A stretch of DNA of 64,000 nucleotides. It comes from Octopus vulgaris (Eukaryota). Below are positions 1 to 64,000 of the stretch, one piece after another. The notes beneath the pieces were generated by a model, which saw only the letters and a list, made by a program, of their open reading frames with translations, made no database searches and was not told the origin of the DNA. The DNA lies in the NCBI GenBank assembly GCA_951406725.2, contig OX597814.1, positions 206,088,001-206,152,000 of the forward strand, in the 5' to 3' direction. Every line of letters starts with the position of its first letter. Within the stretch, counting starts at the first letter, position 1. A program made the translations under genes and the position numbers.

Positions 1-22
1 TGTATATATATGTGTGTGTGTG

Positions 23-63
<41 letters not shown>

Positions 64-153
64 GTGTGTGTGTATATATATGTGTGTGTGTGTGTGTGTA
101 TATATATATGTGTGTGTGTGTATATATATATATGTGTGTGTGTGTATATATAT
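1..153. repeat. Compound (TG)n/(TA)n microsatellite
   Basis: Seen directly. Confidence 0.95.
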
Positions 154-319
154 ATTACCTGTTATATACTTTATATTATTTTTGTAATTTACTTAATCTT
201 TACTTTATAATTGTAATTTTAATTTTAACTTTTCTGATATGCAATTTTCTAGATGGTGTAATTTAATTGTTCATTTTGAATTGATAAAAGGTGGTTTTTT
301 TCTAATCTTTTATGTATAA

Positions 320-697
320 GCCTCTGGCTTCGGCCACGATTCGGATGGTGCTTTTTACGTGCCATCGACTGGCTTCCGTGTCGGTGGCACGTAAAAAGCA
401 CCATCCGAATCGTGGCCGAAGCCAGTGCCGCCTCGACTGGTTTCCGTGCAGGTGGCACGTAAAATGCACCAATCCGACCATGGCCGATGCCAGCCTCACC
501 TAGCACCAGTGCAGGTGGCACGTAAAAAGCACCCACTACACTTACAGAGTGGTTGGTGTTAGGAAGGGCATCCAGTTGTAGAAACATTGTCAGATAAGAC
601 CGGAGCCTGGTGCAGCCTTCTGGCTTCCCAGATCCCCGGTCAAACCGTCCAGCCCATGCTAGCATGGAGAACGGACGTTAAACGATGATGATGGTGA
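320..697 (+). mobile_element. RTE-type LINE 3' UTR fragment ending in (GAT)n, followed by (TA)n
   Basis: Matches the 3' end of the RTE copy at 14190-14378 (ggaagggcatccag...ccatgctagcatgg...ggacgttaaacgatgatg). Confidence 0.8.
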
Positions 698-1587
698 TAT
701 ATATATATATATATATATATATAGTGGTATAAATATCAACACAATTTTTCTCTCTTCCCTTCTCCAAACTCACAGACACCCACAAACACACACGCACACA
801 CACACACACACTTCCACAAAGCAATCATAAAAAGAATTCTTCTTCTCTAAACCCCAAAAAACATTTGACCATCCCTCATTAAACACACACACACTCTCTC
901 ACAATGATAAAAAGAAATATAATTTATGGTCTACCTTCCCACCACCACACACTCAGTGACACTGTGAAATGGTCAAAACTGAAATTCTTTTTTCCCCAAA
1001 AACAGACCCCAAAAATTATTTTCTTCTTTTTCCCTCTCCCTTCCTCTCTTTTTCTTTAGCACTCATCCCAAATACAAAAACACACACACACACACACACT
1101 AACATACACACATGTTCTCTCTCTCACTTTCTCCTCATCCATCACCCTCTTGTACTGTCTTATATTCCTCCTCACCACTACAAACTCAATACCACTATAA
1201 AATGGTCAAAACTCCTCACACATGAACTTAGTTTGATTTGAAAACCCCACTAGAATGGGAGAAAGCACTAATACATGATCTAAGTTATATGATGTATAAA
1301 ACATGTAATATACAAATAAATATCTGTAAATATAAACCATCCAATTTTCTGAGTACCTCATTTCTTCTAATATATAATACCTGTACATCATCTCCAAACC
1401 TTCCAATATATATATATATTAATAGTTATCGCCAAGCTAATATGGTAGTCCATAAATATAAGACTAAAGCTGCCGTTGATTAGCTCCAAGAGGCCATCGC
1501 CTCTAGCTAGCTATATGACACACGAACCTGTGTCCATTATAACCTTCAAACAGGGGAGGTCAGCCGCTTCCCCTTGCTGGTCAGACA

Positions 1588-1630
1588 TCTGCAGACATGT
1601 TTCAGGGTATTTGCCCTTTATCAATGCAGA
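1588..1630 (-). ncRNA. Mirror copy of the minimal hammerhead ribozyme (sense to the PARP14-like pre-mRNA)
   Basis: Exact reverse complement of 1653-1695 within the palindrome. Confidence 0.75.
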
Positions 1631-1652
1631 GTAGCCAGACCCAGCAGGCTAC

Positions 1653-1695
1653 TCTGCATTGATAAAGGGCAAATACCCTGAAACATGTCTGCAGA
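1653..1695 (+). ncRNA. Minimal type I hammerhead ribozyme (U3-A8 core variant)
   Basis: Stem I TCTGCA/TGCAGA; core TTGATAA; stem II AGGG-caaata-CCCT; GAA; palindromic stem III ACATGT; cleavage triplet GUC ending at 1689. Confidence 0.75.
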
Positions 1696-1955
1696 TGTCT
1701 GACCAGCAAGGGGAAGCGGCTGACCTCCCCTGTTTGAAGGTTATAATGGACACAGGTTCGTGTGTCATATAGCTAGCTAGAGGCGATGGCCTCTTGGAGC
1801 TAATCAACGGCAGCTTTAGTCTTATATTTATGGACTACCATATTAGCTTGGCGATAACTATTAATATCCAGTACCGCTGCCGTAGTCTCCTTTAGAGAGA
1901 CTTAGAAATTTTAATATTTCTATATATATATGTATATATATGTATTTTGTATATG

Positions 1956-2000
<45 letters not shown>

Positions 2001-2140
2001 TATATGATGGCCGTCCACTCGTGACCAAGGAAGACCATTGCTGACCTTCAGTAACATTGTATGCTCTAGGACTAACTTATATTTTGCATTTGTGGCTCTA
2101 TTGGTGAGTGACGAGGCCTGCTCTTGACAAGCGTACACGA

Positions 2141-2760
2141 CTGCAAACATTGCAGACCAAGCTTTCCCCATTAATATATATATGATGGGCTTCTTTCAGT
2201 TTCCATCTACCAAATTCACTCATGAGGCTTTGGTCAGTAGACACTCTTTCGTAGAAGACACTCTTTAAAGTATAGAGTTGGACTCCATGTAGCCACTGCA
2301 AACATTGCAGACCAAGCTTTCCCCATTAATATATATATGATGGGCTTCTTTCAGTTTCCATCTACCAAATTCACTCATGAGGCTTTGGTCAGTAGACACT
2401 CTTTAGTAGAAGACACTCTTTAAAGTATAGAGTTGAACTCCATGTAGCCACTGCAAACATTGCAGAAGAAGCTTTCCCCATTAATATATATATGATGGGC
2501 TTCTTTCAGTTTCCATCTACCAAATTCACTCATGAGGCTTTGGTCAGTAGACACTCTTTAGTAGAAGACACTCTTTAAAGTATAGAGTTGAACTCCATGT
2601 AGCCACTGCAAACATTGCAGAAGAAGCTTTCCCCATTAATATGTATATGATGGGCTTCTTTCAGTTTCCATCTACCAAATTCACTCATGAGGCTTTGGTC
2701 AGTAGACACTCTTTAGTAGAAGACACTCTTTAAAATATAGAGTTGAACTCCATGTAGCCA
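2141..2760. repeat. 155-bp tandem repeat, 4 copies, containing a SINE fragment
   Basis: Units start ctgcaaacattgcag at 2141, 2296, 2451 and 2606; each contains gggcttctttcagtttccatctaccaaat, the reverse complement of the SINE body at about 10745-10772. Confidence 0.92.
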
Positions 2761-3244
2761 CCTGATGGCAACTTTTCTCCCCCACCCATTTTGTAGGGGG
2801 TATTACTCATTTTTCTGGGCTCGTTTCACAGCTGTACCCTGTTCGAAATTTGGATTAGTTTTTGTATGAAAAGAAAAGGAACAGAGTGGGGCTTGATTGT
2901 AGTTTGTGGAGAAAACATTAAACATGCCTGAAAATAAAAACGTGGTCTTTCTCCCCAACTAAAAGACATGAAGAACTATGAAAGGAGGTGAATAAGTACT
3001 GGAGGTGGGAGGAAAGAAGAGAGAAGTAACAGTGGATTGTTCTAGAACTGCCAGAATGACAGTCTTGCCCTCTTCTTCATTGTTAAGAGTAAAGAAGCAA
3101 GGAAAGATCGATCGTATTCCAGTCTAATAGTCATTTTAAATGACTGAGGCTTTCCTTTCTCTGTCTCTCTCACTTCAATCCTTTTCTCTATGGTTAAGAG
3201 AGTGAAGGTGCTTAGGTGCATTCGGCCCATGATCATAAAGTCAC

Positions 3245-3505
3245 GAGAATGATTCCCTGCGGTGCACTGTGTTTTTGAGCAAGGTACTCTACTTCACTTT
3301 GCTGCAGTGTACTCAGCTTTCAAAAGTGAGTTGTCGCTGTAATTCAAAGGGGCCATCCCTGTAACATTCTGTGTGAGGCTGAATCTCCCTGAGATCTAAC
3401 TTATGGTATGCATGTCTGTGGAGTATTCAGCCACTTGCACGTTAATTTTATGAGCAGACTGTTTCGTTGATCAGATAAACAGGAACCTCATCATCATAAC
3501 TAATG
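3245..3505 (+). mobile_element. SINE (family also at 20153-20470 and 37933-38315 on the minus strand)
   Basis: Shared segment gtggagt(a/g)ctcagccacttgcacgttaatt...ggaaccctc in several dispersed copies. Confidence 0.65.
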
Positions 3506-4375
3506 GAATACCATTTTTCAAAAAGAGTGAAAAGAAAAGGAAATGCTCCAAATCGTAAGTCAAAAATGTCGTGTTTAGCATTATCAATGAAAGCTGAGAC
3601 GAAATTATTGCTATTCCGTCGTGTATTCACCCTCGACTCACACTCAGTTTGATAACAACAGCCTGTGATCTGGGGGCTTTGCCTCCTGATCTGTGAGGCC
3701 CACAAATGCCACTGTTATGATTGGATTAACATCCATATTGATCCTAAAGATTAAAATGATTTTCCTGCCCCTATATAAGATCTTTATTTGTTTTCTTCCA
3801 ATCACTTGAAGGTCTGTCTTGCTCCAGTTCCCTCAGCTGGCCAAAATGAGTTCTAGCTGTGTGAGGCTGAATTGCCCCCAGAACTACGTTAATAATATGC
3901 ATGACTGTGGAGTACTCAGCCACTTGCGAGTTAATTTTATCCTCGTGTGGTAATGAATAGCGAAAGTGACATCCAATATTTGCTGCAGTTATTTGCTTTG
4001 ATTTAACTACGTGTCTATGTATCAACTTTTCTTTGGATCTATGTATCTACTGTTTCTATCACTTTCTCTCTTTCTCTCTCACTTCCTCTGTGTCCCTCCT
4101 CTCTCCTGCTTTTGATTTAACAATGTGTGTATGTATGTATCAACATTAAAAACACAATACAAACACCAATCACTGCCTCTCACTCTCTCTCTCTCTTTCT
4201 CTCTCACTCTCTCTCTCTTTCTCTTATTCTCTCTCTCTCTTTCTTCCTCTCTGTCCTCCCCTCTCTTCTTTTTACCACTCACTTCTTTGCAGTAAGTGTG
4301 ACACACGCCACGCGTACATACGTACAAAAACCAACAAAACTAAGCGTATCAATGTTATTGATACTGATAATAATG

Positions 4376-5473
4376 TGATGCCGTACCAGGAAGTTGCTCT
4401 CTTGGCATCTGATCCTTAATGATTGGGAAGTGTTATCATCCACATTGTTTTGTCTTGGTATGAAAAGATGGGCTACAGCAAATATTCTGCTCAATGCCAC
4501 AGATTTGCTTGTCCTTAACCAGTTGAGCATGTCCCTTGATGGCTGACAATATGTGCATCTCTCATGAACAGAAGTAGTGGAGGAGCATTATAACCATGTG
4601 TTGAGAAAAATTCTTTGGGGTTTGGATAATTCACCTCTGAAACATGGAAACATGGGTGTTTTATTCATCATCCTTATAAAAACCTTGTTCAGTGACCTTT
4701 TGAGTGGGATGAGCTACTCGACCTGAAGAAAATTCTAACTAGGCCTCACCTGCAAGATCATGCCCTGTTTATCTTGATATGAGATCACCATGTTGTGCAC
4801 ATATAGTTGTGATGCATGTGCCTGGTGTACCTTTGTATATTTTACATCAGTGTCACTTTGACGGCATGCACTGTTCTTTCAATAACAACAACAACAATAA
4901 TAATATGCCCTGATGCAGTACCAGGCAGTGGCTCTCGTGGCTTCTGATCTTAACTGATTGGAAGTGATATCATGTACCTTATTTTGTCTTGCTATAAAAG
5001 ATGGGTTACAGCAAATATTCTGCTCAATACCACGGATTTGCTTGTCAGTTGTTTGACCTTAACCAGTTGAGCATGTCTCTTAGTGGCTGACGATATGTGC
5101 ATCTCTAATCATAAGAAGAAGTAGTAGGGGAGCATCATAACCATGTGGTGAGAGGGATTCTTTGGGGTTTGAATAATTCACCTCTGGAAACATAGGTGTT
5201 TCGTTCAACATCCTTAACCCTTATTTGGGGACCTTTTGAGCAGGATGGGTTACTCGACCAGAAGAAAATTCTAACTGGGCTCCACATGCAAGGTTATGCG
5301 CTGTTTATCTTGATATGAGATCACCATGTCGCGCACATATGGTTGTGATGCATGAGCCTGGTGTACCCTTATCAGATGGGTAGTCATGATGGGTATTCTG
5401 GGCTTCATATATTTTACCCCAGTATCACTTTGATGGCATGCACTACTCTCTCACTCAATAATAATAATAATAA
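4376..5473 (+). repeat. Two adjacent diverged copies (about 4376-4905 and 4910-5473) of an interspersed retroelement-like repeat ending in (TAA)n/(CAA)n
   Basis: Both copies begin tgatgc.gtaccagg and share colinear blocks through ...tcactttgatggcatgcact...aataataat. Confidence 0.75.
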
Positions 5474-5489
5474 TTTGATGAAGCCATTG

Positions 5490-5990
5490 CCCTTACTGTG
5501 AATGAATGCTCTCAACTTGCCCCAAACCAATATGAGTTGTGGTGACATGATGAGGTTACAAAAGTGCTGCATTGGAAAGTATGAGGAAAGTTGGGGTTAG
5601 AGGGAAGCAAAACATGGTACAAACAGAAACCACAGAGTATCACAGAGTCAGAGACCTGTAAAATCTTGTGGGATTTTTCAATGCAGAAAGGGCCAAGTGC
5701 TTGAGTACAACAAGCCAGGCCTGGTCGTTGTGGACAAGGTGAACCACATGTGCTCTATAACTGATGTTGCATACGTATTTGACCCACAATTAGTTAGGTG
5801 AACAAGTAGACAATCCTCTTAAATGTGCTTGACCGTGAAAGATGGAGATAATTCTAATTATTATTGGGGCCCTGGGGACAGTATCAGAAGATATTAAGAG
5901 GAAATGAGGACAGAGCGCCGAGTAGAGCTGTTACCAAAAGTCTGCCTCCTTGTCACAGCCATTATCATCAAGAAAATATTACATGGCTGA
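5490..5990 (+). pseudogene. Decayed R4/Dong-type non-LTR retrotransposon C-terminus (restriction-like endonuclease region)
   Basis: ECSQLAPNQY..*HDEVTKVLHWK...WYKQKP...KILWDF...YNKPGLVVVDK....ITDVA..D and IIIGALG, with stops and frameshifts; adjacent to (TAA)n. Confidence 0.7.
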
Positions 5991-6126
5991 ACAGAAGAGA
6001 TAGCATGGTACCACAGGCTGTGGATAGCAAGCCTCCAGGAGTTCCAACAAAACCTGAATTAAAACAATGCTAATAACTGACTCTGATAGGTAGACTAGAC
6101 AAAGAGAGGAGAAAAAAATTACTTAC

Positions 6127-6360
6127 CACACGGCTCTTTAAAACTTATAATGTAAGTATCAGAGGTTTGTTGTTGAAATGAAGAAATATTTCCACCAGAA
6201 CTTTTTTTTCTGTTTCCAAAATAACTTTTAAGAATCTCAGAGCTGACATTTGAAGAAACGTTTTTCACTTGAACACTGTTTATTTCCTTAATTCTATCCA
6301 CTTTCAGTTGATTTCCTTTTAAGGGGTTGTTTTGGCACATCCTCTGAACATACTCAAAAT
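6127..6360 (-). CDS. PARP14-like: PARP14-like gene, internal coding exon (234 nt, phase 1-1); gene continues beyond the left edge of the window
   Basis: Acceptor tttattgcag at 6361, donor G|GTAAGT at 6126; DFEYVQRMCQNNPLKGNQLKV...VQVKNVSSNVSSEILKSYFGNRKKSSGGNI...YIISFKEP, a second YFxNxKKSSGG RRM-like repeat. No macro, WWE or ART domain exon is visible, so orthology is not proven. Confidence 0.82.
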
Positions 6361-6525
6361 CTGCAATAAATACAATGAATGGAAATACATTTTGGTAAAA
6401 GAATCAAATTGAAGTCAATTTACTGATGTTTTAACACATTTTAGATTGAAATGATTTTGAGAATTCTTCAAATTTGGAGATTTTAGCATTAAAATGCAGT
6501 TCCAATTATTTAACAACTCCATGTG

Positions 6526-6961
6526 GGCACAGGTGTGGCTGTGTGGTAAGATGGTTGCTTCCCAGCCATATGGTTTGGGGTTCAGTCCCACTGTGTAGCA
6601 CTTGGATAAAATGTATTCTACTATAGCCTTGGGCTCACCAAAGCCTTATGAGTGGATTTGGTGGACGAAGACTGAAAGAAGCCATCTGTCTGTCTGTCCG
6701 TCTGTATGTTACTGTTTCCTTGCCTGTTGCAAACGAGTGTCCCTGTTATACAAGCAGTGTCCTTCATTTCCAATCTTCCTTAAAACATGTCTGGTCACTG
6801 GGAAACATTACCTTACTTGGAAATAGGTGAGGGTTGGCAACATGAAGGGCATCCAGCTGCAGAAATCCAACTCATCATCAAATTTTGTCCAACCCATGCA
6901 AGCATGGAAAAGTGGACGTTAAAACAGTGATGATGATCATGATGATGGTGATGATGATGAT
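6526..6961 (+). mobile_element. tRNA-headed SINE with RTE-type 3' tail and (GAT)n
   Basis: Head ggctgtgtggtaag...ggttcagtccca (A/B-box-like); tail gaagggcatccagctg...ccatgcaagcatggaaaagtggacgttaaa...gatgatg. Confidence 0.7.
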
Positions 6962-7404
6962 GTGTCCTTTAGTTAATGTTTACTCATCCTTAAATGTTAA
7001 AGGTATTTCTATTTAGGGATAAGTAAAGTGTAAAACGTAAGAAACAAAATTTGACTGAGCAGATTTATGATGAAAGACAATCCAGCCATGACCATTCCAA
7101 TATCTAGAATGGTAGCTTCTGTTTTGAAGAAGGCAGGGTGTAATGGGAGGGATACTTTCCTGCTATTTCTATCAGCCTGAGCAACTGTGTAAAGGTCTTC
7201 AGATCATTAAAAGTGTGTGTTTTAAGGTAGAGATGGGAATTTCAACATTTCTCGTCTGGGCTCATTCTTGTATTCTAGAATATTGTACATGACAATATCA
7301 GAGACAAGTTAGAGATGAAGTTATTTAGACAAAAAAAAAAACAAAACAAAAACAAACTATTTCACTAAAAATACATATAACTACCCAACCATTTCTAAAG
7401 ATAT

Positions 7405-7740
7405 ATCATCATTTAAGTTCTGTTGTCCATGCTGGCATGGGTTGGACGGTTTGACTGGGCTGACATGCTGGAAGGCTGCATCAGACTCCAGTCTGATTTG
7501 GCATGATTTTCTTTGGCTGAATGCCCTTCCTAACGCCAACCACTCCGAGAATGTAATGGGTCCCTTTACATGCCTTGATGGATCTTCCAAAACATGACAT
7601 AATACCAAAAATCTTGGTCATTGCCTCTGTGAGGCCCAACGCTCGAAAAGAATTCAGCCACTTTGCCTCCGTGAGGCCCAACATTCAAAGGATGCTCTTT
7701 ATGTGTCACCAGTTCAGGTGCACTTGGCTTGACGGATCCT
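7405..7740 (-). mobile_element. RTE-related 3' end fragment
   Basis: Reverse complement of the shared 3' end (ccatgctggcatgggttggacgg...gcccttcctaacgccaaccactcc). Confidence 0.65.
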
Positions 7741-7789
7741 CTCAAGCACAGCACATCCCCAAATGTCTCTTGATTTCAAATTGTGACAC

Positions 7790-7985
7790 AAGGCCAGCAA
7801 TTTGGAGGGAAGGGTTAGTTGATTGCATCGACCCCAGTAATCAGCTGGTATTTATTTTTTTGAACCCTGAAAGGACGAAAGGCAAAGTTATTCTCAGCAG
7901 AATTTGCACACAAAGCATGAAGACAGATGAAATGCAGTTAAGCATTTTGTCCAGCATGCTAACATTTCGACCAGCTGGCCACCTT
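7790..7985 (-). mobile_element. SINE with Deu/Nin-like core (related copies at about 15900-16060 and 16690-16820)
   Basis: Dispersed copies share gaccccagt...ctggta...ttgaccc(c/t)gaaaggatgaaagg.aaa.ttgac.tc.g..gaatttgaac. Confidence 0.55.
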
Positions 7986-8587
7986 CTTCGATTTCGATAT
8001 TTATTGAAAGTTATCAAAGCAAGAAGCAGTGTGTTAAATATACTTGCTGCTCTCATTTTCTACCATGGAATATCTTCTTGTAAACTAAAGAGAAGATTCC
8101 ATCACCATGTAGAAGACAACTTCATGATGCAATGGTTCATTTGTAGATGTTCTCCCCTCTCATCCCATCGTCACAACAACAATCACTATAGTTCTTAATG
8201 ACTTATATTAGCACCAGGTATACTCAACACAAACACAGCTGTCTCCTCTCTTCTCATAAACCTTACAATGTATCTCCTCACCACCACCACCCCATACTGA
8301 CCCCTCTTTCTAATGACCACTGTATCCAAACATCAATGATTGACAATTCTCCAAAACTTGCCTCTTTTTCCTGCAGACCATTGACTAATACAACCAGATC
8401 AATCTCATCAATGAAGGAGTTTGACCTTCAAAAGGTCAAGGCTGTTGACCCTTTTACCTCACAATATATCGACCAGTTGCCCTCTCTTCTTCTTCACTGA
8501 GCCATTTAAAAAAACAACAACAAATTTTGATGGTTTATCTGTTTGTCATTCTTCTACATCATCACAACAAAATGTCTATTTTAACAA

Positions 8588-8740
8588 TATCATCATCATC
8601 ACCATCATGATGATGATGATCATCATCATCATCGTCATCATCATCGTCATCGTCATCATCATCGCCACCATCATCATCATCATCACCATCACCACCACCA
8701 CCACCACCACCATCGTCATCATCATCATCATCATCATCAA
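8588..8740. repeat. (CAT/CAC)n trinucleotide microsatellite
   Basis: Seen directly. Confidence 0.95.
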
Positions 8741-9264
8741 CAAGCCAAAACTAGCAAAGGGAGCTTTGAAAGCAAATGGCAAATAAAGTAACTAAACTCT
8801 TGTCTCTCTAAATAAACTCCAGGATCTATTCTACTGTCTTTTCTATCACTGCTATGAGGGTCCCTGTTTCGTCTCTCTGGTTGATTTTATACCATTGCCA
8901 TTCAGGCTCTTTGATCCACTCATTGTTCCGTCTTATGTCACCCTTCTTGTATCCAACTCCATCCCCTCAATTATACCAGATTCTTTCTCCTTTGAACACC
9001 GGTCCTCTGCAATCCTTGCCTCATCTCCCTATTCATCAGTTCAAAACAATACTTTAACAGCATCAACAGGGTGTAAGGCAATGGACAACACACACATGCA
9101 CACACAGCAGCATAGAAACACAGGTAGAAAGAAGGTGTGCAGAGAATTGAGATGAGTCAGGGTAAGGATGAAGAATATAAAGATTCCAGAAGATGTTAAG
9201 AAATGCAAAGAAATGAGAATGCAGAATGTTTAACCCCTGAACATTTAAACAGGCCATATCTACT

Positions 9265-9785
9265 AGCGGGGTGCAAAGAGCACCATACGAGTGTGATCGT
9301 TGACAGAGCGGCTAACCGGCATCCGTGCCAGTGGCACATAAAAGGCACCAATTCGAATGTGATCGTTACCAGCGTCGCCTTACTGGCACTTGCGCCCATG
9401 CTAATAGGGTGCCAAGAGCACCATCCGAGCATGATCGTTGCCAGAGCAGACAACTGGCTTCTGTGCCAGTGGCACGTAAAAGGGCACCATTCGAGCGTGA
9501 TCATTACCAATGTCACCTTACTGGCACCTGTGCCAGTGGCATGTATAAAAAATTTGTGCAAGGTTGCCAGTACTGCCTAACTGGCCACTGTGCCGATGGC
9601 ACGTAAAAGCACCCATTACACTCTCAGAGTGGCTGGCATTAAGAAGGGCATCCAGCTGAAGAAACTCTGCCAGATCAAGATTGGAGCCTGGTGCAGCCAT
9701 CTGGTTTGCCAGCCTTCAGTCAAAATCGTCCAACCCATACCAGCATGGAAAGCGGACGTTAAACGCTGATGATGATAATGATGAT
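9265..9785 (+). mobile_element. RTE-family 3' UTR fragment with internal ~65-bp repeats and (GAT)n tail
   Basis: Repeated caccat.cgag..tgatcgtt units followed by the shared RTE 3' end. Confidence 0.75.
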
Positions 9786-10612
9786 ATCTGGCCTCTTACA
9801 CCAACCATACAATATCATTCTAAAAATTAACAATTACCTCGTCAAAATTCCAAAGCTATGAGATAATGCATGATTAATACGAAATGATGTGAATAAATAA
9901 GCAGAACGCTTGACAGGTTAATCTGAATGCTAAAGAGTTAAGGAATGCTCTGAATTATAAAGATGAAAGTGCTAGAAGAAAGAAGAAATGTTTCAGAGTC
10001 TGTAATGAGAAATGGTAAATAAAATGGAGAGGTGAAACAACAGACAAAAGAAAAAATCACACCAACCGAATATATAATCCTGTGTGGAAAGTCCTTTGTA
10101 GAATTTTATTGATTTGAAAATTTTAGTTTGATGTGTTCAATATTATGAGAGTATCATTACTCAACATATTTGTTTTATATTGAAACTATAATTAAAAGTA
10201 AAAGACAGGCAGACCTGTGCATGTGTTTATCATTGGCACAATGATCCTCCCAAAACACACAACATAGATTTTGGTTTAGAATTAAACTATATATTTATTT
10301 TATTATTCTGTAATATGCATTTACAAGGTAAAGACTCAGTTTTCTTTTCGTTTTAGATAGAAATTACATTTGTAACAAGTTCCCTCTATCAATCAAACAA
10401 AGATGGTAAAATATTCCATTTACTTTCCCTCTTTCCAATGTTTAGAAACTGAAGGAATGGTCAAATACTGGAATCAGTTCCACTGATAAAACATTGTCTC
10501 TAATATTTCTGATTTCCTGCCTGATAACCATCATTCCTGACAAATTTCTTTCTTTCCTGATAAATGTGAGAAACCAAAACGCAAAATCTGGGAAGAAATA
10601 AAAGATATAAAT

Positions 10613-11010
10613 AGGTGCAGACAAGGCTGTGTGCTAAGAAGTCTACTTCCCAAACACATGGTTCTGGGTTCAGTCCCACTGCATGGCACCTTGGGTGAGA
10701 ATCTTCTACTGTAGCCTCAGTTCAACCAAGGACATTGTTAGTGGATTTGGTAGATGGAAACTGAAAGAAGCCCAGTATGTGTGTGTGTCTTTGTGTCTAT
10801 TTGTTACCCGCTACTGCTTGATGACTGGTGTCAGTGTGTTTGTGTTCCTGTAACTTAACAGATCAGCAAAATGGAGTGATAAAATAAGTTTCTAGGTTTT
10901 AAAAAGTAGGAACCACTAGGGTCGATCCTTTTGACACAAAAAGATCCTCAAGGTGGTGCCCCAGCATGGCCTGAGTCATTAGATTAAAACAATTAAAACA
11001 CAAAAGATAT
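10613..11010 (+). mobile_element. tRNA-headed SINE, full length, with a non-RTE tail
   Basis: Same head as 6526 and 21997; tail ...aaggtggtgccccagcatggcc...aaaagata. Confidence 0.7.
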
Positions 11011-11079
11011 ACCAATCCTATTAACAAAACAAAATTCAAGAAATCTTTTTCAGAACAAATCAAACTTGAAGAAACTTAC

Positions 11080-11316
11080 CAATTTCACTTTGGCAGTACA
11101 CAAGAAAAGTTCCAGGTTTTCTTCCAGAGGAAACATATACAATATCTAATTTTCCTGTCTTTTCCAAAAAATCAATTAATGTTTTTTCCGATATGTCTTT
11201 GGGGCCATTTGACACAATCATTGCATCTTCTTGCCAGACTAGATTTTTATACCAGTCCACATGAAGTTTACATCTGCTTATGTTATGGACCTTCCTTTGG
11301 ACAACATTTTCTGCAT
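11080..11316 (-). CDS. PARP14-like: PARP14-like gene, internal coding exon (237 nt, phase 1-1)
   Basis: Acceptor attttcag at 11317, donor G|GTAAGT at 11079; open frame DAENVVQRKVHNISRCKLHVDWYK...PKDISEKTLIDFLEKTG...FLVYCQSEI, in frame with both neighbouring exons. Confidence 0.82.
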
Positions 11317-12016
11317 CTGAAAATCAAAATAGCAGAAGAAATTGAGAATATAATGTCATTATTTATGAGTGGAGGGCATGGTTGTGTTGGTGTAGAACCA
11401 GGTCAGACACTTTCTGGCCATAAACATGTCCAAGTGTTCTTCCTTGTTTAAGATGTTAGATGGTACATGAAGAAGATCTGCCTTTTCTAGCAGATCAAGT
11501 CATCACTTAGAGGCCCCTTTGTTTGTTCGATAGCCAAGAGGATTATGAGGTTCCCTGTACAATTAACTGGCTCTAGTTCAACAGCACCTTGAGCAAGTAT
11601 CTTCTACCATAGCCTCAAGATGACCAGGGCCTTGTGACTGATATTTGGAAGACAGAAACTGTGGACATCATAGGATGTGTGTGTGTGTGTGTGTGATCAG
11701 ATAAATATATACACACATATGTGTATACACACATACAGTACTTAGAGGAAACAGTAGTCATTCACAAAGACAATTGCCAATAAAAAGCTTTATCCTGAGC
11801 AGACCAATATGTAAACCTATTTTCCAAATAAAGAGTAGAATATTTGAATATCAGAATATGTCAAAACACTTAATGAAGTGCACTGCAAAATTTCAATTAA
11901 AACTAGTCCCTTAATGAAAAGAGAGACTCATTATCTTCATGACAGACTCATGTCAAGAAACGAGACGAATATAACCTTGAAATTTAAATTTTTATAAATA
12001 AAAAACAATATTTATA

Positions 12017-12049
<33 letters not shown>

Positions 12050-12053
<4 letters not shown>

Positions 12054-14378
12054 AGAGTCTGCCGAATGTTGACCCAACAGAGGGACCAGCTATCCGAGTT
12101 GATAGTTCCATGGTAGCTAAGGCAATTAGAAGCATGAAGACAGGGAAAGCCCCAGGCCCATCAGGAATTACTGCAGAGATGCTCAAAATATCTGGCAGTG
12201 TCGGCTATAACCTAGTCACCCGTATAGTCAACCAGGTGATACACGAAGGAGTCATACCCAATGACTGGTGTAGCAGCATACTAGTCAACTGCTACAAAGG
12301 TAAAGGTGATGCCCTAGATACAAATAATTACAGAGGTATCAAGCTGTTAGATCAGGTAATGAAGGTTACGGAGAGGGTCATAGCCCAACTAATTAGAGAG
12401 AGAGTTAGTTTAGATGAGATGCAGTTTGGGTTTGTCCCAGGGAAAAGCACCACTGATGCTATATTCCTGGTAAGGCAGCTGCAGGAGAAATACCTAGCCA
12501 AAGATAAGCCCCTGTACCTGGCTTTCGTTGACATGGAGAAAGCCTTTGATAGGGTCCCCCGATCCCTCATCTGGTGGTCAATGAGGAAACTAGGGATAGA
12601 TGAATGGCTGGTGAGGGCTGTGCAAGCCATGTACAGAGATGCCGTAAGTAAGGTTAGAGTTGGCAACATGTACACAGAAGAATTCAAAGTAGAGGTAGGG
12701 GTCCACCAGGGTTCAGTACTCAGCCCCCTCCTATTTATCATAGTCCTCCAGGCAATTGTGGAGGAATTCAAGACAGGTTGCCCCTGGGAGCTCCTCTATG
12801 CTGACGACCTCGCTCTAATTGCTGAGTCACTATCAGAACTGGAGGAGAAGTTCCAGGTGTGGAAGGAGGGTTTAGAATCGAGGGGCCTTAGAATCAACCT
12901 AGCTAAAACCAAAGTACTAATAAGTAGAAAAGTAGACAATCCACAAATATCCTCAGGAAGATGGCCCTGCTCGATCTGTAGAAAAGGTGTAGGTAGAAAC
13001 TCTATAAGATGTACCCAGTGTAAGCTATGGACACATAAGAGGTGCAGCAATGTCAAAGGTAGGCTAACTGGGAAGATAGTTTTTGTATGTGGCAGATGCT
13101 CTGGAGCATTGACCTCCGAAAATCTGCAGAAAACAACTTCCGTCACTTTCCGGGGGAAAAACTAGAAGTAGTTGATAGCTTCCGCTATCTAGGTGACCAA
13201 GTCAGTAGTGGGGGTGGGTGCGCTGAAAGTGTAACTGCTAGAATAAGAATAGCCTGGGCAAAGTTTAGGGAGCTCTTACCTCTGCTGGGGACTAAAGGCC
13301 TCTCGCTCAGAGTAAAAGGCAGACTGTATGATGCATGTGTACGAACAGCTATGCTACATGGCAGTGAAACATGGGCTGTGACTGCTGAGGACATGCATAA
13401 GCTCGTGAGGAACGAAGCCAGTATGCTCCGATGGATGTGTAATGTCAGTGTACTTACTCGACAGAGCGTTAGTACCTTGAGAGAAATGTTGTACCTAAGA
13501 AGCATCAGTTGTGGTGTGCAAGAGAGACGATTGCGCTGGTATGGTCATGTGGCGAGAATGGATGAAGATAGGTGTGTGAGAAAGTGCCAATCCCTAGCAG
13601 TTGAGGGAACCCGTGGAAGAGGTAGACCCAGGAAAACCTGGGACGAGGTGGTGAAGCACGACCTTCGGACGTTAGGTCTCACCATGGAAATGACTAGAGA
13701 CCGAGACCTATGGAAGTATGCTGTGCGTGAGAAGACCCGGCAAGACTAGTGAAGCCATAACCCGTGGCCCCTACCTGGGACGTAGTCAGTCCACCTGTGC
13801 ATACCTTCCTTCTTGTGACACTTGTGAAGACCTGTTGAGGCAAGTGAGAATCGAATCAAATCAAATCAAATCGAACCAAATCAAAATAGATGAACATCAA
13901 TGGAATTTGTATCCTTGTGGTACCAGTGCCGGTGGCACATTAGAAAACCATCCGAACATGACCGTAGCCAGTACCGCAACGACTGGCCTCCGTGCTGAGG
14001 GCACGTAACAAACACCATCCGAGCGTGACCGTCCGCCAGCCTCGTCTGGCACCTGTGTCGGTGACACATAAGAAAACACCATCCGAGCGTGGCCGTCAGC
14101 CAGCCTCGTCTGGCACCTGTGTCGGTGGCACATAAAAAACACCATCCGAGCGTGGCCGTCTGCCAGCCTCGTCTGGCACCTGTGTCGGTGGCACATAAAA
14201 TCACCCTCTACACTCTCGGAGTGGTTGGCGTTAGGAAGGGCATCCAGCTGTAGAAACACTGCCAGATCTGACTGGCCTGGTGCAGCCTTCGGGCTTGCCA
14301 GACCCCAGTTGAACCGTCCAACCCATGCTAGCATGGAAAGCGGACGTTAAACGATGATGATGATGATGATGATGATGA
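12050..14378 (+). mobile_element. 5'-truncated RTE-clade LINE (RT + PHD-like finger + 3' UTR + (GAT)n), inserted in (TA)n
   Basis: ORFs 12020-13165 and 13087-13749 contain KAPGPSG, QFGF, AFVDMEKAFD, GVHQGSVLSPLLF, LLYADD and RGRGRPRKTW; one frameshift in a G run at about 13152; TA repeats on both flanks. Confidence 0.95.
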
Positions 14379-14405
14379 TATATATATATATATATATATA
14401 TATGT

Positions 14406-14511
14406 ATTGGCCTGCTCACTTAGCCAGCGGGGTGGCGTCATTTGAAGGCTAAAACGATGCGAAGCGCATTGTGACCAGCGATGTGTAGCAGCATCTGATA
14501 GCCTGGTCGGT

Positions 14512-14520
<9 letters not shown>
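14406..14520 (+). repeat. Short interspersed repeat fragment between (TA)n tracts
   Basis: GC-richer 115-bp island ending ggtcggtcacgtgata, flanked by TA microsatellite; family not assigned. Confidence 0.4.
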
Positions 14521-14554
<34 letters not shown>

Positions 14555-15231
14555 TATATATATATGCCATTTGATATTCATTCAGGTTAAGCTGAAGGCA
14601 GGAATTTAGCAACAGAGAGACAACTCCAAGCATGTTTCAGTGTTGAGACCTCTTCGTTATAAAAGCCTACCCATGACCGCCAGATTGTTGATGACTAAAG
14701 AATTTTAATGAGTGGATACGGAATGGTGTGACAACTTGGAATAGAACACTGCTCTACAGTTTCTCTATTGTACCTCCTTGATCGCACTTTAGCCTTTCAA
14801 CACCTAGCATAACCCCTAAATAACCCTTTCGGTTCCTCACTCCATTTAGTAGAAGGAGTGTTTTTCTTTTTTTTTTCTGTCTTGGACATTACTAGGCCAC
14901 CTCACTAGTAATGACAGCAGGAAAATTGCCCCCAGTTCACTCTGTAAAGTGGTTGGTATTAGGAAGGGCAATAGAAACCTTGCTAAAGCTGACCCTAGAG
15001 GTCAATGCTGCTCACCAGATCCTGTCAAACTATTCAATGCAAGCAAACATGGAAAATGAATGTTAAATGACAATGATGATGATTTTTAACATTGCTTTAT
15101 ATTAATCTAATGTGTTTACAGTAATTACATACAAATTGTCCAACCTATGCAAGCATGGACAACAGATATTAAATGATGACAATGATGATGTCTGTAAATG
15201 ATTTCATGAAATAAAGAATATTTCTTCTAAC

Positions 15232-15400
15232 CTTTTTCCGATTCAAAAGTGATAATAACTTCCTCAGAATCTTGGATCCGTTCTGGTTTTCCTTTAATAG
15301 GTCCTCCACTTGATCTCTTCTTGTTCTCAAAATAAGACTGAATGGCTTCCAAATGGAAATCAGTTGGGACTCCTGACACCAATATCCGTTCTGCCCTCAT
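15232..15400 (-). CDS. PARP14-like: PARP14-like gene, probable first coding exon (RRM-like domain 1); whole exon is 15232-15430, ATG at 15400
   Basis: Translates MRAERILVSGVPTDFHLEAIQSYFENKKRSSGGPIKG...VIITFESEK. The YFxxxKRSxGG motif is typical of the PARP14/PARP10 N-terminal RRM-like domains. Acceptor tttgcag at 15431, donor G|GTTAG at 15231 (phase 1), joins the next exon in frame (K-D-A-E-N-V). Confidence 0.8.
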
Positions 15401-17070
15401 CTTCTCCTTCCATACTCGAGGCAGATATTCCTGCAAAATAAAACCAAGATTTAATGCTAGACAAATACAAGTTACTCACCATCCATGTAACAATACTGTG
15501 CTATCCACATCATAAACATCCACTTTACATGTCTGATGTAAACCTGAAATACATGTAGCCTTCAAACAGTCCAGATATGCTAGAAGTAACAGCCAAAGTT
15601 TTTCAAAAGTTCACCCAGTTATTTTTAAAATAGACCAAATACACTTGCCAAAATCGTTTTGTCTTGAGAATATCTGCAAAGAAATTATGGCATTCCTGAT
15701 TGAACAATGCTAATTTCACTCTCAGAAACCAGAGTTCTAACATATGTCCATGAAATCTGAAAGTCACACTTCTCAGCTTTAAAATCTTTAAAAAGATGTT
15801 TTGCAATAAAACAGCCAAACAAATGCCACCAAATGATGCCATTTAGTATGACAAACTTCACCGAAATACACATTTTCCAAACAATTCTTTCTTCAATAGG
15901 CACAAGGCTTGAAACTTTGGGGGAGAGGTTAATCAATTAGATAAACCCCAGTGTATAACTGGTACTTACTTTATTGACCCTGAGGAGATGAAAGGTAAAA
16001 TTGACCTCAGTGGAATTTGAACCCAGAACATAAAGATGGATGAAATGTCACTGAGCATTTTGTCCACATTTTCCAAACAATGACAATGACCACAACAACA
16101 ATAACAACCAAAAGTACCAATCTGATAAGCCTGATTAATGCCACAACATCATATAGAATACATTCAACAAAAGAACACCCCAACCATTCACCCACCAAAC
16201 TAAACCAGGTGAACCTAATTTATAAATACTGCTTTGTGTTGGGCCCTTAATTCCTTGATAGGGTTGTATGGGGCACTATGGTCAGAAATGGCATGTCTTG
16301 GGTATTTTTAGACCCGGAGGGACCAGGGGATGTGGTGATTTGCTGTACTTGAAAAGTCATGTGAAGCTAAGTAAAATCGCTGCCTTCCATACATACAGAC
16401 TTGTCCTTTCATGGGTGGGTGCCACATAAAAATACACCCTTGCCAGTGGCATGTAAAAATCACCCAGCACATTCTGTTAAGTGGTTGACATTAGGAAGGA
16501 CATCCAGCTGTAGATACCATGCCACAACAGACAACTGGAGCCTGGCCAGCTCCAATACAAACAATCCAACCCATGCCATCATGGAAAGAGGGCATTAAAC
16601 AATGATGTCAAGGCCATCCTTCTGCAAGAATGACCAAAACTGGTTTCTTCTAAAAAGAGGGAGAGAGAAACAGAAAGAAAAAGTGAGAGGCTGAGAAGAA
16701 TTGACCCCAGTACTTTGTTTATTGACTCCAAAGTGATCAAAGACAAAATTGATTTGAGCGTCGCAAAGAGTCAGAAGGATTGCCACAAAGCAACCTATCT
16801 GGTGCTCTACTGACTCTGTGACTTGACCACCTCATAAACACAACAGAAATCACCTAAAAACAAGTTTATGTCACTAAAACATGCTGTCTTTACACATAAC
16901 ATTTTCTCTCACGATAATTCAGAAACACTTTTTACAAACCACAACACAGGACACCTCAAATATTTAATTAAATTGTTTATAACAAAGATAGCGAACCAGA
17001 GCAGAGATTGAAAAACTTTCAGGGCACTAACCAAAAACAGAAAAATCAGAAAACATCAATCTTATAGAAA

Positions 17071-18652
17071 CTAGCAGGCGTATCCAGCGTTGCCCAGGGC
17101 TGTTTGTTAAGTATGCCTGGTCAGCGTTGTCTTCTTGCAAGGAACCAATTCTAGGGTAAATCTGCCCCTGCACTTTAAAGGAAGGCATGAAATGCCCATC
17201 TCGTATGATGTTGGGGCCAAAGGAAGTAATTTGGAATGTGCAGTTGTAGGCATGTATCAGCTTGAGAAAGTCATGAAAATAATGAGACGCCCCTGTCAAA
17301 AGGGGTGGAGGATCTTGTAGAAGAGGTACTGTTATCTTACAGGTGGATCAGCTCATGCCAGGAGTTTCTCCAGGCCAAAGTTTAGCTCTGCAAAATTGGC
17401 AGATTGTGGGCATGCAGCGTATTTGAACATCAGGGTGATTACTGTGGTCAGTTGTAGGATTGTAGTTGAATGCTGTCATTGACCAACGCGAGGAGCATGG
17501 CCTTGAGTAGGAACGTTGTGCAGCCCTTCGCCGAGTTGTTGTCTCCAGTCGTTGTGGTCTTTCCCCTGTAGTGTCTGTAGCACACGCAGCAGCAGTTGCT
17601 GCAGCATCTCTTGTATACCAAACTGCACATTGTGCTGCAGCTCGTACAGCAGTAGTAGAGGAAGCATTTCTTGTTCGGCGTGCTGAACATTGCTCATTGC
17701 TCTGGATGGCTCGTTGTGCTAACCATTCACAACGCTGCTCCTCACTTTCCCTTCTTCGCACTGAAGCCATCCTATGTGCATTGAGAGAGTTCCTCCTGGC
17801 GGCGTTTTCAGCAGATTCATTTGCATGCATGCGTTTACTTTTCTTTGCAGCATTTGTTTGCCCACCTATATTGGAACTTTTGTGTCGAGGTATGGTGGAA
17901 AATTATCAGTTTATGCAATAGAAAAAGTCCTAAGGAAAAAGCGGTGAATGTATAGCACCCAAAAAATAGTAACATGTAGTTTGTAAAAATGTTTTTCAAG
18001 CAGACTGAATTGATTTTGGGTAAGAGTTTTGAAGTGGCTAGTTTAAGTTGGAATAGTTATATGGAAAAAAGCACTCATGTGTAAACAGAGGCAAATCGTA
18101 GCTTGCAAATGAATATTGCTGGCAGTACTGTGCAAGCAGTCGATAAGAGCTTGTCGCAGCTGACAAAGTAAAGTATTGATTTTTCCCAGTTGGGCATGTT
18201 ACGTTTTTCACTGGCTCAAGCCAAATCCTAGGCAAATTGAGAGTAGTCTATTTATGCTGGGAGTGCAGAATTTTGAGGAAAAAATTATACGAAAAAGCGT
18301 CCCAAGTCAAAGAGAGGACACATGTCAAATTTGGTGAAATTCGGTTGGAAATTGTAGGAGTAGAAGTGGTTCACACAACATACACACAGAAACAAACAGC
18401 CAACTTGCCTTTTAATATATAAGATCAAACACATACCATTGCATAGATGTGGTGGGTTCAAATCCTTGGTGAATTGAGAGTAGTCTATTTATGTTGGGGG
18501 TGTGGAATTTCAAGGAAAAAATCATAAGAAAAAAGTGTCCTAAGTCAAAGAGAGTACACATGTCAAATCTAGTGAAATTCAGTTGAAAATTGTAGGAGTA
18601 GAAGTGGTTCACACAACAGACAGACAGACAACTTGCCTTTTAATATATAAGA
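17071..18652 (-). mobile_element. Internally deleted Helitron with Rep N-terminal remnant and duplicated 5' terminus
   Basis: 5' A|TCTTATATATTAAAAGGCAAG at 18424 and again at 18652; 3' end CTAG|T at 17071 preceded by a GC-rich hairpin-like segment; ORFs include CQFCRAKLWPGETPGM and YNCTFQITSFG...FMPSFKVQGQIYPRIGSL. Confidence 0.85.
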
Positions 18653-18668
18653 TACAAGAAAATGAAGT

Positions 18669-19010
18669 AGTTAGTTAATTAGTTAGTTAATTTTTTGGCT
18701 CAGAAAGCAAAAAGCAAGGCCATGTAGTGGGGACATGGAGTTAGGTACAGGGTGGTGTTCATGTAAAGAGTTCATGCCACTTGTGGTCAAGGGAGACTTT
18801 GAACCGAGCGATCGTCGGCATCCTCACCATCTCGTCCGGCAGCTTATTCCATGGATCCGCAACCCGGACGGAGAAAGCCCCTCTCCTTCGATTGAGATGA
18901 AATCGTCGCAGATAGAGCTTTTCGGAATGACCCCGCAGCCGACGCTCTGGAGCAGGAGTGAAGAACAGCTCTTTCGAGAGGTTACACTTTCCGCTTATGA
19001 TGTAGATTAT
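18669..19010 (-). mobile_element. CR1-type LINE 3' end with (TAAC)n-like tail
   Basis: Minus strand translates ...LRGHSEKLYLRRFHLNRRRGAFSVRVADPWNKLPDEMV...FKVSLD, the CR1 C-terminal motif. Confidence 0.8.
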
Positions 19011-19348
19011 TATGTGTCCAACCCTTGGTTTTGAACCAAATAATACGGCAATGGTGATTGGTCAATTGTTTCGTTGGGGTTGTGGTACTCCTGTCACAAT
19101 GCCAGTCACCGTGACTCCAGCTAAAATGTGGAAAGCAAGGAAACCAAACCTGTTGCTGTTTTTTTTTCACTTTGTGTTTTAACAGACTAATGTGCAACTT
19201 TTGGGTTACAACTGGCCAATCAACAAGGCTCAGCAAATTCTCAACAAGTTATTCTTTGGTGCCTTACCAATGCATTACATAAAGAACCCTCAAAGTTGAA
19301 TTTAATCAGAAAGGAGTGAGTTGCCTTAGCAACAGGATGGTTTACCAA

Positions 19349-19769
19349 TCTATATATATCTATAATATAAATTGGACATGAGCGATCCTTGTATTATTTC
19401 TTGTCTTGAGGTTCACGACCAAATGGCAGGATGAATTCGTGTAAAAAATGGCACACATGTGGAGATGGGTGCATAGATTGGAATGCAGTTTGTATTTTTT
19501 TCCTAGCCTCCCTACATACCGAGAAAATCGATAAAAACCTTTTCCTATTGGAATTCCCCTCTTTCTTCCGCCATTAAAACATCCAGTTGCTTAGAAGCTG
19601 TTTTTTGACAGGATGAAGCCAGGAAATTTTCATATAGTTGGAGGATCCAATCGAAACTGGGGACCTGAAATGATAAGGTTGAGAAATGGTGTTATAGATT
19701 ATGCCTAACCGAAAACAATCATAGCCACAACATCCAAACAGACCGGGTGAAACCGGGCTTAGCTGCTAG
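19349..19769 (+). mobile_element. Non-autonomous Helitron
   Basis: A|TCTAT 5' end, 3' hairpin CCGG-gtgaaa-CCGG (19743-19756) and CTAG|T terminus. Confidence 0.65.
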
Positions 19770-19934
19770 TATAATATAAATACACTTTCTGCCTTTAGAG
19801 ACCAGCTTAAAGCACAGGAGTGCATGCACACAGACAGACACACACACACACGCACACACTGTGTCTCTCTTAATGAATCTCTAAAAGGTAACACATTATT
19901 AAAGACAGAAACATTCACATTAAAATTAGATATA

Positions 19935-21400
19935 GAGCTGGGTGGTGTCTAAATCTAAATGTGTTTAATATAAATGTTCTTATAATTAAACACATTGAGA
20001 TATAGACACCACCCGGCTCGTGACATTGGCCTATATCGTGGTGACAGTTTGAGTATTTCCCATGGGTGTGATGGTCACACCCTTGATAGATTTAGAAAGC
20101 AAATAATTTCTACCTTTAATCAATTAGGACCGAAAATCTCAGTAACTACTAAGGAGCACTCCATCGGTTACGACGACGAGGGTCCCAGCTGATCCGATCA
20201 ACGGAACAGCCTGCTCATGAAATTAACATGAAAGTGGCTGAGCACTCCACAGACACGTGTACCCCTAATGTAGTTCTCAGGGAGATTTAGCATGACACAG
20301 AGTGTGACAAGGCCAGCCCTTTGAAATACAGGTACAACTCATTTTTGCCAGCTGAGTGAACTGGAGCAACGTGAAATAAAGTGTCTTGCTCACAGAGACA
20401 ACGTGTCACAAGGAATTGAACTCACAACCTTACAATCGTGAGCTGAATGCCCTAACCACTAAGCCACGCTTATTAAGATGTTTCCCTAGATTTAAACTCC
20501 TCCTCATATAAACCTTTCCATAAGCCTAATGAGAAACTCACATATATCCTTAGCATATAAAAAGCTGATAGCTAATATTAGTAACAGAGTGTCTAACCTC
20601 TCTTCTTCCAAAGAAATTTTCGACAAAGCTGCACCCTATTATAACAAGGCCCTAGCCAATAGTGGCTTCAAAGATAAATTAATATATAATCCCTCTAATA
20701 ATAATCAAAATATTAATAATAGATCAAAGATAAAGTAGTTCGTAACTATTCCAGTATTAATCAGGATAATGAGAAACGTAAAAATAGATCAGGGAATAAT
20801 TATTTGGTTTGCCCTCCCCCCCTTTCTCCTGAATATAAAAACTAAATTTGGTAAAAGATTCCTGTCGCTCCTAGACAAACATTTTCCAGCCCCTCACAGA
20901 TAGAGGAAAATATTCAATAGGCGTTCTGTGAAATTATCATATAGCTGCTGCTGCCCCACTTTGAAGAGTATCATTACACGTGGTCAATACCAAGAGCCTG
21001 AATCCAGTTGCAATTGTTGTGACTCAGAATCCTGTCCACTTGACCAACGATGTATGACTAAATCTATCATATATGAGGCAGAAGCTACTGCAACCGTAAA
21101 TAATAATGCAACTGTTAAGAAGACCTATGCTGGATTATGAGAAGGAGAATTTAAAAATCGCTATGCCAATCACATAGGACATAAGGACAAAAGTAAAGCT
21201 ACCAAGTTGGCTAGATACATATGGACTTTGAAAGATAATGAAATACCGCATGGGATTAAATGGAAAATAATTGAGAAATCCATACCTTATGATATGTGGT
21301 TTGCGCCAGAAGAATATGTTTGAGATTTCTCAACATATGAAACTACTAGTAGCGCTTTAATACATGTATTGTGACCTTTAGATAAATAATATTTATCTCT
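19935..21400 (+). mobile_element. Decayed Penelope-like element (Naiad-like): RT C-terminus, linker and GIY-YIG endonuclease, interrupted by a SINE
   Basis: IGLYRGD, DVSLDLNSSSYKPFHKPN, IFDKAAPYYNKALANSGF, FLSLLDKHFP, KLSYSC, CNCxxxxxCPLxxxC, IIYEA...TYAGL*EGEFKNRY, LARYIWTLKD...IKWKII. Confidence 0.85.
20153..20470 (-). mobile_element. SINE nested within the Penelope relic
   Basis: Same family as 37933-38315; Penelope RT homology resumes after it. Confidence 0.75.
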
Positions 21401-21996
21401 CACAAGATGGAGTACTTTTTTTGTTGAATTTTCTATCATGGATCAATACTTTATATGTATATATACATATTTAATATAATAAATGTGGAAATTAATGTCA
21501 GTGTGTCACACTTAGACCCCACTCTCTCACTATTCAATAACACTCCTACTATTCCTCATGATGGGGTGAGAGTAATAGTAGGCATAGGTGAGGGTGGTGG
21601 TGAAGAAAGACAGTGAGAGAGAGAAAGAAAAAGAGAGGGAGAGAAATAGAAACAAAGAAATTTTGGGAGTTGATATTTTTATTAAAAGTAGTAGTGTTGA
21701 TGGTGGTAGTGCAAGTAATAATAATAAGAGAGAGAGAAAGAGGGATTCAACATTGAAGTAACCTGCTGAATAACATACTAAACAAACACACACTTTTAGC
21801 CATGTAACCATGAAAAATTGTGCTTTAGCTCAGTAGTTTTCAATGTGGATCCTGTACAATGATGAACTGAGATGAAGAAACTTGTTTAAAAAACACTCTG
21901 AAATATGTTGCTAGAAATTCTGTCTTTACTAATTTACTAACTTCATTTTTAAAAACAAGAATAAAGAAAAAAAATAATCTAAAAAACAGAAAGACA

Positions 21997-22148
21997 TAGG
22001 CGCAGGGGTGGCTGTGTGGTAAGTAGCTTGCTTACCAACCACATGGTTCTGAGTTCAGTCCCACAGTGTGGCACCTTGGGCAAGTGTCTTCTACCATAGC
22101 CTTGGGCCGACCAAAGTCTTATGAGTGGATTTGGTAGGTGGAAACTGT
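21997..22148 (+). mobile_element. 5' half of a tRNA-headed SINE split by the RTE LINE
   Basis: Colinear with 10613-10765; the 3' half resumes at about 26330-26565. Confidence 0.75.
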
Positions 22149-25100
22149 ATCATCATCATCATCATCATCATTTAACGTCCGCTTTCCATGCTAGCATGGG
22201 TTGGACGGTTCAACTGGGGTCTGGGGAGCCCGAAGGCTGCACCAGGCCAGTCAGATCTGGCAGTGTTTCTACAGCTGGATGCCCTTCCTAATGCCAACCA
22301 CTCCGAGAGTGTAGTGGGTGATTTTATGTGCCACCGACACAGGTGACACAGGTGCCAGACGAGGCTGGCTGACGGCCACGCTCGGATGGTGTTTTTTATG
22401 TGCCACCGACACAGGTGCCAGATGAGGCTGGCGAACGGCCACGATCAGATGGTGTTTGTTACGTGCCCACAGCACGGAGGCCAGTTGATCCGGTACTGGC
22501 TACGGCCACGTTCGGATGGTTTTCTTGTGTGCCACCGGCACTGGTACCACAAAGATACAAATTCAATTGATGTTCATCTATTTTGATTTTGTTTGATTTT
22601 CACTTGCCTCAACAGGTCTTCACAAGTGTCACAAGAAGGAAGGTATGCACAGGTGGACTGACTACGTCCCAGGTAGGGGCCACGGGTTATGGCCTGACTA
22701 GTCTTGCCGGGTCTTCTCACGCACAGCATACTTCCATAGGTCTCGGTCTCTAGTCATTTCCTTGGTGAGACCTAAAGTTCGAAGGTCGTGCTTCACCACC
22801 TCGTCCCAGGTTTTCCTGGGTCTACCTCTTCCACAGGTTCCCTCAACTGCTAGGGTGTAGCACTTTTGCACACAACTATCTTCAGCCATTCTCGTCACAT
22901 GACCATACCAGCGCAGCCGTCTCTCTTGCACACCACAACTGACGCTTCTTAGGTTCAACTTTTCTCTCAAGGTACTTACACTCTGATGATTATGAACACT
23001 GACATTACACATCCATCGGAGCATACTGGCTTCATTCCTCACGAGCTTACGCATGTCCTCAGCAGTCACGGCCCATGTTTCACTGCCATGTAGCATAGCT
23101 GTTCGTACACATGCATCATACAGTCTGCCTTTTACTCTGAGCGAGAGGCCTTTAGTCACCAGCAGAGGTAAGAGCTTCCTAAACTTTGCCCAGGCTATTC
23201 TTATTCTAGCAGTTACACTTTCAGCGCACCCACCCCCACTACTGACTTGGTCACCTAGATAGCGGAAGCTATCAACTACTTCTAGTTTTTCCCCCCGGAA
23301 AGTGACGGAAGTTGTTTTCTGCAGATTTTCGGAGGTCAATGCTCCAGAGCATCTGCCACATACAAAAACTATTTTCCTAGTTAGCCTTCCTTTGACATTG
23401 CCGCACCTCTTATGTGTCCATAGCTTACATTTGGTGCACCTTATAGAGTTTCTACCTACACCTTTTTTACAGATCGAGCAGGGCCATCTACCTGAAGTCG
23501 TTTGTGATTGGTCCACCTTCCTACTTATTAGGACTTTGGTTTTGGCTAGGTTGATTCTAAGGCCCTTCGATTCTAATCCTTGTTTCCACACCTGAAACTT
23601 CTCCTCCAGTTCTGATAGTGACTCAGCAATTAGAGCAAGGTCATCAGCATAGAGGAGCTCCCAGGGGCAACCTGTCTTGAATTCCTCCGTTATTGCCTGG
23701 AGGACTATGATAAATAGGAGGGGACTGAGGACTGAACCTTGGTGGACCCCTACCTCAACCCGGAATTCTTCACTGTACTCGTTGCCAACCCTCACCTTAC
23801 TAGCAGCGTCTCTGTACATGGCTCGCACAGCTCTCACTAACCATTCATCTATCCCTAGTTTCCTCATTGACCACCAGATAAGGGATCGGGGACCCTGTCA
23901 AAGGCTTTCTCCAAGTCAACAAAAGCCAGGTACAAGGGCTTATCTTTGGCTAGGTATTTCTCCTGCAGCTGTCTTACCAGGAATATAGCATCAGTAGTAC
24001 TTTTCCCTGGCACGAACCCAAACTGCATATCATCTAAGCTAACTCTCTCTCTAATTAATTGAGCTATAACCCTCTCCGTAACCTTCATTACCTGATCCAG
24101 CAGCTTGATGCCCCTGTAGTTATTTGTATCTAGGGCGTCACCTTTACCTTTGTAGCAGTTGACTATTATGCTGCTACACCAGTCATTGGGTATGACTCCT
24201 TCGTGTATCACCTGGTTAACTATACGGGTGACTATGCTATAGCCGACACTACCAGATGTTTTGAGCATCTCTGCAGTAATTCCTGATGGGCCAGGGGCTT
24301 TCCCTGTTTTAATGCTTCTAATTGCCTTAACTACTAAGGAGCTGTTAACTCGGATTGCTGGTCCCTCTGTTGGGTCCACATTCAGCAGACTCTCTTTATC
24401 CCATTCATTTTTCTCATTCAGCAACCTTTCATAGTGGCGTCTCCAAGCCTCTCTCTTTGCATCCTCATTTAGCGCAAGTGAACCGTCATCCTTGCGAACA
24501 CATTTCTCTCCTACCACATCACGATTCTCTCTCACACACTGTCTTGCAACACGAAATACCTCAAGTCTTTCATCCTCACAGCACAGGACATTGGCAAATT
24601 TTTTCTTATCTGCTTCCCCTCTGGCTAGATAGACCTGTCTCCTAGCTTCCCTTCTGGCAGTCTGATACACTTCCCTGCTACCACCGTTCTTCCAGGCCTT
24701 CCAAGCCTGTTTCTTTTGTCTAATAGCCCTGTCAACAATATTGTTCCACCACCACGTTATTTTGGGTCTTAAGGGGACTTTGCACCAGCCACAGATCTGG
24801 TCAGTGGCTTTCAGCAGGTTGTCCCTCAGAAGCGTCCAGTTGTCTTCTACCCCATGCGTAGCTATACCCCCTTCCATTTCGTCAAAGGCTTCAAGTAACA
24901 TGTCTCTAAATCTCTGTCCATTCGCAGGGTCTTTAAGCTTCCAGACCCTTCTTCTCCATGTTGGTCGCCCTCTTATTCCTGATCCTAAAGTCACTAACTA
25001 CCAGTCTATGTTGTGGGGTGCATTCTTCGCCTGGGAAGGTTTTGGCATTTATAAGCAGCCATCTCTCCCTTTGCCTGGCAAGGATGTAGTCGATTTGGCT

Positions 25101-26300
25101 AGTATGCCGGCCCAATCGGTAGGTGACTAGGTGGCCTGTCGGTTTCCTGACGTTAGTGTTGCAGACCATAAGACTATTCGCATCGCAGAACTCCAGCAGC
25201 CTGGTTCCCTCCTCGTTGCGGGAACCATAACCGTAGCCTCCATGTACGTCATGGAAGCCCCCAGCATGTCGTCCAACATGCCCATTGAAATCACCAGCCA
25301 CAAAGAGAAGGTCCCTGTCGTTCGTCAATGAGGTGGTCTGCAATAGGGTGTCATAGAAACTGTCTTTCTGTCCATCGGGTAGCCCTGGCTGAGGGGCATA
25401 GGCCGATATAATGGTTGCTAATCTATTATGAAGCACTCTTCTAATCTTAAGTATTCTGTCACTTACTCTGATTACCTCAATTACTCTATCTACCCATTTC
25501 TCAGCGATAAGTATACCCACGCCACCAACCCCGTCAGTGTTCCCTGCCCAGAAAATCTTGTACCTGTGTTCCTTGCCTGTGAGGAGCCTAGCAGATCCTC
25601 CTCTCCACCTTATTTCTTGCATGCAACATACATCAACAAATCTCCGTTCAAGCATCTCGACTATCTCGCCAGATCTACCTTTCAGTGTGCCAACGTTGAG
25701 GGTGTGGAAGGTATGGGCCCGAGAGGCCCAGGGACGGGGAGCAGTGGCGTCATGTACCTGAAAAGAAGAAAGCTCGCATTTGGCAGAATTGATAAGCAAA
25801 GCAATGATCTTAAGTTCAACCTGTTACCCTACACTATCATGTTTTGCGCTGTATGGTCACCACCTTATATAGAAGGGGTGGTATTGGCTTAAGGCCTTTA
25901 GGTGTTCATGGAAGAAAAGCAAAGGAAGACAAGGTGAGATAAGGACTTCCGGTACAGGTGGAGGGGGCGGGAGGGCGGGCGCACCGCGCACTGGGAAAAG
26001 ATGAGATTTAGGCGGCAGAAAGACAAGATTTGAGACGAAATGCTTTGCGGTCGTGTGAATAAGTTTCTATGAGTGAAAGTTGGGAAAGATGGGGTAGAGA
26101 TTAAGCGACAGAAAGACCAGATTTGAGACGAAATGTTTTGCGGTCGTGTGAATAAGTTTCTGTGAGTGAAAGTTTATATGCTTCAGCTAGCATTTGAGAC
26201 GAAAGACAACGATAACGATAATAAAAGGGGAAACAATAAGGCTTGATGGTGATAATAATACTTGCAAAAATACAATGAAAGGAGGAAACAGGTCGGAAAC
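22149..26300 (-). mobile_element. Apparently full-length RTE-clade LINE (~4.15 kb): 5' UTR, APE endonuclease, RT, PHD-like finger, 3' UTR, (GAT)n; two frameshifts
   Basis: ORF 24933-25799 (TLNVGTL, MQEIRW, SAYAPQ, GDFNGH, QIDY), ORF 23864-24994 and ORF 22698-23867 (YADD); (CAT)n on the plus strand at 22149-22171; ~90-bp direct repeat in the 5' UTR (about 26005-26173). Confidence 0.95.
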
Positions 26301-26329
26301 TTAAATATATCTTATATATATCTTATATA

Positions 26330-26565
26330 TATATATATATAATTATGTATGTATACATGTTTGTGTGTCTGTGTTTGTGACCCCACCATCGCTTGACAAC
26401 CAATGTTAGTGTATTTACATCTCCATAACCTAGCGGTTCAACAGAAGAGACCGATAGAATAAGTACTAGGCTTACAAAGGATAAGTCTTGGGGTCGATTT
26501 GCTCGACTAAAGGCGGTGCTCCAGCATGGCCACAGTCAAATGACTGAAACAAATAAAAGAATATA
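26330..26565 (+). mobile_element. 3' half of the SINE begun at 21997
   Basis: Colinear with 10775-11010 (...ggggtcgattt...aaggcggtgctccagcatggcc...aaaagaata). Confidence 0.7.
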
Positions 26566-27709
26566 TCTATGAAGCTGGTCATAAAATTTCTTTGGGAATT
26601 CCTTAGAAAGATGAAAGAAATAATACCCAGAAAAAATAACGTCAACAACAGCAACAACATTATGGATAAACACTAAAATTGAAATTCTTAATGCATCTTA
26701 TCTGTTTGATTTGTTACAAAAATTATCCCAGATGGCAACCAACAAAAAGTTTGCCACTTTTCAAGATGAGGTACATTAATTTGAATTAATTGAAATACAG
26801 GTATAACTGATACAAGATTTTATTCTTTCGGTAAATATTTCATACCTTAGTGTGGAATAATTTTTTGGAGTGCATTCAATGTATCTGAACTCCAAACTCG
26901 CCCCAAGCTACTTTTTTTCCAGAAAAGAAAGGTGGGAGGGGTGGTAGAGACCTTGAAGTTTCCCACAAAGGGAATTTTGTTTCACGAGTCCTTTTTTTCT
27001 TTTCCAGAATATTTTGCATGCTTTCAATGAATCTGACATCGAAATCATGCATAAATGGCTCCTTTTTCCAGAAAAGATTTGGCTGTTATTTCTAGCATGC
27101 CCTACTACCACATAACAATTATTTCCATTGACACCGAAATATTTACCAGAGTTTTCCCTTCCATTTATTTTTTCCACTTTATGGAAGTTAATATTTTCTA
27201 TGTTGACATCCTCCTCAGTTAATTGTGCTTTTCACCCACTTCTCTGCTTTCTAGAAGAAAAGCCCTTACATTATCTCAAAGCTATGAGAATTCACTAATA
27301 TGATTTGTTTATTTTCTAAACAGATTTCGTCGAGGAATCAGATACAACGGGTTTTGGCCATTTTAAACATTAAAGGGTTAAAAGTGCCAAAACTATAAAA
27401 TCAGCCTTTTTGAGGGCTTTTTGAGGGCTTTAGAACCCAAAAACTATATAGTTTTTTTTGTTTTGAGGTTTTTTTCGCTTAAGAGTTAAAAATCCTGATT
27501 TTATAGTTTTAAATTTCAAAGGGCCTAAAAAAAGGCTGATTTCATAGTTTTGGCCCTTTTTAAGGTTTTTAAAGGGTTTTAGAGCCAGAAAAGGTAAAAA
27601 ATAAAACTCAAATGAAACATAATATTAGTATTAAACTAAAAGAAGTTTACTGATAAGGTGATACTTTGATACTTTGATAGGTTTCAGCCATTATTGGCCC
27701 AGGCCATGT

Positions 27710-28195
27710 CTAACTTAATAGCACCACCTGGTGATCATAAATTTTTTTTTTTTTTATTAAATTGGAAAACATGATATATGCATGATTCAACTTTTCCTCT
27801 TCTCCGCTATTTTGTTGATGATATAAATGTTGCCCTTCTTGAAAATTAGCAAACAAATTTTCATCAGACAAGGACGATCTCTTGACACTCAAGATGTCTT
27901 TGTCCATGGAAAATAAATGTTCAACTGCAGCACTGGAAGGGACGGATGTGTTGAACTTGACAAACAAGTCCACCAACACTTGCTCACTGAATGGCGCGTA
28001 CAATATTAAATATGATAAGACAATCATTAAACAATAGAAACTTGTAAACGTTTACTGGTTTTATTGAAATTTTGGGATTAGTGGAAGCTAAATGTAACGG
28101 AAGTTAATTAGTCTGGTAATGATTTTCAAAGTTAAATCGTTAATGAAAATATTAACTTTGTTAATTAACGATTAACGGACTTATGCCCAGCTCTG
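27710..28195 (-). pseudogene. hAT transposase C-terminal dimerization-domain relic
   Basis: LFVKFNTSVPSSAAVEHLFS...ILSVKRSSLSDEN; CAGAGCTGGGC hAT-like end at about 28194. Confidence 0.7.
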
Positions 28196-28429
28196 TGAGA
28201 AAGAGAGAGTGAGAGAGACAGACAGACAGACAGACAAAAGAAATAATATCTCAGTTCTTAGCAACAAGTTGATTTCAACGTATTTTCGCAAGACTGATCT
28301 TTGAGTTAGTCAGTTTTTTAGGATAGAGGTAAGAACTTTTCCATATCTTCTATAACTGGTATTTTATCATACGTTCTAAGAAAAGGAATTACAATTTTTT
28401 TAATCCATTACTGATAAATATGATATTGC

Positions 28430-29180
28430 ATATAACTTCTTTTTATGTTTTGCAATTTTCAGAAAACTTTTGTGAATTTGTCTTCTACACATGAGAATTC
28501 AAATGATTATGAAAAAAATTGTGTGTGATTTAAGGGCGATTTAGCTGTTATTTTTAGTCCATCTCACGACCACCTGATACCTTCTTCGTTTCTTTGTCAC
28601 TGGCATGTATTAATATTTTGCAATATTTTTCTCCCCATAAACACGTTTAGTGGAATGATGATGCACCCAAGGGTGGATTTGAGTCAAAGATTTGGACTAT
28701 CCATATTTTAAAATTCCGATTTAAAAGAAAATACAACAGAGAGTAGAAATGAAGGTAGCAGGTGCTCGTGGTTTTTATTTTTTGGAATTTTCAGAAAAGT
28801 TTTGTGAATTTGTGTTCTATGCACTGGAATTCATATACTTATTGCCAAATAAAAAGGAAAAAGAAAAAAAAATTCTTATTTAAAACCACATAAATCCTAA
28901 AAATTTCCTACTTCTTTTCAATTTTTTCTTTTAAATCAGAGTTTAAAATACAGAAACTCAGAACGTTTTGCTTAAATTCCAGCAGTGGACCATTCTTGAA
29001 GAATATCAATACACTATAGTAACAAAGAAATGAAGAAGAAATCAGGTGGCTGTGCGATGTGCTAAAAACAACAGCTAAATTGCCTAAATCCCATACAAAA
29101 ATTCTATTTGCCTAATCTTTTGAATTTCCATGTGTAGAAGAAAAATTTTCTGAAAATTTTAAAAAATAGTAAAGTTACGA
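28430..29180. mobile_element. Foldback/MITE-like element with long imperfect inverted repeats
   Basis: About 28450-28620 is reverse-complementary to about 29000-29160, and about 28670-28735 to about 28920-28985. Confidence 0.6.
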
Positions 29181-29227
29181 GGGGTTATACGGGGTGCTTT
29201 AATAAAAATTCTGCTCCTCCGACTAAG

Positions 29228-31215
29228 AGGAAATGTCGACCGTATTCCATTGAATATCTGTCTTGTGGCTGTATTCTATCAGCACAGAATGAAGGGAAAA
29301 CAATGTCTCAGCCATGCCAGCTCAGAATTCCTTCAGAGACCAAGTTCAAAGACAACTAAAACAATCCAGTAGAATATTTTAGAAAACTGCACAATGAATT
29401 CCAAGCAAGGAAAATGGAGAATAAGTGTCAAAATCATAATGGTTGACTGGAATCCTATGAAATTTCTAAAATGATAGCAAAGATTGGGAAACCCCATAAT
29501 ATTGGTGAAACTAATTTTGCCAGTGGTATCTGTCATAGTGTCATCATTTATGAAACAAAATGCTACTGAGATTACTTGTAAGATTCCTTTAAGCAACTCA
29601 TCAGTGTCACGGTGCGTCGATGAAATGGCTAAGATGGAGAGAAGCAACCTGTAGCCAAACTGCAAGTAAAGAAATTTTTTCTTCAACCTGATGAATCTAC
29701 CCTGAGAGACAGTAAAGCTATAGTATTGGCATATAATCGTTTTTTTTTTTGGTGGTGGTGGTGGTGGTGGTGGTGGTGGTGGTGGTGGTGGGGTGTAATG
29801 AATTCAGAGAGGAAATTCATTTTACCAGACATCTTAAAACAGATACTAAAGGCAAAACAAATTTTCAAAGGCTCTATAACTTATTTCGAGGAACATAATA
29901 TTCCCCTGGGAAATGTGAGAGTTTGTGCTAATGACTGTGTTCCGCCCATGATTGGCAGATACAGAGATTTTGTTGCCTGTTGAATAAATGGTATTTTCTA
30001 TACACTGTGTGATAACACCAGTAAAACCTACTTGTGAAACAATCAAGAGCACATCTGCACGATCCCCTTAATATTGTAATATTATTTACAAGATCACATA
30101 TTTCATGAATTCTGTAATCAAAATGAAGAAATTGAATGCTTTGTAATTCACACGAACATGATATGGTTATCAAACTGTCTGCGTCATTTTTTTTTGTACT
30201 TTGGTATATTATTGTTTCATTCCTGGCTAACAACAATCACAGCCAACAAATGATTGCAGCTAAAAGTACAACTGCACTTCCACTCCACAAATGGTTGCAG
30301 CTAAATGCGATATATTTTATTTATCAGAAAAATTTGATAAAATATATCTGACAAACAGCTTCAAGAAGACTTTGACCTCATATCCTCCAAAGGAGCGATT
30401 GCTGCTTTTCTGGGGAAAGTACAGCTCTAGGAAATAAATATTGTATGCTGTGTATTATTAGAATTTCCCTGTTTGGAATCAATTAACAGTAATCTGCACG
30501 ATGACGACCTTGTTTACTGAACATTTGAAAAGCTTGCATAATGATATGCAAGGTCAGTTTAATGACCTGCTGCAGTTAAATATACCGCGTTGGGTGACAT
30601 TTCATGTTGCTGGTGTAGATATCTGTTTGCAGGAGAATCTCATTGAATTGCAGAACGATGAAATATTTCAAGCAAGATTTAAAGATGGAGAACGTAATGT
30701 ATGGTAAAAAAAATGACACTGCTACAAAGTATCCATTATTCTGGTGGGGGAGTGCAGTTGTACTTTACTACTTTTCCTTTATCTTACCTTGTTGAATCTG
30801 GTTTCAGCCATGTCGCTAATTTACTGTGAACAGCTCATAATTGAATCGACATTGTAGAAAAAGGTGATCTTCAATTATCATTGACAACACAAGAGCAGAA
30901 CAATTTAAAACTAACAAAGCAGCACCAACCACCAGACTTGCATTAAAGAAATTAACACAAAGGTACTACCTTATGTAAATAAATATATACCTGTATATTT
31001 ATTTTACTTGGGAGCATTCATTTTCCGTAGAATTTAGTTGTTAAGAAATTGGTTATAGGTCCACAGTACACAAGATATTTTAACGACTTTTATACAAGTC
31101 CTAATTTGACTTTTTTAAACATCGAATGGGTATGGTGGGTGTGGGGGAGGGTCCCAAGGAGTAAAATAGGAATCAAAGGGGTTCTCAGGTAAAAAAAAAA
31201 GCTTGAGAACCCCTG
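29228..31215 (+). mobile_element. Decayed hAT (Charlie/Buster, SCAND3-like) DNA transposon with right TIR
   Basis: Fragments RKCRPYSIEYL, IPLSNSSVSRCVDEMA, LQPDESTLRDSKAIVLAY, IHCVI, LQENLIELQND and SYLVESGFS; terminal ttgagaacccctg (reverse complement CAGGGGTTCTCAA) ending at 31215; contains (TGG)n at 29750-29791. Confidence 0.85.
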
Positions 31216-32140
31216 GTTTGCATAGCTGAGAGTTTGGAACGTAGGTAATAGATATTATTTTGAAGGAATTTTTCCTCAAACTTGACCCAATTGTAAATGA
31301 GGTAACAAATAAAATATGTCGATAATTTTTGGCAAAGAAGCTATAAGGAAGAAGCTATAAAGAATATTTTATGTTGAGTTTTTAGATTTCGTTGAGTTTC
31401 ATTAATTTCATATTATGTGCTATTTTTCCAAAATCCTCTTTCATTTGACAAAGATATTTAAGATTTTGTTGCATTTCTGATCTTTCTGATGTCTAAGGAC
31501 GGATGTTTATGTGTATGACTCTTTTGGCAAATTTAATTCTGGGGAAATGGAAAAGCATATTTACCTAGTCTTGTCTTACCCATTTTGCCCCGCCTATATT
31601 TGTCTTTTATATGCCGAAAAAAACAGTGATAATTTTCTGAAATATTATTCTGAATATATCATAGGTTTTACTGAGTTTAGAGAAGGTCTTTACTCCGTTG
31701 ATAGAGTTTTGGTAAGGTAGTGAATATTTTAAAAAAATATATTTACTTCGAAGTCAAAAATGCAGTAAATGTTACTCATTGTACCCCACCTACTCTTAAT
31801 GGAAACTGGAAAAGCAGACTTTGGGAAATAGCTGTTTGAATTTTATCAAGGTGTGCCCCACTTTCTTTCTTTTTTTTTTTAACACATTACAAAACAATGA
31901 AGGGAAGCCGTTTTAAAAAAAGAACTTTTTAAATCCACGTCTTTGAAATGCTGGTATCTCTACCCCGCCTCTCTTTCTCTTTGTCTGTCTGTCTCTCTCT
32001 CTCTCTCTCTTTCTCTGTCTCTCTCTCTCACTCTCATCCTGTCTTTGGAACAGCAACAATGACAAAAATGATTTCTGTCATTTTATCTTCTACACTCTGA
32101 GACATATGTAACTCACATTAAAAGAAAAAAAAAACCTTAC

Positions 32141-32264
32141 CCCACTCTTCCCTACCGCAAGTGGATGTGTGAAAAACGAAACTTGAAGTTTGTTTTTTAA
32201 ATTGCAAGTTATAATTTTTATTGCCTTCACAGTGTTTACCGTTTTACAAAATTAAACTAGAAAA
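32141..32264 (-). other. Candidate non-coding 5' UTR exon of the PARP14-like gene
   Basis: Long minus-strand polypyrimidine tract (about 32270-32345), CAG (32265) or TAG (32257) acceptor, donor GGG|GTAAGG at 32140; no ATG inside. Confidence 0.4.
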
Positions 32265-32399
32265 CTGAACAAAACAGAGAATACAATTGAAAAAAATTAA
32301 AAAGAAGAAAGAAAGAGAAAAAAGAAAAAAACAAAAGAACAAAACAATTTACCACCTTGGGTTGAAAAGTTGAGGGCACTGGGAAATCTTTCTACTGGT

Positions 32400-32870
32400 T
32401 ATTGAGACACACCAGTACGCTTGCAACGTTGCCGCAGATGATGGCGAAGCTGATATGCTGGAACAGCCAAGCGCCCTCATGAGCCTGACCAGTTACCTCT
32501 GCCAGGTGAGTTGCCAGTGAAGACAGGAATCTCGCAGTGGCCCGACTCCACTAAACGTCTTGAACGCCACAGGATGGAAAATGTAGTTGGCCGACAGATC
32601 GCAGTATTTCAGGATTTTGTTCCGATCGGCCGCAGAAGCTGTGGATCTCGCCCTGACCACAGCATCCAAGATGTGAGAAGAAGCAAAGGAGTCGCTAACT
32701 GTGACATCCCAGACAAGGGACCAGGGGCATAGAGTGAGGCTGTCAGATCTCCTCTCGTCACATTTGGACAATCCAGATGGTTCTAAGATGTATGGGATGT
32801 TTTCCCGGGCCAAGCTCCTCTTGAGTATCAAGTTCAACTCTATATGATGCGCGAAACGACCAGTATGAAA
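32400..32870 (-). pseudogene. CRE-like non-LTR retrotransposon restriction-like endonuclease relic
   Basis: LNLILKRSL...LEPSGLSKCDERRSDSLTLCPW..LVWDVTVSD...KILKY.DL...YIFHPVAFKT. Confidence 0.7.
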
Positions 32871-33276
32871 AAGTGTATCTATAAAGCGACATTTTCGGTC
32901 ATTTGTTTAAACTTTCTCTCCTAAATCATCAAATTCAATTATTTGAAGGAGATGGGTTTTGAGATTTAAATTTGGCAATTTTCTAAGATTTTAATTCTTG
33001 TGTATAAGGGGCTCATCGATCTTGAAGTGCCTCGTGCCCCCTATGGTTTAAATCCGACCCTGCATCTGAAAGGTATTTGCAGAACATTTCACGAAAATAA
33101 AAAAAATAAAAAACATCAATTTTTCTGAAAGTTATGAGAAAACAAAGTCATGGGGCAAAGTTGTGTGGTTATGATGTAGTGAAAAGTATTGAAAGTGACT
33201 TTGTGAAGAATGTGTAAAGCAATCGAAAAATGGGTTTACAGAAATTAAATTAGGAAGTTGTAAAGCGCAAACTTAC

Positions 33277-33370
33277 CTCGTAACAACTCAGAGCAAAATT
33301 GAAACTTGAATATTTATATGATGGTTTTTAAGTCGTTGATTGGTTTAACAATTTTGTATGATATCAATGT
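33277..33370 (-). other. Candidate first (non-coding) exon of the PARP14-like gene; 5' boundary unknown
   Basis: Consensus donor GAG|GTAAGT at 33276, directly downstream (on the minus strand) of a cluster of promoter motifs. Confidence 0.4.
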
Positions 33371-33625
33371 TTTTCCGAGAAAAACACTTCCCCTTTGTCC
33401 TCTTTTTCATTATTTGCTTTCATGAGAACTTTGTGATAACAGTTTATTATCATTATTTGCAACAGACGAAATATAAAAAAGGAAGTGGCTGATAAAGAGA
33501 GAAAGAAATAGTTTTAATAGGAAATACACGGTGAAAGTAGGTTAGGGAAGATTTCACTTTCATTTTTGTCAATGACCTCAGTAAAACTTATCTGGTTTTC
33601 CCCAGTGGTGGCCACTGATTGGCAT
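33370..33625 (-). promoter_or_regulatory. Putative immune-responsive promoter: GAS, N4-GAS, ETS, IRF-E/ISRE, kB and NF-Y CCAAT motifs
   Basis: TTCCGAGAA (33373-33381), TTCATGAGAA (33419-33428), CACTTCC (about 33385) and AGGAAGTG (33480), AAAATGAAAGTGAAA on the minus strand (33552-33566), GGGGAAAACC on the minus strand (33594-33603), CCAATCAG on the minus strand (33615-33622). Confidence 0.45.
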
Positions 33626-33899
33626 GTTTCCCCCCCCCCCACCCACAAACCTTCTGTGGGTACACACACAGTCTTACCTACTTATATGTGCACCCTATCA
33701 ACAGGTTTGTTTCCTCATAACTTTCAGAAAAATGGATATTTTAAGAAATTTTCTACAAACGACGTAGTTGACGATTATATGAGAATTGATATGAAAAAGA
33801 AAGTAGGTGAGTGCTCACAACGGCACACAATGAGACACATAACGATATCTTTTTTCAGTTCAAAGTTCATTTTGTAGATATGCGATATGTGTCAGTATG

Positions 33900-34120
33900 T
33901 ATTCTTTTACTTGTTTCAGTAATTTGACTGCGGCCATGCTGGAGCACCGCCTTGAAGGGTTTTTAAAGTTGAAGAAATTGACACCAGAACTTATTCTTTG
34001 TAAGCCTAGTACTTATTCTCTCGTTTTTTTTTCTTTTTGCTGAACGCTAGGTTGCGGGGATAAAGACGCACCAAGCAATAGCGGGGGATGGACGGAGACA
34101 CACACACACACACACACACA
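33900..34120 (-). mobile_element. SINE 3' portion
   Basis: Reverse complement of the SINE tail at 26440-26562 (gcggccatgctggagcaccgcctt...gcctagtacttattct). Confidence 0.7.
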
Positions 34121-34126
34121 TATATA

Positions 34127-34640
34127 GTACAAAGTAAGATAGGGGTTATGGGTGTAACCCACTATGGGATATCATTTATCCAATATACTGTTGGTAAAGT
34201 ACCCAAATTCTTAATACATAAATGTTTTTAATTGCAAATTAATTAACTCATTTATTGTATTAAACGGGTGAAGGTAAAGAAATATTTTTACCGTAAATTT
34301 ATAATACAAATGGAGAAACAAATTTGGTTTGTTCATCAACTTTCGGATATTAGAATGTTGGATTATTTATACATTTTACAAATGAGAACATCAAAAGCAT
34401 ACAAAAATGTTATATAAATCAATAGATAAGATAGTAATACAAATACAGATTTTAAAAGTCATATTATAAATTAATGAAATCCATAAACTGCTTCTTACAG
34501 CTGTTTTTACCTATGGTCAAAAGTGAATCTAATTTTCATTGCCTATAGATTTCAACATACTAAAGTTGTAGGCATTTAAAAAATATAATACTTATATATT
34601 AAAAAACCATAGGCCTCGTCAGAGGTTATAATGAACTTGA
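34127..34640 (-). mobile_element. Penelope-like pLTR/retrozyme relic with decayed long-stem-II hammerhead
   Basis: CTGACGA-GGCCTATGG...90 nt...CCATAGG-ta-aAAAC-AGCT-GTA on the minus strand; shares atccaatatactg...agtaccca with 35612-35680. Confidence 0.55.
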
Positions 34641-35599
34641 AAAATATTAATATTAATATTAATATACTAAACATGATACACGTATTACTTAATATATTAA
34701 AATAAACAATAAACAAATATCAAAATATACATATATACATATACATACTTACATATATATATACATATACATACATACTTACATATATGTATATGAAATG
34801 AACAGAAGTGTGATCAGCATCTTCTCATATATCAGGAAATTACATCTACATTATTATGGATAAATTCATCGTCTCTGAGTATGAAATATCTCCTCATATC
34901 TCCGGAAATTACACCTGCATTATTATGGATGGATTTACCTTTTCTGTGAAACTAACAAACTTTTTTTAAACCCTTTTATAAAACTGTGCATCGTTAGAGA
35001 ACTTGTGAAGTCTGCTTACAATCTAACTTTGCTTTTTATTGAACTCTCTTCGATACTTCATGAGTGTAGCCACACCCCTAGGATGTTTGGAAAACTCATA
35101 TGTGTTTTGGCTGATGAATACGGAATACTTATATTTGCTGCAATATTTGCAGCTTTTAATAAAGCTGTTCTTCGTATGAAACAGTTGTACTGAACAACTA
35201 ATCCATTCTTGTTGCTTTTTTCTCGTTTATAATCACCCCACATTATTGTATGGTTAATACCATATAGTTTTCTGGTGCATCTAAGTTAAGTACCGCATTC
35301 ATGTGAATTCATTGGAACTCACTTGAATCTTAATTGTTGTTACTTACACACACATATATATATATATATATATACATATACAAATACAAATATACATACA
35401 TAAGCAAAGCGTATATAGTATTCACATGCGCAAAATACATTAATGAACACAATTAAACAATATATTCCAGTGGATATACCATACGTCATATACGTATATA
35501 AATACATTAGAACATATGAACACGTCTATGCTTATCAGTAACAACAATATTATTGTATTAACAATAATCTTCAACAGATCTTACATACTATAATAATGT

Positions 35600-36125
35600 C
35601 TTCGTGAGCTATTAGAGGTTGAGAAACCAACTAAGGGATAGTACCTATCCAATATACTGCTTGTAGAGTACCCAATTATTCATAGCCAAGTGCTAGTTAT
35701 TGCACTCGCAATTGAGTGTTATATATGGGCGGGGGTAAAAAAGTGATTTACCCCTGATTTATACGGCAAATAAGAAAACGGAGAGGATATACAATTGACA
35801 GACATCAGCCAGTGAACATTCAAGTATGTCTATTTATTCAATTGTATTGGATAAATACACGCATATGTGTGAGTGATACAGATTAACGAGTGGAAAAAGC
35901 TGGTAACTGCATAAACAAGGGGCTGAATACATACAAGTATATAGAAACAAATGAGCAAAAATTTAAATGGGTGTGCAGCTACTAGTTCCTTACGGCCGTT
36001 TCTGCCAAGTGGCAACAAAATCTTCCAGGTTATCTCTATCACTTCAATGTTATGCAGGGATGAACAGACAAGGCTTGGATAATGGATGTGCCCCTAGGCT
36101 GCTTCAGAGGGTCCAAGTAGTTGGG
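35600..36125 (-). mobile_element. Second Penelope-like pLTR/retrozyme relic with decayed long-stem-II hammerhead
   Basis: CCT-CTGAAGC-agcctagggg...78 nt...CCACTTGGCA-GAAAC-GGCC-GTA-AGG on the minus strand. Confidence 0.55.
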
Positions 36126-37272
36126 GGTGGATAACACATATAAAAGTCAGTTAAGAATAGATAAGGTGTGCTTATACTTTTAAATAGAGTAGGGTAAGAA
36201 TAAGAGCAAAAACAAGAATAGAAGTGAAATATAGCATAGTACAATATTGTGTGGAATGCATAATATTGTTCTTTTAACAGTTATGGATTAAACATTTTGG
36301 ATCTTTTCCCCTTTTTTGTTTACGCGGAAATTATGTGTGCTTGTTATTATTTTTCCGGTTTTCACATCAATGGCTTAAATTTCCTCTTTGCCTTTCCTCT
36401 TTTGGGAGTACTGTGTAGTGCTAAGGTCGATGATAATAATGAAATTATTGTATTCAGTGATCAGGCGCACCACAACTTGTCAAAAGTGCGTATAAAGCAT
36501 CTGCAGTAATGTACAAATATCTGGGAACAGTGTATGAGTCAGATATATGCTTGAAGGGGAGAAAGATCAGGTGTAGTGTTGGCGAATCTCAGGAAGCATG
36601 AAAGTGTTGGCTCATGATATTGGCTCATTCCCTCTCTTCAAAAATTGCTGGCCTTATTCCTAAATTAGAAATCATTAATCCTTTTTGACCATCTTATTTC
36701 AGTTATCCGTAACCTCCGCCTCATTGACAGTTCGTCGTCACAGGTATTGCAATTCAGGGGAAATAACTGATACACATTGTCATAAGAGTAATTCACCTTG
36801 ACAGATTTAAACCACTGAATAAATGAATCTTTTATGAATAAAAACATCAGTTGTCAACGTTCTCAGTCACATATTTAGCTTAGAACACAGTTAAAGAAAA
36901 GCACAGCGGGAGACAGAGAGAGAGAGAAAGTGGTGCTGCTACTGTTGCTGGTTGTTGTTGTTGTTAAGCAACAAGACGGTTAAGGGTGATTAGGTGATGG
37001 TCTAGGGCTTAGGGCGGGAGACCCCAGACCTTAGAAAAAAAATCTTTGGTCATCTTGTTGTAGTCGAGGGCTCTTCGTTGATGCCCGACACTATTGGGAG
37101 GTGGCCCTCGAGGTCGCTGGAAATAGAAATCTCCAGGTCCAAATTCTTGGACGGCTACTGTTGTTGGTGCTCGCTGGTGGTGGAGGTGGCGACGGTGAGT
37201 GGATGGAGAAAAATAATTTTTTCGTGAATTGAACTAAATTTTTTTAATATCACCTATTACTTAACACATCCC

Positions 37273-37541
37273 AAACTTGCCATTCACTTCCGAAAGAAAC
37301 CAGTTTCCCCTTGGTCTGTCTTATGCAGTGGCTATCCACAAATCACAAGGGCAGACATTTGATCGAGTGGGGGCTGTTCTTGCCTGAACCTGTATTCGGC
37401 CATGCTCAGCAACATGTTGCATTCTCAAGGGCTTGCAAATTATCCGATGCGTGACTTAAAGCTATCAACACTGACAAAGAAGGGAAGAGAAGAGCGATAA
37501 CTTACACGAAGAACATAATCTGCAAAGAAGTAGTGGATTAA
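37273..37541 (+). pseudogene. Helitron PIF1-helicase C-terminal relic (copies at about 50008-50275 and 62950-63218)
   Basis: LPFTSERNQFPLGLSYAVAIHKSQGQTFDRVG/LFLPEPVFGHAQQHVAFSRA...YTKNIICKEV* resembles the Helitron motif QFPxxLAFAMTINKSQGQT...HGQLYVAFSR. Confidence 0.8.
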
Positions 37542-37932
37542 AAGATTTATGCAAATTGAAATGTGTATTGGCTTTGACCCATCGCATTGGCTTATAAGTT
37601 ACCAACGATATGGTTTGCAGCGTATGCCATCATAATAATACTAAAATTCTATGGATGTTTGTTGGTACTCGAAATATCTCAGAAATAGTATATTTTATCT
37701 TAATCTTTTTTTTCTTGCATATTTATTTTCATACTTAGCTTCGACAGTACAATATTTGTGACATTATTAATGAAAAGGAGTAAACACTATTTTTGTCTAT
37801 TTCTTGAAAAAAAGAAAAAGCATAGCTTCCGTGACATCAACACACATACATACATACAGAATACATACACATATAACGAATGTGATGGGGTGTCAATCAA
37901 CACAAACACACGGCCTCCATCTGTGACATATC

Positions 37933-38315
37933 GTGGCACTCCGTCGGTTACTATGACGAGGGTTCCAGTTAATCCGATCATCGGAACAGCCTGGTCGGGA
38001 AATTAACATGCAAGTGGCTGAGCACTCCACAGACATGTGTGTACCCTTAACGTAGTTCTCGGGGGGAGATTCAGCGTGATACAGAGTGTGACAAGGGTAG
38101 CCCTTAGAAATACAGGTACAACAGAAACAGGAAGAGAGAGTGAGAGAAAGCTGTGGTGAAAGAGTACAAGGTTCGCCACTATCCCCTACAAGAGCCTCGT
38201 GGAGCTGTGGGTGTTTTTGCTCAATAAACACTCACAAAGCCCGGTCTGGGAATCAAAACTTCGATCCTACGACCGCGAGTCCGCTACCTTAACCACTGAG
38301 CCATTGCGCCTCCAC
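37933..38315 (-). mobile_element. tRNA-headed SINE (copy at about 50668-51050)
   Basis: Minus-strand head ggaggcgcaatggctcagtggttaaggtagcggactcgcggtcgtaggatcgaagttttgattcccaga is tRNA-like with A and B boxes. Confidence 0.75.
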
Positions 38316-39079
38316 TGTCTGTGACATATACATACACATAGTCTTCGCGCACTCTGAGCAAAGAAAAAAAAAAGAAAGACTTTCACCTTTTGACGTACAC
38401 AATATTTTAATGATTTGGAAATATTTTTAACTGAATGGCATTTCAAAAATATAAGTTGTTTGTTCAGCAAGAATTTATATTTTAGCATTCTTCAAACACT
38501 ATTTTAATGGATTTTTAATTATTTTCAGGTTGTTAATTTCCATAATTTTTTTTTATTTATTTACATTTATTTACATGAGAGAAGAAAGTGAAAGATGTGT
38601 GTACGTGTATAGGAAATGGACGTGTGTGTGTGTGGAAGAGGGAGAGAGGGTGGAGGGGGGAAGAGAGAAAGTGAAGGGGTGTTTTGTCATGTATACGTAC
38701 ATACATCAATACATATGCGTACATCCTTTTTATATGTACGTGTGCATGTGTGTTTGTGGGTGTGTGGGAGAGAGAGAAAGAGAATGAGCCAGGGTGAGTG
38801 AGTGAACGTGTGTGTTCTCATGTATGTGTAAGTGGCACTCTCTCTCTCTCTCTCATACACACACACACTCACACACGTCCATTTCATAGATGCGTTCATG
38901 CATCTTTCATGTTCTCTATTTCACTTTAAAACAATTGTAAATAAATAAAACAATTTTACGGAAATTAATGAACAAAATCAGCTGATCTGGATGACAGTTC
39001 TGAGAGTCAAAGCGAAAGATTGCCCCAAGGGAATACCATTACAAATGTTTTTCGAATACAGTCAACGTATCCCAGCTCC

Positions 39080-39198
39080 AAAGATTTGGCTGCTATTTCT
39101 AGCACGTCCTGATACCACGTAGCAGCTATTTGCGATAAAAGACTCAAAATACCTGTTATGAGGTATCAGGGCGTGCAAGAAATAGCAGCGAAATCTTT
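39080..39198. repeat. Imperfect inverted repeat within a dispersed MITE-like repeat (related to 26950-27105)
   Basis: aaagatttggctgctatttctagcacgtcctgatacc versus ggtatcagggcgtgcaagaaatagcagcgaaatcttt. Confidence 0.65.
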
Positions 39199-40528
39199 CC
39201 TTTTCCGAGGAAACGAGCTGTTTACGCTTGATTTCGATGTCACTTTCGTTGAAAGCATACGAAACAACCTAGAAAAGAGAGAGAGAGAGAAAATAAACAT
39301 GAAACAAACATCCATTGCTGGGAAACTCAGATTCCAGGTGACCTACGGGTCACGGGTAGTCTAGTGTTACATTAAATTTTCACCCCCGTGAAGTTGTGAC
39401 CTCTATATTTTCCATATAAAATAAATGTTTTTACTATAATTTATTTGGTTTTCTAGATATGAAATTGTGACAATGAGAATTTTAAAATGTAATTTTTCTG
39501 TTAATGGTGAAAATGGAAAAATAAGAGTGAATATTTATTTTATGAGTGCTGTGTATTAAGTCTATAAAATTGTGCATAAAGTATATAAAGTGCATTAAGT
39601 AATCATCGTATTCATTTTCAATGAATAGCAGATGAGCGACAATCTTTCAATAGAGATGTAGCAATAACCATTTTAGCCATTTTGAAATGTGGCGCGAATT
39701 GGCAATATGACTTAATGTCTTTGCCGAAGAATTATTATTTTCGTTTTTTTCCATTGGTTAATATAACTGCTCATATAAAGATTCTAAAAGTTTCGTAAAG
39801 AATATTTGTCATATATTTCGATTCTTTTTAGTCATGTTGAGCAGTTATAAAAACCCTGGATTTTGGGAAAAATTTCAGTGTTTGTTGGATGTCCATGAAC
39901 TCCACAACACTCACTCTTTTGAGACATTGGTAATTTTCATGCCATGTCTAAGTTAATCACAAGTCTATTTTGATTTGTTGGTTAATGTATTAGCTAGAAT
40001 TGAGAAATTAGTTAATGAAATTATAGTCGTTCTTCTTCAGCGTTCTTTTCGTTTCAACTTACTTTTAACTATTTGTTAATAAAATATTTATGCAATAATT
40101 CTGTAGTTTATGTTTATTATATTATTAAAATATTCCACCAGTCTGTCGGTGTTTATAATTTTTTTTTTATTTAAAAAATATTTTTTTCTATAGGTTTTCC
40201 TATAGGTTGTTTTAGTTGGGGTCACCAATTTTCCTATGGCAGTTTTTGTTTTAAACCTTAAGCTTTCTCTCAGGTTATATTATTTTATTTGGCTTTTCTC
40301 TGAGTAAGGGAGAATATAATGATTCAACGTCACTTATACTAAAGTGTTATCATTATGCCTAAAACCCTAACTACAGTTATAACATCATAGAGACATATAC
40401 GCATGAAACGCTATGAATATTAACGATATGTATGTTAAATATTTTCTTCGTGTTCTTTAAACCACTATAAGAAAACATAAATTAAGGATTACAGAAATGC
40501 ATACTTATTTATGCTCAGTTGAAAAACA

Positions 40529-41080
40529 AACGTGAAGAGAAACATTTTCTTTTAATTAGTTTTATTATATAAATATAACATTTTATATTATTTACAGTAG
40601 GAGAGATAACTTGTCGTGAAGCATTTTAGCCATTTTGAAATGTGGCGCGAATTGGCAATATGACGTAATGTCTTTGCCGAAGAATTATAATTTTCGTTTT
40701 TTCCATTGGTTAATATAACTGCTCATATGAAGATTCTAAAAGTTTCGTAAAGAATATTTGTCATGGATTTCGATTCTTTTTAGTCAAGTTGAGCAGTTAT
40801 AAAAACCCTGGATTTTGGGAAAAATTTCAGTGTTTGTTGGATGTCACTGAACTCCACGACACTCACTCTTTTGAGACATCGGTAATTTTCATGCCATGTC
40901 TAAGTTAATCACAAGTCTATTTTGATTTGTTGGCTAATGTATTAGCTAGAATTGAGAAATTAGTTAATGAAATTATAGTCGTTTTTCTTCACGACAAAGT
41001 TATCTTTCCTACTGTAAATAATATAAAATGTTATATTTATATAATAAAACTAATTAAAAGAAAATGTTTCTCTTCATGTT
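40529..41080. repeat. ~93-bp inverted repeats flanking a ~370-bp duplicate of 39670-40040 (also 53253-53803)
   Basis: 40529-40621 is reverse-complementary to 40987-41080; the enclosed segment is a direct copy of the upstream block. Confidence 0.85.
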
Positions 41081-41139
41081 AATAATAATAATAATAAGAA
41101 GAAGAAGAAGAAGAAGAAGAATATGAATAATAATAAGGA

Positions 41140-41173
<34 letters not shown>

Positions 41174-41219
41174 AAGAAGAAGAAGAAGAACAACAACAAC
41201 AACAACAAGAACAAGAAAG

Positions 41220-41251
<32 letters not shown>

Positions 41252-42070
41252 TAGAAGAAGAAGAATAAGAATAATAATAATAAGAAGAAGAATAAAAATA
41301 ATAATTATAATAATAATAAGAAGAAGAATAAGAATAATAAGAAGAAGAATAGTATAAATAATAATAAGAAGAAGAAGAGGAATAAGTAGAGTAATAATAA
41401 GAAGAATAATAATAATAAGAAGAAGAAGAAGAAAAAGAAGAAGAATAATAATAATAATACTATTATATTAAGAATAATAATAATAATATTAATAATAATA
41501 ATAAGAAGAAGAATAAAATAATAATAATAATAATAATAATAAGAAGAAGAAGAATAATAAGAAAAGTAATAATAATAACAATAATACGAAGAATAATAAT
41601 AATAAGAAGAAGATGAATAAGAATAATAAGAAGAAGAAGAAAAGAAGAAGAATTAGAAGAATAATAAGAGTAATAATAATAATAAGTCGAAGAAGAATAA
41701 GAATAATAATAATAAGAAGAAGAAGAAGAAGAAAAATAATAATAATAAGAAGAAGAATTAGAAGAAGAATAATAAGAATAAGAGGAAGAAGAATAAGAAG
41801 AAGAAGAATAATAAGAAGTGTTATAATAAGAATAGTAAGAAAAATAATAAAAATAATAATAATAAGAATAATAATGATAATAATAATAAGAAGAAGAAGA
41901 AGAATAAATATAATAGTAATAATAATAATAAGACGAAGAAGAAGAATAAGAATAATAATAAAAAGAATAATAAGAATAAGAAGAAGAATAATAGTAATAA
42001 TAATAATAATAGTAATAATAATAATTATAATAAAAATAATAATAAGAAGAAGAAGAATAAGAATAGAAAA

Positions 42071-42121
<51 letters not shown>

Positions 42122-42714
42122 GAAGAAAAAGAATAATGATATTATGAATAATAATAATATTAATAATAATAAAAATAATAATAATAAGAATAAGAATAAT
42201 GATATTAATAATAATAATAATGAGAATAATAATAATAATCATCATCACCATCATCATCATTTAGCGTCCGTTTTCCATGCTAGCATGGGTTGGACGGTTC
42301 AACTGGGGTCTGTGAAGCCAGAAGGCTGCATCAGGCCCAGTCTGATCTGGCAGTGTTTCTACGGCTGGATGCACTTCCTAACGCCAACCACTCCGTGAGT
42401 GTAGTGGGTGCTTTTTACGTGCCACCCGCACAGGTGCCAGACAGAGCTGGCAAACGGCCACGAACGGATGGTGCTTTTACGTGTCACCGGCACGGGGGCC
42501 AGGCGAGGCTGGCAATGGACACGAACGGATGGTGCTTTTACGTGCCACCGATGCAGGGGCCAGACAGAGCTGGCAAACGGCCACGAACGGTTCGTGCTTT
42601 TATGTGTCACCTGCACGGGGGCCAGGCGAGGCTGGCAACGGACACGAATGGATGGTGCTTTTACGTGCCACCGACACGGAGGCTAGACGGGACGGCGCCG
42701 GCAACAACCAATAA

Positions 42715-42762
<48 letters not shown>

Positions 42763-43318
42763 TAATAAGAAGAAGAAGAAGAAGAATAATAATAATAAAA
42801 ATAATAATAATAATAAGAAGAAGAATAATAATAAGAATAACAATAATAATAAGATTAAGAATAATAATAATAATAAGAAGAAGAAGAAGAAAAATAATAA
42901 TAATATGAATAATAATAATAAGATGAATAAGATAATAATAATAAGAAGAATAATAATAAGAAGAATAATAATAATAAAAGTAATAAGAATAATAATAAGA
43001 AGAATAATAGTAATAACAACAATAATAATAAGATTAAGAATAATAATAATAATAATACGAAGAAGAAGAAGAAGAAGAAGGTGAATAATAAGAATAATAA
43101 TTATAGTAAAGAAGAAGAAGAGTAAGAATTATAATTATAAGATTAAGAAGAAAAAGAATAACAATAATAATAAGAAGAAGAAGAATAATAAGAATAATCA
43201 TAATAATATTGATAACAATAATAGTAATAATAATAACTAAAATAAAAAAATAATAAGAAGAAGTAGAAAATAAGTATATTAAGAATAGTAAGAATAATAA
43301 TAATAATATTAAAAATAA
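41081..43318. repeat. Compound (AAT)n/(AAG)n tract interrupted by an RTE fragment (second copy 53804-56118)
   Basis: Seen directly. Confidence 0.95.
42239..42707 (-). mobile_element. RTE-family 3' UTR fragment inserted in (AAT)n (copy at 54934-55402)
   Basis: (CAT)n followed by gcgtccgttttccatgctagcatgggttggacgg..., as at 22149-22330. Confidence 0.85.
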
Positions 43319-43319
43319 A

Positions 43320-43827
43320 AATATTTGGAAAATTTTCACCAAAACTTTTTCGAAAATATTTGCCGAAAATTTTAACCAAAAATTTTCACGGAAATTTTTT
43401 GAAAATTATTGCAGAAAATTTTACCCAAAAATTTTCACCGAAACTTTTCGAAAATTTTTGCCGAATATTTTACCTAAAAATATTTGGAAAATTTTCACCA
43501 AAACTTTTTCGAAAATATTTACCGAAAATTTTACCCAAAAATTTTCACGGAAATTTTTCGAAAATTGTTTCCGACAATTTTACTCAAAAATTTTTACCTA
43601 AAAATTTTTCGAAAATTTTCAGCAAAATTTTTGAGTAAAATTTCGTGGATAATTTTCGAAAAATTTTTGGTAAAATTTTCGGTGAAAATTTTCGAAAAAT
43701 GTCGGTGGACATTTTTGGGTAAAATTTTCGGCAAAAATTTTAGAAAAATTTCGGTGAAAATTTTTGGGTAAAATTTTCGAAAAAAATTTGGTGAAAATTT
43801 TCCAAAAATTTTTCGGTAAAATTTTCA
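43320..43827. repeat. A4T4-based satellite block with forward-to-reverse switch at about 43620 (copy 56120-56627)
   Basis: aaaattttaccc/aaaattttcaccg units change to gggtaaaatttt/cggtgaaaatttt. Confidence 0.9.
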
Positions 43828-44839
43828 AAGAAACCCTAAAAAGCTGGAGAATTACGATTTCTGGGCACAAGAAGCACACTATCAAAACTTTTACTGAAAA
43901 AAGATATTTGCTGAACACGAGATGATCTTCTTTGAATTTGACGAAAAACGTAGTAGATGCCGGAATAGAAAAGCGTGAGTGAGAAAAGTTCAATGTACGT
44001 GTGTGCGTTTGCGTGTGTGTGTGTGTGTGAGTCTGATGGGGTGTGAGGGGTGAGACGTCAGTCTTCTGCCATATATCAATTTGTATATTCCTTGTGTTAT
44101 CATGTGCTATAATTCGAAGCAATCCTATTTTCGTTCTGTGAAGTGAAGTTGGGTAATATATGTATAAAAAGTAAGGTAGAATTGTTATACTTGACAGATT
44201 TTTATGAGGTTTATTAACTGGATGGAATAAAGCCGCATGATTGAATTTAGAAACAAAAAACATGAATGAAATCTTACGCGATTTACTTTTGATTTTTTTC
44301 AATTTATTAACTTTAGAACATTCAATATGATGCGTAGAAGACAAAATAATAGTTTTCACTCATCTGAAATTCAACGCTCCAGAAGTCGAAGGGTTAGGAA
44401 AATACTAGAAGAAAAAATAAACACTGGAGACACAAGAGCAACGAAAAGTAGAACTTCAGTTTGAAACAATCAAGGAAGCCAGTTTGCTGGAATAAAGGAC
44501 ACCAGAGCAGAAACGACAGAGGCTGGATTGTCAAGTCAATAGACAAGCCTGTTTGAGGAAACACGAGACACCCGTGCGGAAATGATGGAGGCTGCAATCT
44601 GAAGCCTAAGAGAATAGGTGATAGCTTCAAGCTAACGCAGCCAGAAATTCACGTTCCAGAAAAGAAATATCAGAACAATGATAAATCGGTTTAGAATTTA
44701 GACCATTTTCTCGCGAAGAATGGCAACTGTCAGCCTTTATCTATGTACTGACGCTACTATATATGCATATCTATCTATCTAAAAATTAATACAGAGAGTT
44801 GCTTATTTACAAAAAAAAAAAGAAATATAACATGTGACT

Positions 44840-45399
<560 letters not shown>

Positions 45400-45821
45400 A
45401 CTGGGAACGGAAGTTGACAGGAAGACGATAGAGAGACATTCAGAGTCGTTGAAGTAGGAAGAGGAAAAGAAAGAGGCAATAAGATAAAATGAGAAAAAGT
45501 GAGAGAGAAGACGAAGCAATGGGGTCATGGAAAATAACTCATATGAATAGTGGTGTGACAACGTAAACAGTATGAATATAATAATGCATTTGTAACGCAT
45601 GCTAGACAGCTCCGTCTTTCTAAAGTGGAACTAGTTAGCCATCTCAGGTGATAAATGACACAAGCATTTCAATAAACCATTTTTGATTTATATTTCACAT
45701 AAAAGCATATATATGGAAATATATTATTATCATTATTATTATAATTATTATTATTATTATTAATATTATTATTATTATTGTTATTATCGTTATTATTATA
45801 GTTATTATTATTATTATTATT

Positions 45822-47175
45822 AAAAAATTTTTCGGAAGTTTTACCCAAAAATTTTCACCGAAATTTTTCGAAAATTCTTGCCGAAAATTTTACCCACAAA
45901 TTTGTAGAAAATTTTACCCAATAATTTTCACCGAAATTTTTCGAAAATTCTTGCCGGAAATTTTACCCAATAATTTTCACCGAAATTTTAAGAAAATTTT
46001 TTCCGAAAATTTTACCCAAAAAATTTCAGCGAAATTTTTTGAAAATTCTTGCCGAAAATTTTACCCAAAAATTTATCGAAAATTTTACCCAAAAATTTAT
46101 CGAAAATTTTGCCCAAAAATTTTCACCAAAATTTTTTCGAAAATTTTGCCGAAAATTTTACCCAAAAATTTTTCGAAAATTCTTGCCGAAAATTTTACCC
46201 AAAACTTTTCACCGAAATTTTTCGAAAATTTTACCCAAAAATTTTTCCAAAATTTTCCACCAAAATTTGCCCAAAGAATTTTTCCAAAATTTTACCCAAA
46301 AATTTTCACCGAAATTTTACCCAAAAATTTTCACCGAAATTTTTCCAAAATTTTTGCCGAAAATTTTATCCAAAAATTTCCACCGAAAATTTTACCAAAA
46401 GCGTTTCGAAAATTTTCGACCCGACATTTTTCGAAAAATTTGACCCAAAGAGTTTTTCGAAAATTTTACCCAAAAATCTTCACCGAAATTTTCCGAAAAT
46501 TTTACCCAAAAAATTTCGGTAAAAATTTTTGGGTAAAATTTTCGGCAAGTATTTTCGAAAAATTTCGGTGAAAATTTTTGGGTAAAATTTTCGAAAAATT
46601 CTTTTTGGTAAAATATTCGGTGAAAATTTTCGAAAAATTTTCGAAAAATTTTCGGTGAAAATTGTACCCAAATTGTACCCAAAAATTTTCACCGAAATTT
46701 TTCAGAAATTTTTGCCGAAAATTTTCCCCAAAAATTTTTGAAAAATTTTCACCAAAATTTTTTCAAAAATTCTTGCCGAAAATTTTACCCAAAAATTTTC
46801 ACCGAAATTTTTCGAAAATTCTTGCCGAAAGTTTTACCCACAAATTTTCACCGAAATTTTTCGAATATTTTATCAAAACTTCTTCCAAAATTTTCAAATT
46901 TTCCCAAAGAATTTTTCGAAAATTTTACCCAAAAATTTTCACCGATATATTTCGAAAATTTTTGCCGAAAGTTTTACCCAAAAATTTTCAACGAAATTTT
47001 TCGAAAATTCTTGCCGAAAATTTTACCCAAAATAATAATAATAATAATAAGGAATAATAGTAATAATAATAAGATTAATAATAATAATAATAAGAAGAAG
47101 AAGAAGAAGAAGAAGAAGAATACTAATAATATTAATAATAATAATAATAAGAAGAAGAATAAGAATAATAAAGAG

Positions 47176-47207
<32 letters not shown>

Positions 47208-47603
47208 TAATAATAATAATAATAAGACGAATAAGAAGAACAAGAATAATAATAATGATAATAATAATAATTAGATGAATAAGAAGAACAAGAATAAGAA
47301 TAATAATAATAATAAGAAGAATATTAATTATAATATTATGAATAATAATAAGAAGAAAAATTGTAATAATAATATTAATAATAAAAATAATAATAAGAAG
47401 AAGAAGAATAATAAAAATAATAATAATAATAAGAAGAAGAAGAAGAATAAGATAATAATAATAAGACGAAGAAAAATAATAATAATAAGAAGAATAAGTA
47501 TAAGAATAATAATAGGAAAAATAATAATAAGAATAATAATAAGGAGAAGAATTTTTAGAATAATAATAATAAGAATAATAATACTAAGAAGAAGAAGAAG
47601 ATA

Positions 47604-47657
<54 letters not shown>

Positions 47658-48790
47658 AATAATAAGATTTATAATAATAATAATAATAAAAATAATAAAA
47701 AGAAGAATAATATTATAATAATGATAGTAATAATAATAATGAAAAAATAATAATAAGAATAAAAAGAAAAATAATAATAATAAGAAGAAGAAGAAGAATA
47801 ATAAAAATTTCCGAAAATTTTACCCAAAAATTTCACCGAAATTTTTCGAAAATTCTTGCCGAAAATTTTACCCAAAAATCTATCGAAAATTTTGTCCAAA
47901 AAATTTCACCGAAATTTTTCGAAAATTCTTGCCGAAAATTTTACCCACAAAATTTTCGAAAATTTTACCCAAAAATTTTCACCGAAATATTTCGAAAATT
48001 TTTGCCGAAAATTTTACCCAAAAATTTTTGGAAAATTTTCACCAAACTTTTTCGAAAATTTTACTCAAAAATTTTCCGAAAATTTTTACCGAAAATTTTA
48101 CCCAAAAATTTATCGAAAATTTTGGCCAAAAATTTTACCCAAAAATTTTTCGAAAATTCTAGCCGAAAATTTTACCCAAAATTTTTCCGTAATTTTTCGA
48201 AAATTCTTGCCGAAAATTTTACCCACAAATATTTCGAAAATTGTACCCAAAAATTTTCACCGAAATTTTTCGGAAATTTTTGCCGAAAATTTTACCCAAA
48301 AATTTTTGAAAAATTTTCACCAAAATTTTTTCGAAAATTCTTGCCGAAAATTTTACCCAAAAATTTTCACCGAAATTTTTCGAAAATTCTTGCCGAAAGT
48401 TTTACCCACAAATTTTCACCGAAATTTTGCGAAAATCTTTGCCGAAAATTTTACCCAAAAATTTTCAACCAAATTTTCCGTGCAAATTTTTGGGAAAAAT
48501 TTTACCCAAAAATTTCCACCGAAATTTTTCGAAAATTTTACAAAAAATTTTTCGAAAATTTTCCACGAAAATTTTCCCAAAAATTTTTCGAAAATTTTAA
48601 AATTTTCCCAAAGAATCTTTCGAAAATTTTACCCAAAAATTTTCACCGAAAATTTTACCCAAAATAATAATAATAATAATAAGGAATAATAGTAATAATA
48701 ACACCGATAATAATAATAATAATAATAAGATTAAGAATAATAATATTAATAATAAGAAGAATAAGAATAATAAAGAGAATAATAATAATC

Positions 48791-48827
<37 letters not shown>

Positions 48828-49235
48828 GACGAATAAGAAGAACAAGAATAATAATAATGATAATAATAATAATAATAATAATAATTAGATGAATAAGAAG
48901 AACAAGAATAATAATAATAAGAAGAAGAAGAAGAAGAATATTAATAAGAATATTAAGAATAATAATAAGAAGAAAAATTGTAATAATAATATTAATAATA
49001 AAAATAATAAGAAGAAGAAGAATAAGATAATAATAATAAGACGAAGAAAAATAATAATAATAAGAAGAAGAAGAATAATTATAACAATAATAATAAGAAA
49101 AATAATGAGAAGAATTTTAAGAATAATAATAATAATAGGAAGAATAATAATAATAAGAATAATAATACTAAGAAGAAGAAGAAGATAAATAATAATAATA
49201 AGAATAAGAATAATAATAATGAGAATAATAAGACT

Positions 49236-49276
<41 letters not shown>

Positions 49277-49378
49277 TAATAAAATGAAGAATAATAAGAA
49301 TAATAATAATAGTAATAATAATAATGAAAAAATAATAAGAAGAATAATAAGAATAATAAGAATAATAATAATAATAAT
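45822..49378. repeat. A4T4 satellite blocks (45822-47030, 47803-48662) alternating with AAT/AAG tracts (copy 58577-62322)
   Basis: ~12-13-bp subunits in a ~49-bp higher-order unit aaaattttacccaaaaattttcaccgaaatttttcgaaaattcttgccg; inverted segment at about 46512-46660. Confidence 0.92.
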
Positions 49379-62322
<12,944 letters not shown>

Positions 62323-64000
62323 TGTTGGCCTTATTCCTAAATTAGAAATCATTAATCCTTTTTGACCATCTTATTTCAGTTATCCGTAACCTCCGCCTCA
62401 TAGACAGTTCGTCGTCGCAGGTATTGCAATTCAGGGGAAATAACTGATACACATTGTCATAAGAGTAATTCACCTTGACGGATTTAAACCACTGAATAAA
62501 TGAATCTTTTATGAATAAAAACATCAGTTGTCAACGTTCTCAGTCACATATTTAGCTTAGAACACAGTTAAAGAAAAGCACAGCGGGAGAGAGAGAAAGT
62601 GGTGCTGCTACTGTTGCTGGTTGTTGTTGTTGTTAAGCAACAAGACGGTTAAGGGTGATTAGGTGATGGTCTAGGGCTTAGGGCGGAGACCCCAGACCTT
62701 AGAAAAAAAATCTTTGGTCATCTTGTTGTAGTCGAGGGCTCTTCGTTGACGCCCGACACTATTGGGAGGTGGCCCTCGAGGTCGCTGGAAATAGAAATCT
62801 CCAGGTCCAAATTCTTGGACGGCTACTGTTGTTGGTGCTCGAGCTGGTGGTGGAGGTGGTGAAGGTGAGTGGATGTAGAAAAATAATTTTTTCGTGAATT
62901 GAACTAAATTTTTTTAATATCACCTATTACTTAACATATGCACATCCCAAACTTGCCATTCACTTCCGAAAGAAACCAATTTCCCCTTTGCCTGTCTTAT
63001 GCAGTGGCTATCCACAAATCACAAGGGCAGACATTTGATCGAGTGGGGGCTGTTCTTGCCTGAACCTGTATTCGGCCATGCTCAGCAACATGTTGCATTC
63101 TCAAGGGCTTGCAAATTATCCGATGCGTGACTTAAAGCTATCAACACTGACAAAGAAGGGAAGAGAAGAGCGATAACTTACACGAAGAACATAATCTGCA
63201 AAGAAGTAGTGGATTAAAAGATTTATGCAAATTGAAATGTGTATTGGCTCTGACCCATCGCATTGGCTTATAAGTTACCAACGATGTGGTTTGCAGCGTA
63301 TGCCATCATAATAATACTAAAATTCTATGGATGTTTGTTTGTACTCGAAATATCTCAGAAATAGTATATTTTATCTTAATCTTTTTTTTCTTGCATATTT
63401 ATTTTCATACTTAGCTTCGACAGTACAATATTTGTGACATTTTTGTGACATTATTAATGAAAAGGAGTAAACACTATTTTTGTCTATTTCTTGAAAAAAG
63501 AAAAAGCATAGCTTCCGTGACATCAACACACATACATACATACAGAATACATACACATATAACGAATGTGATGGGGTGTCAATCAACACAAACACACGGC
63601 CTCCATCTGTGACATATCGTGGCACTCCGTTGGCTCTGACCCATTGCATTGGCTTATAAGTTACCAACGATGTGGTTTGCAGCGTATGCCATCATAATAA
63701 TACTAAAATTCTATGGATGTTTGTTTGTACTCGAAATATCTCAGAAATAGTATATTTTATCTTAATCTTTTTTTCTTGCATATTTATTTTCATACTTAGC
63801 TTCGACAGTACAATATTTGTGACATTTTTTGTGACATTATTAATGAAAAGGAGTAAACACTATTTTTGTCTATTTCTTGAAAAAAAGAAAAAGCATAGCT
63901 TCCGTGACATCAACACACATACATACATACAGAATACATACACATATAACGAATGTGATGGGGTGTCAATCAACACAAACACACGGCCTCCATCTGTGAC
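62323..64000. repeat. Macrosatellite unit 3 (partial), with an internal 386-bp tandem duplication
   Basis: Restarts at tgttggccttattcctaaattag; 63244-63629 is repeated from 63630. Confidence 0.9.

Follow-up and report, generated by a model that had tools for sequence, protein, structure and literature searches.

The 64,000-nt window of the Octopus vulgaris genome analysed here (contig OX597814.1, positions 206,088,001 to 206,152,000) carries two hammerhead ribozyme motifs on opposite strands. In the reading that we consider very probable, two partial units of an approximately 361-nt non-LTR retrozyme lacking an ORF were inserted here head to head, likely by a Penelope-type reverse transcriptase (RT) priming on both cut ends of a (TA)n run, with the ribozymes predicted to be masked by a hairpin. 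Both hammerheads would then belong to a single young insertion of a high-copy octopus repeat that is short and non-coding, likely pasted in by Penelope machinery. The U3-A8 core, the inverted Penelope ends and the retrozyme class are already known; the part not met with in the literature consulted is the insertion footprint across the family. The value lies in this family, with hundreds of young copies bearing Penelope-type ends and a one-site-per-strand rule, and this end pattern offers a handle on the agent that mobilises animal retrozymes.

Hammerheads and insertion layout in the window

The plus-strand hammerhead (1653-1695) and the reverse complement of the minus-strand one (1588-1630) are a single 43-mer, which parses into a 6-bp stem I, a UUGAUAA core, a 4-bp stem II with loop CAAAUA, GAAA, a palindromic stem III (ACAUGU) and a GUC triplet. 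C17 of the triplet lies at 1689 on the plus strand and 1594 on the minus strand, and cleavage is predicted after these positions. The core features of a type I hammerhead are all present, with paired 3-8 (here U3-A8), G5, A6, A9, GAAA and an NUH triplet (UUGAUAA/GAAA/GUC). An earlier note on this DNA had described two mirror-image type I hammerheads with a U3-A8 core, and both its coordinates and its parse hold. A type I descriptor allowing any 3-8 pairing found only these two sites on the two strands of the 64-kb window.

Helix I goes on beyond 1653/1695 through a UAC/U internal loop, which was predicted in all five folds examined, from three families. On the minus strand the hammerhead with this natural extension (the internal loop, then further helix) spans 1575-1646; the plus copy retains only the first three extension pairs (1647-1699). 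The internally looped helix I points to the canonical metazoan type I architecture rather than the minimal form of Penelope-like elements (PLEs). The minimal PLE hammerhead has a helix II of 7-8 bp, a helix I of 4-5 bp, an unpaired base between 9 and 10.1 and G10.1-C11.1 (PMC4209133), whereas the octopus motif has a looped 6-bp helix I, a 4-bp helix II, no extra base after A9 and A-U at 10.1-11.1, so the earlier label of a minimal Penelope hammerhead does not apply. Nor is the U3-A8 core new: natural U3-A8 cores, active in vitro, were published in 2011 (PMC3088659), and U3-A8 in Penelope hammerheads, with a search descriptor, in 2014, including about 1,300 U3-A8 matches in Schistosoma mansoni and opposite-strand pairs 100-700 bp apart (PMC4209133). 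The octopus motif shares with these the U3-A8 pair, the palindromic stem III and the occurrence as pairs on opposite strands.

Rfam returned no hammerhead match for window positions 1-8000, where only hairpin-driven miRNA matches below the gathering score appeared, and no hammerhead model matched 1638-1925 at E ≤ 10. A sister-family copy with a canonical core was likewise missed, so the Rfam non-match is a weak test.

The mirror symmetry extends far past the ribozymes. A perfect 221-bp inverted repeat occupies 1416-1867, its arms (1416-1636 and 1647-1867) 100% identical and separated by a 10-nt spacer. Mapped on the natural family monomer L011, the minus-strand partial unit (1416-1649) covers positions 128-361, with its 3′ end leftward at a first fixed end site, and the plus-strand partial unit (1647-1923) covers positions 141-361 and then 1-56, its 3′ end lying at a second fixed end site. 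The plus copy exceeds the inverted repeat by 56 nt (1868-1923); this "tail", which separates the two fixed 3′ end sites, is found on one arm only. At the inversion junction (1634-1649) the spacer (1637-1646), which is natural family sequence on the minus strand, is combined with a 3-nt GCC/GGC microhomology. Remnants of a (TA)n target lie to the left (1406-1415) and, as an interrupted run, to the right (1921-1985). Both arms carry a variant found in only three of 30 young segments, two of the three being these arms, and the nearest other copy is 99.1% identical. Judged from sequence, the arm identity and the rare shared variant suggest a single template molecule or a very recent event. The putative promoter stretch of the unit (57-127) is missing from both arms. 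No RNA data set was listed as holding the sequence, and in four sequencing runs, searched as contigs only and with family copies mixed, no contig spanned the junction.

The insertion lies within a PARP14-like intron, as the earlier note had placed it. Minus-strand exons are found at 6128-6390 (approximate bounds), upstream of the host intron, and about 5.6 kb ahead of the window start, and the intron is about 11.7 kb long. The exon immediately beyond the window edge has its closest named relatives among the PARP14-like proteins of O. vulgaris and O. sinensis. Further PARP14-like exons on the minus strand lie at about 11081-11317 and about 15233-15431, and the series, part of a paralogue cluster, runs from 6128-15431 (−) to as far as 12 kb before the window; no PARP catalytic-domain exon was found within 20 kb before the window.

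The retrozyme family and its sister families

The family hammerhead pattern has 474 exact matches genome-wide, against 0 for a reversed control, and the window arm gave 52 scored matches among 2881 candidates. Copies are circular permutations, mapped on L011, of an approximately 361-nt unit without an ORF. They occur as dispersed partial monomers, 361-365-nt dimers and one 2.6-mer. Each unit has a single hammerhead, an arm holds at most 2.6 units, and the GC content is 0.42. The predicted 361-nt circle is strongly self-paired (z −6.9). Tandem units within about 150-450 nt, a type I hammerhead in each, GC below 45% and a lack of coding capacity, the unit looping back on itself with no family ORF at the window locus, are the hallmarks of a retrozyme, and by these sequence features the family is a non-LTR retrozyme.

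Insertions were compared at 73 loci; after seven duplicates were dropped, the remaining 66 gave 71 hammerhead-holding insertion chains. The loci were chosen by arm similarity or by hammerhead-holding patterns, and the fractions given here apply to them, not genome-wide. Arm lengths vary from 43 to 943 nt. Thirty-four chains are head-to-head and 37 have a single orientation. The back-to-back ribozymes of the earlier note are not supported as a functional pair; their layout is the one that Penelope-type insertions commonly show, with the 5′ end inverted. Outer ends fall at unit positions 353-361 or 49-66 in 92 of 105 cases, defining two fixed end sites 56 nt apart. Eight of the head-to-head chains were set aside, one end lying elsewhere; in the other 26 both ends are at a fixed site, and the two ends occupy different sites in 22 of them (binomial p = 0.0003 against even odds) and the same site in four. 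Junction overlap is 0-5 nt in 23 of the 34 head-to-head chains, and 52 of 64 scored ends adjoin TA-type runs, with two false motif matches included in the 64. Two fixed 3′ ends bounding a tail, an inverted 5′-truncated copy and an AT-rich microsatellite target together form a Penelope-type insertion signature, and the link of these hammerheads to Penelope, drawn in the earlier note, is supported.

The 5′ ends are scattered, with only 4 of 105 within 7 nt of the predicted cut; this fits a circular or an uncleaved RNA and shows no use of the cut. Comparison of within-locus and between-locus identity does not separate a circular from a tandem template. Among 31 BLAST-chosen segments the core diverges less than the rest (3/403 versus 129/5146, p = 0.025), a weak difference with CpG and subfamily variants uncorrected.

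A sister-family pattern with a C3-G8 core gave 662 matches (control 0). The sister monomer, of about 365 nt, aligns end to end with the retrozyme unit at 57% identity, scoring 215 against a shuffle maximum of 125, and among 21 sister loci examined all eight head-to-head ones use one site per end. A tail-end motif with a hairpin had 1026 pattern matches (control 0), and 17 of 30 such loci carry a hammerhead 102-108 nt downstream, representing several further families. Diverged sister families show which RNA features are kept: the ribozyme, the stem III palindrome, the tail, the hairpin and a TATA-like box. Sister copies at loci L156-L185 and L217-L246 have C3-G8 cores, many of them with U4C (CCGAUGA), and the tail-end motif and hairpin lie about 105 nt upstream of the core.

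Across 130 distinct hammerhead contexts the 3-8 pair is U-A in 81 and C-G in 49, the latter class coming in part from a pattern that required C-G, with zero mismatches; C17 is present in all 130. A single C3-A8 mismatch occurred among the first 100 matches of the family pattern. Since the C3-G8 sister families are homologous and have different stems, the U3-A8 covariation is real. Compensatory changes are seen at pairs 1, 2, 3 and 6 of stem I and pair 4 of stem II, counted on a core-anchored parse because MAFFT, given 20 hammerheads, aligned stem III wrongly from one family to another. Stem III takes five palindromic forms (ACAUGU, ACUAGU, ACGCGU, ACACGUGU and ACAUGCAUGU); it is a perfect palindrome in 90 of the 130 contexts, self-pairs with G-U in 13 and is imperfect in 27, a single central base being unpaired in 22 of these. 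The palindrome is preserved through double changes (AU to UA or GC). This speaks for pairing of one ribozyme with another, as a stem closed by its own hairpin loop would not require a palindrome. Three helices with helix I open, covariation in stems I and II and the palindromic stem III forms thus identify a type I hammerhead. The earlier note had read the covariation as a sign of selection for activity and had named conservation in other genomic copies among its checks; those copies show the compensatory changes and the kept palindrome, and the 3-8 covariation between homologous families bears the reading out for the family's source copies, to which selection on the ribozyme would apply.

Proposed mobilisation and Penelope-like elements

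In the mechanism we propose, a source copy longer than one unit would be transcribed from a start 25-30 nt behind a TATA-like box (near unit position 117). The multimeric RNA would self-cleave to monomers, likely as stem III-swapped dimers, and the monomers would probably be ligated into circles. A Penelope-like RT/GIY-YIG protein, acting in trans, would nick both strands of a TA run, one cDNA beginning at each of the two internal sites 56 nt apart; where each cDNA ended would vary, and the two would be joined by way of a short stretch of complementary bases. In the window, the top strand would have been copied from 361 back to 128 and the bottom strand from 56 back to 141, meeting at GGC/GCC. 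An arm of more than one unit continues across both the cut site and the putative start, and this requires a circle, uncleaved multimers or template jumps. Our analysis leans towards a circle, since mussel retrozymes of like size (350-390 bp), which self-cleave and accumulate as circles, are mostly circular (PMC7229834). Counting against self-cleavage, eight of nine Xenopus retrozyme dimers stayed uncleaved in vitro (bioRxiv 10.64898/2026.07.22.740005).

The footprint resembles that of known PLEs. PAc, the sole purified PLE protein, is a predicted dimer that cuts AT-rich DNA and extends both of its strands; it begins synthesis at two sites within the RNA, and these define a tail. A point against is that its hammerhead works only together with protein and that insertion in vitro can proceed without that hammerhead (PMC11167929). 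In PLEs generally, an inverted 5′ copy and a tail on one side only are the rule (PMC8557442). The octopus insertions share with those of PLEs and PAc an inverted 5′-truncated copy, a tail at one end, two fixed 3′ ends, an AT-rich microsatellite target, a hammerhead upstream of the ends and copies of more than one unit, but the octopus unit has no ORF and its tail is 56 nt rather than 30-40 (PMC8557442, PMC11167929). Like animal non-LTR retrozymes, it is a short non-coding monomer (361 nt, compared with 350-390 bp in mussel) with a canonical type I hammerhead per unit, tandem copies, a self-paired predicted circle and coexisting PLEs; it differs in its U3-A8 core and in that the copies seen in the genome are dispersed monomers to trimers, often head-to-head and with Penelope-type ends (PMC7229834, bioRxiv 10.64898/2026.07.22.740005). 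PLEs have been named as the likely mobiliser of retrozymes because the two occur together and retrozymes resemble pLTRs, and the sections consulted of those two reports do not settle the mechanism. In our partial coverage of the literature we found nothing on octopus retrozymes, Penelope-type retrozyme ends or Tx1-type elements at hammerhead repeats, and the main text of the O. vulgaris repeat annotation, as available, contains neither "ribozyme" nor "retrozyme" (PMC13282606), though its repeat library may list the family. The mover of animal retrozymes, and whether its template is a circle, become testable with the existing purified-PLE assay.

Searches for an autonomous partner yielded 148 matches to a GIY-YIG family, of which 30 loci and 13 longer stretches were compared, and 147 matches to a second PLE clade, of which 20 loci and one full unit were compared. 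These 64 PLE loci of two clades had no pLTR or end motif in common with the retrozyme and only three neighbouring insertions. Among the listed ORFs none coding for RT/GIY-YIG was linked to the unit, which does not classify as an autonomous PLE. One abundant, intact PLE (L136:279-5170 and L139:141-4960), a young family with a unit of about 4.7 kb, carries a 781-aa RVT_1 plus GIY-YIG frame preceded by an overlapping 479-aa frame; from its CxxC linker we take it to be Neptune-like. Its pLTR hammerhead has the UUGAUAA (U3-A8) core and ACAUGU palindrome of the retrozyme, and it likewise has (TA)n targets and inverted copies, but its stems differ, its tail is about 33 nt rather than 56, and no further DNA similarity was found. 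Cross-pairing between the ribozymes of this PLE and of the retrozyme is conceivable from their sequences. The second clade (L247) has an ORF of about 900 aa in 3.6-kb tandem units, with many intact copies, and no hammerhead with at least four stem I pairs was found near the RT in 19 of the 20 loci scanned. Widely spaced hammerhead pairs were considered as candidate full-length PLEs; those fetched held ORF1-only units or separate insertions.

The arms might instead be the 5′-truncated pLTR ends of an unsampled autonomous PLE, the 361-nt circle being only a common deletion form. All the insertion marks are indeed PLE marks, Xenopus retrozymes are homologous to pLTRs (bioRxiv 10.64898/2026.07.22.740005), and the intact PLE just described shares the core and palindrome. 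We nevertheless regard this as improbable: in the 73 loci the sequence behind the tail leads back into the following hammerhead unit, no full-length element came from the widely spaced pairs that were fetched, no RT ORF among those listed is linked to the family, and the 64 PLE loci show no similarity to it.

The non-LTR retrozyme reading can be extended, tentatively and with somewhat less than even confidence, to the octopus superfamily as a whole. Its insertions may record mobilisation by a Penelope dimer on one circular 361-nt RNA, with one cDNA per DNA strand from the two sites 56 nt apart, rolling through the ligated ribozyme junction. The tail-plus-hairpin motif common to sister families would then be a putative enzyme binding site, and ORF1-only Tx1-type elements would repeatedly hit the retrozyme start and ride as cargo of about 1.75 kb, forming a three-tier parasite chain.

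Predicted silencing, passengers and neighbouring repeats

Read-through RNA from either strand of the window locus is predicted to form a hairpin of −447 kcal/mol. On either strand the antisense arm is transcribed before the ribozyme, and in folding the pairing probability of stems I and II is above 0.8 for an arm alone and 0.0 with the antisense arm, so the ribozymes are predicted to be masked. The claim that either strand, if transcribed, carries one ribozyme is therefore not supported. In this model the ribozymes are locked in the 221-bp hairpin and likely silent, and the window copy is likely a dead end. In a PARP14-like pre-mRNA it is predicted to be a long dsRNA rather than a cutter, and possibly an editing or Dicer substrate; octopus is known for heavy A-to-I editing. 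The case cautions that insertions of the inverted Penelope type would silence the ribozymes they carry and place perfect dsRNA inside introns.

The contrary case, in which the hammerheads are active and cut the PARP14-like pre-mRNA, or divergent transcripts begun at the junction, seems very unlikely. Both copies retain the intact core and internal loop, each arm alone folds its stems, and the locus is intronic; against this stand the early antisense arm with its abolished stem pairing, the absence of the putative promoter stretch from both arms, and a stem III that likely needs a tandem partner, the two copies here being on opposite strands. Slightly less likely again is that the perfect symmetry comes from a fold-back, made either once the insertion was in place or during assembly (by self-priming of cDNA, gene conversion or a chimeric long read). 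The identity of the arms, their rare variant and the 99.1% identity of the nearest other copy would suit it, as would a junction that fits a 3-bp hairpin with a 10-nt loop. However, the plus arm holds 56 family bases absent from the minus arm and so is not a copy of that arm alone, which rules out pure fold-back; the flanks also differ, and many other loci, whose arms have diverged, repeat this asymmetric layout. If a strand did fold back at the junction, this could belong to the joining step and would leave the head-to-head retrozyme insertion as the main reading. A perfect inverted repeat at a TA site would also suit a DNA transposon of the MITE or fold-back kind whose terminal inverted repeats are 221 bp long; this was rejected as having almost no likelihood, given arm lengths and junctions that vary by locus, 37 of 71 insertions in a single orientation, and units that are tandem and circularly permuted.

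Some retrozyme copies alternate with units of about 1.75 kb that code only for an ORF1-like protein (about 450 aa, with a weak zf-CCHC match) and that we take to be of Tx1 or half-L1 type. They were seen at L062:196-3900, L061, L076-L105, L147-L152, L186 and L193, with hosts that include retrozymes of at least three families. Among the 30 loci most like one ORF1, some of them lying in a shared array, the 3′ end could be located in 25: 15 were followed by a hammerhead within 95 nt, two by a degenerate hammerhead, five by another unit and three by other DNA. Direct repeats of about 11-21 nt that match the host border each unit, and the units sit 25-30 nt behind a TATA-like stretch, including in three non-retrozyme hosts. 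On a tree of the 25 units the host type changes six times (minimum 3, shuffled 10.9), which indicates both repeated insertion and co-inheritance. Several distant ORF1-only arrays had no hammerhead, and one array precedes an APE-RT element. Tx1 elements are known to target other transposons and to form tandem insertions (PMC4494074). The insertion site of the octopus units supports a transcription start near unit position 117.

Other repeats in the window include a unit of about 160 nt in four tandem copies (2130-2760) and two opposed RT-coding LINE copies, at 12002-13865 (+) and 22149-25823 (−), which are 91-97% complementary over about 2 kb and presumably of RTE type. A low-complexity block with a 9-15-nt repeat is apparently duplicated at a spacing of about 12.8 kb (about 41000-53700 and 53700-64000). 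A further repeat at 330-690, with an internal hairpin at 341-408, is one we assume to be a common octopus SINE-like repeat.

Follow-up and report, generated by a model that had tools for sequence, protein, structure and literature searches.

An inverted pair of RTE-type LINEs around a start-codon exon of an octopus PARP14-like gene, most likely arranged by chance

Reverse-complementary retroelements in both introns around an exon are known from the AluSx1-AluY pair of TBXT (PMC10901737) and from a genome-wide study of exon skipping with inverted Alu elements (PMC13019027), and the same arrangement is found in Octopus vulgaris, where the repeats are LINEs. In the available text of the two studies, the Alu cases also share with the octopus exon a weak exon definition, which is expected to aid skipping. 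However, the TBXT arms are ~300 nt long and 1448 bp apart, whereas the octopus LINE arms are 2.2 kb long and 7770 nt apart, and TBXT skipping was proven by deletion and transfer, whereas the octopus pair is known from sequence alone (PMC10901737). The genome-wide study used a limit of 5 kb, and one octopus arm falls outside it (PMC13019027).

LINE-derived inverted pairs also flank exons in maize, where they are LINE1-like (bioRxiv 10.1101/100578). As far as the available part of the maize report goes, statistical enrichment and expression data stand behind its circularising exons, whereas the octopus pair is seen only in genomic DNA. Plants are not known to have ADAR activity as strong as that of octopus. 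Mouse circSry has long inverted repeats around a start-codon exon, as here; according to the available text, the Sry repeats form a segmental palindrome, the distal promoter has been mapped, and the circle is abundant, whereas the octopus arms are transposon copies (PMC9684031). Metazoan ADAR hyper-editing of inverted repeats, described as extreme in octopus (available parts of PMC5625713, PMC9068888, and PMC4066801), has the same potential setting, namely two similar inverted copies in one pre-mRNA, and hyper-editing would be the most likely molecular outcome for the LINE pair. Alu editing, in the accessible portion of PMC4066801, has a decay length of 800 bp and on average is near background at the distance of the octopus pair, and it is lower across different introns. 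For cephalopod back-splicing, our literature search found only a genome-wide survey, which covered 18 O. vulgaris tissues, reported no more than 296 circRNAs of high confidence, and attributed the scarcity to ADAR (PMC9699675).

The two LINE copies

The window, i.e., the whole 64,000-nt stretch analyzed, contains two LINEs in opposite orientations, and the second splits an older repeat:

12050..14378, plus strand: LINE copy 1, a 5'-truncated RTE-type element, antisense to the host gene (Pfam, alignment)
22149..26300 (5' end approximate), minus strand: LINE copy 2, almost full-length, in the same orientation as the host gene (ORFs, Pfam, flanks)
21981..22147, plus strand: left half of a short interspersed repeat into which copy 2 inserted, 77% identical to the opening part of another repeat copy, 10591-11010
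26352..26566, plus strand: right half of the same repeat, 72-79% identical to other copies in the window

Copy 1 comprises a reverse transcriptase (RT), a PHD-like finger, a C-terminal part, a 3' UTR, and a tail, and Pfam detected RVT_1 (E 1e-32) and PHD; its frame is broken once, by 1 nt, in a run of G near 13153 (alignment, indel context). Copy 2 comprises a 5' region, an APE endonuclease, RT, a PHD-like finger, a 3' UTR, and a tail. Its endonuclease domain PF03372 (Exo_endo_phos, 24936-25823) followed by PF00078 (RVT_1), read across two changes of frame, one near 24933-24997 and one near 23885, gives an RTE architecture. The LINE identity of both arms is borne out, and by their architecture both are presumably of the RTE clade. 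Copy 2 had been placed at 22149 to about 24400, which is correct for the shared part; the element itself extends to ~26300 with its endonuclease. As to a separate ORF1, the minus strand has no ORF of at least 120 codons between 25823 and 26300, and the 5' end may be incomplete. Both copies end in microsatellite (GAT)n tails with no poly(A), and the available part of a published description calls such a 3' tail common in RTE elements. The 120 listed of 2196 homologues included no named RTE reference and two named octopus proteins, at 83-84% identity. RTE elements make up 106 Mb of the O. vulgaris genome, in 176 families.

Copy 1 (12050-14378, plus) and copy 2 (22149-24399, minus) form an inverted match over ~2.3 kb. 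Self-BLAST aligned 12048-14137 with 24399-22322 at 91.7% over 2100 columns (E 0.0), far above chance, and a second segment, 13992-14373, with 22541-22149 at 87.6%. The global alignment gave 2101 matches, 147 mismatches, and 85 gap columns (93.5% of aligned pairs identical), the longest exact run being 118 nt. Both alignments confirm the sequence-only reading of this DNA, in which the copies were colinear over ~2.3 kb with one on either side of the exon. The same reading called their proteins nearly identical, which is too strong: they are closely similar, with the same residue at 519 of 563 ungapped codons (92.2%).

The bracketed exon and the start of transcription

The exon between the two LINEs and its neighbors in the host gene are as follows:

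15232..15430, minus strand: bracketed exon, 199 nt, first RRM; 100% match to the public O. vulgaris protein P0004 (CAI9716691.1)
11080..11316, minus strand: next coding exon, 237 nt, GTAAGT donor
6127..6360, minus strand: third coding exon, RRM, 234 nt, left out of the public model at the locus
15411..15413, minus strand: family start codon, with a 17-codon frame here
15398..15400, minus strand: second ATG, 13 nt downstream of the family ATG, sharing the frame of the RRM and of the later exons
15385..15387, minus strand: extra base relative to homologues, where tblastn splits homologue matches into two frames (15387/15385)

The host is an O. vulgaris PARP14-like gene, one of many paralogues. 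The N-terminal PARP14-type RRMs, PF23085 and PF23222, scored below the cut-off on the exons alone and above it on P0004, in which a single Macro domain but no PARP domain was detected; the exons for these parts lie outside the window. The bracketed exon has a CAG acceptor and an AAG/GTTAGA donor. This donor had been called weak, and rightly so, since its U1 pairing energy, a simple proxy and not an octopus splice-site model, was -5.6 kcal/mol, the weakest of the gene, compared with -9.1 and -10.7 kcal/mol for the next two donors.

The start codon had been assigned to this exon, and the family start codon does lie within it; several O. sinensis RefSeq homologues begin at this Met. However, one extra base in the exon causes the frame from the family start codon to stop after 17 codons, whereas all 13 other homologous proteins examined (13/13) read through the region in one frame. 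The broken frame suggests that this PARP14-like copy may be decaying, or that the assembly may be wrong about the extra base near 15386. The exon length of 199 nt was measured as claimed, and this figure hangs on the same, possibly erroneous, base. An mRNA skipping the exon had been described as "ATG-less", which is inexact, as the exon at 11316-11080 contains an ATG in frame at 11221, preceded by five ATGs in other frames. The frame break, together with conflicting first exons, matters for annotation of the PARP14-like cluster. The candidate upstream elements are as follows:

33270..33300, minus strand: candidate donor GAG/GTAAGT at 33277, strong by consensus and U1 pairing
30788..30811, minus strand: opening exon of the public O. 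vulgaris model, with 8 codons bridging the frameshift
15770..15842, minus strand: candidate upstream exon, with homology to residues 1-24 of O. sinensis P0013 (XP_029655528.2)
15473..15482, minus strand: strong donor-like site, 49 nt above the bracketed-exon acceptor

Transcription had been taken to start near 33.3 kb, an assumption that is not visible in the DNA; the donor at 33277 is one of several candidates, and no support for it was found from homologues or transcripts. With a doubtful first exon of 8 codons at 30788..30811, the public O. vulgaris model puts LINE copy 2 in intron 1; this first exon lies in a probable hAT-derived (FAM200/ZBED5-like) relic. The Atlas lead for the stretch neighboring this exon was 0.95 with low recognition, and a nearer stretch had no usable match. 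The O. sinensis model P0013 instead puts the preceding exon within the loop, between the bracketed exon and copy 2. This candidate (15770..15842) is identical to P0013 at 22 of 25 residues (E 1e-10) and has a 339-nt intron and a weak donor. No repeat copies of it were found in the parts of the window searched, and a protein search with the frame holding 15842-15770 found no match among 24 candidates, which is weak evidence. The CpG/GC profile from 15.5 to 36.5 kb, minus one 1-kb step, showed no clear promoter island, and Pfam on ten other intronic relics was informative for none. A start above copy 2, which would place both arms in one pre-mRNA, seems to have slightly better than an even chance.

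Origin and expected fate of the pair

The LINE copies inserted independently, each from its own source lineage, the two lineages having diverged within one abundant family of RTE type. Between the arms, dN was 0.040 and dS 0.213 (dN/dS 0.19), and third codon positions held 72 of the 122 coding differences, indicating that the divergence arose in active source elements and not by local copying. The insertion sites are unrelated, both in low-complexity or repeat DNA: copy 1 lies below the exon in a run of (TA)n, and the older short repeat, 6.7 kb above the exon, holds copy 2. All three exons in the window (3/3) are bracketed by inverted matches of at least 50 bp (16, 11, and 13 BLAST rows), and a crude model predicted 1-62 such LINE-bracketed exons per genome. 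The inverted arrangement around the exon is most likely due to chance.

That one copy is a local inverted duplicate of the other, or that the arms were homogenized by gene conversion, is quite improbable. The idea draws on a mosaic of identity, with only 8 mismatches in the 400 nt from 13047 (permutation p 0.0008) and fewer synonymous differences in that block (4 of 132 codons versus 56 of 431). However, both tests were post hoc, and recombination among source lineages would account for the mosaic just as well; whole-copy duplication is ruled out by the dN/dS of 0.19 and the unrelated flanks. An assembly artefact is very improbable, although a large near-identical duplication occurs elsewhere in the window and the 1-nt breaks of both LINEs fall in homopolymer runs, because one mis-joined sequence cannot be the source of arms with 6.5% divergence in a purifying-selection pattern, unequal lengths, and clean, different junctions.

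If transcription starts above copy 2, the arms could form a duplex of ~2.2 kb; a start inside the loop would give none. The arms were computed to pair through 2101 Watson-Crick and 50 G-U pairs, far more stably than local folding or a competing same-intron tail. The duplex proposed earlier would thus be very stable with both arms in one RNA, and on such co-transcription the public models disagree. The loop between the arms is 7770 nt, with the arms in different introns, and the exon is separated from copy 1 by 853 nt and from copy 2 by 6718 nt, together 7571 nt, beyond the ~2300-nt cut-off for Alu-dependent circles in a study of repeat-dependent circRNAs (PMC6487579). In octopus, we infer that such a duplex would most likely be edited from A to I by ADAR and melted, with the exon still spliced in normally. 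The pair is a plausible ADAR substrate if co-transcribed; that editing from arm pairing would be detectable, all uncertainties included, is possible but rather doubtful. A functional circRNA or exon-skipped mRNA from the pair is unlikely.

The best overall explanation, with a probability of about 0.7, is that two RTE-type LINEs inserted independently, by chance and in opposite orientations, near a duplicated PARP14-like gene, and that the pair has no selected splicing role. Several points count against it. The arms are ~8 times Alu length and 93.5% identical, so Alu distance rules may understate their pairing, and the bracketed-exon donor is the weakest of the gene. In the available texts, a 4188-bp Alu pair in TBXT still gives minor skipping (PMC10901737) and long inverted repeats circularize mouse Sry (PMC9684031). 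Moreover, copy 2 is in intron 1 of the public O. vulgaris model, the high-identity 400-nt block could be conversion between the arms, and the lack of function is what we infer.

The sequence-only reading proposed that the duplex loops out the start-codon exon, yielding measurable circRNA or skipped mRNA and lower PARP14-like output, which we consider unlikely. Its geometry fits if transcription begins above 26.3 kb, the duplex is long and strong and the donor weak, TBXT, Sry, and the maize LINE pairs offer precedents as far as their available texts go, and circRNAs often derive from start-codon exons with long introns on either side (PMC6487579). But start-codon circRNAs are mostly repeat-independent in that same study, octopus circRNAs are scarce (PMC9699675), the 7.8-kb loop is asymmetric, P0013 contradicts co-transcription, and no intact frame runs from the family start codon in this exon. 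Transcription of copy 2 from its own 5' region, through the exon into antisense copy 1, would need no host start at 33.3 kb and could give a long hairpin; subject to editing or dicing, it would dampen either the LINE family or this gene copy. Copy 2 retains its 5' region, is sense to the host, faces copy 1, and has a 549-nt 3' UTR without AATAAA, and coleoid editing outside neurons targets repeats, according to the available part of PMC9068888. This scenario is nevertheless distinctly improbable, as its promoter is putative, three AATAAA sites lie in the loop, and splicing at 15232 would take out copy 1. Also speculative is a transposon-made switch on one member of the expanded PARP14-like cluster, in which pairing over 7.8 kb and its editing state, in an animal whose ADAR activity is extreme, would set whether the exon is kept, skipped, or circularized, or in which copy 2 read-through would act as a self-silencing hairpin; such a role has little probability.

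As found, the pair is what a genome rich in repeats ordinarily produces. Should it prove functional, it would, to judge from our literature search, be a first single-locus case of repeat-driven loop-out in a cephalopod, and it would show whether distance rules derived from 300-nt Alu elements also apply to LINE arms of 2 kb where ADAR activity is very high. If the switch were real and one insertion polymorphic, wild octopuses would provide a natural on/off experiment on long-range LINE pairing and on the trade-off between ADAR and back-splicing.

Comparison with RTE-2_OV

RTE-2_OV is a brain-expressed O. vulgaris LINE (PMC9115989). Identity of the LINEs with this element was rejected, since none of four primers (0/4), taken from the 12 published element-specific walking primers and not from a full element sequence, matched them within 3 mismatches. 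According to the available text, RTE-2_OV likewise has a single ORF with endonuclease and RT and a microsatellite 3' end (PMC9115989). After the RT, however, the LINEs here carry a PHD-like finger, whereas a C2H2 finger is reported for RTE-2_OV.

The inverted LINE pair and its history

Two LINEs in opposite orientation, inserted independently, flank the exon that carries the start codon in a PARP14-like paralogue. The relevant features are as follows.

12050-14378, plus strand: LINE copy 1, antisense to the host gene
22149 to ~26300, minus strand: LINE copy 2, sense to the host gene
12965-13100 and 23350-23480: PHD-like finger behind the reverse transcriptase (RT) in the LINE ORF
15430-15232, minus strand: bracketed exon, 199 nt
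11316-11080, minus strand: exon, 237 nt
6360-6127, minus strand: exon, 234 nt

The inverted pair around exon 15430-15232, proposed by a sequence-only reading, was confirmed in two ways. Self-comparison of the window gave one long inverted match (12048-14137 vs 24399-22322, 91.7% over 2100 columns), extended by 13992-14373 vs 22541-22149, and aligning 12050-14378 globally to the reverse-complemented 22149-24400 gave 2101 matching columns, 147 mismatched ones, and 85 with gaps. The (GAT)n tails point toward each other across a loop of 7770 nt, in which 853 nt separate the exon from copy 1 and 6718 nt separate it from copy 2. The proteins, described as nearly identical, share 92.2% of residues (519 of 563 ungapped codons). 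Copy 2 does not end at ~24400 but extends to ~26.3 kb with an APE endonuclease, and is thus near full length, unlike the 5'-truncated copy 1.

Both copies encode an RT followed by a PHD-like finger, an architecture common to many marine-animal relatives among the 120 listed of 2196 matches, including those from Octopus, Hydractinia, Branchiostoma, and Mercenaria; a literature search judged by title returned no paper on such a finger after a LINE RT. The single ORF with endonuclease and RT and the microsatellite tail fit the RTE clade, a label based on architecture. Identity with RTE-2_OV was rejected, as none of the four published primers tried matched within 3 mismatches. Between the copies, dS was 0.213 and dN 0.040 (ratio 0.19, Fisher p 1e-18); the differences are mostly synonymous and built up in two active source lineages, which makes the copies separate insertions. 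At 0.0036 per million years, a rate taken from PMC13282606, overall divergence roughly places a ceiling of ~10 million years on their age, and both are probably younger. Copy 1 landed in a (TA)n run, and copy 2 split an older short interspersed repeat. Identity is mosaic: a 400-nt block from 13047 has only 8 mismatches (permutation p 0.0008), with synonymous differences in 4/132 codons vs 56/431 (both tests post hoc), explicable either by conversion between the arms or by recombination among source elements. The 1-nt breaks of both copies are located in homopolymer runs, and since the published assembly combined nanopore and linked reads (PMC13282606), some of these breaks may be assembly errors.

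The PARP14-like host gene and its broken frame

The bracketed and next exons match CAI9716691.1 of O. vulgaris, named PARP14-like, at 100%. An innate-immune role is suggested for it by mammalian PARP14. Fourteen related proteins, seven each from O. vulgaris and O. sinensis and in part redundant or orthologous, form an expanded family in Octopus (P0004-P0017). All seven O. vulgaris members share the same longest contig, suggesting that they lie on one chromosome. A literature search judged by title yielded no octopus paper about this family. Exon 6360-6127 is missing from the public locus model despite canonical sites and a kept frame; it matches 9 of 13 homologues over 63-71 residues and has short inverted repeats (77-86%) on either side.

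The frame of the start-codon exon is broken in the window sequence, which the sequence-only reading overlooked. In 13 of 13 other proteins, although annotated proteins are biased to intact frames, the start of this exon runs into the RRM in one frame, whereas the window match breaks into two frames at 15387/15385. The family start codon at 15413 opens a frame of only 17 codons; a second ATG, located at 15400, is in frame. Were the extra base absent, the exon would measure 198 nt and be symmetric as its neighbours. This copy would therefore be one of three things: dependent on leaky scanning, decaying, or mis-assembled. To get past the break, the public model starts with an 8-codon exon at 30811-30788, within a stretch resembling a hAT-derived relic; this model deserves little weight. 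A candidate decayed hAT-derived (FAM200/ZBED5-like) transposase occupies 29300-30950 on the plus strand. FAM200/ZBED5 was the Atlas lead (score 0.95, low recognition); Atlas gave no usable match for the piece nearer 30811-30788, and Pfam was silent on the relic.

Possible co-transcription of the arms and its predicted outcome

Pairing requires that a single RNA carry both arms. Of the 1183 GT sites in 15440-36600, scanned apart from one 200-base stretch, 8 are donor-like, agreeing with the consensus at 8 or more of 9 positions: two lie in the stretch from the exon to copy 2, one inside copy 2, and five above it, including 33277, near the start assumed in the sequence-only reading. Evidence against co-transcription comes from XP_029655528.2 of O. 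sinensis, among the closest homologues (48/51, 69/78, and 69/76 residues over three exons): its first 24 residues map to 15842-15770 (22/25 identical, E 1e-10), a candidate exon 339 nt above the acceptor. The first exon of that protein may be only a prediction, the candidate has a weak donor in the window, and yet another exon might lie ahead of it. In favour, the family start codon lies just 17 nt inside the bracketed exon, which calls for either an upstream exon or a longer 5' end; copy 2 could also provide a transcription start of its own. AATAAA occurs three times in the loop and not in the copy 2 3' UTR. On balance, we lean only slightly toward co-transcription. A strong donor-like site also lies 49 nt above the acceptor, within 15431-15482, in an open frame forming the N-terminus of paralogue model P0005.

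If co-transcribed, the arms could form a duplex of 2101 Watson-Crick pairs, 50 G-U, 44 A-C, and 53 other mismatches. In nine 200-nt blocks, predicted pairing was -306 to -411 kcal/mol each vs -83 to -121 for local folding (37 C), and the copy 2 tail pairs better with copy 1 (-385) than with a same-intron tail (-219). Modelled thermodynamics favours pairing, but whether it happens would depend on kinetics. The editability of Alus falls off with a decay length of 800 bp and is reduced across introns (PMC4066801), and that formula, fitted on 300-nt arms, gives essentially background at 7770 nt. Human repeat-dependent circles are reported with arms within ~2300 nt, start-codon circles being mostly repeat-independent (PMC6487579; PMC7819710). 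In TBXT the 1448-bp pair was dominant and a 4188-bp pair gave a minor product (PMC10901737), and a genome-wide study of skipping at inverted pairs used windows up to 5 kb (PMC13019027). The locus resembles the TBXT loop-out, maize LINE pairs (bioRxiv 10.1101/100578), and circSry (PMC9684031) as described there; known from sequence alone, it shares the geometry of this class but not the proximity. A literature search found no single-locus cephalopod case of repeat-driven loop-out or back-splicing, and the pair adds at most one case to an already known phenomenon.

Editing would be the likely outcome of co-transcription, opposing circularisation, because the hyper-editing signal is strongest in octopus among surveyed animals (PMC5625713), repeats are the target of non-neural editing in coleoids (PMC9068888), and O. 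vulgaris, edited mainly in introns and 3' UTRs, has only 296 high-confidence circRNAs across 18 tissues, a low number that the authors tied to ADAR (PMC9699675). The best point for loop-out is the donor, called weak by the sequence-only reading, whose U1 pairing of -5.6 kcal/mol is the weakest of the three (vs -9.1 and -10.7). A skipped mRNA would not be ATG-less, as was proposed, because an in-frame ATG is present at 11221 in exon 11316-11080. Since five out-of-frame ATGs precede it, such an mRNA would probably be unproductive. Overall, detectable editing from LINE pairing is possible but doubtful, a measurable circle or skipping is improbable, and a working regulatory switch is, if anything, more improbable still.

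Expected frequency and neighbouring features

LINEs make up 12.9% of the O. vulgaris genome; RTE elements, in 176 families, occupy 106,052,287 bp and include 182 copies active recently (PMC13282606). Searching with the final 170 nt of copy 1 gave 12 BLAST rows in the parts of the window covered. Inverted matches of at least 50 bp surround all three exons (16, 11, and 13 rows), and only that at the bracketed exon is long and >90%. Assuming that the LINE family makes up 5-25% of RTE DNA, copies of 1.5-3 kb, 150,000 exons, and the host gene's intron sizes with a 33.3-kb start, a chance model gave 4e-6 to 4e-4 per exon, or 1 to 62 exons per genome. The arrangement would thus be rare per exon and expected per genome, which is no test of selection. 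We favour chance origin without a selected role (probability about 0.7).

Broken ORFs at 17030-17900 resemble, in a motif, the start of a Helitron Rep protein, and those at 20490-21320 the C-terminal part of a Penelope-like element; Pfam supported neither likeness. At 2140-2761, a 155-nt unit including a piece of a common short repeat occurs four times head-to-tail at 96-99% identity. A tandem duplication at 36640-63633 (~13-kb unit, 92.6% overall, 98.3% in the non-satellite part), rich in (AAT)n runs and in an A/T-rich satellite of 12-73 nt, is either a recent segmental duplication or uncollapsed haplotypes. Within it, at 42251-42415 and 54946-55110 on the minus strand, are two further 3' tails that belong to the LINE family of copies 1 and 2 (~92% identity).
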